NCBI GenBank assembly: GCA_963746255.1
Contig: CAVVAJ010000006.1
Location: 7,922-71,921 of the forward strand
DNA length: 64,000 nt
Direction of reading: 5' to 3'
DNA from: an uncultured Chloroflexia bacterium
GTDB lineage: Bacteria; Chloroflexota; Anaerolineae; Anaerolineales; UBA4823
Shown here piece by piece: positions 1 through 64,000 of the stretch (positions are counted from its first letter, which is position 1; the number at the start of each line of letters is the position of its first letter). The position numbers and the translations under genes are program-made. The notes under the pieces are model-generated. The model searched no databases, was not told the origin of the DNA, and saw nothing but the letters and a program-made list of their open reading frames with translations.

Positions 1-1500
1 TCGCAAGCATTCAGATTCATCTTACGATGGGGTCCTTACTCCCTGGATCCAGGTTTATTTAGTGACATGGATTCAGGTATCGTTATCGGTCATCTATTTA
101 GTGGCTTACTGGAGCTCACCCCGCAGATGGATGTGGTACCAGACATAGCCTACCGTTGGGAGATCCTGGAAGGTGGGCGTAAGTATATATTCCACTTGCG
201 GGAGGATGCGCGCTGGAGCGATAGAATGCCGGTGACCGCCCATGATTTTGTGTATGCCTGGAGGCGGCTGCTCAACCCTGCCACTCGATCGGACTCGGCC
301 AATCTTTTTTACGATATCAAGGGGGCTATGGCATTTCACCAGGGAGAAATGCCCAATTCAGAGCGTCTGGGGGTACGAGCGAGCACAGCATACACCTTGG
401 AAGTAGAGCTCGAAGCACCGGCAGGCTACTTCCTGCAGTTGATGGCTCACCCTGCAGCCTCTCCTGTCCCGCAGCATGCGATAGAGAGATGGGGTGAGGC
501 TTGGACCGAGTTGGGCAAGCAGGTGGTAAATGGACCATACCGGATCAAAGGCTGGCAACCTGGAAAGTTGCTGGCCCTAGAACGAAATCCCGAATACTAT
601 GGTCGCTGCAGCGGCAACCTGCAGATGGTTGAGATAACCTTTATGCCGCCATCGCGATGGCCTGATGAGGTTTCGATGTTCGATGCAGACAAGCTAGATG
701 TCCTGCAAATAGCATATTTCCCAACCGCCGAGATCAATCGCCTGCGGCGCCAACGCTCAGCGGAATATATCTCCGCACCGCTTCAAGATGTATTTTTCTT
801 TGTGATTAATACATCCAGAGCGCCTTTCGATAACCCAGACGTTCGTCGTGCTTTCATGCTGGCATTAGATAATGAAGCAGTTACGCAGACATCCGGCAGA
901 GGTGCAGTTATCCCTGCCTTAGGAGGACTGATCCCGCCCGGAATTCCAGGACACTCACCGGAGATTGGCTTACCTTTTGACCCGGGTGGAGCACAGGAGC
1001 TGATGGCACAGGCAGGTTATCCGGGTGGGCGCGGATTCCCCGTTGTCGAGGTATTGCTTTGGCCTGGTGCAGAGGTTTATCTAGAAAATATAATGAATCA
1101 ATGGCAGAAGGTCTTGGGGGTAAAGCATACTTGGGACTTCGCTCCAATTATCGAAGTTCCGGAAAAGGCAATCGGAAAGCCGTCCCATTTGGTATTACAA
1201 GGATGGGCAGCTGACTATCCCGATCCGGACAATTTTCTCCGGATAGGATTTCGCAAGGAGTTGAGCAGGTGGCACGGAGAGGTCTTCGATGAGTTGGTTG
1301 AACGTGCCCGGCATGCCCAAGACCAATGCGAGCGGATCAGGTTATATAAGCAAGCGGACAAGATCTTGATCGACGAGGCGGTAGTCTTACCCGTGGCGTA
1401 CTTTGTAGGCCACTACCTCGTACAACCATGGGTGAAAAATTTCCCCCTTTCTCCCATGGGAACCTGGTTCTTAAAAGATGTGGTCATCGAGCCGCATTAG
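1..1500 (+). CDS. ABC transporter substrate-binding protein, family 5 (peptide/nickel/oligosaccharide type), 5' end cut by window edge
   Basis: The reading frame is open from nt 1 (SQAFRFILRWGPYSLDPGLFSD precedes the listed Met at 67). Length and sequence character (..WSDRMPVTAHDFVYAWRRLLNP.., ..GWAADYPDPDNFL..) are typical of SBP family 5. Confidence 0.8.
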   Translation, partial: SQAFRFILRWGPYSLDPGLFSDMDSGIVIGHLFSGLLELTPQMDVVPDIAYRWEILEGGRKYIFHLREDARWSDRMPVTAHDFVYAWRRLLNPATRSDSANLFYDIKGAMAFHQGEMPNSERLGVRASTAYTLEVELEAPAGYFLQLMAHPAASPVPQHAIERWGEAWTELGKQVVNGPYRIKGWQPGKLLALERNPEYYGRCSGNLQMVEITFMPPSRWPDEVSMFDADKLDVLQIAYFPTAEINRLRRQRSAEYISAPLQDVFFFVINTSRAPFDNPDVRRAFMLALDNEAVTQTSGRGAVIPALGGLIPPGIPGHSPEIGLPFDPGGAQELMAQAGYPGGRGFPVVEVLLWPGAEVYLENIMNQWQKVLGVKHTWDFAPIIEVPEKAIGKPSHLVLQGWAADYPDPDNFLRIGFRKELSRWHGEVFDELVERARHAQDQCERIRLYKQADKILIDEAVVLPVAYFVGHYLVQPWVKNFPLSPMGTWFLKDVVIEPH

Positions 1501-1528
1501 ATTCCAGCTCTTACCAAATGGATTTAAA

Positions 1529-4500
1529 ATGACATCCCCCACCCTCCCCGAAGGCACCGTTACGTTCCTCTTTACGGATATCGAAGGTTCGACCCAGCTG
1601 CTGAGCCAGCTCCGTGAGCGGTACGCAGAATTATTAGCCGACCAGCGCCGCATACTCCGGGCGGCTTTCGCCCGCTGGCAAGGCCAGGAAGTCGATACCC
1701 AGGGAGATGCATTCTTTGTAGCCTTCCCACGCGCCACGCAAGCAGTTTGCGCCGCGGTGGACATACAACGCTCACTGACCACCCACACCTGGCCACAGGA
1801 TGTGGAGGTGCGGGTACGGATGGGCATACACACCGGTGAGCCCTTGAAAGCCGAAGAAGGCTATGTGGGCATGGACGTCCACCGGGCGGCGCGCATCGCC
1901 CACGTGGGACACGGCGGGCAGGTGCTGCTTTCCGAGACTACGACTGCGTTGGTGCGGGACGAGCTGCCTCAGGGGGTGAGCATGTTGGATTTAGGCGGTC
2001 ACCGGCTGAAAGACTTGAGCCAGCCAGAGTATATCCGCCAGTTGGTGATCGAGGGCTTGCCAGGGGAGTTTCCATCTTTGAAGTCACTGGAACTGCTCCC
2101 ACCAGAAATCAGCTTGGAACTGGGGGAGGTTAAATCGCCTGAATTTCTTGAAGAGCAGGTGGAAGAAAGGACCGCACCGGTATTTGTAGGGCGAGAACGA
2201 GAACTAGGACAACTTGAGGGCTTTATGGAGAAAGCCCTGCATGGAAACGGAGGGATGGTTTTCGTGACCGGGGGCCCTGGCCGTGGTAAGTCCGCACTGT
2301 TGGAAGCTTTTTCCAAGCGAGTGATGGCAGGATACTCAGAATTGTTGGCAGTGATGGGCGTTTGTAATGCTTACACAGGGATTGGTGATCCCTACCTGCC
2401 TTTCCGTGAAGTGTTGGGTATGTTAACGGGCGAGATAGAGTATAAGTGGGCGGCAGGAACCATTTCTCTTGAGCATGCTCGCCGTTTGTGGCTGTTCTCC
2501 CCGAATACAGCCAAAGCGTTGGTTGAATATGGGCCTGACCTAGTGGAGGCACTCCTTCCTGGTAAGAATCTGGTCGCCAGGATGGTATCAGTGGTACCGG
2601 ATCAGCGGAACTTGTTACAAGCGCTCAGGGCCTTGGCGGGACGGGAACGCCCTGGGCTTGGCGGTGTGGAACAGAGAGCTCTCTTCGAGCAATATTGGAA
2701 AGTACTAAGTGAACTTGCAGATAAACAGCCATTGTTGATAATGCTGGATGACTTGCAGTGGGCAGACAGCGCTTCACTCAACTTGCTTTTTCATCTGGGA
2801 CGGAATCTTGAAGGTAAACGCATATTGATCCTGGGCGCCTACCGTCCAGAAGAAGTTGTGCTACGACGAGGGGACAGCGAGCATCCTCTAGGGAGCATGC
2901 TTAATGAGTTTAAACGTCAATATGGTCAGGTATGGATCAGCCTGAGTGAGGCTCCTGAGAACGAAGGACGTCAATTTGTGGATGCTTACTTGGATAGCGA
3001 GCCAAATCGTCTGGGAGCCAGATTCAGGGAGGCTATGTTTTCCCACACCAGGGGGCATCCATTATTCACGGTTGAGTTATTGCGAGACCTACATGAGCGA
3101 GGTGACTTGATCAAGGATGAGCATGGACGTTGGGTGGAAGGGTCATCCCTGGATTGGGCGATACTGCCTGCACGGGTAGAGGGGGTTATCGAGACACGCC
3201 TGGGCCGGTTGGAGCCAAGGGCCATTGAAACCTTGGCCATTGCTAGTGTTATCGGAGAGGAATTTATCGCGGAAGTAATTGCGCAAGTTCAGAATATGGA
3301 TATCCGAGAATTAATCAACCTACTCAGTCGGGAGCTGGATAAAAAACACCGTTTGGTTAGCATACAAAGTGTGCAGAAAATCAATGATCAGCGTCTATCT
3401 GTCTACCGCTTTAATCACAATCTATTTCAGAAATATCTGTACAACAACCTGGATAAAGTGCGGCGGACGTATCTGCACGAAGATATCGCCAACATCTTCG
3501 AAAGTTTATTTGCAGACCAGAGTGATGAAATTGCTACGGAGTTAGCCTGGCATTTTCAAGAAGCGGGAATAACAGATAAAGCTATTCATTATCTCTACCA
3601 GGCAGGTGTTAAAGCCTTGGCCGCGTCCGCTAATGTTGAAGCGGTAACTCACTTTAGTCGTGGATTAAAGCTGGTCAATAGTTTGCCAGAAGGGATTGAG
3701 AGAGTTCAACAAGAATTCTATTTACAGAGCAGCTTATTCCTTCCCTTGGTATCTCTAAATGGATATGCCGATCCAGAAGTTAGCAGAGTAATTCAGAGAT
3801 CGTTAGAGCTTGGAAAGCAGGTGGGAAATCCACCTCAACTTTTTCTGCCAGTTCTTGGATTAGGTGCATATTATGGTGCTATGGGAGATTATCGGAACGC
3901 AAAAGATGTCTGGTCAGAGCTACTGGCTCTGGGGGAGGCTTCCGGAGACCCACTCTTACAAGCGCTCTCACATTGGCTCGGTTGGGTGCAGCTTATGTCA
4001 GGAGAACTTGATTTAGCATATGGACAAATGCGTGCCGTTATAGATGAGATTATATGGGAAGAACACATGGATCTACCGGTAGTGTACGGTGTAGATCCGG
4101 GCTCAACCTGTCGTTTGTGGGCGTCATGGGCATTATGGTTTCTTGGTTACCCCAAACAGGCGTGGAGCATGCTGCGAGAGGCGTTAATCACCGCTAAGTC
4201 CTTGAAGCATCCCCATACCCAGGCATTTGTCCTGGGGTTGGGATGTTATGTCCTGAGATGGATTCAGGAATACGAATTGCTCAATTTGTGGTCTCAGCAA
4301 GCCATCAAAGTTTCCAGAGAGCTCGGCAATAATAAATTTCTGGGGGATGGATTATTCAATCATGGCATTGTACTCGTTAGAGATGGGCAAATTAAAGAAG
4401 GGATTGATCTTATCAATCAAGGCATGTCCACAATTCTTGAGACAGGTACCAAGGTCGCTTATAGCGCTAATTTGGCGGAGTTGGCCAATATCTATCTCGA

Positions 4501-4855
4501 AGTCGGGGATACCGAAAATGGTCTTGCTACCGTAGAGCAAGCCTTGAATTGGGTAGAGGCGAGCGGCGAGCGTTTCATGGAGGCTGAAGTTAAACGGCTC
4601 AAGGGGGAACTTCTAATTGGATTGGGAGAAAGCGGTGAGCTAGTTGAAGGATGTTTTCAGGAAGCCATTGATATTGCCCAGCGACGATCCGCCAAATCTT
4701 TAGAATTGCGGGCGACGAGCAGTTTATGCCGTCTTCTGCGGAAACAGGGGCGAGATGAAGAAGCATATAAGAAGTTGGTAGCGATATATAGCTGGTTCAC
4801 AGAGGGTCTCGATACTCCTGACCTGGTGTATGCGAAATCGCTCCTATTGAAATGA
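1529..4855 (+). CDS. Class III adenylate/guanylate cyclase domain fused to AAA/STAND-type NTPase and TPR-like repeats
   Basis: The N-terminus has GTVTFLFTDIEGST..GDAFFVAF..RMGIHTGE (cyclase catalytic domain). A Walker A motif (GGPGRGKS) and Walker B motif (LLIMLDDLQWAD) follow, then a long helical-repeat C-terminus. The likely start is ATG 1529 (MTSPTLPEG..), not the upstream TTG at 1478, which overlaps the previous gene. Confidence 0.85.
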   Translation: MTSPTLPEGTVTFLFTDIEGSTQLLSQLRERYAELLADQRRILRAAFARWQGQEVDTQGDAFFVAFPRATQAVCAAVDIQRSLTTHTWPQDVEVRVRMGIHTGEPLKAEEGYVGMDVHRAARIAHVGHGGQVLLSETTTALVRDELPQGVSMLDLGGHRLKDLSQPEYIRQLVIEGLPGEFPSLKSLELLPPEISLELGEVKSPEFLEEQVEERTAPVFVGRERELGQLEGFMEKALHGNGGMVFVTGGPGRGKSALLEAFSKRVMAGYSELLAVMGVCNAYTGIGDPYLPFREVLGMLTGEIEYKWAAGTISLEHARRLWLFSPNTAKALVEYGPDLVEALLPGKNLVARMVSVVPDQRNLLQALRALAGRERPGLGGVEQRALFEQYWKVLSELADKQPLLIMLDDLQWADSASLNLLFHLGRNLEGKRILILGAYRPEEVVLRRGDSEHPLGSMLNEFKRQYGQVWISLSEAPENEGRQFVDAYLDSEPNRLGARFREAMFSHTRGHPLFTVELLRDLHERGDLIKDEHGRWVEGSSLDWAILPARVEGVIETRLGRLEPRAIETLAIASVIGEEFIAEVIAQVQNMDIRELINLLSRELDKKHRLVSIQSVQKINDQRLSVYRFNHNLFQKYLYNNLDKVRRTYLHEDIANIFESLFADQSDEIATELAWHFQEAGITDKAIHYLYQAGVKALAASANVEAVTHFSRGLKLVNSLPEGIERVQQEFYLQSSLFLPLVSLNGYADPEVSRVIQRSLELGKQVGNPPQLFLPVLGLGAYYGAMGDYRNAKDVWSELLALGEASGDPLLQALSHWLGWVQLMSGELDLAYGQMRAVIDEIIWEEHMDLPVVYGVDPGSTCRLWASWALWFLGYPKQAWSMLREALITAKSLKHPHTQAFVLGLGCYVLRWIQEYELLNLWSQQAIKVSRELGNNKFLGDGLFNHGIVLVRDGQIKEGIDLINQGMSTILETGTKVAYSANLAELANIYLEVGDTENGLATVEQALNWVEASGERFMEAEVKRLKGELLIGLGESGELVEGCFQEAIDIAQRRSAKSLELRATSSLCRLLRKQGRDEEAYKKLVAIYSWFTEGLDTPDLVYAKSLLLK

Positions 4856-4936
4856 AAAGAGGGGGTTTATTTGTTGGAGTAACCGGGAGGCTATTAACAA
4901 CTGGAGGTATGAAGCATGACTGAGGAGAAAAAGGTG

Positions 4937-5050
4937 CGATTCCCTTCTCCAATCTCCCCGAAGGCACCGTCACCTTCCTGTTCACGGATATCGAAGGCAC
5001 GACCAGCTGCTCAGTCAGCTCCGTGATTGGTACGCAGAATTATTAGTCGA
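4937..5050 (+). pseudogene. Orphan fragment duplicating the first ~35 codons of a class III cyclase (paralogue of gene 1529-4855)
   Basis: NLPEGTVTFLFTDIEGTT-(1 nt missing)-LLSQLRDWYAELLVDQR aligns at nucleotide level to 1546-1650. There is no in-frame start and one frame break, and similarity ends after about 110 nt. Confidence 0.75.
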
Positions 5051-5112
5051 CCAGCGCTGCACAGTTATACGGATCTTATCAACACCATTCAAGTGTATAT
5101 CCCTTGTATAAC

Positions 5113-5847
5113 CTATTGAATTGGATAAGTAGCTATGTTTACTAGACCATAGGTCAGGATAATTAAACCGAGAATGACGATGAGCATGCGCATGGGTACC
5201 GATTTCATACGCGTTTGAACACCGGCTAAAAATAGCACGGAGGCTAAAACTACGGTGTTGAGGATATAGTCATCGCTGATCTGGTTGGCCACGCTTCCTT
5301 CCCCAAATGTTTTTGAAGCTTCCAGTTCAAGCCGGTCTGCTTCCTGGCTAAGGCTAACTACATACTCAGACATGGAAAACGGGGATTTGGGGGCATCCGG
5401 ATTGCTTCTTGGCTTGGTAGCCACCCAGGCGTAAAAAGCGACTGCGAACTCCGGGCGGAAGCGATTCTCATAAAAATCAGCCAGTTCCTGGTTATCCACT
5501 GCAAAAGCGTTGATCCAGTTGGTGAATAGACCGATATCGATCTGGGTAAGTTGCCCGGCTTTGGTTGAGGCGCGGGTGGATTCGGTCCGCAGCGCACCTG
5601 CCTGAGTGAACTTCGTGGATTGCACCCCGCCCCAGCGGGCGCTTTGGTAGCCGCTCCAAGCAGTCGATAGGGTGGCTAGAGCCAGAATCACGGTGGCAAT
5701 CACTTCAGCCAGCGGTTCCCAGCGATCCCACCTGGAAGGAAGATCGATAAAGGATCGTGCCTGGTGTGGAGCTTCTTCGTTGGGCTGGGCAGTATGGTGT
5801 GCTCCAGTATTATTAGTTTTGCTACTGTTAGGCATATCGTCGGCCAT
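5113..5847 (-). CDS. Hypothetical membrane protein (N-terminal and C-terminal TM helices)
   Basis: 244-aa ORF with hydrophobic segments (EVIATVILALATLSTAW; VVLASVLFLAGV; MLIVILGLIILTYGLV). I did not recognise a family. Confidence 0.5.
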   Translation of the reverse strand: MADDMPNSSKTNNTGAHHTAQPNEEAPHQARSFIDLPSRWDRWEPLAEVIATVILALATLSTAWSGYQSARWGGVQSTKFTQAGALRTESTRASTKAGQLTQIDIGLFTNWINAFAVDNQELADFYENRFRPEFAVAFYAWVATKPRSNPDAPKSPFSMSEYVVSLSQEADRLELEASKTFGEGSVANQISDDYILNTVVLASVLFLAGVQTRMKSVPMRMLIVILGLIILTYGLVNIATYPIQ

Positions 5848-6265
5848 TATGACTTTTACTCCTGAATAGATGGTAATGAATCATCAAATTTAGTTTTATT
5901 TTCTCGGTTTCTACTTCTAAGGGCGACCAGCCTAACAGATTTTCTGGTTCCTATAGAGAGTACATTTTATCACTAGAATTGACCCATCCAAACTAATCTT
6001 TGCCTCGTTCAAGTATAGCTACAAAAAGCTAAATAGATAGAGCTTTTCCTTCCAGAAATGGGTCTGGTGCTGAAGTGGAGTACAGCGAAGACCTCAGTGT
6101 GGAAATTATTGATACAATTGGAGATTAAACTCATATATTGTTAAACGGCAAACTCAACTTTCCCGGTAAATCGGCATTGAGATTGGATTAGAGATCAAAT
6201 TTTCCACTCACTAGATTTGATTGAATCTACTTTTTTCGCAGATTTGATCGAATAAAAGGAGATCA

Positions 6266-6667
6266 ATGACAAGTGTAAATATCCCCGAAGAATATTCGGA
6301 TTTAGTGGAAAAACGAGCCCTGGCATACTTGGCGACGATCATGCCAGATGGCAGCCCGCAAGTAACACCGGTCTGGTTCGATATGTTTGAAGGACTGATC
6401 CGTGTGAACACTGCTCGCGGCAGGCAAAAGGATCGTAATATGACCCGCGAACCACGTGTAGCGCTCTCAATACAAGATCCAGAAGATCCTTTCCGCTATA
6501 TGCAAGTCCGAGGTGTGGTTGTAAAGACCACAGAAGAAAGCGCCGATGGGCATATCGATTTGTTAGCCAAGAAATACCTTGGTGAAGATAGTTTCCCCTG
6601 GCGAAATCCCGTTGACAAGCGGGTTATATATTCAATTAAACCTGTAAATATATCATTCAAAACGTAG
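6266..6667 (+). CDS. PPOX-class (pyridoxamine 5'-phosphate oxidase-like) flavin/F420-binding protein
   Basis: 133 aa. The pattern ..LATIMPDGSPQVTPVWF....IRVNTARGRQKDRNMTREPRVALSIQDP.. is characteristic of the split-barrel PPOX family. Confidence 0.7.
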   Translation: MTSVNIPEEYSDLVEKRALAYLATIMPDGSPQVTPVWFDMFEGLIRVNTARGRQKDRNMTREPRVALSIQDPEDPFRYMQVRGVVVKTTEESADGHIDLLAKKYLGEDSFPWRNPVDKRVIYSIKPVNISFKT

Positions 6668-6748
6668 TCCGTTATTCACATACCTTTACAAAGTGGCTGT
6701 TCGATGCTATCTTGAGTATATTAGCGGCTCATTTCATCGAAAAACTAC

Positions 6749-7708
6749 ATGACCGAAGAGAGATCACCGCATTTCACCAAACTTGGTACGACTGATATCT
6801 CGATCTCCCCGATGGGTATTGGAACCTGGGCATGGGGAGATCGTGTATTTTGGAATTATGGGCGCGATCACCAGGAAGCAGATATCCCGCCAACTGTCGA
6901 TGTCATGGTAGAAAATGGCATCAATTTTGTGGATACAGCTGAAGTGTATGGAAAGGGAAAGTCTGAGCGTTTGGTTGGAAAATATTTTGCTAACGAGATC
7001 TCTAATGCAGTCATCGCAACAAAATTTTTCCCATTTCCTTGGCGGCTAACGAAGAAATCTCTTATCCGAGCCATACAAAAGAGCCTGGAGCGGCTGCAGT
7101 TGGCGAAGGTACAACTATATCAAATACATTTCCCATACCCACCGGTGACAATAGAAACCTGGGCAGGTGCACTGCAGGAAGCTGTGCAGCGTGGGCTAAT
7201 AGAAGCGATCGGTGTTTCCAACTACAACAGCGAACAAATGCAGCGTATGCAGTCCGGGTTGATCAAATATGGACACATGTTAGCTTCTAATCAGGTCTCC
7301 TATTCACTCCTTGACCGCAAAATAGAGAAAGATGGTTTATTGGAGCTTTGCCGGGAACAACAAATCAGTATTATTGCTTACAGCCCGCTTGCCCAAGGCA
7401 TGTTAACAGGCAAGTACACACCAGAAAATCCCCCCCATGGTTTCAGAGCACGGCGTTATTCAGCACGCAAATTGGGTGAAATTCAGCATTTAGTGCGGAC
7501 TATGCGCAATATCGGGCAAGAACATAAAGGGAAAACCCCTGCCCAGGTTGCATTGAATTGGGTCATGGCCAAGGGAGCTATCCCTATCCCAGGGGCGAAG
7601 AACGCCCGTCAAGCTCAGGATAACGCAGGTGCCTTAGGTTGGCAGCTCAGTACGGATGAAGTAGCAGCTTTAGACACGGCAAGTGATAGAGCTTTGGCTG
7701 TATCTTGA
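6749..7708 (+). CDS. Aldo/keto reductase
   Basis: ..GIGTWAWG.., NFVDTAEVYGKGKSE, LYQIHFP and GVSNY are classic AKR motifs. 319 aa. Confidence 0.85.
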   Translation: MTEERSPHFTKLGTTDISISPMGIGTWAWGDRVFWNYGRDHQEADIPPTVDVMVENGINFVDTAEVYGKGKSERLVGKYFANEISNAVIATKFFPFPWRLTKKSLIRAIQKSLERLQLAKVQLYQIHFPYPPVTIETWAGALQEAVQRGLIEAIGVSNYNSEQMQRMQSGLIKYGHMLASNQVSYSLLDRKIEKDGLLELCREQQISIIAYSPLAQGMLTGKYTPENPPHGFRARRYSARKLGEIQHLVRTMRNIGQEHKGKTPAQVALNWVMAKGAIPIPGAKNARQAQDNAGALGWQLSTDEVAALDTASDRALAVS

Positions 7709-7723
7709 CTTATCCATAGGAGG

Positions 7724-8857
7724 ATGCTGATGGTTAGCATAGAGAAAATTGATACTGGGAATAAAGCCGATGTCAAAAGGTTTGTCCGACTGCCATATCG
7801 TCTATATAAGGGTCACTCAGAATGGGTTCCCCCTCTATATATCGATCAAGAGATGTTTTTGAACCGGGAAAAACACCCCTATTACGAACACTCTGAGGCG
7901 GATTTCTTTGTCGCTGTTCGCGACGGTATTGTGATTGGGCGGATCGCTGTCTTAGAGAATAAAAACTATAACAAGTTCCGCAATACCAATATTGCTCAAT
8001 TCTATTTGTTCGAATGTGAGGATGATCAGGAGGCCGCAGCTGCCTTATTCAGCCGTGCTTATGAGTGGGCGCACGAGCGAGGGCTATCAAGAATAATCGG
8101 ACCTAAGGGATTCTGTGTGCTGGATGGTTACGGATTGCTGGTTGATGGTTATGAGCATCACCAGATGATGACAATGATGAACTATAACTATCCTTACTAT
8201 GTCGACCTCGTCGAAGAGCAAGGATTTGTCAAAGAAGTAGATTTTGTGTCTTGCTACCTCAGCGCAGACACTTTTCACTTACCAGAACGGATCCATCGTA
8301 TCGCAGACCGTGTGCAAAAAAGAGGCACTCTACGGGTAGAGCGATTCAAGAGTAAGGGAGATCTCAAAGCATGGGCCTCACGTGTAGGACGGACATACAA
8401 CAATGCATTTATCAATAATTGGGAGTTCAGCCCGCTGACGGACAATGAGATATCATTCGTTCTAGACACCATACTAACCGTTGGAGATCCGCGATTAATT
8501 AAAATAATTGCGCATGGTGATGAAGCAGTTGGATTTCTATTCGGATTCCCAGATTTGTCAAGGGCTTTGCAGCGAGCTAACGGTCGTTTGTTTCCTTTCG
8601 GTATCTTTTATCTGCTTTTAGAGATGCGGCGCACAAAATGGATTGCCGTTAACGGTGCTGGGATACTGCCCGGATTCCAAGGCCGGGGTGGGAATGCATT
8701 GCTGTACTCAGAGATGGAAAAAACAGTCCAAGATTATCATTTTGAACACGCTGATTTAACCCAGGTGGCAGAGACCGCAGTCCAAATGCGCAGTGATTTG
8801 ATAAATCTGGGCGGCAAGGCTTATAAGAATCACCGCGTTTACACGAGGGACTTGTAA
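7724..8857 (+). CDS. GNAT-like acyltransferase family protein
   Basis: 377 aa. The C-terminal half has an acetyl-CoA-binding-like segment (..GILPGFQGRGGNALLYSEM..). The assignment is family-level only. Confidence 0.5.
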   Translation: MLMVSIEKIDTGNKADVKRFVRLPYRLYKGHSEWVPPLYIDQEMFLNREKHPYYEHSEADFFVAVRDGIVIGRIAVLENKNYNKFRNTNIAQFYLFECEDDQEAAAALFSRAYEWAHERGLSRIIGPKGFCVLDGYGLLVDGYEHHQMMTMMNYNYPYYVDLVEEQGFVKEVDFVSCYLSADTFHLPERIHRIADRVQKRGTLRVERFKSKGDLKAWASRVGRTYNNAFINNWEFSPLTDNEISFVLDTILTVGDPRLIKIIAHGDEAVGFLFGFPDLSRALQRANGRLFPFGIFYLLLEMRRTKWIAVNGAGILPGFQGRGGNALLYSEMEKTVQDYHFEHADLTQVAETAVQMRSDLINLGGKAYKNHRVYTRDL

Positions 8858-8950
8858 TAATATTACCTGGGGGTCGCCTTCCGTAGCATAAAATATATCC
8901 TTGGCGCGATCGGTATCCTCATCCTGCTGTTTCTTGGGGGCATTTTCTTT

Positions 8951-9496
8951 TTGGGCGTATACTCCTCTCGGCCCGATTTCAGAAGCACTTGCAGCATTAG
9001 AGTCCGACGAACAAGTGATCGTCAATCAAATAAATGGATTACTTTACACCCTACTCAAGAAGAAGAACCAATAGGTTGGATCTTTTACCCTGGAGGACGT
9101 GTTGACCCACGGTCTTACGCTCCACTCGCAAACGAGCTTGCACGGAATGGCAACTTGGTTGTTATCACACCGATGCCGTTTAATTTAGCTATATTTGGTG
9201 CAAATCGGGCTTCACAGATCATTGAACAAAATCCTGCTATTACCCACTGGATTATTGCAGGTCATTCACTAGGTGGTGCGATGGCAGTCAACTATATAGA
9301 TGATCACCCCGGAGAGGTCTCTGGACTGCTTTTACTTGCAGCATACCCGGCCGCGCAGAATGATATTTCGTGCCAAATATTACTTGGAGCCTCGTTATAT
9401 GGCTCTCGGGATGGTTTTGTTGATATCCAAACGATATACGATACGCCAGGGCTTCAACCTGGTGACATACCTGCTGTCATAGCTAAGATAATATGA
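8951..9496 (+). CDS. Alpha/beta hydrolase fold protein (start uncertain, possibly degenerate)
   Basis: Nucleophile elbow GHSLGG. The frame is open upstream to 8861 and encodes a TM-like segment (KYILGAIGILILLFLGGIFFL) with no canonical start. The C-terminal region looks shortened. Confidence 0.5.
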   Translation: MGVYSSRPDFRSTCSIRVRRTSDRQSNKWITLHPTQEEEPIGWIFYPGGRVDPRSYAPLANELARNGNLVVITPMPFNLAIFGANRASQIIEQNPAITHWIIAGHSLGGAMAVNYIDDHPGEVSGLLLLAAYPAAQNDISCQILLGASLYGSRDGFVDIQTIYDTPGLQPGDIPAVIAKII

Positions 9497-9539
9497 GAGT
9501 GTTTGGGTTTATTTGAGAAAATATATATTGTAAAAATTA

Positions 9540-9580
9540 GTTTGTGGTAATTGGCTATGCGCATTTAATAATATTTCTAA
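9540..9580 (+). repeat. Short dispersed intergenic repeat, copy 1 (core TGGCTATGCGCAT)
   Basis: GTTTGTGGTAATTGGCTATGCGCATTTAATAATATTTCT aligns with copy 2 at 18618-18655. The core is at 9552-9564. Confidence 0.6.
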
Positions 9581-9629
9581 AGACTTCATTGGGCACTCCA
9601 TTCGGGTTATTCTAAATTGAGGCTTATTG

Positions 9630-11129
9630 CTAGCTTAATGATACGCCGCTTATTGACTTCGGAATGACTTCGTAAGCTTGAATATCATGCACCCTGCCCT
9701 TCACGGATATTGACCCTACTAGTTTTGTATCGAACGCATCCACTACTGCAGTAACCGTCGCAGGGCCGATTAGCAACTTATTCGGTCGAGCCATTTTTTC
9801 AAGACCAGCGGCAACGTTTACTGTATCGCCCAGCACAGCAAATTCGATCCGCTGCTTGGTGTCCACATAGCCTGCAACGACATCCCCAGTATTTACGCCA
9901 ATTCCAATTGTTATATCTTGCCCGATATCTTGGTTAATTACTTCGATTTGATTTAAAAGTTCCAACCCAGCTTTCACCGCGCGCACTTCGTGTTCGGATG
10001 TATCGCCCGTCATTCCAAAGACGGCTAACAATCCATCTCCGCTAAACTTATCAATCATTCCATTGTGTTCAAACACAATTTCTGATGCATCTAGATAGTA
10101 GCGATAAAGCAGTTCGCCAAACTTCGTGGGGCCTAATCGCTCAGCCAAACCGGTTGAATCAGCGATATCTGCAAATAACACTGTGATTTTATGTTCAGCT
10201 AATCCCGGCAGTGTGCTGTCGGCAACAAAACTCTCGAAAACCAATTCTGCTTCTGCCGGGGATACAAATCTTTCTAATAGCTGCCGGATCCTTTGTTCCT
10301 CTCTAACTCGTTCAAGTAATTTCATTCGCTGAATTGTCAATGCGGCTTGATGGCTTATCGCTACCGCGGGTTGTAGATCAACTTCGTCAAACGGTTTTGC
10401 TAGTGGGTCAGTTTTATACATATATATCAACCCAAAAAGCTGATCTCCAGAGATGACTGGCACGCATAGAGCGGATACGATGTTAAGCTTAATTACACTT
10501 TTACTGAATTGTTCTTCATCAGCGGGTACATCCGGGAGAATGACAGCTGCACGTCTATCAATAGCCATTTGGGCGATTGATTTAGGAAACCCCAGTTCTC
10601 CCATGCGATCAAAATCCTCTGCCAAAAGGACTTCGCATTTATCAGCCCCCAAAGCGACTTGCACCATTTTCGATACTTCCTGAAGTGCCGTATCGATATC
10701 CATAACCGTGTTCAACTTTGAAGCGACTTCATACATTAACACTGCGTGCTTGTTCAAAGATTCAATTACCAGCTCGCGCGTCAAGGGCTGGGTACCTTTC
10801 GAACGAACAAGGACGGGTTCGATATGCTCATCAGCAATTATTGCGACATCAAATATGTGATCACCAATCCGGATGATATCATTGGGCTGAAGCAGACACG
10901 GTTTCAAGATGCGCTCTTGATTTACGTACGTGCCATTAGTGCTGTCAAGATCGCGAATAACCAACTGGTCGGAAATTTCGTCATACTCAAGCGCCGCATG
11001 TGTCCGCGAGGCAGATAAATCGTAAATGACAATATCATTATCCTGCTTTCTGCCAATAGTGGCTTTTGCAGATTTAACAGGATATTCTTTTGGTTTTCCG
11101 TCCGTTGACCGCACTAATAGCACCCACAT
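9630..11129 (-). CDS. FHA domain - GAF domain - class III adenylate/guanylate cyclase
   Basis: N-terminal FHA (..ATIGRKQDNDIVIYDLSASRTHAALEY....DLDSTNGTYVN). The middle region is GAF-like. The C-terminus has ITVLFADIADSTGL...FSGDGLLAVFG...IGIGVNTGDVVAG. Confidence 0.85.
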   Translation of the reverse strand: MWVLLVRSTDGKPKEYPVKSAKATIGRKQDNDIVIYDLSASRTHAALEYDEISDQLVIRDLDSTNGTYVNQERILKPCLLQPNDIIRIGDHIFDVAIIADEHIEPVLVRSKGTQPLTRELVIESLNKHAVLMYEVASKLNTVMDIDTALQEVSKMVQVALGADKCEVLLAEDFDRMGELGFPKSIAQMAIDRRAAVILPDVPADEEQFSKSVIKLNIVSALCVPVISGDQLFGLIYMYKTDPLAKPFDEVDLQPAVAISHQAALTIQRMKLLERVREEQRIRQLLERFVSPAEAELVFESFVADSTLPGLAEHKITVLFADIADSTGLAERLGPTKFGELLYRYYLDASEIVFEHNGMIDKFSGDGLLAVFGMTGDTSEHEVRAVKAGLELLNQIEVINQDIGQDITIGIGVNTGDVVAGYVDTKQRIEFAVLGDTVNVAAGLEKMARPNKLLIGPATVTAVVDAFDTKLVGSISVKGRVHDIQAYEVIPKSISGVSLS

Positions 11130-11287
11130 ATGAAATCTCCTATCCGTTCCTTGCCACTCAGTCTATATCAAAATCGTACCAAGGTCAAACAAAACATTTT
11201 CACTTGCATCACGAAGATATACTTCTTATGCTGGTACAATAAATTTTCGAAATTCATGCCGAAAACCCCCAAATTTGAGGAGGCGAT

Positions 11288-12010
11288 ATGAGAGTAGATG
11301 GGAGGAATCCTGACCAACTGCGCCCGGTACTCCTTATACCAGATTTTATCACTTATCCAGAAGGTTCTGTACTTATAGAACTTGGCGACACGCGAGTTCT
11401 ATGCAATGCGTCAATTACCGATGGCGTACCCGCTTGGCTTGAGAAACGGGAACCGAAACAAGGTTGGCTAACGGCAGAATACGCATTACTTCCACGCTCA
11501 ACCACTATACGTACACCTCGTGAGACACAAGGGTTACGCGGCCGGACTCAAGAGATCAAACGATTGATAGGACGAAGTCTTCGTCCCGCAGTAGACTTTG
11601 TCAAACTTGGACACCGTACCTGCATCATAGATTGTGATGTCCTTCAAGCAGATGGTGGTACTCGAACGGCAGCGATTACTGGGGGTTATGTGGCTCTGGC
11701 ATTAGCAATTAGAAAACTCACTCGCACAGGCGAGTTGCCTGAGGGTGTCCTGCAGAATCAGATCGCAGCTGTTAGCGCTGGATTAGTCGCAGGTGAGCCG
11801 CTGCTCGATTTATGCTATGCCGAGGATTCAGTTGCTGACTGCGATATGAATGTTGTGCTTACTGCCTCAGGGCAATATATTGAAATTCAAACCAGCGCCG
11901 AAGGATCTCCTTTCTCACGCCAAGAATTAAACACCCTATTAGAATACGCATCTATAGGAGTTAGCTCGCTGCTCAACCTGCAAGATGAGATCATCCAGAT
12001 GCACAAATAA
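11288..12010 (+). CDS. rph: Ribonuclease PH
   Basis: MRVDGRNPDQLRPV..., ..TAEYALLPRST..R.., ..IDCDVLQADGGTRTAAITG... The length of 240 aa is right, and an RBS GAGGAGG lies upstream. Confidence 0.92.
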   Translation: MRVDGRNPDQLRPVLLIPDFITYPEGSVLIELGDTRVLCNASITDGVPAWLEKREPKQGWLTAEYALLPRSTTIRTPRETQGLRGRTQEIKRLIGRSLRPAVDFVKLGHRTCIIDCDVLQADGGTRTAAITGGYVALALAIRKLTRTGELPEGVLQNQIAAVSAGLVAGEPLLDLCYAEDSVADCDMNVVLTASGQYIEIQTSAEGSPFSRQELNTLLEYASIGVSSLLNLQDEIIQMHK

Positions 12011-12198
12011 TCCACCCATTCTTATGACAACCAATTAATTTTGCGTAAAAACCCTGTTCTACCAATAATCTTTATCTCCCCCAACCCTAAATTTAACTGA
12101 AATTATCCTCATACATGCCGATAACATGAATGGTTTGTAGCTCGGTTTAACCGTGCCGGATCCTTTTCACAAAATTTTGCAGGTATATGGAGTACTGA

Positions 12199-13497
12199 AT
12201 GGATGAAAAAGTAGTTGATAACATGACCATGAAACAACTCTTGGTAGAACCTACTTCTTTAGATGATTTGCTCATCCCCCAGAGCATAGTGATCGATATC
12301 TTATTACGACTGCTTTTTAATGAAGGGAATGTATCATTAAGCCGCTTTGTAGAAGTGATGAAACTTCCGAGCAGGATTATCGATGATCTGCTTCTATGGA
12401 TGCAGCAAGAGCACCTTGTCGAGGTATCAAAAGCCAATGGCCAGATTGGACGGATCGGTTATGTATACACCCAGACAGATGCTGGTAAACAGCGTGCTCG
12501 AGATGCATTTGAGCGAAGTTTATATGTAGGTCCGGTGCCTGTATCTATTCCGTTCTACAATCGGGGTGTCGAACTGCAAGCCCAGCGGGATAAGAGAGTT
12601 AACTCCCATAAAGTGCAGGCATCGCTTAGCTCCCTTGTTCTCCCAGATGATTTCCATCGCCGTATCGGACCGGCGATAAACTCAAGCACATCACTGTTCC
12701 TTTATGGTCCACCTGGAAATGGAAAAACAACGATCGCTGAGATTATTGGTCGACTTATTGGTGGGACTGATCCAGTTTGGATACCTTACTCAGTCACTGC
12801 GGGTGGTCATATCATCCAGATTCACGACCGGTTGATCCATAGACAATTACCGCTGGAAGGGAATCGTCACCCGGATTATGGCCGTATCGATCAACGCTGG
12901 GGATACTTTTCCCGACCTTCAGTGATGGTCGGCGGCGAATTAAAAATGCCTTCGCTTGATTTGTTGTACGATCCAGTCGCTAAAATCTACGAGGCATCTC
13001 TACAAATGAAAGCCAATTGTGGCATGTTCTTGTTGGATGATTTTGGCCGCCAGCAAGTACGCCCGATGGATCTACTCAATCGCTGGATTGTGCCCTTAGA
13101 AAGTGAAGTCGACTTTTTGAGATTGAGCAGCGGTCAAACTGTAGTTGTGCCATTTAAGATGCTTATCGTGTTCAGTACTAACCTGGATCCGCTTGAATTA
13201 GTTGACGATGCTTTCTTACGTCGCATCCATGTCAAGGTGCACGTCGAGCCACCAACTGAGCAAATCTTTTACCAGATATTTATGCGGGCCTGCAATGAAT
13301 ATAAGCTATCTTTCGACAAAGCCTCGTTTGTATATCTGCTCCAAAATTGGTACCATAAAACTGAGCGCCCGCTGCAAGCCGTCCATCCACGCGACCTGAT
13401 CCAGACAATTATCGCGTTGTGTGAGTACGAAGAGACCCCACCTAAACTAACACCTGAACTTATTGATGCGGCATGTAAAAGTTATTTCGTTGATTGA
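12199..13497 (+). CDS. AAA+ family ATPase with N-terminal helical/wHTH-like region
   Basis: Walker A LYGPPGNGKTT, Walker B FLLDDFGRQ, sensor-1 VFSTN, and an arginine pair FLRRI. The function is unknown. Confidence 0.7.
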   Translation: MDEKVVDNMTMKQLLVEPTSLDDLLIPQSIVIDILLRLLFNEGNVSLSRFVEVMKLPSRIIDDLLLWMQQEHLVEVSKANGQIGRIGYVYTQTDAGKQRARDAFERSLYVGPVPVSIPFYNRGVELQAQRDKRVNSHKVQASLSSLVLPDDFHRRIGPAINSSTSLFLYGPPGNGKTTIAEIIGRLIGGTDPVWIPYSVTAGGHIIQIHDRLIHRQLPLEGNRHPDYGRIDQRWGYFSRPSVMVGGELKMPSLDLLYDPVAKIYEASLQMKANCGMFLLDDFGRQQVRPMDLLNRWIVPLESEVDFLRLSSGQTVVVPFKMLIVFSTNLDPLELVDDAFLRRIHVKVHVEPPTEQIFYQIFMRACNEYKLSFDKASFVYLLQNWYHKTERPLQAVHPRDLIQTIIALCEYEETPPKLTPELIDAACKSYFVD

Positions 13498-13646
13498 TTG
13501 AGGGGATATCTTTGTATCAGATTATTCCCCAATTAAGAATATACATTTAACCCACGAAATTATGCTAAACTGAGAAGTGACGTTCAATTCACTGCTCAGT
13601 TTTTATTATTTTGCCAAGTAGTAATTAGCTGACTTCGGATAGTAAC

Positions 13647-14087
13647 ATGGCCCAGACTATATCCACCCCGCCTGAGAAGAAAATCGCTTTGATTGCGCAT
13701 GATGCGCGAAAAGCTGACCTTTTAGAATGGGTTTGCTTCAACCAAAAGGTCTTAGCTCAGCACACGCTTCATGCCACCGGGACAACAGGTACTTTGATCA
13801 TGGAAGAGACTGACTTAATAATTAACCTGGCAAAGAGCGGCCCCATGGGGGGTGACCAGCAAATTGGTGCTAAGATTGCTGATGGGGATATCGATTTCTT
13901 AATATTTTTCTGGGACCCTCTCGAACCCCAACCACATGATCCTGACATAAAAGCACTGCTGCGACTGGCAGTCCTCTATAATCTACCTACAGCTAGCAAT
14001 CGCGCCACCGCCGATTTTTTGATCTCCTCGCCATTTATGGGACAGGTTTATGAACGCATTATCCCGGATTATCTAGGGCGATTATAA
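13647..14087 (+). CDS. mgsA: Methylglyoxal synthase
   Basis: IALIAHDARK..L.ATGTTG...GP.GGDQQIGA...DFLIFFWDPL..QPHDPD..ALLR. 146 aa. Confidence 0.9.
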   Translation: MAQTISTPPEKKIALIAHDARKADLLEWVCFNQKVLAQHTLHATGTTGTLIMEETDLIINLAKSGPMGGDQQIGAKIADGDIDFLIFFWDPLEPQPHDPDIKALLRLAVLYNLPTASNRATADFLISSPFMGQVYERIIPDYLGRL

Positions 14088-14133
14088 AGAGTTATCTGAC
14101 TATGTCGATTAATTACAAAAAAAGGTTGATTAT

Positions 14134-15105
14134 ATGTACTACACTAATCTAGGCAGAACAGGTCTGAAGGTCAGCCGCTTATGTTTGGGAACAATGAATT
14201 TCGGCCCCTTCACCGAAGAAGCCGACAGCCAACTGATCATGGACGCGGCCCTAGACCGGGGTATCAATTTCTTTGATACTGCCAATGTCTATGGCTGGAA
14301 AACTGGTTTCGGTGTTACTGAGTCGATCATTGGACGCTGGTTTGCACAAGGAGATGGTCGACGGGAAAAAGTGATCATTGCATCGAAAGTATATGGCCGG
14401 ATGGGAGATTGGCCAAATGAACGCTGCCTCAGCGCATATCACATCCGCAAGGCTTGTGAGGATAGTTTACGGCGTCTGCAGACTGATCATATCGACCTGT
14501 ACCAAATGCATCACATCGACCGGGATACTTCCTGGGAAGAGATCTGGCAAGCGATGGAAACCCTTGTGCAGCAAGGAAAAGTTCTATACGTTGGCAGCAG
14601 CAATTTTGCAGGATTTCATATCGCCCAAGCGCAATGTTCAGCAGGTCACCGCAATTTTCTTGGTCTGGTATCTGAGCAAAGTTTATACAACTTAAGTGCT
14701 CGCACGGTTGAATTGGAAGTCATCCCAGCATGCCAAGAATTTGGACTCGGTTTGATCCCATGGAGCCCGTTAGCAGGCGGGCTGCTGGCAGGTGCCAAGA
14801 AGAAATCAGAAGGTGGTCGACGGGCAGGCGAGCGAATATCTGATGCGATAGAAAAATATCAACACCAGCTCGAAGATTATGAAAACTTATGCGCGATTCT
14901 GGGATATGCACCAGCTCAAATTGCGCTTGCCTGGCTGCTCCATAATCCAGCAGTCACTGCCCCAATAATCGGGCCGCGCAATTTGGATCAACTAAGCGGG
15001 GCTATGCAATCATTAGATATAGAACTTGACGCAGAAACGTTGAAAAAGCTTGATCAAATCTGGCCTGGCCCAGGTGGGCAAGCCCCTGAAGCGTATGCTT
15101 GGTAA
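14134..15105 (+). CDS. Aldo/keto reductase
   Basis: LGRTGLKVSRLCLGTMNFG, NFFDTANVYG, LYQMHHID and VGSSNF motifs. Confidence 0.85.
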   Translation: MYYTNLGRTGLKVSRLCLGTMNFGPFTEEADSQLIMDAALDRGINFFDTANVYGWKTGFGVTESIIGRWFAQGDGRREKVIIASKVYGRMGDWPNERCLSAYHIRKACEDSLRRLQTDHIDLYQMHHIDRDTSWEEIWQAMETLVQQGKVLYVGSSNFAGFHIAQAQCSAGHRNFLGLVSEQSLYNLSARTVELEVIPACQEFGLGLIPWSPLAGGLLAGAKKKSEGGRRAGERISDAIEKYQHQLEDYENLCAILGYAPAQIALAWLLHNPAVTAPIIGPRNLDQLSGAMQSLDIELDAETLKKLDQIWPGPGGQAPEAYAW

Positions 15106-15138
15106 GTTAAAGAATTCAATTGTTTATGAGGTAGAAAT

Positions 15139-16113
15139 ATGAGCACACACGAACTGCTGTACCTATCCAAGCGAAATGTTGAAACGATCGATCTGCCTAT
15201 GTTGGAAATTATTGAAGCATTAGAAGTGATGTTCAAGGAGAAGGGACAAGGGCAAGTAGAGATGCCGCCAAAACCTGGCATTCACACACGTCCGGATGCA
15301 TTTATCCATGCAATGCCTGCTTACATTCCGAAGCTGGAATCGGCTGGAATCAAATGGGTCTCTGGCTACCCGGATAACCAATCAAAAGGGCTGCCGTACA
15401 TCAGCGGGCTGCTGATCTTAAACGATCCGGATACTGGTCTCCCGTTGGCGGTTATGGATGCCAGCTGGATTACGGCAATGCGTACGGGAGCGGCAACCGC
15501 GGTCGCAGCCAAGTACCTAGCTCGACCGGAGAGCAACTCCATTGGTATGATCGCATGTGGAGTTCAAGGCCGCAGCAACCTAGAAGCACTTGCGTGTATT
15601 TTCAAGATAGATACAGTCAAGGCATTCGATATTTACCCGGAGGTTGCAGAGAAATATGCGGCAGAAATGCAAGCAAAGCTTGGAACACCCATCGAGGTGG
15701 TTTCGTCAGCCGAAGCTGCGGTACGCGATATGGATATAGTCGTCACCAGCGGACCGATACTCAAATCTCCCAACCCGGTTATCCCAGCCGGTTGGCTCAA
15801 GCCAGGAGGGTTTGCCAGCCCGGTTGATTTTGATTCTTACTGGCAAGGCTCTGCGCTTGCACAGGCCGATAAACTTGCCACCGATGACCGCCCGCAGATG
15901 GAGTACTATCGCCAGGAAGGCTATTTCAAATCAACCCCACTGCCGTACGCCGACCTGGGGGAGATCATCGCGGGGAAAATGCCCGGGCGGGAGAGCGATG
16001 AAGAGCGCACTATCAGCATCAATCTCGGTTTGGCACTTGATGACATGGCGACTGCCATATTGATCTACAAACGTGCACTGGCTATGGGCGTCGGTCTAAA
16101 ACTACCGTTATGA
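15139..16113 (+). CDS. Ornithine cyclodeaminase / mu-crystallin family protein
   Basis: 324 aa. ..ITAMRTGAATAVAAKYLA.. plus a Rossmann motif IGMIACGVQGR are typical of the OCD family. Confidence 0.8.
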   Translation: MSTHELLYLSKRNVETIDLPMLEIIEALEVMFKEKGQGQVEMPPKPGIHTRPDAFIHAMPAYIPKLESAGIKWVSGYPDNQSKGLPYISGLLILNDPDTGLPLAVMDASWITAMRTGAATAVAAKYLARPESNSIGMIACGVQGRSNLEALACIFKIDTVKAFDIYPEVAEKYAAEMQAKLGTPIEVVSSAEAAVRDMDIVVTSGPILKSPNPVIPAGWLKPGGFASPVDFDSYWQGSALAQADKLATDDRPQMEYYRQEGYFKSTPLPYADLGEIIAGKMPGRESDEERTISINLGLALDDMATAILIYKRALAMGVGLKLPL

Positions 16114-16127
16114 AGTAAGACATTTTC

Positions 16128-17588
16128 TTGATATTCTTCATGATAGAAGCCTTCTGCCGCAAAGCAATTTCGGGGTTGACCAGGTTGTTTGCTGTTACAT
16201 CCTTTTGTATCAGTGTATGCCTGATCCCAGGTGACACACTCGCAGCCGAAGATATTTCCATTAATTTGGTTTCAATCAGTAGCGACGGTGGTAATAACGC
16301 TAATGGCGGTTCCCATGCTCCGGCTGTCTCTGCGAATGGGCGCTTTGTCGTTTTCCTGTCTGAAGCCTCCAATCTCGTTTCAGATGATGATAATGGGCTC
16401 TTGGATGTATTTGTTCATGATATATGGTTCCGCACTACCACTCTCGTTTCCCAAAACTATGAAAGTGGACCAACCAATGGTGAACCATCACGCCCATCCA
16501 TATCAGCTAACGGGGATTACATCGTGTATTCTTCTGATGCTTCAAATATTGTCCCTAACGACGATAATGAGGCTTCGGATGTCTTCCTCTATAATCGTCA
16601 AATTGGAGAAACAGAATTGATTTCAGTGAATTCTCATGGAGAGCCGGGAAATAAGAACTCTTTTACCCGGCGGCCTTCCGTATCAGAGAATGGCCGCTTT
16701 GTTGTCTTTTTCTCTAATTCTACGAATTTGGCACCTGGATATAATATCGAAGATGACCCAGAGACTAATCATGTCTATTTGCGTGATCGCTTGTCAGGTA
16801 CAACAACATTGATCTCAAAAAACGCTGACGACGAAATTGGGGATGGCAATTCTGAATATCCGACGATTTCCGCTGATGGTAGTACGATCGCATTTCATTC
16901 TTTTGCCCAAAATTTGATTGTCGATGATCTAAAAGATAATAATGAAACTTCTGATGTGTTCCTTTACAATGTCGCCGCTGAAACACTTACCCGGATCTCA
17001 AACACACCAGACGGATGGGCAGGTAACGACGCTTCTGATTTGGTTGCTCTGTCAGCTGACGGTAGGAGAGTCGCCTTCATCTCCCTTGCAGATGACTTAT
17101 TGATGCAACCGGAAGATGACAACAATGATACATCCGATGTATTCACTTATTCAGTTGCGGACCAAATCATCCGGCGCGTCTCGGTTAGTTCGTTAGGAGA
17201 AGAAGGCAATGCGGTATCAGACAATCCTTCGCTTTCTGAGTCTGGCCGTTATGTGGCCTTTTACTCATTCGCCGATAACCTAATTGCAAATGATGAAAAC
17301 GAATGCACAGATGATACAAATAAGAAACGCTCGTGCACCGATGTGTTCCGCCATGACACAGAGACAGGCGAAACGATTCGCGTATCTGTAAGTGCTTTAG
17401 GCGAGGAGGGGAATAATGATTCTTCGTGCTCAGGCATTACCTCAGACGGGCAAGCCATCGTTTTCTACTCCTTTGCCACCAATCTTGTAATTGATGATGA
17501 AAACAATATATCCGATGTTTTTGTATACAGTCTGAAACCATTAGTTAGGCGTTATTATTTCCCCCTGATGTATCAAAATGACCGCTAA
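16128..17588 (+). CDS. Secreted beta-propeller-type repeat protein (TolB/PD40-like repeats)
   Basis: A signal-like N-terminus is followed by about 7 copies of a ~55-aa unit: S.PS(I/V)SA(D/N)GR.V(A/V)F.S.A.NL(V/I).DD.N...DVF(V/L)(Y/H). Confidence 0.65.
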   Translation: MIFFMIEAFCRKAISGLTRLFAVTSFCISVCLIPGDTLAAEDISINLVSISSDGGNNANGGSHAPAVSANGRFVVFLSEASNLVSDDDNGLLDVFVHDIWFRTTTLVSQNYESGPTNGEPSRPSISANGDYIVYSSDASNIVPNDDNEASDVFLYNRQIGETELISVNSHGEPGNKNSFTRRPSVSENGRFVVFFSNSTNLAPGYNIEDDPETNHVYLRDRLSGTTTLISKNADDEIGDGNSEYPTISADGSTIAFHSFAQNLIVDDLKDNNETSDVFLYNVAAETLTRISNTPDGWAGNDASDLVALSADGRRVAFISLADDLLMQPEDDNNDTSDVFTYSVADQIIRRVSVSSLGEEGNAVSDNPSLSESGRYVAFYSFADNLIANDENECTDDTNKKRSCTDVFRHDTETGETIRVSVSALGEEGNNDSSCSGITSDGQAIVFYSFATNLVIDDENNISDVFVYSLKPLVRRYYFPLMYQNDR

Positions 17589-17715
17589 CTCTGGCAGCTA
17601 CAACTGCTCTATAAATATTCCCAAACAAGCGCAAAATGAATATTAACAACACAAATCTTCATGCAGAGAAATTATTGGATGATGTGTTCATATTATATGA
17701 ATTCTGCCGATAATA

Positions 17716-18555
17716 ATGATATCAAATTTTCATTTAAGGCCAGAGGCAGCTATGAACACTTGTATACCCAAACTAAAATCCGACCTCTTTCTAGTTTCTC
17801 CCGTCCATGATACCGAATTAATCATTCCATCCGGGACAATTTTACCTGCGAATTGGCATGCGGATATCCAAATTACCAACAACCTACCTAGTTGGGAATT
17901 GAAAATAGTCTTTTCTGATAGCATTCCCGGTATTCCAGGTAGAGCATCATGTGCTTGGAAAGTTGCGAATGCAAATACTTTCCCTGGCCAAGATGGAATC
18001 ATACACATCGAACTAGCCGTCGACTATGATGGCTGGATTTCCCTGCTTGTATTTTGTGCTGATCGGCAGCTATTTTCCGCGTTATCCAATGGGAAGATGC
18101 CCCAGGCCCCCATCGAAGTTTCAGAAGAGATATCTTCGCTATCTTCTCGCAGTGACGTCCGGGATTTTGATCCAATACTAACTCAACCGTCAAAAACAAG
18201 CGGCGGTTTCAAAGGATCGTCGGGGAAATCCACCATCAGTGATCTGGAACCTTATCCCGGCAATTTTGAGGTACCACAACAAAATCCTATGAAAAAGAAG
18301 CAATCCACCTTTGCAGCTCGGATACGCGTGGAATTAGCTAAAAATGATACCTTTACAACAGATGATCCCCCGCCAATCCTTAATCGTATCCTATCCAAGT
18401 CTTCGACAAGCGGTATTCAGCATACATCGAGTTCCTTACCGCTTGCAGACAGCGGACCTTTATCGACGCAGGCTCAAACTCGCTGCGTTGAATGTGACGC
18501 GGTTATGCCCCCTGATGCAGAAGCCTGTCCTTGGTGCAGTGTCTCGGTTCGGTAA
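17716..18555 (+). CDS. Hypothetical protein with C-terminal zinc-ribbon (CxxC..CxxC)
   Basis: The C-terminus is CVECDAVMPPDAEACPWC. The N-terminal ~120 aa loosely resemble an Hsp70 substrate-binding beta-sandwich (..IIHIELAVDYDGWISLLV..). The alternative start is ATG 17752. Confidence 0.45.
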   Translation: MISNFHLRPEAAMNTCIPKLKSDLFLVSPVHDTELIIPSGTILPANWHADIQITNNLPSWELKIVFSDSIPGIPGRASCAWKVANANTFPGQDGIIHIELAVDYDGWISLLVFCADRQLFSALSNGKMPQAPIEVSEEISSLSSRSDVRDFDPILTQPSKTSGGFKGSSGKSTISDLEPYPGNFEVPQQNPMKKKQSTFAARIRVELAKNDTFTTDDPPPILNRILSKSSTSGIQHTSSSLPLADSGPLSTQAQTRCVECDAVMPPDAEACPWCSVSVR

Positions 18556-18617
18556 CTCGTACCTGCTAGAATAATTGCCTGGGGTGTAATATTTGAGTAC
18601 TTGGATAAGGGATAAAG

Positions 18618-18667
18618 GTTTGTGTTATATGGCTATGCGCATAATAGTTATTCTCTGCGCTAGCCAT
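18618..18667 (+). repeat. Short dispersed intergenic repeat, copy 2, here forming a hairpin
   Basis: GTTTGTGTTATATGGCTATGCGCATAATAGTTATTCTCT. The core at 18630-18642 pairs with TGCGCTAGCCAT (18656-18667), giving a 12-bp stem with one bulge. Confidence 0.6.
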
Positions 18668-18805
18668 TTTGTTTAACTCTCCTGGTTCAAACACTGGGTA
18701 AATATATTCCTCTACATTACCCGGGGCATATTCGCAAATTTAGAATTTCAATCCCCACTTCTCAGATTAAAATATATCAACAGGCATATTTCTAGGAGCA
18801 ATCAA

Positions 18806-19723
18806 ATGGTGATTTCCGAGACCATCAGTGATCTTATTGGTCAAACACCAATGCTTAGGCTTTCACGCTTTGCACCCGATCAGGATGTTATTGCTAAGTG
18901 CGAGTTTATGAACCCCATAAGCTTAAAAGACCGTCCTGTGTTGAACATCATCAATGATGCGGAAGCTGCTGGCAAATTGCAGCCTGGTGCGACGCTGATT
19001 GAAGCTACCAGCGGTAATACAGGTATGGCCGTGGCCTATTTAGCTGCGGTCAAGGGATACCATGCCATTCTCGTCATGTCAGAGATCCAAAGCCGCGAAA
19101 GACGCCAGATTTTACGTGCATTTGGAGCAGAGCTGATCCTGACCCCCGCTTCAGAAGGAACAGCTGGGGCTCGTCGTGTTCTCCAGGAAATCCTCGCAGA
19201 ACATCCGGAGTATTACTATATCGGTCAGCACAGCAATCCTTCTAATCCGGCAGCACATTACAAAACCACTGGACCTGAGATATGGCAAGCGACAGGTGGA
19301 CTAGTAGCCGTTCTGGTCGCGGCATTAGGGACAGGTGGGACAATCTGCGGGGCGGGACGCTTTTTGAAAGAGAGAAATTCCGAAATAAACCTCATTGCCA
19401 TAGAACCGGCAGAATCGCCATATATATCGCAAGGCATTTTTCACCCCCACCGTATGATGGGGACTGCCCCCGGTTTCACACCCGATACTTTAGACATCGA
19501 GTTGATCGATGAGATATTTTTGGTTAGCGAAGAACAGGCTTTTACCGCATGCCGAGAGCTGGCTACCAAAGAAGGCATCTTAGTCGGGATAACATCCGGA
19601 GCCGTAGCTCATGCCAGCAGGCAGATCGCAGCAAGAGCTGAATACACTGGTGAAACACTGGTTTGTGTGCTACCTGATTCAGGTCAACGCTATTTAAGCG
19701 TAGAGGGCTTGTTCCCAGATTAA
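18806..19723 (+). CDS. cysK: Cysteine synthase (O-acetylserine sulfhydrylase) family, PLP-dependent
   Basis: ..MNPISLKDRP (PLP lysine), ..EATSGNTG.., ..GTGGT... 305 aa. Confidence 0.85.
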   Translation: MVISETISDLIGQTPMLRLSRFAPDQDVIAKCEFMNPISLKDRPVLNIINDAEAAGKLQPGATLIEATSGNTGMAVAYLAAVKGYHAILVMSEIQSRERRQILRAFGAELILTPASEGTAGARRVLQEILAEHPEYYYIGQHSNPSNPAAHYKTTGPEIWQATGGLVAVLVAALGTGGTICGAGRFLKERNSEINLIAIEPAESPYISQGIFHPHRMMGTAPGFTPDTLDIELIDEIFLVSEEQAFTACRELATKEGILVGITSGAVAHASRQIAARAEYTGETLVCVLPDSGQRYLSVEGLFPD

Positions 19724-20030
19724 GTTGTTCCCCAAACGACGGGAATATAGATGGATGTGTAAATTTTATTTGTTGTAGGTCGGGTTTCTTATGACACAAT
19801 GATCAACCTTGATAAATTCCCCCATTCTCATCCGCAAACTGTCTTTGCCCAGCATTTGCACCAAACAGTTGGCTCTACTGGAGCCTGAAAAGCATTGAAC
19901 CTAACCCAGCTGGTTTTTGACGTAACCCAATTTTGTTAACTTAGTGTTGACCCCGTCGGATAAGCCCTCATAGGACGCTTCTCTGGAATGGGGCTAACTT
20001 TTATAGTAAACTGTCTTAGGAGGATTTGCT

Positions 20031-20474
20031 ATGTCACGATTAAAACCCCTATCACTTGTGATCATGTTTATGCCTATCACTTTGTTCTTGTTGTTGGTAA
20101 TCTATATCTACCAACGCCGCCAGCAATTTGAGGTTGTCTTCTCATTCGGTCCTGAATCACATTCCCCTGAAGCACCTGACCCCAAACCCGAGGTAGCCGT
20201 AGCAACACCATCATCAGGGAAAAAGGTAGATGATTTGCAGAAAATTGATGGCATAGGCCCAAAGACAGCGTCCGTTTTAAATAACGCCGGTATTACCACT
20301 TACGCATCAATAGCTCAAGCAAATGTAGATACACTCGCAAATATATTGCGCGAGGCTGGTATTCGTGCTCCTATTCCAAAAACTTGGCCAAAACAAGCTC
20401 GCCTTGCAGCTACAGAGGAATGGGACGAGCTCGCTGCGTACCAAACCACACTGGTTGGCGGACGGGAGAAGTAG
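20031..20474 (+). CDS. Membrane-anchored helix-hairpin-helix domain protein
   Basis: An N-terminal TM helix is followed by a low-complexity linker and then DDLQKIDGIGPKTASVLNNAGITTY...TWPKQARLAA. It is a paralogue of 22611-23096. Confidence 0.6.
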   Translation: MSRLKPLSLVIMFMPITLFLLLVIYIYQRRQQFEVVFSFGPESHSPEAPDPKPEVAVATPSSGKKVDDLQKIDGIGPKTASVLNNAGITTYASIAQANVDTLANILREAGIRAPIPKTWPKQARLAATEEWDELAAYQTTLVGGREK

Positions 20475-20848
20475 ATCGATGTCCGATAGCTAATACCACG
20501 AGCGTGCAAACCGGCGCAACCGCTAATACATAAACGCAACAACGGACAGAATTATTTGCCCAAGTGAGTTTAATTTGCTCTGATACTGGATCTCCTATAA
20601 CTGGAATCATAGAGCTTGAGACAGTTGTTGCAGAGCTGCCTTGGCGGCACTGGAAAATTGTGCGATCCGAAATCGGTAGAACTTTCGTAGATACTTGATG
20701 TCAAAAATCTCTTCTGTATAAAAAGAGATTGGTCATATGACTTTCGTGGAGGAGAATCCAAAATATCTCGGCGAAGTTAGGAAACTTCTGCTCTAAATAT
20801 AAGAATTCAGCTCTACACCTCACCACCTGGTCCAAAGAGAGATCCCAG

Positions 20849-21622
20849 ATGTCGACAATAAATCCCACCATCGAACAAATCCGTTCCCACCGCTCAATCC
20901 GCCGCTATAGTTCTGAACCCATACCGCGCGAAACGATTGAGCTCATAATCGCCGCTGCGCAGCGCAGCTCAACCTCCTCAAACCTGCAAGCATATTCTGT
21001 CGTCGCAGTTACCGATTCAAGCATACGTGAGCAGTTGACAACCTTGTGTGGTAACCAGAAGCATATCCTCCAAGCCCCAGTCTTCTTAGCGTGGTGCGCG
21101 GATCTGAACAGATTGGACCGGGTTTGTTCTATGCGAGGCTTCCAGCAAAACCATGCCTATCTAGAAAATTTCCTGATCGCGGCTGTGGATGCGGTCATTG
21201 CGATGCAATCCGCAGCGATTGCCGCCGAGGCTCTTGGTTTGGGCATCTGCTACATCGGTGCCATTCGTAATCACCCAGGTGAAGTTATCAAGCTGCTGGA
21301 GCTTCCTGAGCTCGCCTTCCCAATTTCCGGCATGACTCTCGGAATCCCCGCTGAAGAGCCAATTCATAAACCCCGCCTACCACTAAACGAAGTCCTGCAT
21401 TGGGAACGCTATGACCGAACTGATCAGGATCAGCATTTATCTGCATACGACCATATAATGATAAATACTGGGATTTACCGAGGTCGTCAAGTCCCAACAA
21501 GCGAGAATATTGATGAGAGCGAAGACTACGGCTGGTTAGAACATACCGCCCGACGCGTTTCTAAAATCAATCGGCCGCACTTGCACCAAGCAATTTATGA
21601 CAGCGGATTTGAGTTGAAGTAA
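20849..21622 (+). CDS. NADPH-dependent nitroreductase family (NfsA-like)
   Basis: ..HRSIRRYS..P.., ..SSN.Q.YS.V.V.., 257 aa. Confidence 0.8.
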   Translation: MSTINPTIEQIRSHRSIRRYSSEPIPRETIELIIAAAQRSSTSSNLQAYSVVAVTDSSIREQLTTLCGNQKHILQAPVFLAWCADLNRLDRVCSMRGFQQNHAYLENFLIAAVDAVIAMQSAAIAAEALGLGICYIGAIRNHPGEVIKLLELPELAFPISGMTLGIPAEEPIHKPRLPLNEVLHWERYDRTDQDQHLSAYDHIMINTGIYRGRQVPTSENIDESEDYGWLEHTARRVSKINRPHLHQAIYDSGFELK

Positions 21623-21668
21623 CTAGCAATTACACCTTCCATGTGAGCAATTTCCGGAAAGTGAAAGA

Positions 21669-22488
21669 ATGAAAACTGTTGACGACACAAAGCGAAATAA
21701 GGAAGTACAGAGAATTTGGAATGCTAATGCCTCGTTTTGGGATGACTATATGGGCGAAGGCAAACACTTTCAGCAGGTTCTGCTTGGCCCAAACATTGAA
21801 CGGATGCTGAATGTCGTGCCGGGAATGCATATCCTTGAGATCGCCTGTGGGAATGGCAACTTCTCTCGCCGTTTAGCGATCCTGGGAGCGAACGTCACCG
21901 CATTTGATTTCAGCCAAAATTTCATTACTCGAGCGCGCAATAAAAACCAGTCGTACGCCGATCAGATCACATATCATGTTCTAGATGCAACCGACCATGC
22001 TGATCTTCAAACTTTGGAAGGAATTCCATTTGATGCAGCAATATGCAATATGGCGTTGATGGATATCCCGGAGATAGAGACTTTAATTACCACCCTACCA
22101 ACACTCCTTTCCGACGGGGCCAAATTCATATTTTCGATTACGCATCCATGCTTCAATTCATACGGTTCCTCAAAAATAGTCGAAGAAATCGATCGAAATG
22201 GGGATATGATTACCCAGCATGGGATAAAAATCACAGCTTATTCGCTAGTCACGTGAATTTAAAGGGCTGGGCGTTATTGGTCAACCTGAAGCGCAGTACT
22301 ATTTCCACCGGCCGCTCAATTATTATTTAAATACTTGCACTGCAGCTGGTTTTCTTTTGGACGAAATCCAAGAGCCAGTTTTCTCCGGGGACCTGCAGCC
22401 TGACCGGCCATTTTCGTGGGAGAATTACACCCAGATTCCACCAGTTTTACTAGTATGCTTCAGATTAGGTTCTAACAACAGTTCCTGA
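21669..22488 (+). CDS. Class I SAM-dependent methyltransferase, apparent +1 frameshift near 22245-22255
   Basis: The SAM motif ILEIACGNGNF lies in ORF 21669-22256. The conserved C-terminal part (SREFKGLGVIGQPEAQYYFHRPLNYYLNTCTAAGFLLDEIQEPVF..) continues in the +1 frame from 22249 to the TGA at 22486-22488. Confidence 0.7.
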
Positions 22489-22610
22489 TTTTTTTCAGAA
22501 AACATATGTAATAATTTTGACGTTAGCGAGGATCGAAACGCTAGCATTGTGCTAAAATTGAGCATAAATAAAATATATTTTTAGTTACCCAATTAGGAGA
22601 TAGTAAGCGC

Positions 22611-23096
22611 ATGTCGCTATCCAACACAATACTATTAGCATCTACTCTACTTGAAACACCCATAACCAGCCAGGCCGTATCTACAATTCCACTAGGAACT
22701 GCCTTGCTTCTATTCACAGTTCTCCTGTTGCTATTAGTCATTGCTTTAGTATGGAATTCGAAAGAATACCAAGTTCCCGAAACCATTCTCGCGCACGACC
22801 ACCGCAATGACCGGCATTCTGGCCCTAAACCTAGCGACGATCTCACTGTTATTGAGGGTATAGGTCCAAAAACAGCTGCTGCATTTCAAGAAGCTGGTAT
22901 ACACACCTACCAAGATCTCGCTGGCACTGATGTTGAAAAGCTTAAAAAGATTCTCGGGGCAGCAAATCTCCGCCTTGCTGCCCCTTCAACCTGGCCAAGA
23001 CAAGCGCAGCTCGCTGCCGATGGGGATTGGCAGAGTTTGCGACGTCTTCAAGATGAACTCACGGCTGGTCGCCAAGCAAGCGGTGATGCTTCCTGA
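22611..23096 (+). CDS. Membrane-anchored helix-hairpin-helix domain protein (paralogue of 20031-20474)
   Basis: Same architecture as its paralogue: TM helix, linker, DDLTVIEGIGPKTAAAFQEAGIHTY...TWPRQAQLAA. Confidence 0.6.
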   Translation: MSLSNTILLASTLLETPITSQAVSTIPLGTALLLFTVLLLLLVIALVWNSKEYQVPETILAHDHRNDRHSGPKPSDDLTVIEGIGPKTAAAFQEAGIHTYQDLAGTDVEKLKKILGAANLRLAAPSTWPRQAQLAADGDWQSLRRLQDELTAGRQASGDAS

Positions 23097-23196
23097 TGCC
23101 TAGATTCTGTCTGGCTAGGGATCATGAAACGATCCAGCGAACGCTGGGTCGTTTTGCGAATTAATCAAACACCTTGAACAGCATTCTAGGAGCAGT

Positions 23197-24012
23197 ATGG
23201 GGATCAGCAAGCGTCTCGAACAAGCCCGGCGAGGCTACACTAAACACGATAAAACAGCTTCTGCCAATGCGCATAACCCGGAGCAAATCGCAAAAGTCTA
23301 TCGTGAAGCTTCGGAAGAGCATGGCGGTAGTGGATCTAAGTACATCGGCGATTTTATATTCGGTGGCTTAGACGGTATTATCACAACATTCGCAGTAGTC
23401 AGCGGAGTCGTAGGCGCAAATTTGGGCAGCAGTGTCATCCTCATCCTCGGCCTAGCCAACCTCTTCGCAGATGGCTTTTCTATGGCAGTTGGGGCTTATT
23501 TATCCTCCAAGAGTGAGAATGAATACTACCAAAAGGAACACCAGCGCGAGCTTTGGGAAATTGAAAATTTCCCTTCTGGCGAAAAAGCAGAACTGCTCGA
23601 GATTTACTTACATAAAGGCTACACTTCCGAGGAAGCGGATCAGCTGATCGCTATCCAAACCAGGTCTAAAGAACGCTGGGTCTCCGCGATGATGATCGAT
23701 GAACTGGGGATGATGAAGGACGACCGTTCTCCAGTCACCAGCGGTATCATCACATTCATTGCCTTCCTTGTTGCAGGCACAGTTCCGTTGCTGGTCTATT
23801 TTGCAGGACTTTTATTCCCGATCGCTGCAAACCAAGCCTTTTTGGTATCGATTTTGCTTTCCGGCATCGCCCTTTTCGGCCTGGGTGCTGGAAAGGTATT
23901 CGTTACCCGCCAAAATCCGATTCGCAGTGGTTTAGAAATGCTGCTGGTTGGTGGATTAGCTGCGAGCGTTGCATATGCAGTGGGAGCTTTATTAAGGTCT
24001 CTGGGACTATAA
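23197..24012 (+). CDS. VIT1/CCC1 family iron/manganese transporter
   Basis: ..GGLDGIITTFAVVSGVVGA.., a central acidic helical region (E..W.E...P..E..EL), and C-terminal TM helices. Confidence 0.8.
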   Translation: MGISKRLEQARRGYTKHDKTASANAHNPEQIAKVYREASEEHGGSGSKYIGDFIFGGLDGIITTFAVVSGVVGANLGSSVILILGLANLFADGFSMAVGAYLSSKSENEYYQKEHQRELWEIENFPSGEKAELLEIYLHKGYTSEEADQLIAIQTRSKERWVSAMMIDELGMMKDDRSPVTSGIITFIAFLVAGTVPLLVYFAGLLFPIAANQAFLVSILLSGIALFGLGAGKVFVTRQNPIRSGLEMLLVGGLAASVAYAVGALLRSLGL

Positions 24013-24037
24013 ATCAGCCTGTACAACCAGTAATTTT

Positions 24038-24805
24038 GTCGGTATCGGTACTCCCGGTATGATAGACCCTCATAAAGGTGTGATTCGGCGGGCAGTCAAT
24101 CTCGATTGGCAGGAATTGCCGCTGCGAAGCCTGTTAGAAGAGCGATACAACCTGCCATGCTATATCACCAATGACTGTCAAGCGGCCGCATTAGGAGAGT
24201 ACACTTTCGGGAAAAATTCTGCCATAGCAAATTTGGTCGTACTGAAAGTGGGACGTGGTATCGGCTCGGGGATTGTATTGAATGGCCAATTGTACTATGG
24301 CGACGGCTACAGCGCTGGGGAGATCGGGCACCTGGTGGTTATCGAAGATGGTGAGACATGTGCTTGTGGAAACCGCGGTTGTCTCGAAACCGTCGCCAGC
24401 ACCCGTGCTTTGGCGAAACGAGTCAGGGAGATCGCTCAAAGAAATCCGAACTCAAAATTGTTTCAAATTGCTACAACCCCAACTGAAATCAATATGGATA
24501 TTATCCTACATGCTTTAGAAGCTGGTGATGAGGACATAAAAAATGTCATTGCGGAAGCTGGATATTACCTGGGTGTTGCGGTAGCCTGCCTTGTCGGCGT
24601 GGTAAACGCTCAACACATTTTCATCGCTGGAAGCGCAGCCCGTTTTGGTGATACGCTGCTCGCACCTATCAAGAACACTATGCGGAGACATTCGATGTCT
24701 ATCCTGGCGGATGAAACAAATGTCAACTTCAGCTCGTTAGGACAGGATATAGTGATCAAAGGTGCAGCGTCCTTACCGCTGGCAAACGAACTTCAACTTA
24801 TCTGA
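24038..24805 (+). pseudogene. ROK family protein, 5'-truncated (lacks the N-terminal ATP-binding ~70 aa)
   Basis: Homology begins at VGIGTPGMIDPHKGVIRRAVNLDW. This aligns to residues ~75 onward of the intact ROK at 25608 (GVGIGIPGQVNTKDGIVRDAVNLGW). The upstream frame runs straight into the VIT1 stop codon, so the DxGGT phosphate-1 region is absent. The ROK zinc motif CACGNRGCLE is present. Confidence 0.7.
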
Positions 24806-24838
24806 TCAATTCTTAAGGTCTAAAGTGGAGCGTAATCT

Positions 24839-25591
24839 ATGAAATCAAATGACAACAGCAATGGTATAGAGCTTTATTACAGGAAGGTTTTAGCGCTCCA
24901 GACTGAGGTCATTGAGAGCCAAAGAAAAGTACTTGAGGATGCAGCCGCTCAAATGGCGACTACAATCGCACAGGATGGCAGAATATTCATTTTTGGTACC
25001 GGGCATTCGCACATGATGGCAGAAGAAGCATTCTACAGAGCCGGCGGTATAGCACCCGTAGTCCCTATTTTTTCTTCTGCGTTGATGCTGCACGAGAAAC
25101 CGAACTTATCCAGCCGTTTAGAAAGGACGGGGGGTCTGGCGGAAGTGTTGCTGGGTGAATACCAGGTACGTCCGGGCGAGATGATCCTGATATTCTCTAA
25201 CAGCGGTGTAAATAGGCTACCGGTTGAAATGGCTATCAAAGCCAAGGACAGCGGGTTATTCGTGGTTTCAGTCAGTTCGCTGGCTTATGCTAGAATGGCT
25301 CCCATGTCGTCGTTAGGGAAACGGCTTGATGAAGTTGCGGACATCGCGATCGATAATTATGGAGAACCTGGAGATGCGCTGGTACAGATTATGGAAACGG
25401 GCTGGCTCGTTGGCCCAAGTTCTACGATAATCGGTGCCTTGATATGGAACTGTCTGCTTACAGAATGTGTAGTACGTTTATATGCCTCTGATGTACCATT
25501 GCCTGTTTTTGCGAGTTTGAACATGCCAGGCGCAGCCGAGCATAATGCAGAGTTATTAGATAAATGGCGTATGTACAACCCACATCTATAG
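24839..25591 (+). CDS. SIS (sugar isomerase) domain protein
   Basis: ..IFIFGTGHSHMMAEE...IFSNSGVN.. is typical of SIS domain phosphosugar-binding proteins. 250 aa. Confidence 0.75.
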   Translation: MKSNDNSNGIELYYRKVLALQTEVIESQRKVLEDAAAQMATTIAQDGRIFIFGTGHSHMMAEEAFYRAGGIAPVVPIFSSALMLHEKPNLSSRLERTGGLAEVLLGEYQVRPGEMILIFSNSGVNRLPVEMAIKAKDSGLFVVSVSSLAYARMAPMSSLGKRLDEVADIAIDNYGEPGDALVQIMETGWLVGPSSTIIGALIWNCLLTECVVRLYASDVPLPVFASLNMPGAAEHNAELLDKWRMYNPHL

Positions 25592-25607
25592 GAATTTTAG
25601 AGCGTAT

Positions 25608-26585
25608 ATGAAAAACCTGCAGTACATGGCGATAGGGATAGATGTCGGTGGGACTAAGATTGCCGCTGCACTGGTATCGACCGACGGTATTGTTCATGCC
25701 GCTCGCCAAGAACAGACAAGGGTCGACGAAGGCATCCAGGCTGTAATTAACCAGATTGTTCGGCTTGTAAATGACCTCGCTGGCTCTTCAACCTCAAATC
25801 TCGATCGAAATCAAATCTCTTTGCTGGGAGTGGGAATCGGTATTCCCGGTCAGGTTAATACGAAGGATGGAATCGTTCGAGATGCTGTCAACCTGGGATG
25901 GGGTGAAGTATACCTGGTGAACCAGCTCCAATTTCGGCTAAAAAATGAATTTCCGGTGTTTATTGAGACAGATACCAATGCCAGCACCTTGGGTGAATTT
26001 ACTTTTGGAGCTGCCCGTGGTTGCCAGGATTTCGTTTACATAAGTATTGGTTCGGGGCTTGGCGCAGGTCTGATTATTAACAGCAAGCTTGTACTTGGGG
26101 CCACCTGGAAAGCGGCTGAACTGGGGCACATATCATTTGATCCGGACGGTCTTCCCTGCGCGTGCGGCTTGCGCGGCTGTATCGAAACGATCGTCTCAGG
26201 TCCGGGGATGCTCAACCTGGTAACCCAACACATATCGCAGGGCAAGTATCCGACCCGACTTAGCATAGATCCGGATTTAACCACCATCGAGGTTGTTTCC
26301 GCGGCCTTCGATGGGGATGATCTAGCTCTGGCCGTTTTTTCCAAGATGGGGCGTTATCTGGGCATACTGATCTCCTTTTGCGCTACATTGATTAACCCTA
26401 GTCTGATTGTTATTGGCGGCGGGTTGGGATTGGCAGCATTTGATCTGATCATTCCCACTGTCTGGCAGGAGATCAAGCGACGCACCCTGTTCTCCGTTTA
26501 CTCGGAACTCAAAATCATGCCCTCACAGCAGGTCTCCAGCGCGATCGGCGCTGCAAGCCTGGTTTTTAGCCATTTTCTCGAATGA
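25608..26585 (+). CDS. ROK family sugar kinase
   Basis: IGIDVGGTKIAAAL, ..G.GLGAGLI.., and the zinc motif GH....D..G..CACGLRGCIE. Confidence 0.85.
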   Translation: MKNLQYMAIGIDVGGTKIAAALVSTDGIVHAARQEQTRVDEGIQAVINQIVRLVNDLAGSSTSNLDRNQISLLGVGIGIPGQVNTKDGIVRDAVNLGWGEVYLVNQLQFRLKNEFPVFIETDTNASTLGEFTFGAARGCQDFVYISIGSGLGAGLIINSKLVLGATWKAAELGHISFDPDGLPCACGLRGCIETIVSGPGMLNLVTQHISQGKYPTRLSIDPDLTTIEVVSAAFDGDDLALAVFSKMGRYLGILISFCATLINPSLIVIGGGLGLAAFDLIIPTVWQEIKRRTLFSVYSELKIMPSQQVSSAIGAASLVFSHFLE

Positions 26586-27052
26586 CATCTATACAATACA
26601 TGCATTTTACGTGTTCTCGCGAGAAATACCTATGAAACAATCTGATAAGAAATATTTCCAAAAACCGGCTCTCATTCCACCACAAGTTTTAGATTTCCAA
26701 CCCGCGGTGTTGTACAACGGGGCGTTCCGCCACTCGATAACTAACTCTGGTACAAGTATTCCGGATATTATGATCCTGGAGTGTAAAGACGGGGACATTT
26801 CCCAGTATGACGCTCGTTAAACCTCAGGATCACCCCGATGCTGGTATCGATCAATTATTACGATTGGAAGTATGTTTTAACATTATAATTATCTATCTAA
26901 GTTGATTTGGTGATAAATTTCAAAAACGAGCAGCGATAAGATGCGAGATAAGTTGTATAAGGAGGTGGGCAGAAGGAAATACTGTACCAGATAAAGACCC
27001 GGTTAGAAAGCATCATGGATAAAAAACATAACTATGTTAGGAGATAAAGAAG

Positions 27053-29581
27053 ATGCGTAAAGCAATATTACTATCCATTGTAATTTTATTGGCTTTACTG
27101 ATGGTAGGATGTGCATCAGAAGCCACGACCGAAGCACCTCCGCCGCCAGAGCAAGAAGAGCCTGCTCCACCTGAAACCGCCGAAGAGGTAACGATAACCA
27201 TAGAGAGTTGGAGAAACGATGACCTGACCATCTGGCAGGATACGATTATCCCAGCTTTTGAAGCCAAATATCCGAACATCAAAGTTGTGTTTGCTCCAAC
27301 AGCTCCAGCAGAGTACAACGGCGTGCTGAACACCAAGCTTGAAGGTGGAACAGCCGGTGATTTGATCACCTGCCGTCCGTTCGATGCCTCTCTAGCGTTG
27401 TTTGACCAGGGACACCTGGCATCGATCAACGATCTACCAGGTATGGAGAACTTCAGCTCCGTAGCCAAGAGCGCCTGGATCACCGATAATGGCTCGGACG
27501 TTTTCTGTGTTCCAATGGCATCCGTGATCCACGGCTTCTTCTACAATGTTGATGCATTCACTGAACTCGGTTTGGAAGAACCAACCACCAGGGATGAGTT
27601 CTTTGCTGTGCTGGATGCCATCAAGGCCGATGGTACCTACGATCCCCTAGGGATGGGCTCTGCCGACCAGTGGGAAGCAGCCACAATGGGCTTCCAGAAC
27701 ATCGGTCCGAATTACTGGAAAGGCGAAGAAGGCCGCTTAGGGCTGATCGCCGGCACCGAGAAATACACAGATCAGCAGTACGTCGACACATGGGCAGAGC
27801 TGGCGCGCTGGGCTGACTACATGCCGTCTGGTTATGAGGCAGTCAAATACCCAGATGCGCAGAGCCTGTTCACCCTGGGTCAAGCTGCGATCTACCCGAC
27901 TGGCTCCTGGGAAATCTCCGTTTTTGAAGATCAAGCTGACTTTGAAATGGGCATCTTCCCGCCACCGCTGGCAAACGAGGGTGACACCTGCTTCATCAGC
28001 GATCATACCGACATCGCCATGGGCATGAACACCGCCACTGAAAATCCTGAAGCAGTTGAGACATTCCTGGAATGGATGACCACTCCTGAATTCGCTGAGC
28101 TTTACAGCAACGCTTTACCTGGATTCTTCACTTTGTCCAACCACATGGTCAATCTTGATGATCCGCTGGCACAGGAATTTATGAGCTGGCGAGAGTCATG
28201 CGAGGAGACCATTCGCAACTCCTACCAGATCCTCTCACGTGGTGAGCCAAACCTAGAGAATGAGTTGTGGCGTGTCAGTGCTGCCGTGATCAATGGGAGC
28301 CTGACGCCTGAAGAGGCAGCCCAGGAAATCCAGGATGGTCTTGACTCGTGGTACTCACCGACTGGTCAGCCGGAAGTGGAAGCGCCTCAAGAACCGACCG
28401 AGGAGGTCACCCTAACCATCGAAAGCTGGCGCAACGACGACCTGACCATCTGGCAGGATACCATCATCCCGGCTTTCGAAGCCAAGCACTCCAACATCAA
28501 AGTTGTGTTTGCTCCCACAGCCCCAGCAGAGTACAACGGCGTGCTGAACACCAAGCTTGAAGGTGGAACAGCCGGTGATTTGATCACCTGCCGTCCGTTC
28601 GATGCCTCTCTAGCGTTGTTTGACCAGGGACACCTGGCATCGATCAACGATCTACCAGGTATGGAGAACTTCAGCTCCGTAGCCAAGAGCGCCTGGATCA
28701 CCGATAATGGCTCGGACGTTTTCTGTGTTCCAATGGCATCCGTAATCCACGGCTTCTTCTACAACGCTGATGCCTTCACTGAACTCGGTTTGGAAGAACC
28801 AACCACCAGGGATGAGTTCTTTGCTGTGCTGGATGCCATCAAGGCCGATGGTACCTACGATCCCCTAGGGATGGGCTCTGCCGACCAGTGGGAAGCAGCC
28901 ACAATGGGCTTCCAGAACATCGGTCCGAATTACTGGAAAGGCGAAGAAGGCCGCTTAGGGCTGATCGCCGGCACCGAGAAATACACAGATCAGCAGTACG
29001 TCGACACATGGGCAGAGCTGGCGCGCTGGGCTGACTACATGCCGTCTGGTTATGAGGCAGTCAAATACCCAGATGCGCAGAGCCTGTTCACCCTGGGTCA
29101 AGCTGCGATCTACCCGACTGGCTCCTGGGAAATCTCCGTTTTTGAAGATCAAGCTGAGTTTGAAATGGGCATCTTCCCGCCACCGCTGGCAAACGAGGGT
29201 GACACCTGCTTCATCAGCGATCATACCGACATCGCCCTGGGTATGAACACCGCAACAGAGAATCCAGATGCGGCCAAGATCTTCTTGGAATGGATGACCA
29301 CCTCTGAGTTCGCCGAGCTTTATAGCAACGCTTTACCTGGATTCTTCACTTTGTCCAACCACATGGTCAATCTTGATGATCCGCTGGCACAGGAATTTAT
29401 GAGCTGGCGAGAGTCATGCGAGGAGACCATTCGCAACTCCTACCAGATCCTCTCACGTGGTGAGCCAAATCTAGAGAACGAGTTGTGGCGTGTCAGTGCT
29501 GCCGTGATCAACGGGAGTTTGACGCCCGAAGAGGCAGCCCAAGAAATCCAGACTGGTCTTGACTCGTGGTACACACCTTAG
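27053..29581 (+). CDS. Lipoprotein consisting of two tandem, near-identical ABC sugar-binding (family 1, MalE-like) modules
   Basis: Lipobox LLMVGC. Residues ~44-449 and ~450-842 are the same ~406-aa SBP module (EEVT(I/L)TIESWRNDDLTIWQDTIIPAFEAK...DSWY(S/T)P). The gene sits directly upstream of two sugar permease genes. Confidence 0.85.
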   Translation: MRKAILLSIVILLALLMVGCASEATTEAPPPPEQEEPAPPETAEEVTITIESWRNDDLTIWQDTIIPAFEAKYPNIKVVFAPTAPAEYNGVLNTKLEGGTAGDLITCRPFDASLALFDQGHLASINDLPGMENFSSVAKSAWITDNGSDVFCVPMASVIHGFFYNVDAFTELGLEEPTTRDEFFAVLDAIKADGTYDPLGMGSADQWEAATMGFQNIGPNYWKGEEGRLGLIAGTEKYTDQQYVDTWAELARWADYMPSGYEAVKYPDAQSLFTLGQAAIYPTGSWEISVFEDQADFEMGIFPPPLANEGDTCFISDHTDIAMGMNTATENPEAVETFLEWMTTPEFAELYSNALPGFFTLSNHMVNLDDPLAQEFMSWRESCEETIRNSYQILSRGEPNLENELWRVSAAVINGSLTPEEAAQEIQDGLDSWYSPTGQPEVEAPQEPTEEVTLTIESWRNDDLTIWQDTIIPAFEAKHSNIKVVFAPTAPAEYNGVLNTKLEGGTAGDLITCRPFDASLALFDQGHLASINDLPGMENFSSVAKSAWITDNGSDVFCVPMASVIHGFFYNADAFTELGLEEPTTRDEFFAVLDAIKADGTYDPLGMGSADQWEAATMGFQNIGPNYWKGEEGRLGLIAGTEKYTDQQYVDTWAELARWADYMPSGYEAVKYPDAQSLFTLGQAAIYPTGSWEISVFEDQAEFEMGIFPPPLANEGDTCFISDHTDIALGMNTATENPDAAKIFLEWMTTSEFAELYSNALPGFFTLSNHMVNLDDPLAQEFMSWRESCEETIRNSYQILSRGEPNLENELWRVSAAVINGSLTPEEAAQEIQTGLDSWYTP
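27182..29578 (+). repeat. In-frame tandem direct duplication, period 1218 bp (two copies)
   Basis: Copy 1 (27182-28399) aligns with copy 2 (28400-29578). Long identical blocks (about 27300-28010 and 28120-28255 against their +1218 partners) alternate with blocks full of mostly synonymous differences. Confidence 0.9.
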
Positions 29582-29605
29582 TAGTGGCAAGACGAACATA
29601 ATATC

Positions 29606-29641
29606 TATACTCGGCGGTAGTACGTACTACCGCCGAGTATA
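29606..29641. promoter_or_regulatory. 36-nt perfect palindrome (18-bp stem) between SBP gene and permease genes
   Basis: TATACTCGGCGGTAGTAC|GTACTACCGCCGAGTATA lies 25 nt after the SBP stop codon and 29 nt before the permease start. Confidence 0.6.
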
Positions 29642-29669
29642 ATATTTAATCAACCGGAGGATAGGTTCA

Positions 29670-30596
29670 GTGGAAAAAAAGCAACATCGCAAACCCTTTC
29701 CTGTTTACATTCTGGTTTTCCTGACTCCAGCAGTAATTATATATACGCTCTTTATGGTTTACCCGCTTCTTGACTCGTTACGCCTCAGTTTTTTTACTCT
29801 TAACGAACAGAATCAAGAGATATTCGTCGGAATCCAGAATTACATCACACTATTTACAGATTCAAACTACGCGCCCCGTTTTTGGGGAGCGCTTAAAAAT
29901 AATCTTGTATTTTTCGCCATTCACATGGTGGTTCAGAATTCAATCGCTTTGCTGTTGGCTGCGTTGTTATCTTCAGGTATCAGGGGAAGCAACGTTTACC
30001 GTTCGGTGCTTTTTATGCCTACAGTTCTGTCAGTCGTTATTATTGGTTTTATTTGGCAGTTGATTTTAAATCCCCTCTGGGGGGTTTCTGAGAGCATCTT
30101 GCAAGCTGTGAATTTAGAATCTCTTTTCAAGCCCTGGCTGGGTTTACCAGAAACTGCCTTGATAACCATATCGCTGATTTCCGTGTGGCAGTTTGTTGGA
30201 ATTCCAATGATCTTATTCTTCGCAGCCCTGATAGGAATCCCAGATGAACTAATGGAAGCTGCTCGGGTAGATGGTGCCTCCGGCTGGCAGACCTTCTGGC
30301 GAATTAAGTTCCCCCTCATTCTGCCATCGGTCGGTATCGTCGCCATTCTAACTTTCGTTGGCAATTTCAACGCTTTCGACCTGATATATACAATGAAAGG
30401 TGCTAACGCAGGCCCGGATTTCTCCACCGACATCATGGGCACTTTGTTTTACCGTACCTTCTTCGGCCAACAACTACAGTTAGGCAATTCGACAATGGGT
30501 GCAACGGTTGCTGCAATGATGTTCCTAATTATCCTGTCGGGTGTGCTGATCTACATGTTCTTATGGCAACGGCGTATTCAAACAGTAGAAATGTGA
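29670..30596 (+). CDS. Carbohydrate ABC transporter permease (MalF/UgpA-like)
   Basis: It has multiple TM segments and the EAA loop ..EAARVDGASGWQTFWRIKFPL... GTG start. Confidence 0.85.
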   Translation: MEKKQHRKPFPVYILVFLTPAVIIYTLFMVYPLLDSLRLSFFTLNEQNQEIFVGIQNYITLFTDSNYAPRFWGALKNNLVFFAIHMVVQNSIALLLAALLSSGIRGSNVYRSVLFMPTVLSVVIIGFIWQLILNPLWGVSESILQAVNLESLFKPWLGLPETALITISLISVWQFVGIPMILFFAALIGIPDELMEAARVDGASGWQTFWRIKFPLILPSVGIVAILTFVGNFNAFDLIYTMKGANAGPDFSTDIMGTLFYRTFFGQQLQLGNSTMGATVAAMMFLIILSGVLIYMFLWQRRIQTVEM

Positions 30597-30605
30597 GAAT
30601 GAGTT

Positions 30606-31484
30606 ATGATAACTGCAGCTAAGGACCACAGAACAAGAGGCATGCCTTTTCAATATCGAATCCGGAGATTTATTGGAAGGTTAATACCACACCTACTTCT
30701 ATTAAGTTATTTGGCAATTGTACTTTTCCCGATATTCTTGATCATCATCAATTCGTTCAAAAGCCGTAAAGCAATCTTTGGAATGCCATTTCAGCTACCA
30801 ACCCCTGAAACCTTCAGCCTGATTGGTTATGAAACGGTCATTTTTCGGTCGACTTTTCATATCTACTTCATGAACAGTATCATCGTCACTGTCGTTGCCC
30901 TGATATTTACATTGTTGATCGGCGCTATGGCTGCCTTTGCTTTGGCGGAATATCCCTTTCCTGGAAATGCCTTGCTGGGTCTCTACCTGGCTATTGGGAT
31001 CATGATCCCGATTCGCCTGGGTACGGTGGGAATATTAAAACTAATGGTGAATTTCAGCTTGGTTAATACGTTAATTGGATTGATCTTGATCTATATTGCC
31101 CAAGCGTTGCCCCTGACAATATTTATATTGTCTCAATTTTTCCGTCAGGTGCCAAAAGAATTAAAAGATGCTGCCCGAATTGACGGAGCCAGTGAATATC
31201 GCATTTTCTTCCTCGTAGTTCCGCTGGTGCGACCAGCAATAGGGGCGATTGGCATCTTTACCATGATCCCTATCTGGAATGACCTGTGGTTCCCCTTGGT
31301 CGTTGCACCCAGCGCTAAAACCGCGACAGTGACCCTGGGTGTCCAGCAGTTCCTGGGTCAATTTGTCAGTGATTGGAACGCCGTACTCTCTTCTTTGACA
31401 CTTGCGATGGTACCGATCCTCATAATATATCTAATTTTCTCCAGGCAGCTAATCCGCAGTATCACTGCAGGTGCTCTCAAGTAA
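30606..31484 (+). CDS. Carbohydrate ABC transporter permease (MalG/UgpE-like)
   Basis: EAA loop ..DAARIDGASEYRIFFLVVPLVRP... 292 aa, multi-TM. Confidence 0.85.
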   Translation: MITAAKDHRTRGMPFQYRIRRFIGRLIPHLLLLSYLAIVLFPIFLIIINSFKSRKAIFGMPFQLPTPETFSLIGYETVIFRSTFHIYFMNSIIVTVVALIFTLLIGAMAAFALAEYPFPGNALLGLYLAIGIMIPIRLGTVGILKLMVNFSLVNTLIGLILIYIAQALPLTIFILSQFFRQVPKELKDAARIDGASEYRIFFLVVPLVRPAIGAIGIFTMIPIWNDLWFPLVVAPSAKTATVTLGVQQFLGQFVSDWNAVLSSLTLAMVPILIIYLIFSRQLIRSITAGALK

Positions 31485-31544
31485 GGGAATGCGGTGAAAA
31501 ATACTACTCACTAGACCATCTCAAGTAATTTGAGGAAAAAATAA

Positions 31545-32555
31545 ATGAAAATTGGATTAGCCGGTGTGGGATTCATGGGGATTACCCACGCAGAAGCCTG
31601 GTTACAAACAGGTGCCCAAATTGAGGGTATGGTAGCTGAAACCTTGCAAGAGGCGCAACCTCTCGCTGATCAATACGGAGCGAATGTCTACTCGGACTTT
31701 ACCAGCATGCTCCCGGACATCAACGTAGTTGATATCTGCACTCCAACGCACCTGCATTATGAGATGGTGATGGCTGCCGCTGCTGAGGGAGTGGATATAA
31801 TTTGCGAAAAACCATTAGCCAGGACGGTCGATCAGGCTGCCGAGATGGTAGTCGCCTGCCGGGAAGCTGGTGTTCACCTTCTGGTGGCTCACGTGGTTCG
31901 TTTCTTTCCGGAGTACGCGCTAGCAAAAGATGCGGTTGCAAGAGGACAGATCGGTCATCCAGGCGTGGTTCGCCTTTCACGAGGCAGCTACCGCCCTATG
32001 AAACAGGTCGGAAACTGGTTCCTGGATGATGAAAAATCTGGCGGTATATTGATGGACCTGATGATCCATGATTTCGATTACGCCCGTTGGATCGCTGGGG
32101 AAGTGGAAAGCGTGTTTGCTAGAAAAGTTAGCTCGAGCCATCCGGGTGCCCCAATCGATTACGGGCTGGCTATCCTGAAACACAAAAGTGGAACACTTTC
32201 TCACATTGCCGGCGCATGGGCTTATCCACCGCCCACATTCCGCACGCATATCGAGATTGCTGGAGATAAGGGGTTGATCGAGTTCGACTCAGACGCCACA
32301 GCGCCCATCAAGAACTTAATACGTAGAAATGGTCAATTCGATTCTCCGGATGTTGCCCTGCCATCCAGCCCAGTCAGCGAAAGCCCGTACACCACGCAGA
32401 TAAAAGAATTTTACGCTACTTTGCTTAAGGAATATCCAGCACGCGTCTCTGCAGTGGACGGCCTGGCTGCTGTGCAAATCGCCGAAGCTGCCATCCAATC
32501 TGCCGCTTCTGGTCAGGCGATTTTCTTAGAGACTCTGGCGGAGTTGCAGTCATGA
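31545..32555 (+). CDS. Gfo/Idh/MocA family oxidoreductase
   Basis: N-terminal Rossmann motif MKIGLAGVGFMG and ..ICEKPLA... Confidence 0.85.
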   Translation: MKIGLAGVGFMGITHAEAWLQTGAQIEGMVAETLQEAQPLADQYGANVYSDFTSMLPDINVVDICTPTHLHYEMVMAAAAEGVDIICEKPLARTVDQAAEMVVACREAGVHLLVAHVVRFFPEYALAKDAVARGQIGHPGVVRLSRGSYRPMKQVGNWFLDDEKSGGILMDLMIHDFDYARWIAGEVESVFARKVSSSHPGAPIDYGLAILKHKSGTLSHIAGAWAYPPPTFRTHIEIAGDKGLIEFDSDATAPIKNLIRRNGQFDSPDVALPSSPVSESPYTTQIKEFYATLLKEYPARVSAVDGLAAVQIAEAAIQSAASGQAIFLETLAELQS

Positions 32556-33550
32556 AAATTGGTATTATGAGCTTCGCCCACCACCATGCCGATGCTTACA
32601 TCCAGAACCTGTCCACGATCCCACAGGTAGACCTGATTGGCGTAGCCGATGAAGAAGCGCAGCGTGGAGAGCGTATCGCGCACCAGCATGCAATACCCTT
32701 TTTCCACTCCTATGATGACTTGTTGGCAGCCAAACCTGATGGTGTGATCATCTGTTCGGAAAATAGCAAGCACCGCTATATGGTAGAGTTGGCGGCTGAT
32801 GCTGGTGTAAATGTGCTTTGTGAGAAGCCGCTCGCTACAACCGTGGAGGATGCTCGAGCGATCGTTAGCACTTGCGAGAAGGCTGATGTTGTACTCATGA
32901 CCGCTTTCCCAATGCGATTCAGCACGCCTTTAATAGAGGTGAAGGCACGTCTGGACGCTGGTGATTTTGGTCAGATCTTCTGCTTCAACGCCACCAACCA
33001 GGGCCAGTTACCTGTGGTCTATCGTGAATGGTTCGTGGACAAAACCCTGGCGGGAGGTGGCGCATTGATGGACCACACTGTTCACCTTGTGGACATTATG
33101 CGCTGGTATTTAGGTGAAGAGGTTAGCGAAGTTTATGCGCAAACCAACCACATTTTACATGCGCATGAGGTGCAAGTGGAGACAGGTGGTCTGGAGATGA
33201 TCACTTTTGAAAGCGGGATATTCGCCACCATCGATGCCAGTTGGAGCCGTCCCTCCTATTGGCCATCCTGGGGAGGACTTACATTTGAGATGGTCACAGA
33301 ACGGGGCGCGATCTTGGTGGATGCATTCCGCCAGAACCTGATCATATACCGCCATGAATGGGGGCGCGCCGGTTGGGCATATTGGGGATCAGATGCTAAC
33401 CAGGCCATGGTTAACGAATTTGTGGTTGCCATCCGAGAGAAGCGCCAGCCGTTCGTAACTGGCTACGATGGTTTAAAAGCCATTGAAGCGGTCGAAGCAG
33501 CCTATATATCCGCGGAGCGTGGACAGCCCATCAGATTACCCCTTAATTAA
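32552..33550 (+). CDS. Gfo/Idh/MocA family oxidoreductase
   Basis: MKIGIMSFAHHHA... and LCEKPLA. It overlaps the previous stop by 4 nt (ATGA). Confidence 0.8.
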   Translation: MKIGIMSFAHHHADAYIQNLSTIPQVDLIGVADEEAQRGERIAHQHAIPFFHSYDDLLAAKPDGVIICSENSKHRYMVELAADAGVNVLCEKPLATTVEDARAIVSTCEKADVVLMTAFPMRFSTPLIEVKARLDAGDFGQIFCFNATNQGQLPVVYREWFVDKTLAGGGALMDHTVHLVDIMRWYLGEEVSEVYAQTNHILHAHEVQVETGGLEMITFESGIFATIDASWSRPSYWPSWGGLTFEMVTERGAILVDAFRQNLIIYRHEWGRAGWAYWGSDANQAMVNEFVVAIREKRQPFVTGYDGLKAIEAVEAAYISAERGQPIRLPLN

Positions 33551-33599
33551 GATGTACATTGAACAAGGTATTTTCACTAAAGCCGTTTTCAGAGCGCTA

Positions 33600-33885
33600 G
33601 TGACGTACGGTCACTACATTGCTAGCCTAGCTAATCGCTGGCGCCGTTACATTACTTGGCTACATAGCCGGACTTTTCCTATCTCTGCAGATCAAGCCTT
33701 CACGATCTCCATCCTGCTTTCCGTTATCACCCTTTTCTACGTGGGTGCTGCTAAGGTCTTCGTCACCCACAAGAATCCGATCCTCAGTGGTTTGAAAATG
33801 CTGCAGGTTGGTGGATTAGCTGCCGGCGTTGCCTATACAGCAGGGCTTTATTACCCTCTCTGGGATTGGAATTCTAAAGTACAAG
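33600..33885 (+). pseudogene. Remnant of the 3' end of a VIT1/CCC1 transporter gene
   Basis: ..FPISADQAFTISILLSVITLFYVGAAKVFVTHKNPILSGLKMLQVGGLAAGVAYTAGL aligns with the C-terminus of the intact VIT1 gene (FPIAANQAFLVSILLSGIALFGLGAGKVFVTRQNPIRSGLEMLLVGGLAASVAYAVGAL). The nucleotide sequences also align (e.g. GGTTGGTGGATTAGCTGC is shared). The 5' two-thirds of the gene is absent. Confidence 0.8.
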
Positions 33886-33919
33886 TGGTTTTTTCTCTTA
33901 TAATGCAGAATTCTACCTG

Positions 33920-34998
33920 ATGCGCGATAAATTCAGCCGGGTTCTTAGAACTTTCATGGAAACTCTATTCACAACGTCGGGCTTTCCCAAATCAATGGGA
34001 AACCAGGCAAAAAAATCATGGATAAATTCAACGTTAGACTGGCTGCTCGGATCCGGCGAGCCATGGACCCGCTACCGCACGCTTATCGATATCCTGGATC
34101 AACCTGAGGATGATCCGGATGTCCGCCAAGCCCGGCAAGCGATGCTCGCACATCCGCAGGTGTAATGAACTCATTTCTCACGCAAACCGGCGCTTAGAAC
34201 TGCCCATCAAACGCCACAATGATGCCAGCCACCCGATTTACAGCATGGCAACGCTAGCCGATTTCGGTTTACGGCTTGGCGATCCAGGCATGGACGGGAT
34301 CATCACATCTATCACTGGGCACCAATCTGCCGATGGAGGCTACCTGTCAACAGTTTTGATCCCGAAACCATTTGGCGGAAGCGGCGAACCTCAATTATCC
34401 TGGGTCTTATGTGATGCTCCTACCCTTTTATATTCCGTACTCTTATTTTCTCGGCCAGATTATAGTGCGTTCAAAACAGGGCTAAATCAGCTCACCGGCT
34501 TAGTTCAGGAAAACGGCTGGCGCTGTTCAGCGTCACCGGATTTGGGTAAATTCAGAGGACCAGGTCGTCGTGAAGACCCCTGCCCAATTGCTAATGTCTA
34601 TGCGCTTAAAGCGCTTGCGATCGCTCCCGAATATTCGGATACAGCAGCGACAAGGATTGGTACGGAAACTATCCTTCACCATTGGGAGATCCAAAAAGAG
34701 CGTAAATATCTATCTTTTTGGAATGGGTACTGATTTCCACAAAATAAAGTACCCGTTCGTCTGGTACGATATTCTCCATGTCGTGGATGTCCTGAGTCGT
34801 TACCCTTTCCTTTACCACGATGCCCGCTTCTTGGATATGGTGGAGACATTGGTTCACTTGTCGGAGGATTGTGAGCGATACACTGCTGCAGCTATGTATC
34901 GAGCTTGGAAGGGTTGGTCATTTGCCGACAAAAGGAACCCTTCACCCTGGCTGACATTCCTTGTCCACCGTATTAAGAAGCGCGTTAACCTTCTCTAA
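33920..34998 (+). pseudogene. Conserved hypothetical protein (possibly alpha/alpha-toroid, prenyltransferase-like) broken into three frames
   Basis: Three overlapping ORFs sit in successive +1 frames (33920-34165, 34110-34733, 34570-34998). The first junction is repaired by removing 1 nt at about 34160-34166 (..AHPQV|NELISHA..). The second is repaired by removing one copy of a 4-nt tandem duplication TATC TATC at 34707-34714 (..KERKYLFGMGTDF..). The product name is uncertain. Confidence 0.6.
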
Positions 34999-35069
34999 AC
35001 CAACATCGATAAACTAACATATTTATCCAAATACCTGGTGGTGTATAATTCCCCCGCACAGGAGCATGA

Positions 35070-36335
35070 ATGTCATTAAAACTCAGCGAGTATGACCAGG
35101 AGTGTTTAACCGGCGTGCATGGACCGGCAGCCAAATTCGGGATGTCGATTATACAGCGTATGGCGCCGGTATATGGAGCCCATGAATTATTGGATATCAG
35201 CGCCGCACATATCGACAGCTCCATCTATATCGGAGAAGCAGGCCTTGAATTCGCGGAACGTCTCGCCTCAATGGGGGCTGAGGTTGCTGTTCCAACTACC
35301 CTTAATGTCAGTGGTCTAGATGAGCACAGCTGGCAAGAATGGGCTGTTCCGGTAGATTGGGCCGAGAAAGCCCGCCGCCAGATGCTCGCCTATGAGAGCA
35401 TGGGCTGTGTTCCCACGTGGACTTGCACCCCATATCAAGGTCGAATGCGACCCGTCTTCGGCCAACAAATCGCCTGGGGGGAATCAAACGCGATCGCCTT
35501 TGCTAATTCTGTGATCGGTGCCCGCACTGAACGCTACCCTGATTTATTTGATATCTGCTGCGCCATCACCGGGCGTGTCCCGGCATTCGGACTGCACCTG
35601 GATGAAAATCGCGCTGGCGAGCTGCTCGTAAACCTAATTGATATCCCAGATCAGCTGCAATCAAATGACAGTTTTTACCCGGTTCTTGGGCATTTACTCG
35701 GCAAACTTGCTAAAGACCAAGTACCTGTTGTCCAAGGGCTGACACAAAAGCCAAGCGAAGACCAGCTAAAAGCCCTATGCGCAGCGGTCGCTTCATCGGG
35801 TGCTGTTGCCCTATTCCACCTGGTGGGTATCACTCCGGAGGCACCAACCTTGGATGTGGCATTTCAAGGATGCACCCCAAAATCCGAGCACATTATTACC
35901 TTCAATGATCTCGTTAATGCCCGCCGAGAATTATCAACATATAACGATGGGATCATACAGATGGTCGTATTGGGAAGTCCCCATTTTTCGTTGGCAGAGT
36001 TTAATCAACTTGTCCCCCTCTTGAAGGGCAAGCATGCGCATCCCGATGTAAAGTTCTTGGTGACAACCAACCGGCTCATGGCTGGCCTTGCTCAGCAGGC
36101 CGGTTTCCTTGATATAGTGCGTGACTTCGGCGGCCAGATAACAATGGATACTTGTATCCTCGCAACACCGATGCTGCCCGCAGATATCAAACTTTTAATG
36201 ACCAACTCAGCAAAATATGCGTATTATGCACCAGGGCTGCTGGACGCTCAAATTACATTCGGCAGCTTGGAAGATTGTATAAATTCTGCGGAAAATGGTA
36301 AAGTGATCCGGGATGATTCGTTATGGCAGATATAA
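35070..36335 (+). CDS. Aconitase X catalytic subunit (DUF521, AcnX large subunit)
   Basis: 421 aa. The N-terminus ..L.G..G.A....M.I...MA...GA..L.DI..AHID.. matches DUF521 character, and the gene overlaps a DUF126-type partner. Confidence 0.75.
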   Translation: MSLKLSEYDQECLTGVHGPAAKFGMSIIQRMAPVYGAHELLDISAAHIDSSIYIGEAGLEFAERLASMGAEVAVPTTLNVSGLDEHSWQEWAVPVDWAEKARRQMLAYESMGCVPTWTCTPYQGRMRPVFGQQIAWGESNAIAFANSVIGARTERYPDLFDICCAITGRVPAFGLHLDENRAGELLVNLIDIPDQLQSNDSFYPVLGHLLGKLAKDQVPVVQGLTQKPSEDQLKALCAAVASSGAVALFHLVGITPEAPTLDVAFQGCTPKSEHIITFNDLVNARRELSTYNDGIIQMVVLGSPHFSLAEFNQLVPLLKGKHAHPDVKFLVTTNRLMAGLAQQAGFLDIVRDFGGQITMDTCILATPMLPADIKLLMTNSAKYAYYAPGLLDAQITFGSLEDCINSAENGKVIRDDSLWQI

Positions 36336-36739
36336 TTCAAGCTCATATCGTCATCCCAGGGGATGTAAAAGCAGAGGTAATCGCTGCTGAAGAACCTTTG
36401 TCCTTCTGGGGGGGCTACAACCAGGCTACCGGAGAAATCATTGACCGCCGCCACTCATTATCAGGTCAAAATGCTGCCGGACGCATCCTTGCAGTCCCTT
36501 TTACCCGCGGCTCGTCAACAACAACTGCTGTATTATTAGAGGCCGTCCGGGCGAAAACAGCCCCCGCAGCCATCATAACCAGCACTCCGGATTCATTTTT
36601 TGCATTGGCTTCCATTATCGCAGACGAACTGTACCAATCACCAATCCCGCTGCTGGTAATTGGTCAAGAAGATTTGTTTAGTTTACAAACTGGCGACAGG
36701 TTACACATTACCCCTGACGGCCAAATTATTCGCGAATAA
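36323..36739 (+). CDS. Aconitase X swivel-domain subunit (DUF126, AcnX small subunit)
   Basis: 138 aa. ..EPLSFWGG....G.I.D..H.L.G....G.IL..P..RGSS... It overlaps the large subunit by 13 nt. Confidence 0.75.
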   Translation: MADIIQAHIVIPGDVKAEVIAAEEPLSFWGGYNQATGEIIDRRHSLSGQNAAGRILAVPFTRGSSTTTAVLLEAVRAKTAPAAIITSTPDSFFALASIIADELYQSPIPLLVIGQEDLFSLQTGDRLHITPDGQIIRE

Positions 36740-36759
36740 CATATTAATAGTCTCTATCG

Positions 36760-37656
36760 ATGCCCCACACACATTCCCACCCACATGATACCGTTAGCAA
36801 GATCCGCACTGCATTTCTGCTCAACCTTTTTTTTACCGTTATAGAAATCATCGGCGGATTGCTGACAAACAGCGTCGCCATACTATCCGATGCAATTCAT
36901 GACTTAGGAGATAGTTTATCACTCGGACTAGCCTGGTATCTCGAACGCTATGCGAATAAATCCCAAGACAGAAAGTATTCGTACGGCTACCGCCGGTTTT
37001 CGCTGCTGGCAGCTCTCATCAACACCTTGATTTTAATCATTGGATCGTTGTTCGTCCTATCCAAGGCAGTTCCACGCCTGTTAAATCCGGAAATGCCGGA
37101 TGCTAAAGGGATGATATTTTTTGCTTGCGTCGGAATTTTGGTTAACGGTCTAGCAGTATACCGTTTGCGCGGCTCGCAATCGCTCAACACTCGTGTAGTT
37201 ATGTGGCACCTGCTTGAAGACGTTATGGGCTGGGCGGCGGTTTTACTGGTAAGCATCACTCTGCTCTTCTTTGATCTGCCAAGACTCGATCCACTGCTTT
37301 CGATCATCATCACCGGCTATGTGCTGTTTAATGTCATCCGCAATTTACGGAAGACACTCGCACTTTTCCTGCAAGCAGTACCAGATCACATTGATGTGGA
37401 GGCGATCGAAATCCGTTTGCAGAAAATTGATAATGTCTGCTCCACGCACCACACACACGTCTGGTCCCTGGATGGAGAACACCATGTATTAACTACGCAC
37501 ATCGTTGTCGAAGATAACACGGATCGTGAGCAAATTTTATGCATCAAGCAGGAGGTGAAAGAGCTAAGCAATGAGCTTGACTTGATGCATACTACGATTG
37601 AATTCGAATACGGTGACGAGGTGTGCCGGATGGCACCCGATTACTCCATCAATTAA
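36760..37656 (+). CDS. Cation diffusion facilitator (CDF) family metal efflux transporter
   Basis: His-rich N-terminus (HTHSHPHD), TM motif ..SVAILSDAIHDLGD.., ..HLLEDV.., and a cytoplasmic C-terminal domain. Confidence 0.85.
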   Translation: MPHTHSHPHDTVSKIRTAFLLNLFFTVIEIIGGLLTNSVAILSDAIHDLGDSLSLGLAWYLERYANKSQDRKYSYGYRRFSLLAALINTLILIIGSLFVLSKAVPRLLNPEMPDAKGMIFFACVGILVNGLAVYRLRGSQSLNTRVVMWHLLEDVMGWAAVLLVSITLLFFDLPRLDPLLSIIITGYVLFNVIRNLRKTLALFLQAVPDHIDVEAIEIRLQKIDNVCSTHHTHVWSLDGEHHVLTTHIVVEDNTDREQILCIKQEVKELSNELDLMHTTIEFEYGDEVCRMAPDYSIN

Positions 37657-37685
37657 TTATCATTGATGATAGAAAGAATGTTTTC

Positions 37686-38240
37686 ATGACCAACAATTTT
37701 GGCCCAGCCGCGCCGAACGAAAATATTGCCTTCGGTGCATCCATGCCTGGTTTATTCCACCCATCCCCTATCCCAGATGAGATTGTCACCATCTGGATGC
37801 AGGATATGCGTAAGCATGGTATCCAACGCGTATGCTGTCTATTACCATCCGAGCAACTGGCGAACTACCAATCAAACTTGCTTAATCAATTTGCTGATTT
37901 CTTCGGTGCAGCCAATGTCTGCTATGCTCCAATACCGGATTTCCACCTCAGTGACCCACGAACCTTACTAAAAGTCATCCTGCCTTTCCTAGAATCTTCC
38001 GATCGAAACGGCAGCCCGACCGTCGTTCATTGTGCTGGTGGCGTTGGTCGTACCGGGCACATACTGGCAGCTTGGTTGGTGTACGGACGTAAGTATACAC
38101 CCCTCAATGCGCTCACGTCGGTAACCAGCACTGCTGCGACTCGCAACCCATATGAAGCAATACACTTCGGAAATGCGACCCTCGAACAATTAAAAACCCT
38201 GCTGGATGCGGCCGCGAAAATATCGTTAGATTCGTCTTGA
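37686..38240 (+). CDS. Cys-based protein tyrosine / dual-specificity phosphatase
   Basis: The P-loop VHCAGGVGRTGH matches the HCx5R motif. ATG 37686 is preferred over the upstream alternative start, which overlaps the CDF gene. Confidence 0.75.
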   Translation: MTNNFGPAAPNENIAFGASMPGLFHPSPIPDEIVTIWMQDMRKHGIQRVCCLLPSEQLANYQSNLLNQFADFFGAANVCYAPIPDFHLSDPRTLLKVILPFLESSDRNGSPTVVHCAGGVGRTGHILAAWLVYGRKYTPLNALTSVTSTAATRNPYEAIHFGNATLEQLKTLLDAAAKISLDSS

Positions 38241-38299
38241 CATTAATCGTGTATTTCGATATACTTCTAATTAGTATTTTCTCTAATTAGAAGCGCGAA

Positions 38300-38878
38300 A
38301 TGGACGAAACACATCTTGAAACCCTACTCAATTTTTTTAAAGTTCTAGCGAATGAAAACCGCTTGAAGATACTAGGCATCCTGTCAACGCGTGAATGCTC
38401 AGTAGAGGAACTTGCTGTCCTATTATCTGTCAAAGAACCGACTATCTCACATCACTTAAATCATCTAAAATCTCTAAACTTGGTTGATATGAGGGTCATC
38501 GGTAATGACCACCTCTACCGGCTAAACGCAAAAGTGCTCCAATCGATGACTAAAGAAGTATTCGTAGAGGAGAAGCTTCCTTCATTGGCGGAAGATGTAG
38601 ATTACTCCGCCTATGAGAGGAAAGTCTTCTCTACTTTCCTAGACGGAGAACAGATCAAAGCGATACCAAGTGGATACAAAAAACGTTTGGTGATCTATAA
38701 ATGGCTGGCCGATAAATTTGAGTACGACAAGCAGTATCAAGAAGTAGAAGTAAATACTATCATCTCCCAGTATCACCCAGACTATGCAAGTTTTCGGCGC
38801 GATCTAGTGGATCTAGGATTCATCGCACGCAAACGGGGGGTATATTGGCGAACCGAATGGCAAAATCCCCGGTTATAA
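38300..38878 (+). CDS. ArsR family transcriptional regulator with C-terminal DUF2087-like domain
   Basis: ..FKVLANENRLKILGIL....SVEELA..L.....TISHHL..LK..NLV.. is an ArsR HTH. A ~90-aa extension follows. Confidence 0.75.
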   Translation: MDETHLETLLNFFKVLANENRLKILGILSTRECSVEELAVLLSVKEPTISHHLNHLKSLNLVDMRVIGNDHLYRLNAKVLQSMTKEVFVEEKLPSLAEDVDYSAYERKVFSTFLDGEQIKAIPSGYKKRLVIYKWLADKFEYDKQYQEVEVNTIISQYHPDYASFRRDLVDLGFIARKRGVYWRTEWQNPRL

Positions 38879-38900
38879 TCTTTACCATCTATTACGCCGC

Positions 38901-39980
38901 ATGTCACAAGAGAATTTCAGCTCGGAATTAGCTAAAGTCCTATCAGATTGCACTACCAAAGACCTGTTCTCCGGGGCAGTGCTAATAGCACAATCTGGGC
39001 AAACTATCTTCGCGCAGGGGTATGGTTATGCAAATCGCGCTTGGCAAATTCCCAATACAATCCATACTCGATATCGCGTCGCTTCGCTATCAAAGATGTT
39101 CACCGGCCTGGCTGTCTTTCAGCTTATTGAGCGAGAGCTGTTATCCTTTTCCACACCCGTCCTGGAAATATTGGCGTTTCCCAGTACTAAAATCTCTTCA
39201 TCAGTCACGATTCAACATCTACTGACCATGACTTCAGGCATAGCCGATTGGTTTGAAGAGTCTGGGGATTGGGAAGCGAATTGGCAGCAGCTAATTACCA
39301 CTTACCCGATCTACCTTTTTCGTGATAACAAAGACTACTTGCCGTTGTTCCTGTACTCCGAGCCGTTATTCCCGGTGGGTCAGCGCTACCAGTACAACAG
39401 TGCTGGGTATATTTTGTTGGGATTAGTTATTGAAAAAATCACTGGTCAATCATACTTCACATATATAACCAACGAGATATTCAACCCTTTTGGGATGCAG
39501 CAGACCGGGTTTATCGCGCTTGACGATCCTGCTCCAGACATCGCTGAGGGGTATGCAAGAATTGAACAGGAGGGCACGCCCATTTCTTGGCAGCGCAACA
39601 TCTACTCCACAACACCACAAGCAGCCGCGGATGGAGGCGCAACCTCCACGCTAACCGATCTGCTTCTCTTTTCGAAAGCTATCCGAGCAGGTAGTACACT
39701 CTCCCCAGAATTGGCAGCAGAATTCCTAACACCCAAAGTTCAGCAGTTCGAAGATACTTTCCGCGAATATTATTGGTATTATGGCTATGCAAATATATTT
39801 ATACTGAACGAAATGCGAAAGGTTATCCGCTGGGGCCATACCGGTGAGGAAGAAGGCGTTAGCTGCCGGTTATTCTATTTCCCCCAACAAGACGTGGACG
39901 CCATCATCCTCGGCAATCAATCCTGGTCCGCAGGCGAGTTGGGCTGGGAAATCCACGACCTCGTGATCAATCTGCTGTAA
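38901..39980 (+). CDS. Serine hydrolase, beta-lactamase/transpeptidase-like family
   Basis: SxxK motif (ASLSKMFT) and YxN-like motif (YNSAGY). 359 aa. Confidence 0.75.
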   Translation: MSQENFSSELAKVLSDCTTKDLFSGAVLIAQSGQTIFAQGYGYANRAWQIPNTIHTRYRVASLSKMFTGLAVFQLIERELLSFSTPVLEILAFPSTKISSSVTIQHLLTMTSGIADWFEESGDWEANWQQLITTYPIYLFRDNKDYLPLFLYSEPLFPVGQRYQYNSAGYILLGLVIEKITGQSYFTYITNEIFNPFGMQQTGFIALDDPAPDIAEGYARIEQEGTPISWQRNIYSTTPQAAADGGATSTLTDLLLFSKAIRAGSTLSPELAAEFLTPKVQQFEDTFREYYWYYGYANIFILNEMRKVIRWGHTGEEEGVSCRLFYFPQQDVDAIILGNQSWSAGELGWEIHDLVINLL

Positions 39981-40032
39981 GCATTATTTATACTTGCAGC
40001 AGACCAAAATCTGACGGATTAAAGGACTAGCC

Positions 40033-40887
40033 ATGGAGAAACGTCGTCTAGGGCGAACTGGCCATATGAGCACTTTAGGGATCTTTGGTGGGGCAGCTTT
40101 CTGGGAAGTATCCCAAGATCAAGCAGACGAGACGATGGAATTGGTGATCAAAGCCGGCATCAACCATCTCGATGTCGCGCCGCAGTACGGGGTCGCTGAA
40201 GAAGTGATCGGACCCTGGCTAGAAATAGATCGTCGGAGATTTTTTCTGGGCTGCAAAACGATGGAAAGATCGCAATCTAGCGCCTGGCAGGAACTCGAAC
40301 GTTCACTGCAGCGTTTGCGGGTTGCTGATCTAGATCTCTACCAGCTCCATGCGATCACCACCATGGAAGAATTAGATCAGGTCACTAGACCTGGTGGAGC
40401 GCTTGAAACACTGATTGCCGCCCGCGATCAGGGTATCACACGTTTCCTGGGCATAACGGGGCATGGGTTTGACACGCCCACTATCATAAATGAGGCTTTA
40501 TCCCGCTTTGATTTTGATTGTGTCATGTTCCCACTGAATTTCATCCTTTATAGGAATCCGGTCTACCGTGAGAGCACTGAACAACTGCTGCGTATCTGCC
40601 AGGCGAAAGATATTGGCGTCATGGCGATAAAATCAATCGCTCGTGGAGCATATCCATCGGATATAAAAACTCATACGACCTGGTATGAGCCCTTTACTGA
40701 TCCAAAGACGATCGAAAAGGCAGTAAACTTTACGTTATCGCAACCCATTACAGGCATCTGCTTAGCGGGTGACGTAAGATTAACTCCCAAATTAATCAAA
40801 GCCTGCCAAAACTATACACCGCTAAACAGGGATGATCAGCAGGAGCTGTTAGATCTTTCAGAACAGTACGAACCATTATTTTCATGA
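40033..40887 (+). CDS. Aldo/keto reductase
   Basis: RRLGRTGHMSTLGIFG, LYQLHAI and GITGHG motifs. Confidence 0.75.
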   Translation: MEKRRLGRTGHMSTLGIFGGAAFWEVSQDQADETMELVIKAGINHLDVAPQYGVAEEVIGPWLEIDRRRFFLGCKTMERSQSSAWQELERSLQRLRVADLDLYQLHAITTMEELDQVTRPGGALETLIAARDQGITRFLGITGHGFDTPTIINEALSRFDFDCVMFPLNFILYRNPVYRESTEQLLRICQAKDIGVMAIKSIARGAYPSDIKTHTTWYEPFTDPKTIEKAVNFTLSQPITGICLAGDVRLTPKLIKACQNYTPLNRDDQQELLDLSEQYEPLFS

Positions 40888-41642
40888 CCATGGATCCGAC
40901 AATAATCGAAGCAGCCGGAGCGAATGCTTGGCCTGCCTTGCATCAGCAATACTATGATGGCTGGATGATGCGTTTTTCTAATGGTTACACGAAACGAGCA
41001 AATTCAATCTATATAAACCACCCCTCCACGCTACCTCTAGGTACGAAGCTAGAAGTATGCCGCGGGAGATATGCTGCCCATAATTTGCCAACTATTTTCC
41101 GTGTTACGACCATCTCCCCCGAACCTGAACTTGATGACTACCTTAAAAACCATTGCTTTCGGGGCGCGAGCCAAACGAAGGTCATGTCTTGCCCGATAAA
41201 TCAATCTGCTAACAACAATGCACCAAAGTCAGTAATCAGCTCACTTCCACTTGCTGAGTGGTTATCACTTTTTTACAGTCTCTCTGAGTACAGCCCAGAG
41301 TATTGGCAGACCCACTATGCAATCTTATCCAAGATAGAGAGGCAGGTAGTGTTTCTTGGATTATCCAGCAATGGCAGAGTGATTGCTTGCGGAATGGGGG
41401 TATTGGATGGAGATTATTTCGGTCTGTTCAGTTTGCTCACGGCAGTTAAATATCGCAATCAAGGATTTGGAGCTGAAATTTTAGCCGCCCTTATGAATTG
41501 GGCATCAGAGAATGGGGCTGCTTTTGCGTATCTGCAGGTTCAAGCAGACAACTCACCTGCTCTCCACCTTTATCAAAAATACCAATTCAAACCTGTTTAT
41601 GAGTATTGGTACCGTATTCAACCAAATATGTCAGCTATTTAA
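40884..41642 (+). CDS. GNAT family N-acetyltransferase
   Basis: The C-terminal half has ..V..KYRNQGFGAEILAALMNWA..NGA..AYLQV...N..A..LY.K..F... Confidence 0.7.
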   Translation: MTMDPTIIEAAGANAWPALHQQYYDGWMMRFSNGYTKRANSIYINHPSTLPLGTKLEVCRGRYAAHNLPTIFRVTTISPEPELDDYLKNHCFRGASQTKVMSCPINQSANNNAPKSVISSLPLAEWLSLFYSLSEYSPEYWQTHYAILSKIERQVVFLGLSSNGRVIACGMGVLDGDYFGLFSLLTAVKYRNQGFGAEILAALMNWASENGAAFAYLQVQADNSPALHLYQKYQFKPVYEYWYRIQPNMSAI

Positions 41643-41779
41643 TTCACATATAAGTAATACCCATGGAACATACCAAATGAGCGCTATAAACATCATATCA
41701 ATTCCTGGCATATATGGGAAAATAAAAATTACGCGCGTCACAAGCGGAGGTTTCCCACAGAAAACGGCCTAAGAAGAGT

Positions 41780-42731
41780 CTGGCTTATATTATGAACTTG
41801 GCTATGCGCATGGCTGTAATCGGCAGATGAACATGTGTTTGATGAACCTGATTGGTATAGGTACATCATCCGAACACTTAACATTCAACGATGACTTGAT
41901 CGCCGTGATAGCTATATGCGCTGCATCGATCTCGCTGGAAAAGCCCGCCATGGAATCCGCTGAACTTTCGGGGCATTTATTGGACTTCCTGCAGTCCTAC
42001 TGCCAAGGCGTGAACCAGGCTGTATCCGATACCCGCACACCATTTGAGTTCCGCATATTGGGCTAAAACTAGATGCATGGACACCTTCAGATGTACTGTT
42101 GAAGGCTCAGATGATCGGATTTATCGGTTTATCACAATCCCAAGGTGATATCGAGAAATTCATCCTCCAATTGATCCAGCATGATCTCGCTCCCGGAAAA
42201 ATTAAGCAGCTTTCCCTGCCATACAAGAAGATATAACTCCAGAGTTAATCGATATCGTGAAACAAATAGACTTTGTGACACCACCCCGCCTAACACTGTC
42301 CCTTTGAAAAAATATCTGCCCAATTTCTCGGCCAGCAATAATTAGGTGGTAAGCCCGGAGCGCTCGGCATCCGGTTCAGCTATACTTTGCGGAGATCCCC
42401 ACTTACGTTGCAGCTGCCGTCTATTTGGTATCAAGCAGAACTTTCCAGCCCCGATCATTACCTTGTCGGCGCAACCTTGCCGGGAGTACCTGTAGTCGCT
42501 TTAGGCCGCACTCATGATTTAGCATGGTCGGTGACGTACGGCACGGCTGACATCAGCGATTATTTTGTTGAGCAGGTTGTGAATGGAAAGTACCGCCACG
42601 GCGTAGTAGAACCGATGACCTTGCCAATGGCTAGTTACAGTTCCGATCGCACCGACGTTTTTCGAAGTATTACACCGCGGGAATGGAAGAATTGGAGCAT
42701 GGAATTTATGACACATTCTCCCTTACTTTAG
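41780..42731 (+). pseudogene. Penicillin amidase / acylase (Ntn hydrolase, S45) family remnant
   Basis: Recognisable pieces lie in shifting frames. Alpha-subunit motifs are ..LGYAHGCNRQM.. and ..YCQGVNQAV...PFEFRILG. Next comes ..ASNN*VVSPERSASGSAILCGDPHL, the beta-subunit N-terminal nucleophile region, where TAG replaces the Trp codon. Then comes LQLPSIWYQAEL....GATLPGVPVVALGRTHDLAWSVTYGTADISDYF. Only about 115 aa of the beta subunit remain. Confidence 0.8.
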
Positions 42732-42848
42732 GATCGCAACCGGAACAAACTCAAGCTGAGTAACGTCTTATGAACTGAGCGAGAAATTTCTTGATAAAAT
42801 CAAGCTCAACAATGATATCAATCGATTACATATTTATAAGGAGTTGAA

Positions 42849-43346
42849 ATGTCTACAAACGACACACAAGATGCCAACTACGAATCGCAACCGCTAAAGA
42901 GGACAAGCTATTATATTGTTGGCGCAGTAATCGCGATTGCCATTCTACTTGCTGCCAGCTACCTCATCGCCGGAGCCGGGCAAGATGCTGACCATGGTGA
43001 ATCCGCAATTGACCTCAACGGATCTGCTTGGGTTCTTCTGTCTTTATCAGGTCAAGAGCTGATACCTGAAACCGATATAACCGGAGAATTTTTTGAAGGT
43101 AATTTCAGTGGTACCGCAGGTTGTAATAATTATTTCACATCCTACGAAACAGCCGGTGGGACATTAAAATTCGGCCCTGCAGGCTCTACGATGATGTTCT
43201 GTGAGCAGCCGGAGGGAGTCATGGACCAGGAGATTGCATATCTTGCTTCACTCAACCAGGTATCATCTTTCCAGATCGAAGATGAAGATTTAATTATGCT
43301 CGATGATGCGGGTAATTCAGTATTGGTATTCAAATCCAGCCAGTAA
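42849..43346 (+). CDS. META domain (HslJ-like) protein with N-terminal membrane anchor
   Basis: ..F..G.FSGTAGCNNYFTSYE..G..L.FGP.GSTMM.C......E..YL..L.. is typical of the META domain. Confidence 0.75.
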   Translation: MSTNDTQDANYESQPLKRTSYYIVGAVIAIAILLAASYLIAGAGQDADHGESAIDLNGSAWVLLSLSGQELIPETDITGEFFEGNFSGTAGCNNYFTSYETAGGTLKFGPAGSTMMFCEQPEGVMDQEIAYLASLNQVSSFQIEDEDLIMLDDAGNSVLVFKSSQ

Positions 43347-43363
43347 ATATTTAGCCCCATATA

Positions 43364-43410
43364 AGCACTCTAAACAGGCGGATTTTCCTGCTTGTTTAGA
43401 GTGCTGTTTC
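43364..43410. terminator. Hairpin between convergent genes (candidate bidirectional terminator)
   Basis: A 12-bp stem pairs AGCACTCTAAAC (43364-43375) with GTTTAGAGTGCT (43394-43405), followed by GTTTC. Confidence 0.45.
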
Positions 43411-43570
43411 AATTCACGGTAATCTTTACTTGGAATAATAATCGTATTGCTGACTCGGCGTTCATCTCCCGGTCATCAGGTCGCAAACCTTTATGAGTTC
43501 GATTGAAACCGCGTGCAACTTATTCATCAGCCAGCTCTCTGGATTCCCCCTAATCTCGCGATCTCTATCT

Positions 43571-44821
43571 TTAGCCCTCATTGAAGCGCTTGAGCACCAA
43601 GCACGCATTTTGACCACCCAGACCGAACGAATTTGACAGTGCCACATCTACTTCGCGGTTAATTGCCTCATTCGGGACATAATATAGATCACATTCCGGA
43701 TCCGGATGCTCATAATTTATTGTTGGTGGAATGATGCCGCTGTTGATCACCATTATACAAACCACCGCTTCCAAAGCCCCGGTCGCACCCATAGCATGTC
43801 CTGTCATTGACTTGGTTGAGCTGATTGGCAGCTCATACGCATGATCCCCAAATACACGCTTGATCGCACTCGTCTCGGTTGCATCATTCAAAGCTGTAGA
43901 AGTACCATGTGGGTTTATGTAACCGATATCAGCAGGGTTAATCTGTGCGTTCTCTAGAGCCCAACGCATAGCTCGTTCTGGTCCTGATCCTTTGGTGTCC
44001 ATCGCAATCATGTGGTAGGCATCCGATGAAGATGAGTGTCCAATCACTTCAGCGTAAATTTTTGCTCCCCTCGCCTTAGCAATTTCCAAGTTTTCGAGGA
44101 CAAGTACAGCTGCCCCCTCTGCTAATACAAATCCCTGCCGTGTCCGGTCGAATGGTCTTGAAGCTGCCTGCGGATATTCATTAAAATCGATAGGCAAAGC
44201 TCGCATGGCGCAGAATGCTCCGATGGCATGCTCGTTCACAACTGCCTCAGTTCCACCTGCTAAAACCAAATCGGCGGCTCCTCTCCAAATGTATTCTGCC
44301 CCTTCGCCAACTGCTTGTGTCCCCGCTGCGCACGCTGTTGTCGTTGTATTGTTAGGTCCGAGGCAGCGCAGCTCTTTTGCAATCTGTGCTGCGGGCATAT
44401 TTGGCAGACCGGCGGGTAATAGGAATGGGTTGAGACGGCTATAACCCTGATTTTTGATGATTTCAAATGAGCCAGTTACATTTTCGATTCCCGCTATTCC
44501 GGTACCCAACATAACCCCGGATCTTTCTGGAATAGGCACTTGCTCACCTAGTCCGGCATCTTGGAGAGCCATTTTTGATGTTGCAACAGCTAAATGGGTC
44601 GCTCGCGGTGTCCTTCTGATCTCTGTCCGCTCCATATACTCGTGTGGATCAAAATCAGGGATTTCTCCCGCAATCTGGCAGGGCAAATTGCTTGGGTCAA
44701 AATGGGTGATCGTGTTTATCCCTGACCTCCCTGCACATAATCCATCCCAAAAGGATTCGAGGGATACGCCTAATGGGCTAACTACCCCTATACCTGTAAC
44801 GACAACACGAATTGGCCTCAT
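43571..44821 (-). CDS. fabF: Beta-ketoacyl-ACP synthase II
   Basis: RVVVTGIGVVSPLG, active-site ..TACAAG.., ..INPHGTST..D and ..SNSFGFGGQNA-like (SNSFGLGGQNACL). The likely start is the Met at 44821 (MRPIRVVVTG). Confidence 0.9.
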   Translation of the reverse strand: MRPIRVVVTGIGVVSPLGVSLESFWDGLCAGRSGINTITHFDPSNLPCQIAGEIPDFDPHEYMERTEIRRTPRATHLAVATSKMALQDAGLGEQVPIPERSGVMLGTGIAGIENVTGSFEIIKNQGYSRLNPFLLPAGLPNMPAAQIAKELRCLGPNNTTTTACAAGTQAVGEGAEYIWRGAADLVLAGGTEAVVNEHAIGAFCAMRALPIDFNEYPQAASRPFDRTRQGFVLAEGAAVLVLENLEIAKARGAKIYAEVIGHSSSSDAYHMIAMDTKGSGPERAMRWALENAQINPADIGYINPHGTSTALNDATETSAIKRVFGDHAYELPISSTKSMTGHAMGATGALEAVVCIMVINSGIIPPTINYEHPDPECDLYYVPNEAINREVDVALSNSFGLGGQNACLVLKRFNEG

Positions 44822-45005
44822 TTGATTCCTTCTTCGATTACGATTTTCTGCACCTACGACTCTACTCATGAGCAGGGTCATTATACTTTACACAATCTAA
44901 CATCCTGCGACTGTATGACTAGTTAAATTGGAGGTCCGTGTTATGCATATTTATGGCAAGATTGAGGTGATAGAATAAATGCAGTCTAGTCATATGGAGG
45001 CGTAG

Positions 45006-45797
45006 ATGAAAACAATTGTCATCACCGGTAGCACACGAGGAATAGGCTACGGTCTCGCATCCGCTTTTCTCGAGCGGGGCTGTCAGGTCGTACTTAGTGG
45101 ACGCACACCTGCATCAGTAGAACACGCCCTGAACACACTACAAGAAGCTCATTATTCGCATCAGGCGCTTGGTATCACGTGTGACGTTACAGAGCCCCAA
45201 CAAGTACAGGATCTTTGGGACCGGGCATGTGCTAAATTCAATAAAATCGATATCTGGATAAATAATGCTGGCTTTATCAGTTCGGTAAATACGATTGAGG
45301 GCACCGAACCGGCCGAAATCAAAGCTATGGTAGAGACGAATCTTCTCGGGTCAGCGTACGGGGCGCGAGTAGCGCTAATCCAAATGCTCAATCAGGGTTT
45401 TGGCGCAATTTACAATATGGAAGGCTTGGGTAGTGATGGCCGCAGACAAGCAGGGATGACTTACTATGGGGTAACGAAACGCGGATTGAGTTATTTCACT
45501 GACTGCTTGGCTGATGAAGTTAAAGGCACACCCATTATCGCCGCCGGACTCAGCCCAGGTATGGTAATGACAGACCTCATTTATGACCAATACCGCGATA
45601 AACCTGATGAGATCGAGCGGGTGAGGAAAATATTCAACATTCTCGCCGATCGTGTTGAAAACGTAGCACCCTGGTTGGCGGATAAGATATTATCAAATCA
45701 GAAATCCGGCATTCGTATTAGCTATCTGACGCGGGGCAAGATCCTGGGGCGGTTCTTGAGTGCACCGTTTAGTAAGCGAGATGTATTCCAAACATAA
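45006..45797 (+). CDS. Short-chain dehydrogenase/reductase (SDR)
   Basis: TGSTRGIG cofactor motif, NNAG, and a YxxxK-like YGVTK. Confidence 0.8.
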   Translation: MKTIVITGSTRGIGYGLASAFLERGCQVVLSGRTPASVEHALNTLQEAHYSHQALGITCDVTEPQQVQDLWDRACAKFNKIDIWINNAGFISSVNTIEGTEPAEIKAMVETNLLGSAYGARVALIQMLNQGFGAIYNMEGLGSDGRRQAGMTYYGVTKRGLSYFTDCLADEVKGTPIIAAGLSPGMVMTDLIYDQYRDKPDEIERVRKIFNILADRVENVAPWLADKILSNQKSGIRISYLTRGKILGRFLSAPFSKRDVFQT

Positions 45798-45925
45798 AAA
45801 TAGTCGACAAAAACTTGCGGCATAAACAAATTTGACGGATTACTAGCGATTCTGCTGTGATTTACGAGGATTACAATTATTTCAAATAGAACATCTTACC
45901 TGGTTCTGAGGTACAATAACTTCAC

Positions 45926-48061
45926 TTGGATCGCAATCCTGACGCGCAAGCATTTTGGAATCATCCAAAGTTAACCATGCCCCCCACTCGACCACGTTTA
46001 TTCTTATATCTCCTGCTTTCGGGATTATGTGGGTTATTTATCCTTATTTTCATTAATCCCCCTACGACCAACGCCCAGCAACCCAACCAATACGTGCTCA
46101 TTCCATCAGGTGAAAGTGGCCCAGCCACTTATCAGGGAATAATCGACTCCGCCCGCGACAATCTCATCCAGGGATATCTCCGAATATTGCTGCTACCAAT
46201 CGGAGAGGCGAGCAACCCGAATGAGATTGACCTCCTTGAAAGGACAGAAATTATTCAGCATCTAGAGCGACAACGCCTGCAAATTGAATATTTGTGCATA
46301 TTAACCATGCCTGCTGGTATACCCTGCGAAATTGAATTAGCCCCGATCATTACCCGGCAGGACGCATCTTCGTCAATCGTCGACCGCTTTTTTGAAAAGC
46401 CCCATTCAGCGGTCTTAATTACTGGAGACGACCCGCGCATAGCCCTGAATGTACTGGGCGGAACACGACTAGAGCGCAATTTATTCGAGGCATATCAAAA
46501 AGGCGAGATCATGGCCGGCGAAGGTGGCTCTACAAATATCTTCTCGACGGCCGCATTGATTGGCTATAATGAGGACTTCGGACCTTATGATGGGTTCAAT
46601 TTCGGATCGGTGGATGTTTGGCACACAGCAGAACAGCATGGACTCACTTTTGGGATCAAACAGGCAATCATTGACCATGCAGTACTGCAGCAAAATCACC
46701 TCACAAGACTCCTCAACGCAGTTCTGACTGCTGATACCCCCAACCTTGGCATTGGTATAGAAGATAATTCGGGTGTGAATATCGTGTCAGATACAATTTT
46801 AACAATGCCGTTTGGCGCGAGTACTATCACAATCGTTGACGCTGAGACATATCAAGCAACAGAAAACATTACGTACGAAGACTGCGGCAGTGCATCAGTG
46901 TGCTATCCCCAGTTCAGTGCCCGTAATATCTTGCTGCATCAGCTTGCACCCGGTCCCTATAGCTACGATCTTGAAGCACGCCGACATTCGCTTGCGGATC
47001 CCAATTCTTTTATGAAGCGTGATTTCTCGTCCCTATCAATACCAAAAAACAGTGGTGCTGTGTATATTTCTGGTGCAGCAGATATTCGCTTAGCAGCCGA
47101 TTCAGTCTCGTCTGAGCTCAAAGCATCCTTGACTAACGTTGAGGGTGAGATATTAGTTTTACTAGTTGATTATCAGGACAATATCTCTACAACCACAATC
47201 GAACGATTATATAGCAACTATTTCCAGCGCCCGGTTAGAATTATCAAACTCCCTGTGCAGGGCAGTGATTTTGAACTCCTAGAACTCGACAATATCGCCG
47301 CGATGGTTTTGCTCGCACGACCAGGCAGCACGATTCCAGCTGGTGCCTTTCACCAAATTAATAACTCGTGGCAGCAAGGGACACCACTGCTCATCAATTC
47401 CGCCGCCGCCCAATTGCTCGGCACATCTTATACACCGCTGCGGCAAAATTTGCCGAACACTTCGTCGATAAACATCGATCGTATCCCTACGAAAGCTGGT
47501 GCGAGTATGTTCGATTTTTCCCTTACCAGTTCTTTGCTAATCGGCAATCGCTGGCAAAGTATGCTAGGCACAGCTTTTCAGCACCCAGAAAACCTATCCA
47601 TTGGCTTGACCGCCGATTCCGGAATAATCCTCTCTCCAGATGGTGGGATTGCTGCAGGTACCGGGCCATTGGTTGTGCTGGATTTTCGCAGATCCATTCT
47701 CGAACAAGCTGCTGATGGAAACGGTGCTATTGCCAATGGTTTACTGGATATATTCCTACCTGGAGAGCGAGTAGTGCCAGTAATCGCGAATGCTCGAGCG
47801 CTGAAATCGCCACCACCCACACCAGAAATCCGGACACCCACTGCAACCTTACCACCAACACTGACACCTACAGCAACAGCGACCGCAACCCAAACCCCGA
47901 CTTTTACACCAAAACCAACTCGAACACGCAAACCCAGCGCCACTCCATTGACTGTTCCACCTTCAGCAAATCCCATCACTATCAATTGGATGGTTGCCAT
48001 CGGTGTACTCATAATCGTTATCATCTTATTTGGGCTATTATGGAACAGGCGGATCCTATAG
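45926..48061 (+). CDS. Hypothetical secreted protein with Pro/Thr-rich stalk and C-terminal TM anchor (weak class-I amidotransferase / peptidase S51-like region)
   Basis: A signal-like N-terminus (likely start ATG 45977), a PT-rich tract (PPPTPEIRTPTATLPPTLTPTATATATQTPTFTPKPT) and a terminal TM helix. The family assignment is weak. Confidence 0.4.
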   Translation: MDRNPDAQAFWNHPKLTMPPTRPRLFLYLLLSGLCGLFILIFINPPTTNAQQPNQYVLIPSGESGPATYQGIIDSARDNLIQGYLRILLLPIGEASNPNEIDLLERTEIIQHLERQRLQIEYLCILTMPAGIPCEIELAPIITRQDASSSIVDRFFEKPHSAVLITGDDPRIALNVLGGTRLERNLFEAYQKGEIMAGEGGSTNIFSTAALIGYNEDFGPYDGFNFGSVDVWHTAEQHGLTFGIKQAIIDHAVLQQNHLTRLLNAVLTADTPNLGIGIEDNSGVNIVSDTILTMPFGASTITIVDAETYQATENITYEDCGSASVCYPQFSARNILLHQLAPGPYSYDLEARRHSLADPNSFMKRDFSSLSIPKNSGAVYISGAADIRLAADSVSSELKASLTNVEGEILVLLVDYQDNISTTTIERLYSNYFQRPVRIIKLPVQGSDFELLELDNIAAMVLLARPGSTIPAGAFHQINNSWQQGTPLLINSAAAQLLGTSYTPLRQNLPNTSSINIDRIPTKAGASMFDFSLTSSLLIGNRWQSMLGTAFQHPENLSIGLTADSGIILSPDGGIAAGTGPLVVLDFRRSILEQAADGNGAIANGLLDIFLPGERVVPVIANARALKSPPPTPEIRTPTATLPPTLTPTATATATQTPTFTPKPTRTRKPSATPLTVPPSANPITINWMVAIGVLIIVIILFGLLWNRRIL

Positions 48062-48252
48062 AACCGAAGAAATAAATCCAGTTTACTATGTGCGCAGCAT
48101 GCTGCATCATCAGCGGAAAGTAATGTAATCAAATTAATGCAGGTTCTTCTATATCACATCCGGGGAGATTCCATCTTCATTGCATCAAACACTTCTTTCA
48201 CGTAAAATACAAACAATTCGTTCATCCATCAATCAAATTGGAGGTCCTAAGA

Positions 48253-49110
48253 ATGACTGATCGAAAAAAAGTTACCCTTAGAACATTATTCAAGAAGAAA
48301 TCTGAACGACAACCGATTTCTTGGCTGACCTGCTACGACTATCCAACCGCCTACCTGCAGGAAGAAGCTGGTATTGACATGATCCTTGTTGGGGATAGTT
48401 TGGGAATGACCATGCTCGGTTATGACACGACGCTGCCAGTAACAATGGAAGATATGATCCGCCATACTCAGGCTGTTCGCCGCGGTGCTCCCAACGTATT
48501 TTTGGTCGGGGATATGCCATACATGAGCTATCAGCCAAGTGTTGAAACCGCGATCAGGAACGCTGGCCGTTTTATGGCAGAAGCCGCATGCGATTCCATA
48601 AAACTTGAGGGGGGTGCAGAAATGGCTGATCGGATCCGCGGCATCGTTAGTGCTGGCATCCCTGCTATTGGGCATTTGGGGTTAACTCCGCAAAGTGTAA
48701 GCGCTTTGGGTGGGTATCGTGTGCAAGGACGCGGTGCGATACAAGCAAAAAAGATTATCACTGACGCCAAAGCACTTCAAGATGCTGGGGCTTTCGCCAT
48801 TTTGCTGGAGATGGTACCTGATCGAGTTACTAAAATCATCACTGAGCAGGTTGAGGACTGCATCATAATGAGCCTCGGATCCGGCCCTGATGCTGATGGG
48901 CAGCTTTTGATCTACCACGACATGTTTGGTCTCTATCCGAAATTTAAACCACGCATGGCAAAAGTCTTCGGTGAAGCCGGACAGGTCATTCTGGACGGAC
49001 TGAAACAATATGCCCAAGAAGTAAATGATAAAACGTTCCCGCAACCAGAGAATTGGTTTACGATCAAAGACGATGAGTATCAAGATCTAATTGACATCTT
49101 AGAGCATTAA
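48253..49110 (+). CDS. panB: 3-methyl-2-oxobutanoate hydroxymethyltransferase
   Basis: ..L.K......I..LT.YDY..A......GID..LVGDSLGM...G...T..VT...M..H...V.RG... and ..KLEGG... Confidence 0.9.
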   Translation: MTDRKKVTLRTLFKKKSERQPISWLTCYDYPTAYLQEEAGIDMILVGDSLGMTMLGYDTTLPVTMEDMIRHTQAVRRGAPNVFLVGDMPYMSYQPSVETAIRNAGRFMAEAACDSIKLEGGAEMADRIRGIVSAGIPAIGHLGLTPQSVSALGGYRVQGRGAIQAKKIITDAKALQDAGAFAILLEMVPDRVTKIITEQVEDCIIMSLGSGPDADGQLLIYHDMFGLYPKFKPRMAKVFGEAGQVILDGLKQYAQEVNDKTFPQPENWFTIKDDEYQDLIDILEH

Positions 49111-49116
49111 ATTAGT

Positions 49117-49156
49117 AAAACCCGATGCACAACTATCTGCATCGGGTTTTTTCTTC
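49117..49156 (+). terminator. Rho-independent terminator after panB
   Basis: The stem pairs AAAACCCGATGCA with TGCATCGGGTTTT around an 8-nt loop, followed by a T-run (TTTTTTCTTCT). Confidence 0.8.
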
Positions 49157-49171
49157 TCGAGGAGAGCAAAA

Positions 49172-50440
49172 ATGACTTCTGATCTACACCAACGCTTGAA
49201 AATCCCTTACGACCGTCTAGATGACATTAACACAATCCTACTCGATCAAGATTTGCGAGTGATAACTGATTTCTTCGATGTGGTCGCCCGATATGGATCG
49301 CCTGAAGATATTAATCGTCAAGCTCAAGCAGCACGTCACCTACCAACTTTATTAAGTAAGATAGAAGCAGCTACACCGGAGTATTACCAAGACCTGCAGT
49401 GGCTCATCGCCAAGCGCGACGCTAAGGAATTTATCAGCGAGACAGATTACCGCAAAAAAGTACTCGGAAATAAATTCAATCAGACATCGTTTAGAGATGA
49501 ATTCGCAGTAACACTTGAAATTAGCGCCGCCCAATACTTTCCATGGATAAGGGCAGCTGCTGAACGTGCGATTGATCGAGGTGAGCTGATGCCTGGCCGG
49601 TTCATCCGAGTACGCAAGATGAAGGAGCAAGAAGCCGATGGCGACTTGACTGCCTTTGCAGCTGCAATGCAGATTATCGGCGCCAGTTACGTAGAAACCC
49701 TGGATACGAAAGGCACGGATGGCTCAAATGTCCACCTGGGTGGTCCTGACACCATAACAGGTTATTTCGGTGGTATCGGACAACCCAATCAGCATGCATT
49801 GAAATGGCTGGATGAGTTCTTGTATTATTACACCAAGTACGGTGTGCAGCAGGTACTGAATATAAACCCAGGAACCGTCCTGCTGGGGTATTTTCTGTAC
49901 CGGATTGGTGTGGACATCCAGTTCAAGATATCTGTATTCATGGGAAATGACAACCCGTATGCCGGTTTTTGGACCCTGCTGGGGGCTAAACTGTTCGCCC
50001 GCGATGATGGGAGCTCTCCCTTGATAGGTTTCAATTGGTCTAATTCGGTGGACAATGAAACCATGGAGATCACAGCCCAATTCCGTGAACCACTGGGTTT
50101 TGAAGATGTCGTGCGTTTTGAGCATCACATTACTGAAACCTATAAAAGCATCGTTCGCCAACCATACAACCGCCGTGACGAATTAGTCACTATTGCAGGA
50201 GATGTAGCAAACATATCGGCTAAACATGAAGGCGGTGACCCAGATATTGACAGCCAACGCAGTCACCCATCAGACATTTTAGATTATTTCAGGGACAAGG
50301 AAGAGATAATCGAAGCAGGCGATTGGGATAATTTGCTGCAGAATTTCATGGATAAATTCGATGCAACCAATCGGACTGCACAAGCTTTGACCGAGAACGG
50401 GCTGTCGTTTATTGCCGCGAATAAATTACATCATGTATAG
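49172..50440 (+). CDS. Conserved-looking hypothetical protein, family not recognised
   Basis: A 422-aa ORF with clean coding character. No motif known to me. Confidence 0.5.
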   Translation: MTSDLHQRLKIPYDRLDDINTILLDQDLRVITDFFDVVARYGSPEDINRQAQAARHLPTLLSKIEAATPEYYQDLQWLIAKRDAKEFISETDYRKKVLGNKFNQTSFRDEFAVTLEISAAQYFPWIRAAAERAIDRGELMPGRFIRVRKMKEQEADGDLTAFAAAMQIIGASYVETLDTKGTDGSNVHLGGPDTITGYFGGIGQPNQHALKWLDEFLYYYTKYGVQQVLNINPGTVLLGYFLYRIGVDIQFKISVFMGNDNPYAGFWTLLGAKLFARDDGSSPLIGFNWSNSVDNETMEITAQFREPLGFEDVVRFEHHITETYKSIVRQPYNRRDELVTIAGDVANISAKHEGGDPDIDSQRSHPSDILDYFRDKEEIIEAGDWDNLLQNFMDKFDATNRTAQALTENGLSFIAANKLHHV

Positions 50441-50634
50441 AGAGTTTCTGTATATTATCCGCTATCTGTCTTTGAAAAAACAGACATTATGAGATATTTA
50501 GTGCATTGTAAAGGTGGAAAGTTTCATTCGATGTCCGAGTTTATACGCCTTTGATAATGCTTAAAGCGTTCTATCTACGCATGATACTTTCTAAACAATC
50601 AAATTTGACAGAAATCTAGTTAAGGATACATTCT

Positions 50635-52509
50635 ATGATTCCACGCGTAATGGAAGATTTTCTAAAAGCCAGATTGCCCGAACGAACACTTCACAACCGA
50701 TTAATTTGTGAAGAAGATCGATGCTATCTCGAATTTGGTCCGTTAGATGTCGACCGGCTTTCTCGTTTAGACATCGCGGTCGATAACCTTGGTCCAAGAC
50801 TCGTAGTATGTATGTGGGACGAGAGTTCTCCACTTGAAATTGGTGGTTTCTTAGTTGTTGATAACCTCGCCATGGGTAGACCTTCTATGGGTGGTATCCG
50901 CATGCTGCCAGATGTAACACCAGCGGCGATTCACAATCTGGCGCGCGGTATGACCTTAAAGAACGCCGCTGCCAATTTACCCTATGGCGGTGGCAAATCC
51001 GGAATAGTTGCCGACCCTGCAGTAGCCGCCGAACAGCACCGCACGATTGTCGAAGGATTCGCCCGGTTGATATACCGCTATAAGGATATTTATCTGCCTG
51101 GCCCCGATGTCGGCACAAACGATGCTGATATGAAAACAATCGCGATTCAAAATGGTATCGACCATGCGTTGTCTAAACCGGTTGAAATGGGTGGCAACCG
51201 TATTGACCAACTAGGTGCCGCGGCAGGTGGCTGCGTTATCGCTTTACAAACGCTGTTGGATGAAATACCGCGCTTGAGGGTTCTCCCTCAATTCCAACCC
51301 CTTGATATCCCCCAAATTGAAGATGTCTCAATATTAATCCAGGGTTTTGGCGCCGTCGGTGCACATGCTGCACGTCTTCTTATGGAACGGATTCCAGGTT
51401 GTTTGGTCACGGGGATCAGCGATGCCCTTGGCTATCTATACGACCCAGCAGGACTTCCAACCCAGGAGCTTTTTGATCTATGGGAATCGCATGGCTTAGT
51501 TACACGCCCGTATGCACAAGCGAACTTCTTGTCCCTTGAGAACGCTGCACCGTCAGTGAAGTACTCAACAGATCCCGATGATCTGCTGCGCGAGTCAGGA
51601 TTTTGCCTGATGCCAGCCGCACCAATAGCCAATTATCTCGATACCGACCCTTCCACGAAACCTTCGATGACCGTTGCCAAAATGGGTAAGTGGTCAGTCA
51701 TCATAGAAGGTGCGAATACCTATTCTCCCGACCCAGCGCGCAAAGCCGCGCGTGCCCGAATGGAAAGGGCTGTTTACCGGGAAAATGGTGTATTGATTGC
51801 TACGGATTATCTAGTCAACTCCGGAGGAGTAATTTTTGCCGCCCAAGAACACCTGATCAAGACACCAGTTGAACTCCGGATTCCTAAGCACATGCTAGGT
51901 GATCGCCAAGCTGTGGATCGCTGGTTAGGTGAAAACGCTTCCGGTTTCGATCAGTTGGCTGAACAGCGCCGAGCCGCAGCAGAGAACTACCGTGATGATG
52001 TAATCCGTCGCAACATGCGCGAATTGGTAGACCTTCTGATAACTGATGCCGATATGCTACCATATGAAGCCGCTGAGAGGATCAGCATTCAGCGGATCGC
52101 CTCAAGTGAATCGGATCGAACAGCCCGCGAGTTGATGGTTCCCATCCCCACAATCACTTCCACCAACACTGCCCAGGATGCTGCTAAATTACTGATTGAT
52201 TCCGGCAGCCCTATCTTAGCTGTCACAGCGACATCTGGAGAATTAGTTGGTGTTGTTACAAGTTGGGACATCACGCGTGCAACAGCGCTCGGCTCCCCAG
52301 ATGACACACCTTTAGAGAAAGTGATGACTCATGAAGTGATTACATCGGCACCTCATGACAGCATCTTGGACATGCTTCGTAAATTAGAGCACCACGAGAT
52401 ATCGGCAATGCCAGTGGTTGACGATGACTGTGTTGTAGGTGTCGTAAGTGCAGATTTATTGGCTACCCGGTCATTGATGCGTCTTGTCCAATCTCAGCTA
52501 CCCACATAA
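50635..52509 (+). CDS. Glu/Leu/Phe/Val dehydrogenase family protein with C-terminal CBS-domain pair
   Basis: ..GGIRM.......NLARGMTLKNAAANLPYGGGKSGI.. contains the catalytic Lys region. A Rossmann motif QGFGAVG follows. The last ~130 aa have CBS character (..SPILAVT..GELVGVVTSWDI.. / ..ISAMPVVDDDCVVGVVSADL..). Confidence 0.8.
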   Translation: MIPRVMEDFLKARLPERTLHNRLICEEDRCYLEFGPLDVDRLSRLDIAVDNLGPRLVVCMWDESSPLEIGGFLVVDNLAMGRPSMGGIRMLPDVTPAAIHNLARGMTLKNAAANLPYGGGKSGIVADPAVAAEQHRTIVEGFARLIYRYKDIYLPGPDVGTNDADMKTIAIQNGIDHALSKPVEMGGNRIDQLGAAAGGCVIALQTLLDEIPRLRVLPQFQPLDIPQIEDVSILIQGFGAVGAHAARLLMERIPGCLVTGISDALGYLYDPAGLPTQELFDLWESHGLVTRPYAQANFLSLENAAPSVKYSTDPDDLLRESGFCLMPAAPIANYLDTDPSTKPSMTVAKMGKWSVIIEGANTYSPDPARKAARARMERAVYRENGVLIATDYLVNSGGVIFAAQEHLIKTPVELRIPKHMLGDRQAVDRWLGENASGFDQLAEQRRAAAENYRDDVIRRNMRELVDLLITDADMLPYEAAERISIQRIASSESDRTARELMVPIPTITSTNTAQDAAKLLIDSGSPILAVTATSGELVGVVTSWDITRATALGSPDDTPLEKVMTHEVITSAPHDSILDMLRKLEHHEISAMPVVDDDCVVGVVSADLLATRSLMRLVQSQLPT

Positions 52510-52587
52510 CAAAATAATAGGGAATGTGATGTTAATAACCGCATTCCCTATCAGGTCACTTAAATACGATCTGAGTGTCAGTGCAAG

Positions 52588-53374
52588 CTATATGATCGCT
52601 GCCAGCATTTTTACAACTGCCTGGTAGACCGGTGATTCATCCCCTAATTCGATCAGCGGTTTCCCGCTGGCGTCAAACTCTGTTAATTCCAGATTTGCTG
52701 GTACAACACCCAGCAGGGGCACATCCAATCGGTCAATTTTCTCTTGTAAGATATCGGGGATGGTACCATTTAAGCGATTCAGTATCAAATAGGAATTTTC
52801 AATATTGATATCTAGTTCTTTTCTGAATTCCGCTATCCGCTCCGCCGCTACAATTTCCTCGCTGCGAAGGATCACTCACAATAAGCAAATGCTCGACATC
52901 ACGGGTCGTCCGCCGGCTTAGATGCTCCATACCAGCCTCGTTGTCAATAATTATAAAAGCGTAATTCTTGCTAATGCTGTCCACTACTTCACGTAAATTG
53001 TGGTTGACAGCACAGTAGCAGCCCTGCCCTTCGGGTTGACCCATTGCGATGAGATCAAAATCGTCTCCTTCAGAAAGCGCTGCGCGCACCTGGTAATCTA
53101 AATATTCCCGTTTGCTGATCCCCCCCGGAAGGGCGCCCATCGTCGCGCCACCTGCAGTCAGAGATTCTTTCACTTGAGCTAACATATCTTCACGGATATC
53201 TCCGATTGTCCAGTCCATTTCTAATCCCAGGACCATATTTAGATTCGCGCTAGGATCCGCATCAATAGCTAATACCGCACCCTTTTGGTTATCAACTAAG
53301 TACTTAATCACCATTCCAGCAATCGTAGTTTTACCTACACCACCCTTTCCCGCCAATGCAATTGTCGTTGACAT
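52588..53374 (-). CDS. CooC-type (MinD/ParA superfamily) nickel-insertion ATPase, apparent 1-nt frameshift
   Basis: GKGGVGKTT P-loop and a CxC motif (GQGCYC). The N-terminal ORF 52799-53374 and the C-terminal ORF 52588-52875 join as ..SDPSQRGIVAAERIAEF.. if one A of the AAA run (plus-strand TTT at 52854-52856) is removed. Confidence 0.7.
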
Positions 53375-53389
53375 TATCTTACACCTTCC

Positions 53390-54169
53390 TCAAGAAGCAA
53401 TCTTTTGATTGAGATTGCTAACAATTTTTTCTGCTGCGATCTTCAATTCCGGGGCATGGTCATAGACTGGGATACCCAATCGATCTGCTTCCTGGACTTT
53501 CATATCTGCGGGAAGTGTTCCAATAACCTCTAATCCAGGCGATACCTGAGTTAGAAAATCGACCTCTTCCGCATTACGCACCTTGTTACCGACCAGCCAC
53601 AAATTCGTTAGCCCGATATCCATTGCCAATTTCTTTATCTGAGCAGCAGTACCGATGGAACGTTTAGTCGGTTCTACTACCACTAACATGGCGTCGACGA
53701 AATCAACAGTCGCGCGTCCCAAATGTTCAACCCCTGCGTACATATCCAAGATCAAGACATCGTCCTTGCGAAAGAGCAGATGCGTGAAGAGAGTTTTCAG
53801 CATAGCACTTTCCGGACAGATGCATCCTGAACCACCCAGGTCAACAGCACCCATTTCTAGTAAACGTACATTGTTATGTATCACGCTGAACCGCTCAGGA
53901 ATATCGTCCACTCGGGGATTAATCGTAAAGAAACCACCGGTTGTCCCAGGTTTAGCACCCGTACGTTCGTAAATTAGGTCATCCATTTCTGAGATTGGAT
54001 GCAAATTCTCTTGCAGTTCCGGTGGAAACCCGAGCGCTCCTGCAAGACAAGGCGAAGGATCAGCATCGACTGCGAGAACTTCCCGGCCTGCATCTGCATA
54101 TACTTGAGCAATTAACGCGGCTAAAGTGGTTTTCCCAACGCCGCCTTTTCCAGTTATTGCTAGTTTCAT
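53390..54169 (-). CDS. CooC-type nickel-insertion ATPase
   Basis: MKLAITGKGGVGKTT and the CxC motif GSGCICPES. 259 aa. Confidence 0.8.
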   Translation of the reverse strand: MKLAITGKGGVGKTTLAALIAQVYADAGREVLAVDADPSPCLAGALGFPPELQENLHPISEMDDLIYERTGAKPGTTGGFFTINPRVDDIPERFSVIHNNVRLLEMGAVDLGGSGCICPESAMLKTLFTHLLFRKDDVLILDMYAGVEHLGRATVDFVDAMLVVVEPTKRSIGTAAQIKKLAMDIGLTNLWLVGNKVRNAEEVDFLTQVSPGLEVIGTLPADMKVQEADRLGIPVYDHAPELKIAAEKIVSNLNQKIAS

Positions 54170-54187
54170 CGGCTTAGATCTTTTTTA

Positions 54188-55569
54188 TCATCCTTTCTTT
54201 TGGATTAATCTCGGACCATCGGGTCGATCCTCGACTTCATATCCGAAGTCATTCAATTGGCCGCGTAGTTCATCCGCTAGCGCCCAATCTTTACTCGCTC
54301 TTGCCGCTTGACGCTTTTCAATCAAGGTCTGGACCTCAGCAGGGATATCAGTAGATTTGGGAGCCCATTCCTTTAGCTGCAACCCCAATACTCGGTCGAA
54401 TATTAAAATCGTGGCTTTTTTTGTCGCATCCGGCAAGTCGCTTCGTACCAAATCCCATGCGACTGCAATCGCGCGCGGCATGTTTAAGTCCTCATTGATC
54501 TGTGCGACAAATTTATCCATGAAATCTTCATCGACATTTCCAGGAGTACCCCAACTATAAACCGATTGCCGCAGTCGTTCCAAAGAAGTCGTCGCGCTGT
54601 CTAAACCCTCCCAGGTAAAGGTCAGTTTCGAACGGTAATTGGCATTTAGACAGAAATAACGATATGCTAAAGGGTCATAGCCATTTTCAACCAGCGTATC
54701 AAGCCTGAGAAACTCTCCCGAGGATTTCGACATCCTTTCAGTATCCAACTGCAGGAAATATCCATGCATCCAGAAGTTAGCAAGCCTTGTCCCATAGCAA
54801 GCTTCGGTTTGGGCGATTTCGTTGGTGTGATGGACATTGATATGGTCCTCTCCGCCGCAGTGGATATCGAAAAACTCGCCCAAATACTTCGCGGACATTG
54901 CTGAGCATTCGATGTGCCAGCCAGGGAAGCCGACCCCCCATGGGCTATCCCACTCCATCTGACGCTGTTTATCTTTCGGGCTGAACTTCCACAAAGCAAA
55001 ATCGGTCACGTTCATTTTCTCGCCCATGTCGATCCGTGACCCAGCTTGCAACCCATCTATATCCAGCCGGCCAAGGGTGCCATAATCAGAAAGCTTTGAA
55101 GTATTAAAATAAATCCCATCGGAAGTCTGCGTAGGTATATCCTTTCTTCTCAATGCATCTCACAAAGTCAATTTGCTCTTGGATATGGTCAGTAGCCCGG
55201 CACCAGATGGTTGGATCTATGATGTTCAGGTCGCTCTAGATCATTTCTAAATGCCTGGGTATACTGTTCTGCGATTTCCTGGGCGGTTTTTCCAGTCCGC
55301 CGAGAGCCTTTCTCCATCTTATCTTCGCCAGTATCTGAATCCGAAACAAGATGCCCAACATCGGTGATATTCATCACATGGTTCACGATGTAGCCATTAA
55401 ATTCCAGCACCCGTCGTAAAAAATCTTCGAATATATACGTCCGCAGGTTGCCAATATGGGCGAAATCATAGACAGTTGGACCACAGGTATATAAACCTAC
55501 CCTGCCAGGTGCGAGCGGTTCGAATTCTCGCAATTTTCGCTCATATGTATCATATAGCTTCAAGATCAT
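54188..55569 (-). CDS. cysS: Cysteine--tRNA ligase, interrupted by two apparent +1 frameshifts
   Basis: The N-terminal ORF carries the HIGH-type motif (..[17 protein letters not shown]..). The middle piece [33 protein letters not shown] is readable only in a second frame (about 55131-55229). The C-terminal ORF carries ..WHIECSAM.. and a KMSKS motif (RMSKSSG). The total of 1382 nt equals 460 codons plus 2 extra nt. Confidence 0.85.
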
Positions 55570-55622
55570 GTTCTCTTCCTACCATCGTTGTTAACGCAGC
55601 CCTTCTTTAGCAAATCCACCGT

Positions 55623-55650
55623 ATTATACCTGCTCTCGCTCCACTCACAA
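55623..55650 (-). promoter_or_regulatory. Candidate sigma70-type promoter for cysS
   Basis: On the minus strand: TTGTGA, 16 nt, TATAAT, about 55 nt upstream of the cysS ATG. Confidence 0.3.
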
Positions 55651-55730
55651 CAAGATCCCGCAATAGATGCGTTCCGATTCATCAATAAGCTTTTCCCGGG
55701 AAATCGAGACAAACAATAATGAAAACTAAT

Positions 55731-55761
55731 TTGTGCTTTTTTTCACAATATATGTTATAAT
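55731..55761 (+). promoter_or_regulatory. Candidate extended -10 promoter for the hdr cluster
   Basis: TGTTATAAT (TG at 55753-55754, TATAAT at 55756-55761) with a weak -35 TTGTGC 19 nt upstream. The leader would be about 170 nt. Confidence 0.3.
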
Positions 55762-55934
55762 GTGCGAAATAGCTTTGGAAGTAGGCAAGCGTACAGTCAC
55801 TGTTTCAGCCTGACTCGAAATTAAGGATCCGAGGATCCATCATATTCATTGGCTTGCCGCCACCACCCACGGCAAACAATACACCACTCAATTCAAGTCA
55901 TGGCTAGCATAGCATGCGAGAGGAGGTAAGCCGG

Positions 55935-57956
55935 ATGAGCCAAAATCCCAACGATAGTACTCCCATGCCGAATACGGTTCATTCTAGTAGGTCTAGCCCT
56001 AATATTGGCGTATATATCTGTCACTGCGGGACGAATATCGCAGGAGTTGTGGATGTTGAAGCGGTATCGGATTTCGCCTCACAACTTGAAGGGGTAAAAA
56101 TTTCCCGTACATATCCTTATATGTGCTCGGACCCCGGACAAGAGTTGATCAAAGATGATGTCATCAACCAAAACTTAGACCGGGTCGTTGTCGCCTCGTG
56201 TTCACCATTGATGCATGAGACAACTTTTCGAGCCGCCTGCGGCGAAGCTGGATTAAATCCTTTCCTTTTCCAGATGACCAATATCCGCGAGCACTGTTCA
56301 TGGGTAACCGACGATCGAGCTAGTGCAACGCAAAAGGCAAAATCTCTGGTTTCAGCTGCGATACACCGCGTGGCTCATCATCTACCATTGAACACCCGCC
56401 AGGTAGATGTGGGACAATCCGTACTTATAGTGGGCGGTGGCATTGCTGGAATTGAGGCTGCTCTGCGTTTAGCCGATTCCGGCAAGCATGTCTACTTGGT
56501 TGAGCGACAGCCTAGTATCGGTGGGCACATGGCCCAGCTGTATAAAACATTCCCCACCCTAGATTGTGCAGCTTGAATACTCACCCCGAAAATGGTGTCC
56601 GTCGGACGCCACGAAAACATCACTCTGCTGAGCTACAGTGAGGTTGAATCTGTCCAGGGTTATGTCGGCAATTTCACTGTCACTATCAGGAAAAATCCTA
56701 GGTACATAAACGAAGATTTGTGTACTGGCTGCGGTACGTGCGTAGAGAAATGTCCTTGGAAAAAAATACCTTCAGAGTTTGATCTGGGTAAGGGGAATCG
56801 ACCAGCCATATATTTTTCTTTTGCCCAAGCCGTTCCCCGTATTCCCGTCATCGATGTAAAAAACTGTGCATATTTCCGGAATGGTAAATGCCGGGCGTGT
56901 GAGAAATTCTGCCAAACTGGAGCAATTGACTTCCAACAACAAGCAGAGGTGGTCGAATTCAACATTGGCACGATCATCTTAGCAACGGGATTCAAAGATT
57001 TCGATCCGGGTAAAGCACCGCAGTATGGATATCCAGTACTGGATGATGTCCTCACCGGGATGGAATTTGAACGTATCGTTAACACAGGTGGTCCAACAGT
57101 TGGAGAAATCCGCACCGTAGATGGCCGAAAACCAGAACGGATTGCGATCCTGCATTGTGTTGGCTCACGCGATAAGGATCTTCACGAGTACTGCTCCCGC
57201 GTATGTTGTATGTACTCCTTGAAATTAGCGAAACTTATCCGGGATTATAGTGACGCGGATGTTGTCGAGTTCTATCGTGATATGCGTACATTTGGGAAAG
57301 GGTATGAGGTTTTTTATAAACACGTTCAGGAACAAGGGGTTGAATTCGTTCGCTTTGAGAAAGCTATCGCCGTCAGCCGCCATAATGGCCGGCTGCAAGT
57401 TTCAACAAAGGATATATACAGCGGCGAAGAACTACATACTCTTGTCGATATGGTTGTGCTCAGCACTGGATTTGAGCCCCAAGATGATCAATTAAAGACA
57501 GCCAAGAAGTTCGGCGTCAGCCTCAGCCCCGATGGGTTCTTCATGGAGAAACACCCTAAGTTAGCTCCTGTAGAAACCGCAACGGACGGTGTCTACTTAG
57601 CCGGTGCTTGCCAAAGTCCTAAAGATATTCCGGATAGTGTTGCACACGGTAGTGCAGCTGCGGCAGCAGCACTTTCATTGATGGATGCAGGACATGTAGA
57701 ACTAGAACCTTTTACTACGTATGTAATACCTGAAAAGTGTGGCAGCTGCCACACTTGTGAAGGCCTCTGCCCCTATGGAGCCATACAGATGGTGCCTTTC
57801 GAGGATCGGCTTGTAGCGTCAATCAACGAAGTTCTCTGCAAGGGTTGTGGGGCTTGTGCTGCAGCTTGCCCTTCTAGTGCAGTAGTGCAGCATGGTTTTA
57901 CTGATGCTCAAGTCCTAGCAGAGATTGAAGGCGCCTTATTGGAGAGATTGCAATGA
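55935..57956 (+). CDS. hdrA: Heterodisulfide reductase subunit A (HdrA)-like flavoprotein, predicted selenoprotein (TGA 56574-56576 = Sec)
   Basis: An RBS GAGGAGG precedes ATG 55935. Motifs: VYICHCGTNIAG, FAD motif VGGGIAGIEAAL, ferredoxin inserts CTGCGTCVEKCP and CGSCHTCEGLCP..CKGCGACAAACP. ORFs 55914-56576 and 56592-57956 are in the same frame and read ..FPTLDCAA-U-ILTPKMVSVGRH.. across the TGA. Confidence 0.85.
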
Positions 57957-60900
57957 ATTTGGAGAAAATCAGGACTGGAGTGTATGTTTGCCACTGTGGC
58001 AGTAATATCGCGTCTACAGTTGATGTAGATGATGTCGCGAACTATGCCAGTGATTTACCAGATGTATCGCTTACTCGTCACTATACATATATGTGCTCTG
58101 ACCCGGGGCAGGACTTGATTAAGGATGATATCCAGACACATGCGTTAAACCGGATCGTCGTCGCGTCATGCTCTCCCCTGATGCACGAAGAAACCTTTAA
58201 AAATGCTTGTAAAGCTGCAGGTCTCAACCCCTTCTTTTTCCAGATGGCAAATATCCGCGAACATTGCGCGTGGGTGATTGATGACCGAGTTCAGGCAACT
58301 GCCAAAGCAAAAAATATGGTTTCTGCAGCTGTTCGTCGTGTCCGCCACCATGCACCACTATCTATGCGCAGTGTGGATATGCAGCAATCCGCGCTAATCG
58401 TCGGTGGCGGAATCGCTGGTATTGAGGCTGCACTTCGCTTAGCCGATGCCGGTAAGCAAGTGTATTTGGTGGAACGCGAGCCCAGTATTGGCGGCCATAT
58501 GGCTCAGCTCTATAAAACATTTCCTACTCTAGATTGTGCGGCTTGAATACTTACACCAAAAATGGTGTCCGTTGGACGCCACAAGAATATCCAGCTTTTG
58601 AGCTACAGCGAAGTTAAATCGATATCGGGCTACGTCGGTAATTTCAAAGCCAAGATTCAGCGCTATCCCCGTTACATCGAAGAAGAAAAATGCACTGGCT
58701 GTGGAAAATGTGCTCAAGCCTGCCCGGTGGATACGGTAAATACTTTCGATGTTGGGATCAGCACACGTAAAGCCGCCTATCGCCATTCCGCCCAGGCAGT
58801 GCCCGGCGCTTATGTTATCGAGAAACAAGGTATAGCCCCTTGTAGGGATGCCTGTCCGACAGACCAACGCGCTCAAGGTTATATTGCATTGCTGCGGCAA
58901 AAACGCTATGCAGATGCGTATTGGGCAATTCGCCGAGAACATCCTTTCCCATCAGTTTGCGGGCGGGTCTGTAATCACGCCTGCGAAGATGCCTGCAGCC
59001 GGGGAATATTTGATTCGCCGGTTAATATTATGGGGATTAAACGCTTCATCTCGGATTGGGCTTTTGAGCATCGCAGTGAGTTAGCTTTTACCCAGGATAA
59101 ATCACTGATCGGCTCACCTTTTAAATCCGACCCTAAACCGACCGGCAAAAAAATCGCCATCATCGGTGCAGGACCTGCTGGCCTGACCGCTGCTCTAGAT
59201 CTCGTCCGGTTAGGGCACAAAGTTACAGCTTATGACTCTTCGCCGGTCGCTGGCGGGATGATGCGGGTCGGCATACCCCCGCACCGGTTGCCGCATAAAT
59301 ACCTAGATTGGGAAATTCAACAGATTCTGGAAGAAGGTGTGGAGCTGGAGCTCAATACTAGGGTTGATGATATCGCAAGTCTGCTTGATAACGGCTATGA
59401 TGCTGCCTTGATCGCTTCTGGGGCACACATCGCGAAAAAACTCCCCATTCGTAACTCCAATCACCCCGATAACCTCTTGAGCCTGGATATCCTGCGAAAT
59501 GCATGCTTAGGAAAGAGTCATGATCTAGCCGGTAAAAAGGTAGTAATCCTCGGAGGTGGCAATGTTCGCGTTAGACACTGCCCGTACAGTGCTGCGTCTC
59601 GGTGCGTCAGAAGTACGGCTAGCATGTCTCGAAACCCGAGGTGAAATGCCTGGTTTCGACTGGGAGATCTTGGTCGCTGTTGAAGAAGGAATCGAGATTT
59701 GTCCGGGACGGACTTTTCACGAAATAATCGTTGAAAATGAGCGTATAACTGGGATCCGCTGCTCGAGTGTAATGTTTCATGGTTTCAAGCGCAGCCGGCC
59801 AACTTTCGATATTATCCCAGAAACAGAACACATTTTGCCGGCAGATATCGTTGTTTGGGCGATTGGTCAGCGACCAGACTTCTCCTTCTTACCGCTGGAT
59901 GGCAGCATTAATATCCGTTATCCAATTGGTATCCAGTCTGATGAAGAGATGCTTACCACCAAGCCGGGCGTCTTTACTGCTGGTGACGTGCGCCGCGGGG
60001 TAACATTCTTCGTGGTCGATGCGATCGGAGAGGGTCATAAAGCTGCCCGTAGTATTGATCGCTTCTTGCGCGGTGAGCAGGGGCTCCGCGAACCGAGCAA
60101 ACCTCCCGTTGTCCAATTGGACGCGCAAACGATCGAAAACAAATTAAATGCAGGTGTTGCCAATCGCATGGAAAGAGTACCAATAAAAAGCATACCGGTA
60201 AACCAAAGACACCATAATTTTGAGGAAGTAGACCTGGCGCTAACAGAGGCAGAAGCGCTCGCCGAAGCCGAACGCTGTTTACGCTGTGGAATATGTTCTG
60301 AGTGCCTTGAATGTGTTGTCGCGTGCGAACGAGGTGCCATCGACCATAATATGCAGTCACACTACCTCAATCTAGATGTTGGAACCATCGTATTGGCAAC
60401 CGGCTTTAAAGATTTTGACCCCCGTGCTGTCCCAGAGCTCGGTTTTGGACAAATCGATAATGTGATCACGGCAATGGAATTTGAAAGGCTGATTAATTCA
60501 AGCGGCCCAACCGAAGGCAAAGTCTTGCTGAAGAATGGGCAAGCACCAAAGAGTGTCGCAATTTTGCATTGCGTCGGCAGCCGGGATGATCGCTACCATG
60601 ATTATTGCTCACGGGCTTGCTGCATGTACTCACTAAAGCTCGCCCAGCTCGTGCATGATTATGTCAATGCTGAAGTATTCGAGATCTACCGCGATATGCG
60701 TACTTTTGGCAAGGATTATGAGGAATTTTTCAACCGCACCCGTGAAAAAGGGATCAACTTCTACCATGGGGTAGTCAAATCAATTCAGCGTCAGAATGGC
60801 AAGCTCCTTGTTTCGTGGGACGAGAATTTCTTTAATCAACCTGACCGCGTTGCTGTAGATATGGTAATCCTCGCGACCGGTTTCGAACCCCAGGATGATA

Positions 60901-61400
60901 CCGCTCAAGTGGCGAAATTATTCGGTGTCAGCCGCAGCCGAGATGGCTATTTCCTCGAGCGGCATCCGAAGTTAGCACCGGTTGAGACGGCAACCGATGG
61001 AATTTACTTAGCCGGTGCCTGCCAGAGCCCTAAGGATATCCCGGATAGCGTTGTGCAAGCAGGCGCGGCTGCTGCAGCGGCTTTATCCATTATGGATCAG
61101 GGAACGATAAATATGGATCCGTCGATTGCCCACGTGGAAATTCAGCTATGCGCAGGGTGTGGCCAATGTGTTAATACCTGCCCCTACGAAGCGATTTCGC
61201 TGCAGCCTCTCGATAACCGCGGCCAAATCGCTTCTGTTAACAGCTACTTATGTAAGGGTTGTGGAACCTGTGCTGCTAGCTGCCCTAATAAAGCCATGTC
61301 ATTGATCCATTACAATGACCAGCAGATCATCAGCGAGATTGTGGGCGCACTCCAACCGATTACACCAATCGTACCTGGGCTGGCAGAGATTAAGAGGTGA
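57953..61400 (+). CDS. HdrA-like selenoprotein (TGA 58544-58546 = Sec) with an inserted GltD/NfnB-like NAD(P)H-binding module; one apparent frameshift near 59567
   Basis: The N-terminal ~290 aa and the C-terminal ~350 aa are paralogous to the preceding HdrA. Between them (about 58830-60080) lies CRDACP...CGRVCNHACEDAC, then IAIIGAGPAGLTAA.. and ..VVILGGGNV|ALDTAR.. and ..FTAGDV.. (glutamate synthase small-subunit-like). The frame changes +1 at about 59567. Confidence 0.8.
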
Positions 61401-61404
61401 TGTT

Positions 61405-62822
61405 GTGGATTTTGAACCAAAGATAATTGCTTTCCTTTGTACCTGGTGCAGTTATACCGGGGCAGACACCGCTGGTATAGCCCGCTTGAAAACACCGGCC
61501 AACGTACGTGCGATTCGCGTTCCCTGCTCCGGACGGGTTGCTCCAGAGATTATCATGCGTACATTCGATGAAGGGGCGGACGGTGTGCTGGTTTTAGGCT
61601 GCCATATCGGGGAGTGCCATTACGATTCAGGCAACCACCGCACTGCAAAGCGTATCCCGATATTAAGGTCGTTGATGTCCTTTGCTGGGCTCGATGCTGA
61701 ACGCTTGCGGCTCGATTGGGTTTCTGCATCTGAAGGGGAACGTTTCTCCCGAATTGTAAATGAATTTACCGACACAGTTAAACTGCTTGGGCCAGTTCGA
61801 TGGCGGATTGAAAAATCTTATCAACCCTATCCATCGCAGGTAGATACGGTCGGGAATGTTCCAATGATCCCCGGTCTGCTTTCTCAGACAACAAGAATGA
61901 CTGGTCAGGCTTCTCAGATAAACAGCCAATTAACCCTGAATATTCAGTCCACCGCACAAGAACTACTTGAGAGCGGTCAAGTTAACTGTATCATCGGGTA
62001 TGAGATCGGAACCCACGGCGGACACGCCCAGCGTTTGTTTACTCTCCAGAAGATGCAGAGAGACTGGTATGGAACCAGGATTGCACTCATAACTTAACCA
62101 CCTATCTTAATGACAAGCTAACCTCCACTTCTAATGGTCCTAGACACCAACAAATTGGTATCATCGTAAAACCGTGTGATTGCCGCTCCATAAATATCCA
62201 CCTCGCCGAAAATCGTTACAACCGTGATGACATACACATTATCGCAGTGAGCTGCAATGGTATTCGCCAGGGGGCAGGGACAACAGGACCAACTTTACCA
62301 AAACTAGCTACTTACCAGGCGCGCTGTTTAACCTGTTCACAAGTAGAACCCGTAATTTACGACACCTACCTAGAACAACCAGGTGGTAAAGAAGGTTCAA
62401 CCCTAATACCAGAAAGTGCTGGTCCTCAAACTGCACAGATATATTCGCTATCTACAGAAGAGCGGATGGACTTCTGGTTGGGGCAGTTTGACCGCTGCAT
62501 CCGCTGTTATGCGTGCCGCCAAGTGTGCCCAAGCTGCGATTGCCCGACTTGTTTATACGAGAGGGATGACTCACTCTGGGTAGGTTTAGGTGTTGGCATC
62601 AATGAAAAGCGGACCTTTCACCTCGGGCGCGCATTTCATCTTGCAGGACGCTGTATGGAATGCAACGAGTGCGAGCGAGTCTGTCCCGTTGGTATCCCCA
62701 TCAGCTTACTTAACCGCCAACTAGCTCAAGAAATGGAAAACCTTTTTGACCATCGCGCTGGTGAATATCCCCATCCATCTCCACTGCTTACAATCCTCGG
62801 AGGTCAGGAGCACCTGCCATGA
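61405..62822 (+). CDS. MvhD-like (methyl-viologen hydrogenase delta subunit) domain apparently fused to a multi-Cys 4Fe-4S protein; apparent -1 frame change near 62017-62031
   Basis: GTG 61405 lies 8 nt after AAGAGG. EPKIIAFLCTWCSYTGAD...IRVPCSGRV...GADGVLVLGCHIGECHY is the MvhD signature. The downstream part (open from 62004 in another frame) has CIRCYACRQVCPSCDCPTC and CMECNECERVCP. Confidence 0.7.
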
Positions 62823-62837
62823 TTTACATCAGGCCTG

Positions 62838-63765
62838 GACGACGTACCAGTACCACCCGAAGGAGAAGGACGTCGTCTGGGCGCAGCGGGTCGCCCGCTC
62901 GATGGGGATGCCGCAGCGGATGGTGCTGCCCCAGGGTCGCGACTGGGCGGACCAGCAGGCCACCGTGCGGCGCCGGCTGGAGTTCCAGACGTGGATGCAC
63001 ACCTGGCTCTTCCCGCTGGCCGACGCGCTGCACGACCAGCCGCTGCCGGCATCGACGGCGGCTACGGCGACGCCCTGCTGCGCGCCGACCTGGCAGGCAA
63101 GGCCGCCCGCGGGGACCTGCCGTGGCCGCAGTCGCTCTTCGACGGGATGGGCGGGCGGCGGCTCGACTTCCTCGCCGACGGCGCGGCCGCCCCGCTCCGC
63201 GAGGCTGCCTTGACGGCGTACTCCGACCTGGGCGCGACCGTCGCCGACCACCCCAACCGGCACACCCTCCTGCAGCTGCTCACCCGGCAGAACCGCGCGG
63301 TGACCACCGCGGCGCGACTGCTCGTCGGGCCGGAGACGGAGGTGTGGATGCCGTTCGCCCACCCGTCGGTGGTCCGGGCCGCGCTGGCGGTCCCCCTGGC
63401 GCAGAAGCAGGACCACTGCTACTACCGCGAGATGCTCCGCACCGCCTGCGGCCCCGAGGGCCACCCGTTCGAGCAACCACCCGGGCGCGCGCAGCCAGAA
63501 GGTCCGCAACGCCTTCCTACCCCCGGCCCTCGTCGGGTCGCTGATGGCGACGGTGCGGCGCAGCGAGCGGGCGACCGCCCTGCTCGGGCCACTGCTGCGC
63601 GAGGCTCTGGCGGCCGAGGACGTCGAGCCGCTGCGGCGGCGGCTCCGGCCGGTCGATGTGCTGGCCTGGGCCGCACTGCTCGCCGACGTCGAGGAGGAGT
63701 ACGCCGGCCGGCTGGACTGGTCGGGCTGGCCCGGCGGCTCATCCGACTCCACCCCGTGGGGATAG
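62838..63765 (+). pseudogene. High-GC fragment resembling the C-terminal region of an asparagine synthase-related (PP-loop amidotransferase) protein; frame changes at about 63045 and about 63475
   Basis: A sensible protein is readable only by hopping frames: ..DVVWAQRVARSMGMP.. / ..PETEVWMPFAHPSVVRAALAVPLAQK..YYREMLR.. / ..RSQKVRNAFLPPALVGSLMATVRRSE...TPWG*. There is no 5' end. Composition is completely different from the rest of the window. Confidence 0.4.
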
Positions 63766-63823
63766 TCCAGTGCTCTTTCGGGCCGTTTCGCGGGATTTCA
63801 CCCCGCAAACGCACTGGACTATC
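63761..63823. repeat. 13-bp perfect inverted repeat (hairpin) straddling the stop codon of the high-GC gene fragment
   Basis: GATAGTCCAGTGC (63761-63773) pairs with GCACTGGACTATC (63811-63823). An inner GCGGG/CCCGC stem lies in the loop. Confidence 0.6.
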
Positions 63824-64000
63824 TCTCCTCGCGGGAACGTCTCGTGGGTTCGTCCCTCCGCGCCGTCCCCCGGAGACGCAGCGACCCGCAGGCGTTGACC
63901 TCACGACGAATCGTGACGCCGTCCGGGGGGACGTGCCCGGATCGCCTGCGGGTCGGGTGACTGCGATGGATTCGCCAGCGCGTGGCCCAGTCGAAGCTCG

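Follow-up and report, generated by a model that had tools for sequence, protein, structure and literature searches.

The window, that is, the whole 64,000-nt stretch of DNA that was analysed, contains an open reading frame (ORF; 27053-29581) whose translation is an 842-aa putative sugar-binding lipoprotein; this ORF and all features described below lie on the + strand. Direct reading of the sequence placed a Shine-Dalgarno-like AGGAG (27039-27043) 9 nt 5' of the ATG. The translation starts with a lipoprotein signal peptide (27053-27112) ending in M-V-G-C, which we take from its pattern to be a lipobox, and Cys20, the predicted lipidated residue, was invariant in 31 of 31 aligned proteins of the same two-module architecture (doubles); residues 2-18 form a helix in the AlphaFold2 (AF2) prediction. 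A Pro/Glu-rich disordered tether (aa 21-43; 27113-27181; pLDDT <50 at residues 18-42) leads to binding module 1 (aa 44-436; 27182-28360), and a likewise Pro/Glu-rich inter-module linker of 13 aa, TGQPEVEAPQEPT (28361-28399; pLDDT <50 at residues 435-443), connects it to binding module 2 (aa 450-842), which together with the stop codon (29579-29581) occupies 28400-29581. The two modules share 96.7% amino-acid identity.

Profile and structure searches bore out the original prediction of two complete binding modules behind a single lipoprotein signal. The Pfam profiles SBP_bac_1 and SBP_bac_8 each matched two stretches of the 842-aa protein (203 and 188 bits vs curated cut-offs of 26 and 27), and module 1 covered positions 10-304 of the 307 positions of SBP_bac_1. 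The AF2 model contained two complete folds (mean pLDDT 81.9) separated from the anchor and from each other by the low-confidence tether and linker, and Foldseek matched them, one module per match, to the solved structures 7eho, 2heu and 6pql (E 1e-21 to 1e-24; target-normalised TM-score 0.79-0.84). Each module is thus predicted to adopt a complete family-1 fold of the two-lobed Venus-flytrap type found in solved oligosaccharide-binding proteins, and the protein is best described as a putative solute-binding protein of a family-1 (CUT1, cluster D) carbohydrate ABC importer, with sugar binding as the predicted function.

The spacer between the binding-protein gene and the first permease gene is 88 nt long and contains a perfect 16-bp stem-loop (29606-29641), which may act in mRNA stabilisation or attenuation; an analogous hairpin lies 3' of the gene in the closest relative, L010. 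Two ABC permease genes (29670-30596 and 30606-31484; 308 and 292 aa; Pfam BPD_transp_1) follow and are syntenic in orthologous loci. The operon contains no ATPase gene, and CUT1 systems that share an ATPase usually have none in their own operon. The context genes include a ROK kinase, a SIS protein and a Gfo/Idh/MocA protein, joined in orthologous loci by a PIG-L deacetylase; the composition of the orthologous operon suggests an oligosaccharide ligand, possibly one with N-acetyl-hexosamine.

Mosaic divergence between the two modules

Comparison of the sequence with itself at an offset of 1218 nt revealed an in-frame direct repeat of 1218 bp, in which ~27150-28360 is paired with 28368-29578. 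Tandem Repeats Finder reported no rows for this repeat, because its longest period is 500. Identity between the copies falls off past 28360, which corresponds to the stop codon of copy 2. At the other end, codon comparison with the +1218 partner showed that the duplicated unit also takes in the last ~13 codons of the tether (27143-27181), which are a now heavily diverged homologue of the inter-module linker.

Over the 1179 nt of a module, the copies show 56 differences, of which 40 fall on third codon positions. Counted by codon from 27170 onward over the repeat, 37 differences are synonymous and 17 non-synonymous, in agreement with the expectation that the differences would be largely synonymous; the two replacements singled out beforehand, YP/HS and PEAVET/PDAAKI, were located at aa 73-74 vs 479-480 and aa 332-337 vs 738-743, respectively. 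Identity per 100 nt was 84% in 27200-27299, 96-100% in 27300-27999, 82% in 28000-28099 and 97-99% in 28100-28299, so that the anticipated alternation of long near-identical stretches with three dense blocks of differences was apparent at this resolution. Identical runs extend over 27305-27525 (221 nt), 27557-27939 (383 nt) and 28106-28251 (146 nt). The longest of them clearly exceeds the permutation mean of 92 nt and the 99.9th percentile of 198 nt, and none of 20000 permutations reached 383 (P<5e-5); the index of dispersion of the differences was 6.06, compared with 0.89 after permutation. Four differences form a small cluster at 27526-27556 and one stands alone at 27940; these had not been noted before.

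We divided the repeat into five blocks. Diverged island A (27182-27304; partner 28400-28522) contains 21 nt differences at a dS of 1.16; it was counted in an analysis block of 130 nt (27179-27308) with 22 differences, 21 of them inside the island. Homogenised tract B (27305-28018; partner 28523-29236), which holds the perfect 383-nt run, has only 5 differences in 710 nt and a dS of 0.019, compared with 111-160 differences from other species over the same stretch. Diverged island C (28019-28105; partner 29237-29323) contains 19 nt differences at a dS of 2.07 and codes for a loop and a helix (NPEAVETFLEWMTTPEF vs NPDAAKIFLEWMTTSEF), a segment that is also diverged in many other doubles. Homogenised tract D (28106-28251; partner 29324-29469) shows 0 differences in 146 nt (dS 0), and the partly diverged 3' island E (28252-28360; partner 29470-29578) shows 10 in 109 nt (dS 0.38), the differences themselves lying within 28252-28355. 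A third dense block had been placed at 28255-28400; its existence was confirmed, but it ends at ~28360, and the remainder (28361-28399) is the inter-module linker. The contrast in dS between blocks is ~60-100 fold, and islands A and C fall in a range similar to that found between species (dS 1.0-2.3). Values of dN/dS were 0.03-0.18, and the modules are therefore under purifying selection.

Orthologues and the origin of the mosaic

The five closest orthologues (P0003-P0007) have the same 406-codon period, and their linkers are orthologous to the linker of the window's gene. The duplication thus predates the split of the window's subgroup. Module-to-module differences within these five genes ranged from 9 to 206 nt, and the extent of homogenisation therefore varies between lineages. 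In the window's gene the two modules differ at 4.7% of nucleotides, whereas the distance between species is 18-22%. In the islands, module 2 of the window was nearest to P0004 module 2 in both island A (18/130 differences vs 22 to its own module 1) and island C (13/90 vs 19), and module 1 was nearest in island A to the single-module relative L010 (11/130). In the sister pair P0003 and P0004, which are 5% apart at the nucleotide level, the interior of P0003 has been homogenised after the split from P0004 and its ends are still orthologous to the matching P0004 module.

Among 34 doubles, module identity was higher within a protein than between proteins, and close pairs retained orthology of module 1 with module 1 and of module 2 with module 2. 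Quartet sites were positional rather than anti-positional at 199 vs 34 in protein pairs of 80-90% identity and at 90 vs 0 in pairs of ≥90%; for the window against distant doubles (<80% identity), the signal was weak (10 vs 6). Many quartet sites in islands A and C still join both modules of the same gene, and the islands are therefore not purely ancient. Residue asymmetry between modules 1 and 2 was directional family-wide (score 55 vs -0.1 +/- 14; P about 0.0005; 17 representatives, all <85% identical), and in many divergent doubles the differences at module aa 1-10, 30-37 and 281-300 had a common direction.

The similarity within the gene exceeds that between orthologues, the duplication predates the separation of the lineages, and long identical tracts alternate with diverged segments, as in concerted evolution. 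The comparative and dS evidence therefore points to an old duplication with ongoing gene conversion, and to neither a recent duplication nor an assembly artefact. We consider it probable (roughly 0.85) that the gene encodes two functional family-1 modules in series that arose by an old in-frame duplication and were repeatedly homogenised by gene conversion within the gene, most likely with the same ligand and a benefit in dosage or avidity. Repeated gene conversion between old tandem copies had been proposed from the alternating pattern alone; the dS contrast, the positional neighbours, the shared period and linker and the P0003/P0004 pair now speak for it as well. The mature binding protein and the end of the tether would have been duplicated in tandem and in frame before the divergence of at least six lineages, whose orthologous modules are now 18-23% apart in nucleotide sequence. 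Since then the two direct repeats of 1.2 kb would have undergone homologous recombination, presumably by a RecA-type mechanism, so that one module was copied over the other again and again, resulting in concerted evolution. Recent homogenisation would have reached the interior tracts of the gene in this genome, and the repeat edges and a central segment of ~90 nt would have escaped conversion and preserved the old divergence of the two copies. The one- and three-module forms of relatives may have arisen from unequal exchange between these repeats.

One alternative is a recent duplication followed by import, in which islands A, C and E were pasted into one copy from the DNA of a related lineage. 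For 43 of the 56 sites that differ, each of the two states does occur in other species, haplotypes such as KY/KH are patchily distributed among species, and the operon resembles an inserted cassette. However, neither copy has a near-identical counterpart in any sampled lineage within the islands; the closest matches are the P0004 values given above, about the genome-wide divergence between those species; each copy's island matches the module at the same position in relatives, as vertical descent predicts; and the common linker and period mark the duplication itself as old. We therefore regard import as improbable.

Recurrent independent duplication, a birth-and-death process in which similarity within a gene reflects young duplicates and not conversion, has to be weighed against the wider family. 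We found at least 34 distinct doubles and four triples, mostly in Chloroflexota metagenome-assembled genomes (MAGs). In the module tree, singles, doubles and triples are intermixed, the period ranges from 403 to 425 codons, linker length varies as well, and the linkers of P0021 and P0014 repeat the end of the leader, all of which would fit repeated duplication. In the window's subgroup, however, it is excluded because the period is identical, the linkers are orthologous and the modules carry a positional signal, and the significant asymmetry among the 17 representatives argues against it more widely; as an account of the window's gene we hold it to be slightly less probable still than import. 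Independent duplication in some distant lineages is possible. Because the positional signal to distant doubles is weak and singles and doubles are interspersed, we refrain from inferring one origin for every Chloroflexota double: common ancestry emerges from the sequence comparison for the window's subgroup and is only suggestive for distant doubles. The doubled protein had been called unusual, which is true in that most 50%-identity representatives of binding proteins are single-module, but not of this Chloroflexota family, in which doubles and triples are common. A search of the literature on tandem or duplicated family-1 sugar-binding proteins found nothing relevant, and the architecture is apparently undescribed.

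Least probable is an assembly artefact: a genome with a single module, or with two identical copies, for which the assembler created the tandem or mis-phased strain variants into the diverged blocks. In its favour, short reads have difficulty resolving 1.2-kb repeats that share identical stretches as long as 383 nt, L010 as the closest relative has one module in a contig assembled from short reads, and no independent assembly of the exact gene was found. Against it, the linker at the in-frame junction is unique and orthologous to those of five other species, the island states are copy-specific and common to module 2 of P0004, whose protein was recovered in identical form from three independent assemblies, and doubles with a similar mosaic lie on large contigs (72 and 368 kb) of MAGs that are apparently long-read. 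An origin of the islands as a strain chimera was ruled out, since dS exceeds 1 in islands A and C, far above strain-level polymorphism. The same values (1.16 and 2.07 in the islands vs 0.019 and 0 in the tracts) uphold the earlier dismissal of both a single recent duplication and a simple assembly artefact. An exact look-up of the 842-aa protein found no match in other assemblies, and metagenome scans for the window's junction, either exact or fully degenerate at synonymous positions, found none either. The single module of L010 may reflect either genuine loss or the collapse of the repeat in assembly from short reads.

Predicted function and comparison with known systems

The alignment has 147 positions at which one and the same residue is invariant in modules 1 and 2; of the 13 amino-acid differences between the window's two modules, 12 sit in variable columns, column conservation being used here as a proxy for involvement of these differences in the binding site. 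A change of specificity is therefore unlikely, and the suggestion that doubling could alter specificity found no support; an effect on kinetics or dosage is possible. Module 2 carries one unusual P to S change at a column that is 97% Pro, which could matter functionally. Most probably the two modules would share one ligand and pass it on to the only permease pair; in a cell that lacks a periplasm, the gain would then be twice the receptor density or avidity for each lipid anchor, and not a broader specificity.

A further, tentative reading is that the islands are kept different by selection for position-specific roles of the modules and that the family tunes receptor dosage through a copy-number dial of one to three modules. 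Productive docking on the permease might, for instance, be confined to one module, or there might be contacts among the modules or linker. It is considered because the same segments differ in the same direction across many divergent doubles, and because module 2 of the window and that of P0004 are separated in island C by a dN of 0 and a dS of 1.76. Against it, island C has been overwritten with the module-1 type in P0003 and P0006, where the overwriting is apparently tolerated, and an edge effect together with fast-evolving segments could mimic selected islands; we think such selection unlikely.

Among known systems, GlnPQ resembles the window's protein in that each has two complete binding domains per polypeptide connected by a short, flexible linker of 14 aa (GlnPQ) or 13 aa (the window's protein) and occurs in bacteria that need membrane-tethered receptors. 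The GlnPQ domains of Lactococcus lactis work largely independently (PMC8025302). They are, however, fused to the transmembrane domain, in contrast to the separate lipoprotein gene here, which is followed by a stop codon, the hairpin and the permease ORF from 29670; and they are amino-acid (family 3) domains of distinct specificity and affinity, whereas the near-identical modules here are assigned by profile and predicted fold to the family-1 sugar class.

Long-lasting concerted evolution in prokaryotes is considered rare, and a survey that lists 26 genes, including tufA/tufB and mtrA, includes no solute-binding protein (PMC6053082). The window's gene shares with the tufA/tufB type a within-genome similarity higher than that to orthologues, a duplication before speciation and mosaic conversion tracts, but those are separate genes, while the repeats here are modules inside one ORF, with a copy number of 1 to 3; the conversion is therefore intragenic. 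RafE/MsmE and NagB2/NgcE (PDB 2i58, 6pql, 7eho) have the same fold and family (phmmer E 2e-22 to RafE), but identity is only about 20-22%, and all solved relatives are single-module. The NCBIfam equivalogs were missed, at 47-51 bits vs cut-offs of 299-400. With such scores far below cut-off and about 21% identity to RafE, the name that JGI gives to relatives (raffinose/stachyose/melibiose; RafE/MsmE) is not supported and is best taken as generic.

In short-read MAGs, genes of this kind are liable to collapse or to errors in copy number. Only for GlnPQ-type amino-acid importers have tandem binding domains been well studied, and there the domains differ in specificity; this Chloroflexota clade would add sugar importers with two or three near-identical modules on one lipid anchor, in which recombination appears to keep the modules alike across divergences at which synonymous sites are saturated. 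The family may thus offer a clean example of intragenic concerted evolution in prokaryotes, as well as a natural experiment on how additional tethered receptors affect an ABC importer, be it in dosage, in avidity for oligomeric substrates or in capture rate.

A mosaic tandem repeat within one lipoprotein gene

The open reading frame at 27053–29581 (+) encodes an 842-aa protein with two Pfam matches to SBP_bac_1/SBP_bac_8. Base-by-base self-comparison at an offset of 1218 nt revealed an in-frame direct repeat (~27150 to 28360 against 28368–29578), in which the two modules differ at 56 nt per 1179-nt module, 40 of the 56 at third codon positions. The differences were concentrated in three places on the + strand (27182–27304, 28019–28105 and 28252–28355), separated by perfectly identical runs of 221, 383 and 146 nt; a minor cluster lies at 27526–27556 and a single difference at 27940. 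Since a 383-nt identical run was reached in 0 of 20000 permutations, and the index of dispersion was 6.06 versus 0.89 under permutation, this clustering is not due to chance. The in-frame 1218-bp duplication with alternating identical and diverged blocks described in the original prediction was thus borne out with slightly corrected block limits, and the replacements quoted there (YP/HS and PEAVET/PDAAKI) were both found in the codon comparison.

From its sequence, the protein begins with a lipoprotein signal (lipobox MVGC), whose Cys20 is invariant in 31 of 31 aligned doubles (proteins carrying two binding modules), followed by a Pro/Glu-rich tether (aa 21–43), module 1 (aa 44–436), a 13-aa Pro/Glu linker (aa 437–449) and module 2 (aa 450–842), all encoded on the + strand. 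An AlphaFold2 model based on 31 homologues (mean pLDDT 81.9) contained two complete binding-protein folds, with pLDDT <50 only in the tether (18–42) and linker (435–443). In a Foldseek search of the PDB, each module matched the single-module oligosaccharide binders NagB2 (7eho) and RafE (2heu, 6pql) with TM-scores of 0.79–0.84; none of the PDB matches shown covered both modules. Because the final ~13 codons of the tether align with the linker, the duplicated unit comprised the mature protein together with the terminal part of the tether. Each module also contains a conserved cysteine pair (C313/C383 and C719/C789), possibly a disulfide; both cysteines are lost together (C to R, C to S) in module 1 of P0007, one of the five closest double-module orthologues (P0003–P0007).

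Age of the duplication and homogenization of its copies

Block-wise comparison distinguished diverged islands A (27179–27308; 22/130 differences, dS 1.16), C (28019–28108; 19/90, dS 2.07) and E (28249–28357; 10/109, dS 0.38) from homogenized tracts B (27309–28018; 5/710, dS 0.019) and D (28109–28248; 0/140, dS 0). Between species, dS was 1.0–2.3, and block B of the window differed from other species at 111–160 positions. At the DNA level, all five closest orthologues have the same 406-codon period and a linker orthologous to that of the window gene; their modules differ from each other at 9, 20, 130, 131 and 206 nt (56 in the window). Module identity within a protein was 83–100%, usually above identity to any other protein, and close protein pairs still matched module 1 with module 1 and module 2 with module 2.

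An assembly artefact, which had also been argued against originally, is unlikely: although the two-module copy number of the window gene rests on one assembly, no independent one having been found, its in-frame linker is orthologous to those of relatives, copy-specific island states are common to independently assembled orthologues, and dS exceeds 1 in islands. Nothing supports the alternative that the islands were imported from a different lineage. Module 2 of the window was nearest to module 2 of P0004 in blocks A (18 differences) and C (13), and module 1 in block A to the single-module protein of the closest relative, L010 (11 differences); the best island matches were position-matched and no closer than overall species divergence. 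P0003 and P0004 are 5% apart; the modules of P0003 are identical to each other in the interior, but over the first 60 nt and the last ~40 nt each remains matched to the same-position P0004 module, in effect a conversion event captured between two sister lineages. This comparison, with the shared period and linker, excludes independent duplication in each lineage for the window's clade.

Quartet sites grouped modules by position at 90 sites versus 0 anti in pairs with ≥90% protein identity, and at 199 versus 34 in pairs at 80–90%, but at only 205 versus 130 in pairs at 70–80%. Ordered residue pairs between modules were concordant (score 55 versus −0.1 ± 14 in label-swapping permutations; 17 representatives, all <85% identical). 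Together with positional orthology and the shared period and linker, these data show that the duplication predates the window's subgroup, and it is probably shared beyond it; a single origin for all doubles is not claimed, given that single- and double-module proteins are intermixed in the module tree. The proposal of old tandem copies undergoing repeated gene conversion is thereby supported by the dS contrast, the shared period and linker, the positional matches and the P0003/P0004 pair.

Among 34 doubles, differing positions piled up at module aa 1–10, 30–37, 281–300, 321–330 and 381–393 with consistent direction (19:0 at column 295; 15:0 at columns 37 and 288), and the window's islands coincided with these segments. 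A similar mosaic was found in L021, a MAG with a long-read look. The 5' edge was diverged even in otherwise fully homogenized P0003, P0006, L004 and L031, as would be expected where homology ends. Island C may be protected by selection: for its module-2 form, comparison of the window with P0004 gave dN = 0 and dS = 1.76, but the island was overwritten in P0003 and P0006.

Relatives and genomic surroundings

A search of 5.8 billion proteins returned ~30 doubles (843–900 aa, 65–88% identity), two relatives of about 1280 aa and many single-module relatives of about 465–475 aa; with a module HMM, 40 doubles and 4 triples were counted among these proteins plus 80 genome loci. Named sources were nearly all Chloroflexota MAGs (Anaerolineae, Caldilineae). 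Contigs of 72–368 kb, by their names apparently long-read assemblies, carry several of the doubles, and the exact P0004 protein was recovered in three independent assemblies. The triples (about 1280–1310 aa) include L006 7977–11828 (P0001), L008 7782–11720 and P0002, whose two linkers are near-identical, as expected had unequal exchange between modules given rise to its third one. In hetero-tandem relatives of ~880–900 aa, one module of this family is fused to a second, binding-protein-like half that is very divergent (P0049–P0051, P0058, P0060, P0061, P0064, P0069–P0071, P0073, P0077; L018 7926–10646; L019; L032). P0042 has an apparent module-module-other order, and P0202-type proteins fuse a Peripla_BP_6 to an SBP_bac_1 domain. 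The P0133 family (32% identical) is likewise doubled. Doubling is thus rare among binding proteins in general yet recurrent, and common in this Chloroflexota clade; the architecture originally called unusual is so across binding proteins but not within the clade.

By Pfam, ROK, SIS and ROK genes lie upstream of the binding-protein gene, and two permease and two Gfo/Idh/MocA genes downstream. The 395-aa orthologues (L081, L086) of the first ROK gene (24059–24805; 248 aa) have a MarR-type HTH at the N-terminus, which the window's gene lacks. In those loci, a 465–467-aa gene and a PIG-L deacetylase gene separate the ROK kinase gene from the binding-protein gene; both are missing in the window, where 26586–27052 is just an AT-rich 467-nt spacer. 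On either side of the ~9.9-kb sugar operon, the 3' end of a VIT1 iron-transporter gene recurs in direct orientation (23815–23980 and 33675–33840, within the gene at 23197–24012 and a fragment ORF at 33483–33920; identity 79% at the nt level and 70% over 57 aa residues), which suggests cassette-like arrival or rearrangement of the operon.

Elsewhere in the window, two diverged direct-repeat pairs (74–90% identity) are both spaced about 3410 nt: 1539–1652 and 4949–5061, in or next to an adenylate-cyclase/AAA_16/TPR gene (1478–4855), and 57510–57686 and 60921–61097, probably paralogous domains since they lie within Fer4/Pyr_redox_2 genes (56592–57956 and 59556–61400). GC content is 63% in the last 2 kb (62001–64000) versus about 47% elsewhere, and the window end truncates an Rfam hit (63876–64000, −; 53.9 bits) for the actinobacterial sRNA Ms_IGR-5.

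Probable ligand capture by the doubled receptor

The protein is ~21% identical to RafE and falls far below NCBIfam equivalog cut-offs. Orthologous operons additionally hold a MarR-ROK regulator, the uncharacterized 465–467-aa protein, the PIG-L deacetylase and an MFS transporter, which hints at an N-acetylated sugar as ligand. A hairpin with a perfect 16-bp stem and 4-nt loop (29606–29641) lies after the stop codon of the binding-protein gene and before the first permease gene; it may stabilize the upstream transcript or attenuate read-through, giving more binding protein than permease. L010 carries an analogous hairpin.

Tandem binding domains are already known from GlnPQ, and concerted evolution from tuf and others (PMC6053082); a literature search turned up no account of family-1 sugar-binding lipoproteins with tandem modules, nor of intragenic concerted evolution in such genes. 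Because dN/dS was 0.03–0.18 within and between genes, 147 positions carried a single residue, shared by both modules, throughout 31 doubles, and 12 of the window's 13 amino acid differences between modules fell in variable columns (exception, P74/S480), both modules look like working receptors for one and the same ligand. In GlnPQ, the tandem domains are joined by a 14-aa linker and work largely independently of each other (PMC8025302); the linker here has 13 aa. By this analogy, doubling would raise the number of receptor sites per anchor, or confer avidity, and not create a new specificity.

Follow-up and report, generated by a model that had tools for sequence, protein, structure and literature searches.

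Two tandem hdrA genes with in-frame TGA codons and conserved downstream hairpins are predicted selenoprotein genes of Anaerolineae

Within the 64-kb window, which denotes the whole stretch of DNA that was analysed, two adjacent hdrA genes, hdrA1 and hdrA2, are followed by an mvhD gene (Table 1). In the original prediction both had been recognized as pairs of open reading frames (55914-56576/56592-57956 and 57953-58546/58562-59644), each pair lying in a single frame and being broken only by a TGA and five codons, and this reading was confirmed up to the end of the second gene (see below). The start codon of hdrA1 is placed at ATG 55935 in preference to ATG 55914 because of the Shine-Dalgarno-like motif located between them. 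The translated full-length hdrA1 matches 5odc_A in a phmmer search against the PDB (E=7e-212, residues 21-668 onto 3-650), a full-length match to the HdrA selenoprotein family (CxxU) which includes the N-terminal Fe-S, the FAD/TrxR-like and the ferredoxin domains. Its scores with the HdrA2 and HdrA profiles of NCBIfam (804 and 619 bits, respectively) stay under the equivalog cut-offs because these models include a fused MvhD domain. Furthermore, the motifs CHCG, YMCSDPG and ASCSP of the N-terminal domain are found in both HdrA proteins of the window.

The second gene has a more complex architecture. According to NCBIfam, the HdrA2 profile covers its residues 7-304, the NAD(P)-binding PRK12771 profile residues 286-811 and the HdrA profile residues 774-1134; hdrA2 is an HdrA whose inserted-ferredoxin domain harbours, as an insertion, an NAD(P)-binding GltD/NfnB-like module. 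With this module flanked by HdrA segments and with an FlpD/VhuD gene downstream, it corresponds to the HdrL-type HdrA/GltD fusions. The end of the gene had been predicted at 59644, which proved to be wrong, as a frameshift near 59567 splits an HdrL-type protein that runs to 61400. Removal of one base near this point links hdrA2 with the ORF 59556-61400 and yields a protein of 1148 aa, and 64 matches among the related loci cross the same point in one frame; the 1-nt frameshift is probably an error (indel) of the assembly. As sequenced, hdrA2 is not intact, its ORF being whole only after this one-base removal. A frame change is also present in the mvhD-fusion gene near 62019, as seen by comparison with the related locus L023 and others, and cysS in the same stretch carries two frameshifts. 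All of these frameshifts lie inside 8 kb, and the sequence quality is imperfect there.

Table 1. Features of the hdrA locus (positions counted from the first nucleotide of the window)
Feature	Position	Strand	Remarks
Shine-Dalgarno-like GAGGAGG	55920-55926	+	8 nt 5' of the hdrA1 start codon; read off the sequence
hdrA1	55935-57956	+	Full-length HdrA, 673 codons counting one UGA
In-frame TGA of hdrA1, predicted Sec codon (CxxU, DCAAU)	56574-56576	+	Aligns with Cys197 of 5odc_A
SECIS hairpin of hdrA1 (predicted)	56593-56611	+	UGGUGUCC-GUC-GGACGCCA, 8 bp, MFE -11.3 kcal/mol
hdrA2, HdrL-type	57953-61400	+	~1148 aa once one frameshift is corrected; ATG overlaps the hdrA1 stop (ATGA)
In-frame TGA of hdrA2, predicted Sec codon	58544-58546	+	Column and surrounding peptide match those of hdrA1
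SECIS hairpin of hdrA2 (predicted)	58563-58581	+	UGGUGUCC-GUU-GGACGCCA; differs from the hdrA1 hairpin solely at the third loop base
GltD/NfnB-like NAD(P)H-binding Fe-S flavoprotein module within hdrA2	58808-60386	+	PRK12771, 493 bits, residues 286-811; also gltA/GltD families (NCBIfam)
Apparent extra base GTT[C]GCG	59567	+	Breaks the hdrA2 frame; deletion restores GGGNVALDTART
mvhD, Cys form VLVLGCHIGECHY, with an FlpD domain; a 2x[4Fe-4S] domain protein is fused to it or comes after it	61402-62822	+	FlpD E=1e-48 and Fer4 families (Pfam); VhuD (NCBIfam)

When the two TGAs are read through, both genes give the peptide KTFPTLDCAA, then the recoded position, then ILTPKMVSVGRH. The TGA had been proposed to fall on a conserved Cys, and in the alignment its column is indeed that of Cys197 of 5odc_A, the second Cys of the DCxxC motif in KTFPTNDCSIC(197)ILAPKMV; the PDB chain 9sfi_A shows a non-standard residue (X) at this column. 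Homologues with Cys at the TGA column (P0001-P0004, P0007 and P0009) are single full-length proteins and are not divided into two genes at this point. These observations bear on a rival explanation, in which the genes are genuinely split, translation stops at the TGA, and a separate C-terminal polypeptide begins at the ATG five codons on (213 + 454 aa for hdrA1, and likewise for hdrA2). Gene callers do annotate a break at the TGA, databases contain the closest relatives (91% and 88% identity) solely as 454-aa proteins that begin with MVSVGRH, and most copies have an ATG after the TGA. An exact-protein search with the C-terminal HdrA fragment of the window returned no record. Nevertheless, we regard a split as very improbable. 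Not only are the Cys-form homologues contiguous, but the break would hit the FAD-binding domain exactly at the cluster-ligand Cys. The five codons that separate TGA from ATG (ATA CTC ACC CCG AAA in hdrA1, ATA CTT ACA CCA AAA in hdrA2) differ at three positions, all synonymous, and the proposal that they are maintained as coding sequence is borne out by 145 distinct sequences, in which the peptide ILTPK is invariant while synonymous variation is free. The ATG itself is, as read from the sequence, not preceded by an RBS, and it is replaced by ACG in six genome copies and three metagenome copies, so that a restart at this position is impossible in these.

The comparison was extended to 80 related genome loci with HdrA homologues, nearly all of them from Anaerolineae, which belong to the Chloroflexota and thus agree with the Chloroflexota-type origin that had been suspected. 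Of the 159 homologous copies of the gene in these loci and the window, 148 have TGA as the codon and the other 11 have TGC or TGT (in L021, L046, L049, L056, L060, L078 and L079), so that Sec and Cys codons alternate at one column among HdrA homologues. The TGA is present in both members of the tandem and in some third copies. In addition, the exact pattern of TGA plus hairpin occurs in at least 120 metagenome contigs (152 TGA copies). This comparison shows that the predicted recoding of the hdrA TGA, a well-known kind of recoding, is general among Anaerolineae. The comparative data also effectively refute the view that the genes are pseudogenes whose TGAs arose by sequencing error or inactivating mutation. 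The frameshifts in hdrA2, cysS and the mvhD-fusion gene could be taken to speak for such a view, but they are private to the window, unlike the TGAs, which recur at the same codon in 148 copies from ~75 other genomes and in at least 120 metagenome contigs, and the protein identity is ~70% on either side of the TGA. We consider the probability of this explanation to be practically negligible.

Downstream of each TGA, at the same distance, lies a hairpin which begins 17 nt past the UGA and whose loop begins 24 nt past it. The original prediction had placed a 7-bp hairpin after each TGA; the places were right, while the length is 8 bp, owing to a flanking U-A pair. For bacterial SECIS elements, the published criteria (bSECISearch, Zhang and Gladyshev, via PMC13188914) comprise a loop of 3-9 nt, a stem of 4-16 bp and an MFE of at most -7.5 kcal/mol, together with a loop that has a G within its first two positions and then a G or U, and a spacing of 16-37 nt between UGA and loop (PMC13188914). 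With a GUN loop of 3 nt (variants GUC, GUU and GUG), 8 bp, 24 nt and -11.3 kcal/mol, the hdrA hairpins lie within all of these limits, and the suggestion that their position is plausible for a bacterial SECIS thereby gains support. Rfam contains no matching family; searches of the whole window at the gathering threshold and of 56450-58750 at E<=10 yielded chance matches and none to a SECIS family.

Taken as single sequences, the hairpins do not stand out statistically (comparison of the two 67-nt segments with shuffled versions gives z = -0.9 and -1.8), and their significance comes from comparison only. The hairpin 19-mer occurs exactly twice in the window, where 0.07 occurrences are expected, and the hairpin is conserved at the 148 homologous TGA sites, with 99.1% of the cells of the alignment paired across the stem. 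The stem codons for Val, Ser, Gly and Arg have a codon entropy of 0-0.15 bits at synonymous sites, against 0.6-1.8 bits in the flanks and 1.37 bits for the Val codon of the loop. As the stem is nearly invariant, covariation is sparse, and compensatory changes amount to three cells at one pair (G-C to A-U alongside a Val to Thr replacement). In Cys forms, the identical peptide MVSVGRH is encoded by other codons and the reference pairing is lost, the mean folding energy being -12.0 kcal/mol in Sec forms versus -6.4 in Cys forms; the structure is hence kept where the TGA is present and dispensable where it is not. The distant Dehalococcoidales homologue L080 has another sequence, yet a hairpin of 7 bp, its loop being GGU, occupies the corresponding place. 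As judged from codon use and folding, selection at the RNA level acts on the putative SECIS in the TGA forms only.

A conserved hairpin might also act as a general stimulator of UGA read-through without selenocysteine, with a near-cognate tRNA inserting Cys, Trp or Arg. This alternative draws on the lack of Sec machinery in the available sequence, i.e., the window and the related flanks. Neither selA, selB and selD nor tRNA-Sec was found within the window or ~1.4 Mb of related flanks, although absence from a 64-kb piece does not inform on the genome. Specifically, ARAGORN detected no tRNA of any kind in the window, 60 related loci likewise yielded no tRNA-Sec, SelA, SelB and SelD had no Pfam match among 30 distinct ORFs of the window, and tblastn with approximate E. 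coli SelA, SelB and SelD queries gave no match in all loci and the window. SelB and Sec-FdhA have, however, been reported in Anaerolineales, with SelB present in Anaerolineales SAGs and A. thermophila (PMC4959059). Moreover, the hairpin fits the specific geometry and the G[G/U] loop rule of bacterial SECIS elements, the site coincides with the column at which a known selenoprotein family is known to have Sec or Cys, and other selenoprotein-type TGAs occur in related Chloroflexota loci, which encode Sec-MvhD with SECIS-like hairpins. Insertion of an ordinary amino acid is thus hardly to be expected. A recoded genome, with UGA read as Trp or Gly, is rejected because TGA is the most frequent stop of the window, where it terminates 22 other ORFs.

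A scan of the window for single-stop junctions listed further sites at 7706, 53392, 47713, 49726 and 63542. The first looks like an ordinary gene end, the AKR Pfam domain being complete before 7706, and 53392 likewise looks ordinary, with two CooC/MinD-like genes that each have their own P-loop. A general scan of the related loci for genes with in-frame TGA was too noisy, its 710 candidates being mostly out-of-frame artefacts.

The direct evidence consists of the UGA at the Cys197 column, the coding conservation on both sides of it, the selection on the hairpin, the alternation of Cys and Sec codons and the domain architecture. On these grounds we hold with high confidence that hdrA1 and hdrA2 are selenoprotein genes whose UGA is recoded via the SECIS hairpin, and each in-frame TGA almost certainly encodes selenocysteine. 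Sec insertion itself, the genomic presence of selABCD, a heterodimer and the physiological reaction are inferred. SelB with Sec-tRNA(Sec) would bind the 8-bp GUN-loop hairpin downstream of the UGA, and the ribosome would insert selenocysteine instead of terminating, such that Sec would take the place of HdrA Cys197. In solved HdrA dimers, Cys197 is an in-trans ligand that completes the [4Fe-4S] cluster of the partner's N-terminal domain (PMC9012536), and this cluster lies along the route by which electrons pass from the bifurcating FAD towards ferredoxin. Two products are expected, a standard HdrA and an HdrL-type HdrA that binds NAD(P)H through its GltD/NfnB-like module. Most likely, both belong with the downstream MvhD/Fe-S protein to a cytoplasmic complex for flavin-based electron bifurcation or confurcation linked to NAD(P)H, in which HdrA and HdrL may pair as a heterodimer, each subunit giving the other a selenolate ligand. 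A bolder proposal, which we consider tentative and rather doubtful, is that tandem Sec-HdrA/Sec-HdrL constitutes a class-wide, obligate heterodimeric module of Anaerolineae with mutual selenolate donation to the N-terminal [4Fe-4S] clusters and NAD(P)H-linked bifurcation, and that the near-invariant SECIS stem, common to both paralogues and ~75 species, results from tight co-evolution with a lineage-specific SelB or from ongoing gene conversion.

Anaerolineae are abundant in sediments, wetlands and digesters. Their HdrA-dependent electron bifurcation is systematically mis-annotated because gene callers cut hdrA at the TGA, and their predicted dependence on selenium is overlooked through such truncated annotation. 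The loci also provide over 300 naturally occurring instances of a single SECIS hairpin. Furthermore, the residue predicted to be replaced by Sec acts between subunits as the ligand of an Fe-S cluster in the ferredoxin branch of the bifurcating path, which bears on why Sec is favoured there. If the obligate Sec-HdrA/Sec-HdrL heterodimer were true, it would offer a clean natural system for the study of Se-ligated Fe-S clusters and of SECIS recognition.

Sec-HdrA, Sec-HdrL and the SECIS elements of bacteria were all known before, and current knowledge is not overturned by the present findings. HdrA had been named as a known selenoprotein family at the outset, and the literature lists it as a CxxU family (PMC13188914, PMC1794560). 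With the Sec-HdrA of Methanococcales (e.g., M. jannaschii, M. maripaludis), Deltaproteobacteria and Clostridia (Syntrophobacter fumaroxidans, Moorella thermoacetica and others), the proteins of the window share the family and the CxxU at the Cys197 column, and the genes cluster with mvhD as the known ones do with mvhD/frhD. They differ in their host lineage, the Anaerolineae (Chloroflexota), in having MvhD as a Cys form, and in the operon part retained by the window, where no hydrogenase or hdrBC is seen. Like bacterial elements in general, the predicted SECIS is situated within the coding region, whereas that of archaeal Sec-HdrA lies in the 3'UTR. Compared with the bacterial consensus, the loop of the predicted SECIS has the smallest size allowed, 3 nt, or 5 nt should the closing C-G pair open. 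A bulged U such as the E. coli fdhF SECIS has is not seen, and the sequence of the stem hardly varies throughout an entire bacterial class and between both paralogues.

Tandem arrangements are likewise known. In Deltaproteobacteria, hdrA-hdrA tandems and genes of the type hdrA_N-insert-hdrA_C have been described (PMC1794560), and D. autotrophicum possesses Sec-HdrL, mvhD and a tandem hdrL/hdrA (PMC2702500). In its architecture, hdrA2 resembles the HdrL of Desulfobacterium autotrophicum HRM2, a selenoprotein that fuses heterodisulfide reductase with glutamate synthase and has an inserted NAD(P)H-binding GltD-like module, Sec and a subsequent mvhD (PMC2702500), although the copy in the window carries a frameshift and the order is hdrA then hdrL, in contrast to the tandem hdrL/hdrA of one HRM2 locus. 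With the MvhAGD-HdrABC structure (5ODC family), the window shares CHCG, YMCSDPG and ASCSP, and its Sec column is that of the trans-ligand Cys197. The methanogen HdrA is a symmetric homodimer, whereas the window encodes two different HdrA paralogues in tandem, which, following the reasoning of PMC9012536, makes an HdrA1/HdrL heterodimer plausible.

The original prediction held that the ORF pairs 55914-56576/56592-57956 and 57953-58546/58562-59644, which lie on the same strand of the window, are each one frame broken only by a TGA and five codons, and this was borne out. Both genes, hdrA1 and hdrA2, give the same read-through peptide, ...HMAQLYKTFPTLDCAA*ILTPKMVSVGRH... (asterisk, TGA), and the five codons between the TGA and the next ATG differ between them at three third positions, all synonymous. 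The likely start of hdrA1 is ATG 55935, with GAGGAGG 8 nt upstream, and the hdrA2 ATG overlaps the hdrA1 stop (ATGA at 57953-57956). Compared with solved structures using Cys at the TGA position, hdrA1 aligns end to end with HdrA (best 5odc_A, E=7e-212, residues 21-668 against 3-650). Counted in this alignment, the TGA column is, as proposed, a conserved Cys, namely the second Cys of the DCSIC motif in 5odc_A (Cys197); PDB chain 9sfi_A carries a non-standard residue X there (...KTFPTDDCAMXILAPKMV...). HdrA has indeed long been recognised as a selenoprotein family, marked by a CxxU motif; it is represented by 16 genes in a 2006 survey (PMC1794560) and 103 genes from 42 organisms in a 2016 survey, and included in the selenoprotein list of a 2026 review (PMC13188914).

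A scan limited to one genome per species yielded 80 related loci, nearly all from Anaerolineae/Anaerolineales MAGs, at amino-acid identities of at most 76%. Counting these loci and the window together, 148 hdrA copies have TGA at this codon and 11 have TGC/TGT. An exact degenerate pattern (DCAA-TGA-ILTPK plus the hairpin) matched at least 120 metagenome contigs, carrying at least 152 TGA copies. That the TGAs are errors, or the genes pseudogenes, is barely conceivable given the same TGA in more than 300 independent copies. The codons after the TGA behave as coding sequence, encoding ILTPK always (rarely ILAPK/ILSPK) while synonymous sites vary freely. The following ATG is replaced by ACG in six genome copies and, among the metagenome matches listed, in three more, which excludes a restart in those copies; split genes with translation restarting after the TGA are thus very unlikely. 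Cys-containing homologues, to which the full-length proteins in the database belong, are contiguous, so that homologues are not two genes meeting at this point. The nearest database relatives (91% and 88% identity) are only 454-aa fragments beginning MVSVGRH; public annotation cuts the Sec-form gene in two. As an ordinary stop, TGA is used more often than any other in the window, terminating 22 other ORFs, and the genetic code there is standard.

The tandem arrangement is kept across the loci, and several hold a third TGA copy. In L007, L012, L048, L058, L074, L075 and L076 it is found no more than 10 kb from the pair, and five of these seven loci (L007, L012, L048, L075, L076) have a second match to the GltD-like insert, which points to repeated duplication of a Sec-HdrA/HdrL module. 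Cys forms group by genome, occurring in both paralogues in L046, L049, L056 and L060, as would be expected if Sec use were gained or lost by whole lineages.

The predicted hairpins are present where they had been described, but the stem, given as 7 bp, is 8 bp once the U-A pair next to it is counted. The 64 kb contain exactly two copies of the 19-mer, where 0.07 would be expected; single-sequence folding is unremarkable (z = -0.9 and -1.8, 67-nt windows). Codon entropies were compared among 145 distinct TGA-form sequences, restricted to those with the consensus amino acid.

Properties of the hdrA1 and hdrA2 hairpins, with published bacterial SECIS constraints (PMC13188914)
Feature	Position	Strand	Required	Observed
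Hairpins	56593-56611 and 58563-58581	+		UGGUGUCC-GUC/GUU-GGACGCCA, 8 bp
Stem codons Val GTG, Ser TCC, Gly GGA, Arg CGC (fourfold/sixfold-degenerate third positions)				entropy 0-0.15 bits
Loop Val codon				entropy 1.37 bits
Flanking codons				entropy 0.6-1.8 bits
Apical loop			3-9 nt	3 nt (GUN)
Upper stem			4-16 bp	8 bp
Start of the loop			G among the first two bases, then G/U	GU
UGA-to-loop spacing			16-37 nt	24 nt
MFE			<= -7.5 kcal/mol	-11.3 kcal/mol

Standard pairs occupy 99.1% of cells, and 25-61% with a slid partner. One pair shows a G-C to A-U double change in three cells, through Val to Thr plus synonymous CGC to CGT, and another changes from U-G to C-G. Cys-form genes encode the identical peptide MVSVGRH with different codons (e.g. 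GTC TCC GTC GGC CGC) and do not keep the reference pairing; over the 30-nt segment, Sec forms (n=148) have an MFE of -12.0 +/- 0.7 kcal/mol and Cys forms (n=11) one of -6.4 +/- 2.5. In L080, a Dehalococcoidales homologue (57% identity), the peptide is MASVRSH and the sequence is different, yet at equal distance there is a hairpin of 7 bp whose loop is GGU. No Rfam model matches the hairpin. UGA read-through without Sec insertion is highly improbable, because the bacterial SECIS geometry is specific and falls at a known Sec column. Two Cys-form genes (L056:10619 and L060:10574) have fairly stable, imperfect hairpins (-12.0 and -10.0 kcal/mol) where the SECIS would lie, perhaps a SECIS left over after Sec was replaced by Cys, as described previously (PMC1794560).

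Neither tRNA genes of any kind nor, among 30 distinct ORFs searched with Pfam, SelA, SelB or SelD were found in the 64-kb window, a piece whose size makes this absence uninformative. No tRNA-Sec was found in 60 related loci, and approximate E. coli SelA/SelB/SelD queries matched none of the loci in tblastn. Indirect support comes from SelB, which is encoded in Anaerolineales single-cell genomes and A. thermophila, several with Sec-FdhA (PMC4959059), and from mvhD genes of related Chloroflexota. In those at L080:11980-12381 and L068:1084-710 (minus), the codon of a conserved Cys is an in-frame TGA (VLVCG*HPGECHY; VLVAG*MEGDCHY), where the window MvhD has Cys. In each a 7-bp hairpin follows, AUUACCU-GGA-AGGUAAU, its stem beginning 16 nt and its loop 23 nt past the UGA. 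Two CooC/MinD-type P-loop ATPase genes at 52799-54169 (minus) superficially resemble the hdrA pattern, sharing a frame with a TGA and five codons between them; since an N-terminal GKGGVGKTT P-loop is present in each of the two, the TGA is an ordinary stop.

The end of the second gene had been misplaced at 59644: one surplus base at ~59567 (GTT[C]GCG) changes the frame, splitting hdrA2 as sequenced into ORFs 57953-59644 and 59556-61400. Deleting it recovers the GltD motif GGGNVALDTART and fuses the ORFs into ~1148 aa, and 64 matches among related loci cross this position in a single frame; the insertion is an indel of the assembly unless the gene was inactivated very recently. NCBIfam places HdrA profiles at residues 7-304 and 774-1134 of the corrected protein and PRK12771 (NAD(P)-binding, GltD/NfnB-like; 493 bits) at 286-811, and by these matches hdrA2 has the HdrL architecture, 'heterodisulfide reductase/glutamate synthase fusion'. 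Downstream lies mvhD (FlpD), in Cys form, with a di-cluster Fe-S domain fused to or following MvhD.

Frameshifts private to this stretch affect hdrA2, cysS (twice) and the mvhD-fusion gene. In cysS (cysteinyl-tRNA synthetase; 54188-55569, minus; frames 0, 1, 2), 1-nt changes at ~55215 (CGA[C]CTG) and ~55130 (TAC[G]CAG) point to sequence errors, not decay, as the gene is essential. At 61402-62822, MvhD is continued by a further domain that contains two 4Fe-4S motifs, resembling the single fused gene of L023, with an apparent indel at ~62019 (between GTHG and RTRPAF...). G+C rises abruptly from ~0.50 to ~0.75 at ~62,830, just past the ATG of the gene after the Fe-S domain, and the window end matches the actinobacterial sRNA Ms_IGR-5 in Rfam (63876-64000, minus, 53.9 bits, E=3e-9). 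The last 1.2 kb (~62,830-64,000) looks like foreign high-GC DNA. Together with the private frameshifts, these features suggest that the assembly is imperfect, and two unrelated sequences appear to be joined within the window (chimera or concatenated contigs); neither affects the Sec-HdrA finding.

In the solved MvhAGD-HdrABC complex, one HdrA supplies its Cys197 to the partner HdrA, where it completes the [4Fe-4S] cluster of the N-terminal domain, and heterodimers are thought to form from tandem or fused HdrA paralogues (PMC9012536). The hdrA1 and hdrA2 proteins both keep the N-terminal motifs CHCG, YMCSDPG and ASCSP alongside the predicted Sec. From this trans-ligand, the heterodimer precedent and the retained motifs, we infer that HdrA/HdrL forms a dimer, which may be a heterodimer, and that its clusters have Se ligands. 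The GltD-like module of HdrL would link it to NAD(P)H, and MvhD with the Fe-S protein would provide the third electron path.

No description of Sec-HdrA in Anaerolineae was found in the literature searched, and what is added is accordingly modest, namely the lineage, conservation throughout the class and an invariant SECIS. In Deltaproteobacteria, hdrA-hdrA tandems and hdrA_N-insert-hdrA_C genes (PMC1794560) as well as Sec-HdrL (PMC2702500) have been described. Desulfobacterium autotrophicum has a selenoprotein HdrL followed by mvhD, and one tandem hdrL/hdrA locus (PMC2702500); the window hdrA2 resembles this HdrL in its HdrA/GltD fusion and downstream mvhD.

What the first reader, a model, noticed from the sequence alone, without database searches (positions are those of the whole stretch)
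57953..61400. HdrA with a complete GltD/NfnB-like NAD(P)H-FAD module inserted inside its ferredoxin insert
The second HdrA is collinear with the first except for about 1.25 kb (about 58830-60080) inserted between the two halves of the inserted-ferredoxin region. The first half is CTGCGKCAQACP, before the insert. The second half is CLRCGICSECLECVVACERG, after it. The insert has every hallmark of the glutamate synthase small subunit / NfnB / SudA family: an N-terminal cluster motif CRDACP...CGRVCNHACEDAC, IAIIGAGPAGLTAA, GGGNV-ALDTAR and FTAGDV. The result is a ~1148-aa polypeptide combining a bifurcating-type HdrA flavoprotein with its own pyridine-nucleotide module. It could work as a self-contained NAD(P)H-linked electron-bifurcating or confurcating unit, normally a separate-subunit arrangement. 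I do not know of a characterised enzyme with exactly this insertion topology, and I cannot check databases here.
Basis: partly seen in the sequence, partly recalled or inferred. Interest (0 to 1): 0.7.

Follow-up and report, generated by a model that had tools for sequence, protein, structure and literature searches.

The report
HdrL: HdrA with inserted NAD(P)H module
This is a real but already described fusion enzyme, a heterodisulfide-reductase A flavoprotein with an NAD(P)H-binding flavin module spliced into one of its iron-sulfur domains; the copy here is broken by a one-base insertion that is probably an assembly error.

Summary
Window 57953-61400 (+) encodes an HdrA-family protein with an NfnB/GltD-type module inside its inserted-ferredoxin domain.

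Reading it as one 1148-aa chain needs two things:
- removing one extra base at 59566/59567;
- reading the in-frame TGA at 58544-58546 as selenocysteine. It aligns with Cys197 of solved HdrA and is followed by a conserved hairpin.

The frame break is not conserved. Seven related loci read straight through it. The same 12 kb of the window carries four more single-base frame breaks, including two in cysS, and then a junction to 75% GC actinobacterial-like DNA. Assembly error is the likeliest cause.

The architecture is not new. It was described as HdrL in 2009, as ANME-1 HdrA9-11 in 2022 and as "type III HdrA" in 2025. I found it in about 50 species-level genomes from at least eight phyla.

Details I did not see in the papers I read:
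- The module is circularly permuted, as in StnC/NfnA of the Bfu-type transhydrogenases.
- Its two ends jointly supply one cluster motif next to the HdrA cluster.
- It has the StnC-type lysine, not the NfnB glutamate.
- In Anaerolineae it always sits in hdrA-hdrL-mvhD~FeS-hydB-like-hydG-like, with no hdrBC nearby.

The function has not been tested biochemically.

The parts
55914..57956 (+). Plain hdrA, the upstream tandem partner: a selenoprotein with an uninterrupted inserted-ferredoxin domain.
   Evidence: Tandem hdrA-hdrL is conserved in all Anaerolineae loci examined.
56574..56576 (+). In-frame TGA (Sec) of hdrA, followed by a SECIS-like hairpin at 56593-56611.
   Evidence: Sequence, fold, hairpin statistics.
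57953..61400 (+). hdrL (type III HdrA), 1148 aa once the extra base is removed and TGA is read as Sec.
58544..58546 (+). In-frame TGA (Sec) of hdrL, aligned with Cys197 of HdrA 5odc_A. A SECIS-like hairpin lies at 58563-58581 (UGGUGUCC-GUU-GGACGCCA).
   Evidence: Cys-type homologues P0002 and P0003 have TGY at this position.
58691..58726 (+). HdrA inserted-ferredoxin cluster motif 1, CTGCGKCAQACP.
   Evidence: The Cys residues are invariant in 121/121 sequences.
58829..60293 (+). Inserted, circularly permuted NfnB/NfnL-type module (aa 293-780). It contains PCxxxCP, CGRVCNHACEDAC, the FAD-binding GAGPAG, the NAD(P)H-binding GGGNVA, then a linker, then the displaced NfnB N-terminal segment ERVP...EAERCLRC.
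   Evidence: Pfam; 5jca_L aligns as chain 49-473 followed by chain 7-47; 9bov_A and 8oh5_C are collinear; fold match; coordinates.
59566..59567 (+). One extra base (T/C in GTTCGC) that shifts the frame inside the GxGxxA loop.
   Evidence: Absent in L001, L002, L004, L006 and L087-L089.
60294..60326 (+). HdrA inserted-ferredoxin cluster motif 2, CSECLECVVAC, two residues after the module's last Cys.
   Evidence: Invariant in the family. The six-Cys junction is conserved across phyla.
60327..61400 (+). Rest of HdrA: the second half of the FAD domain, including the E356/K409 equivalents E844 and K895, and the C-terminal 2x[4Fe-4S] ferredoxin domain.
61405..62822 (+). mvhD~FeS fusion gene (FlpD domain plus a 4Fe-4S region). 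It is itself broken by a missing base near 62019.
   Evidence: The gene is 452-479 aa and intact in relatives.
62819..62831 (+). First 13 nt of the hydB-like (Fer4_22) gene. Homology to relatives stops here.

Best explanation
The locus encodes an HdrL-type ('type III') HdrA selenoprotein.

An NfnL/StnC-like FAD and NAD(P)H-binding module, with its two [4Fe-4S] clusters, is spliced into the inserted-ferredoxin domain of an otherwise complete, bifurcation-type HdrA.

The module is circularly permuted. The chain enters at PC297xxxC301P, runs through the FAD and nucleotide-binding domains, and returns with ...EAERC775LRC778. The two ends of the insert therefore together supply one NfnB-type cluster motif. 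That motif lies two residues from the HdrA cluster motif C781xxC784xxC787xxxC791.

Inferred mechanism: NAD(P)H reduces the module's FAD. Electrons then pass one at a time through the module's two clusters into the HdrA inserted-ferredoxin clusters and on to the HdrA FAD, or in the reverse direction. The site that canonical HdrA uses for ferredoxin is thereby turned into a pyridine-nucleotide port.

The protein probably works as a heterodimer with the plain HdrA encoded just upstream, which keeps a free ferredoxin site. It probably also works with the MvhD~FeS fusion and with the HydB/HydG-like NAD(P)H:FeS module encoded downstream in relatives.

The frame break at 59566/59567 is most likely an assembly or sequencing error, not biology.
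For: Shown:
- Domain content and order.
- All 16 Fe-S Cys of the junction region are invariant in 121 sequences.
- The permutation: 5jca_L residues 7-47 align after residues 49-473.
- The same order occurs in NfnA 9bov_A and StnC 8oh5_C. In those enzymes the module's FAD is a non-bifurcating NADPH entry that feeds an Fe-S chain (PMC10482914, PMC11829005).
- K363, invariant in the family, aligns with StnC K170, a cluster ligand that is Glu in NfnB (PMC10482914).
- The HdrA bifurcation-signature residues E356 and K409 are conserved as E844 and K895 (PMC12054007).
- TGA aligns with Cys197 (Sec197 in M. maripaludis HdrA; PMC13518236).
- The hairpin is fully paired at 64 of 72 TGA sites and at 0 of 38 TGY sites.
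- The operon is conserved in Anaerolineae.
- HydB/HydG-like proteins match sulfhydrogenase I beta and gamma, 9nez_B (1e-39) and 9nez_C (6e-53).

Evidence that the break is an error:
- Relatives read through it.
- The window has uncompensated 1-nt indels at 52856, 55131, 55230, 59566 and 62019 over 12 kb, two of them in cysS.
- The truncated 360-aa product is a singleton cluster, seen on one 73-kb contig only.
- The contig turns chimeric at 62832.

Inferred, not shown: the direction of electron flow, the HdrA/HdrL heterodimer, and the membership of the complex.
Against: - I found no biochemical or structural data for any HdrL.
- The AlphaFold model gives no coordinates through these tools, so cluster-to-cluster distances and docking could not be measured. 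Its pTM is only 0.69 and the N-terminal 206 residues are poorly modelled.
- Nucleotide preference is ambiguous. The GGGNVA loop suggests NADP by the simple GxGxxA rule. Against that, the YRR[TS] stretch shared by the four aligned NADPH-dependent homologues is replaced by a conserved CLE[PST].
- No reads are available to prove that the extra base is an error.
- No high-potential acceptor module (hdrBC, dsrC, metF) lies within 10 kb in relatives, so the overall reaction is unknown.
Confidence: 0.7

Rival explanations
1. The frame break is genuine, so hdrL is a recently inactivated pseudogene in this population.
For: The break is present in the deposited 73-kb contig, because the 360-aa fragment is on record exactly. 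No in-frame repair is seen in the window.
Against: Both halves remain stop-free and about 90% identical to an intact homologue. The same 12 kb carries four other single-base breaks, two of them in cysS. The contig is also chimeric. Seven related loci are intact.
Confidence: 0.12
2. The break separates two independently translated, functional polypeptides, with the downstream part restarting at ATG 59562 behind the GGAGG at 59550-59554.
For: A Shine-Dalgarno-like GGAGG lies 7 nt upstream of an in-frame ATG in the new frame.
Against: The GGAGG and ATG are simply the Gly-Gly-Gly-Asn-Val codons. The cut falls inside the GxGxxA loop of the nucleotide-binding fold, which would be split. No relative is split there, and 120/120 listed homologues are continuous.
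Confidence: 0.02
3. The module's FAD is a second bifurcating flavin, as in NfnB, so HdrL has two bifurcation sites in one chain. Chadwick et al. suggested this for ANME-1.
For: The module is homologous to NfnB/NfnL, whose FAD bifurcates (PMC9012536). The Arg equivalent to NfnB R201 is conserved as R438. A PyrK/NfnA-family protein, the HydG-like one, is encoded in the operon of relatives.
Against: The closest solved relatives are StnC and NfnA, where the flavin does not bifurcate. HdrL shares their Lys (K363) in place of the NfnB Glu cluster ligand, and shares their permuted order (PMC10482914). The HydG-like protein is closer to sulfhydrogenase gamma (6e-53) than to NfnA/NfnS (5e-16 and 3e-12).
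Confidence: 0.15

Closest known systems
HdrL of Desulfobacterium autotrophicum HRM2 and Syntrophobacter fumaroxidans (Sfum_0824)
   Same: It is described as a heterodisulfide reductase/glutamate synthase fusion. Some copies contain Sec, and it is followed by mvhD (PMC2702500). It was detected in proteomes together with MvhD and an FeS protein (PMC5947623). A Syntrophobacterales MAG locus (L045) shows the same order: motif 1, then PCxxxCP, then the module, then RCLxCGxCSECxxCxxxC.
   Different: Identity in the insert is only 35-45%. Several deltaproteobacterial versions are longer, at about 1500-1600 aa in my read-through translations. They sit with hdrABC or dsr genes (PMC2702500, PMC5947623), not with hydB/hydG-like genes. 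I did not align the named proteins themselves.
ANME-1 HdrA9-11 / 'type III HdrA' of ANME-1 and Bathyarchaeota
   Same: [quoted passage not shown] E356 and K409 are conserved. The proposal is that the module blocks the ferredoxin site and feeds NAD(P)H electrons (PMC9012536, PMC12054007).
   Different: They are archaeal and reported as rare (nine sequences), arising from two separate insertion events. Here the protein is bacterial (Anaerolineae), widespread, Sec-containing and in a different operon. I did not compare the sequences directly.
GltD-like module of StnC (8OH5) and NfnA (9BOV, 9N5U) of Bfu-type transhydrogenases
   Same: These are the best sequence and fold matches to the insert (4e-82; Foldseek 5e-43, 501 columns, rmsd 3.4 Å). 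They show the same permuted order, with RVP...EA.RCL.C after the module. They have the same Lys at the K170 position. The module is likewise inserted into a larger Fe-S host protein.
   Different: Their host is a NuoG/Fdh-like protein, not HdrA. StnC Cys114 is Ala in HdrL. The YRR[TS] stretch is CLE[PST] in HdrL.
NfnB/NfnL of NfnAB (4YLF_B, 5JCA_L) and glutamate synthase small subunit GltD
   Same: The fold matches (TM 0.74-0.77 normalised to the target). They share two [4Fe-4S] clusters, the FAD-binding GxGxxG and the NAD(P)H-binding GxGxxA.
   Different: They are free-standing subunits with the N-terminal segment in front. NfnB has a Glu cluster ligand and a bifurcating FAD.
HdrA of methanogens (5ODC; M. 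maripaludis HdrA with Sec197)
   Same: All four HdrA domains, the cluster Cys residues, E356/K409 and Cys/Sec197 are present (PMC13518236).
   Different: A 488-aa insertion lies before the first Cys of the second cluster motif. No hdrBC is nearby.

Membership tests
HdrA family | N-terminal Cys cluster domain, FAD-binding GGGIAG and a C-terminal 2x CxxCxxCxxxCP ferredoxin domain. | tested here: met
   5odc_A aligns over query 4-292 and 773-1129, E=2.6e-203.
HdrA family | Cys (or Sec) at position 197, in DCxxC/U-ILxPKM. | tested here: met
   TGA at 58544-58546 aligns with C197 of 5odc_A. Homologues have TGY at this position.
HdrA family | FAD-site residues E356 and K409, the proposed bifurcation signature. 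| tested here: met
   E844 and K895 align with them. The criterion is from PMC12054007.
HdrA family | Association with HdrB/HdrC (CCG-domain) subunits. | tested here: not met
   No CCG-domain (hdrB-type) protein was listed within 10 kb on either side in L002, L004, L006 or L087. The rest of the genome was not seen.
HdrL / type III HdrA | [quoted passage not shown] | tested here: met
   Fer4_20 and Pyr_redox_2 lie between HdrA cluster motifs 1 and 2.
HdrL / type III HdrA | An adjacent mvhD gene. | tested here: met
   A FlpD-domain gene lies at 61405-62822. It is conserved in relatives.
NfnB/NfnL (NfnAB-type) | Collinear N-terminal CxxC...CxxxCP segment, then the FAD and NADPH domains. | tested here: not met
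   The order is permuted: chain 7-47 of 5jca_L aligns after chain 49-473.
NfnB/NfnL (NfnAB-type) | Glu ligand of the FAD-proximal [4Fe-4S] cluster. | tested here: not met
   The position is Lys363, invariant in the family.
NfnB/NfnL (NfnAB-type) | An intact NAD(P)H-binding GxGxxA fold. | tested here: inconclusive
   It is present as GGGNVALDTAR only after the extra base is removed. It is broken in the window as deposited.
StnC/NfnA-type inserted GltD module | Module inserted in a larger Fe-S protein, with the RVP...RCLxC segment after the module and Lys at the StnC K170 position. | tested here: met
   The alignments to 9bov_A and 8oh5_C are collinear to query residue 789, and K363 aligns with K170.
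StnC/NfnA-type inserted GltD module | NADPH use, read from the YRR[TS] stretch after strand beta-2 shared by the aligned NADPH-dependent homologues. | tested here: not met
   HdrL has CLE[PST] there, conserved in 119/121 sequences. The true preference has not been tested.
Bacterial selenoprotein | In-frame UGA aligned with Cys in homologues, plus a downstream SECIS hairpin. | tested here: met
   An 8-bp hairpin lies 19 nt after the UGA. All 8 positions pair at 64 of 72 TGA sites and at 0 of 38 TGY sites.
Bacterial selenoprotein | Sec machinery (selA, selB, selD, tRNA-Sec) in the genome. | not testable with these tools
   No tRNA genes are found in the window. The rest of the genome is not available.

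The most novel reading that the evidence does not exclude
The conserved Anaerolineae operon hdrA-hdrL-mvhD~FeS-hydB-like-hydG-like may encode a complete, HdrBC-less, HdrA-based enzyme with two pyridine-nucleotide ports: the HdrL module and the HydG-like FAD/[2Fe-2S] subunit. A ferredoxin port would remain on the plain HdrA. That would make it a third architectural type of ferredoxin-dependent, electron-bifurcating transhydrogenase or NAD(P)H:ferredoxin oxidoreductase, beside NfnAB and Stn/NfnABC. It would be built on an asymmetric HdrA/HdrL heterodimer linked through Sec197.
Probability: 0.2. Interest if true: 0.65.

Novelty: new member of a known kind. Interest (0 to 1): 0.3.

Why it matters
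HdrA is one of the few known flavin-based electron-bifurcating scaffolds. HdrL shows how such a scaffold can swap its ferredoxin port for a pyridine-nucleotide port by taking up a ready-made module.

The architecture is widespread in anaerobic Chloroflexota and several other phyla, yet I found no record of its purification or assay. What this locus adds to the published descriptions gives concrete targets for expression and cryo-EM:
- the permutation and the cluster motif shared between the two ends of the insert;
- the StnC-type lysine;
- the Sec197 codon with its hairpin;
- the conserved HdrBC-less operon with a second NAD(P)H module.

The Cys-type operon (P0002, GCA_019873735.1) would be the easiest version to express.

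For this particular window the practical message is narrower. It is a draft, partly chimeric contig with indel errors, so the broken gene should not be read as biology.

Tried and rejected
1. Programmed frameshift. Rejected because no relative has the extra base.

2. Search for same-species contigs across the break, using GGTGGCAATGTN{0,1}CGCGTTAGACACTGCCCG in metagenome contigs. It found nothing.

3. Exact look-ups.
- The repaired 945-aa protein is not on record.
- The truncated 360-aa fragment is on record as a singleton cluster, but its source contig could not be fetched. The look-up also failed.
- So I could not compare the source contig or its reads.

4. A stop-free-stretch heuristic meant to count frameshifts across the whole window could not tell ordinary gene overlaps from frame breaks. 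The frame-break rate is therefore known only for 50.6-62.8 kb, where a syntenic reference exists.

5. Structure prediction to test docking. The tools return confidence and fold matches but no coordinates, so distances between the module's clusters and the HdrA clusters or FAD could not be measured.

6. Wood-Ljungdahl or sulfate-reduction context. None was seen. The neighbours sampled with Pfam were transporters, signalling proteins, panB, a GDH-CBS fusion and others. The cooC-like genes and cysS were identified from relatives.

7. Rfam has no match for the hairpins.

Full report
**What is in the sequence**

On the + strand, window 55914-57956 and 57953-61400 hold two tandem HdrA-family genes.

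Both contain an in-frame TGA in the motif FPTLDCAA[TGA]ILTPKMVSVGRH, at 56574-56576 and 58544-58546.

The second gene also changes frame at about 59567. There GGT GGC AAT GTT CGC GTT AGA reads GGGNVRVR in one frame, while the next frame reads ALDTAR.

Removing one base and reading TGA as a sense codon gives 1148 aa.

**Domain content**

- Pfam places Fer4_20 (aa 295-373, 5e-19) and Pyr_redox_2 (aa 400-694, 1.3e-47) in the middle of the protein. FAD-binding and ferredoxin-type hits lie on either side.
- Among solved structures, HdrA 5odc_A matches in two stretches, residues 4-292 and 773-1129 (E=2.6e-203). Residues 294-709 match NfnL 5jca_L (2e-58), NfnB 4ylf_B (6e-58), GltD and dihydropyrimidine dehydrogenase.
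- An AlphaFold2 model was made of the full-length Cys-type homologue P0002 (67% identical) with 120 aligned sequences. It has pLDDT 72.5 and pTM 0.69. The insert scores about 85-95. The N-terminal 206 residues are poor because only three sequences cover them.
- Foldseek against the PDB returns NfnA 9bov_A (5e-43, 501 columns, rmsd 3.4 Å), StnC 8oh5_C, NfnL and NfnB (TM 0.76-0.77 to the target) and GltD for the insert. It returns HdrA chains for the rest.
- No listed solved chain covers both parts.

**Exact anatomy of the insertion**

HdrA 5odc ends its first match at ...TIDKE291 and resumes at C293IECGLCAKVC.

In the window protein, C781SEC784LEC787VVAC791 aligns to that motif without a gap. 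The preceding ...EAERC775LRC778GI does not belong to HdrA.

P. furiosus NfnL aligns in two pieces in swapped order. Chain residues 49-473 match query 293-707. Chain residues 7-47 (DRVP...EAERCLQC) match query 739-779. The module is therefore circularly permuted relative to free-standing NfnB/NfnL.

The NfnB N-terminal motif CxxC...CxxxCP is split between the two ends of the insert. PC297xxxC301P lies at the start and C775xxC778 at the end.

The insert is aa 293-780, nt 58829-60293.

All these Cys residues are invariant in 121 family members: 247, 250, 253, 257, 297, 301, 336, 340, 344, 348, 775, 778, 781, 784, 787 and 791.

The six-Cys junction RC[LI]xCGxCxECxxCxxxC recurs in distant versions from WOR-3, Thermodesulfobacteriota, Syntrophobacterales and other phyla.

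The last module Cys is two residues from the first HdrA Cys. I infer that the module's cluster and the HdrA inserted-ferredoxin cluster are neighbours. That is an inference from sequence, not a measured distance.

**Which kind of NfnB-like module**

The best matches are not NfnB. They are the GltD-like modules of NfnA (9bov_A, 4e-82; 9n5u_A) and StnC (8oh5_C, 2e-67), and they align collinearly through the displaced segment. In those proteins the same permuted module is also embedded in a larger Fe-S protein.

Published work shows what this module does there:
- It is the NADPH entry site.
- Its FAD does not bifurcate.
- It passes electrons singly through its two clusters into the host chain (PMC10482914, PMC11829005).

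StnC Lys170 ligates the FAD-proximal cluster and is Glu in NfnB (PMC10482914). The window protein has Lys363 at that position, and it is invariant in the family. StnC Cys114 is Ala307 here.

The stretch after strand beta-2 of the nucleotide-binding fold is YRR[TS] in all four aligned NADPH-dependent structures. Here it is CLE[PST], conserved in 119/121 sequences. From general Rossmann-fold knowledge, an acidic residue there favours NADH. The glycine loop is GGGNVA, which the simple rule used in PMC12054007 would read as NADP. I leave the preference open.

**The HdrA part**

It keeps the FAD-site residues E356 and K409, here E844 and K895. Both are proposed to mark bifurcating HdrA (PMC12054007).

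**Selenocysteine**

The TGA aligns with Cys197 of 5odc_A (DCSIC197ILAPKM). The M. maripaludis enzyme has Sec197 at that position (PMC13518236). According to PMC9012536, Cys197 ligates the N-terminal cluster of the partner HdrA protomer.

Nineteen nucleotides after the TGA lies an 8-bp hairpin, UGGUGUCC-GUY-GGACGCCA.

I compared hdrA and hdrL genes across all fetched loci:

| Codon at position 197 | Sites | Sites with all 8 stem positions paired |
|---|---|---|
| TGA | 72 | 64 |
| TGY (Cys) | 38 | 0 |

The stem is nearly fixed at synonymous positions, while the loop and flanks vary. This pattern fits a bacterial SECIS element. No tRNA gene lies in the window, so the Sec machinery could not be checked.

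**The frame break**

- An 87%-identical relative (L001) has GGCAATGT-CGCG where the window has GGCAATGTTCGCG. That is the only uncompensated indel in 3.4 kb.
- P0001 (90% identical) and the full-length Cys-type proteins P0002 and P0003 read GGGNVALDTAR or close variants without interruption.
- Three closer relatives from independent metagenomes (L087-L089; L087 is 85% identical at the nucleotide level) carry an intact 945-aa post-Sec ORF.
- Against L087, the window has uncompensated single-base indels in conserved genes at five places. These are 52856 (cooC-like), 55131 and 55230 (cysS), 59566 (hdrL) and 62019 (mvhD~FeS). Most lie in short runs of one base.
- Homology stops at 62831. From there the GC content jumps from about 0.5 to about 0.75, and the tail carries a match to an actinobacterial sRNA family.
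- The truncated 360-aa product is on record only as a singleton, from one 73,180-bp NCBI/ENA contig.

A break inside the GxGxxA loop could not give two working halves. The apparent GGAGG-ATG restart signal is simply the Gly-Gly-Gly-Asn-Val codons.

I conclude, at about 85%, that the break is an assembly or sequencing error. A recent pseudogene is the alternative.

**Context**

The window is syntenic with relatives in this order: panB, a 422-aa protein with no Pfam hit, a GDH-CBS fusion, two cooC-like genes and cysS on the minus strand, then hdrA and hdrL.

Downstream of hdrL, relatives carry three further genes:
- an mvhD~FeS fusion of 452-479 aa;
- a Fer4_22 protein of 335-376 aa;
- a NAD_binding_1/DHODB_Fe-S_bind protein of 277-286 aa.

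The last two are homologues of P. furiosus sulfhydrogenase I beta (9nez_B, 1e-39) and gamma (9nez_C, 6e-53) and of AsrA/AsrB. They form a second FAD/[2Fe-2S]/[4Fe-4S] NAD(P)H module. In the window these two genes are lost to the junction at 62832.

No CCG-domain (hdrB-type), dsr or metF gene was listed within 10 kb in relatives.

A scan of one genome per species gave 207 related stretches. Of the best 80 loci, about 50 have the HdrA-insert-HdrA arrangement. They come from Chloroflexota (mostly Anaerolineae), WOR-3, Thermodesulfobacteriota, Syntrophobacterales, Zixibacteria, KSB1, Gemmatimonadota and Eisenbacteria.

In Anaerolineae, every locus with enough flank has hdrA-hdrL, sometimes with a second hdrL, followed by the three downstream genes. 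Most are TGA-type and a few are Cys-type.

**Comparison with the literature**

- Strittmatter et al. [quoted passage not shown] Some copies contain Sec, it is followed by mvhD, and it was proposed to take electrons from NADH (PMC2702500).
- Sedano-Núñez et al. 2018 detected an HdrABC/HdrL/MvhD/FeS set in S. fumaroxidans proteomes (PMC5947623).
- Chadwick et al. [quoted passage not shown]
- A 2025 study named it type III HdrA. It modelled the protein and proposed that the GltD domain blocks ferredoxin access and carries NADH electrons to the HdrA FAD (PMC12054007).

I found no purification, assay or structure.

**Most likely mechanism**

Shown: the domain order, the cofactor-binding residues, the permutation and the conserved partners.

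Inferred:
1. NAD(P)H reduces the module's FAD.
2. Electrons pass singly through the module's two clusters into the HdrA inserted-ferredoxin clusters and then towards the HdrA FAD, or in reverse.
3. The plain HdrA supplies the ferredoxin port in a heterodimer.
4. MvhD~FeS links the C-terminal ferredoxin domains to the HydB/HydG-like module.

The overall reaction is unknown. A ferredoxin-coupled exchange between two pyridine-nucleotide sites is the most novel reading that the evidence does not exclude. I put it at about 0.2.

**Verdict**

The feature is real and correctly observed. It is a new member (Anaerolineae, Sec-type) of a known but uncharacterised kind. The frame break is probably an artefact. 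Interest is modest, at 0.3.

Noticed in passing
window 62832-64000: Homology to all relatives ends at 62831, 13 nt into the hydB-like gene. GC content then jumps from about 0.5 to about 0.75. The tail has no Pfam hits but matches the actinobacterial sRNA family Ms_IGR-5 (RF02471, 53.9 bits against a gathering score of 45) at 63876-64000 (-). This looks like a chimeric join to actinobacterial DNA.
   Followed up: partly
window 52856; 55131 and 55230; 62019: There are uncompensated single-base indels in a cooC-like gene, in cysS (two) and in mvhD~FeS. All of these genes are intact in relatives. With the hdrL break, that makes five frame breaks in about 12 kb.
   Followed up: yes
window 56574-56611 and 58544-58581: Both tandem HdrA genes are selenoproteins. 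Each has a TGA at the Cys197 position, followed after 19 nt by the same 8-bp hairpin. Gene callers split each gene in two at the TGA, giving products of 197-213 aa plus 454 or 945 aa in public data.
   Followed up: yes
loci L010, L029, L017, L038, L039, L042: Some Anaerolineae genomes appear to carry hdrA followed by two hdrL copies in a row. This rests on three N-domain hits and two insert hits on one strand.
   Followed up: no
loci L059 (Armatimonadota) and L084: A plain HdrA without the insert is followed by the same mvhD~FeS, hydB-like and hydG-like trio. The downstream NAD(P)H module therefore also pairs with ordinary HdrA in other phyla.
   Followed up: no
window 49172-50440 (+): A 422-aa protein has no Pfam or NCBIfam hit. 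It is conserved in the same position, between panB and the GDH-CBS gene, in all relatives.
   Followed up: no
window 50635-52509 (+): A Glu/Leu/Phe/Val-dehydrogenase-family protein carries a C-terminal pair of CBS domains (624 aa). It is conserved in relatives.
   Followed up: no
window 59550-59564: The Gly-Gly-Gly-Asn-Val codons (GGAGGTGGCAATG) happen to form a Shine-Dalgarno-like GGAGG 7 nt before an ATG in the shifted frame. A gene caller could annotate a false 612-614-aa 'second protein' there.
   Followed up: yes
loci L087-L089, downstream of the operon: In the closest relatives the operon is followed by a rhomboid gene, a response regulator and cytochrome b/Rieske genes. That hints at some respiratory capacity in these Anaerolineae.
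   Followed up: no
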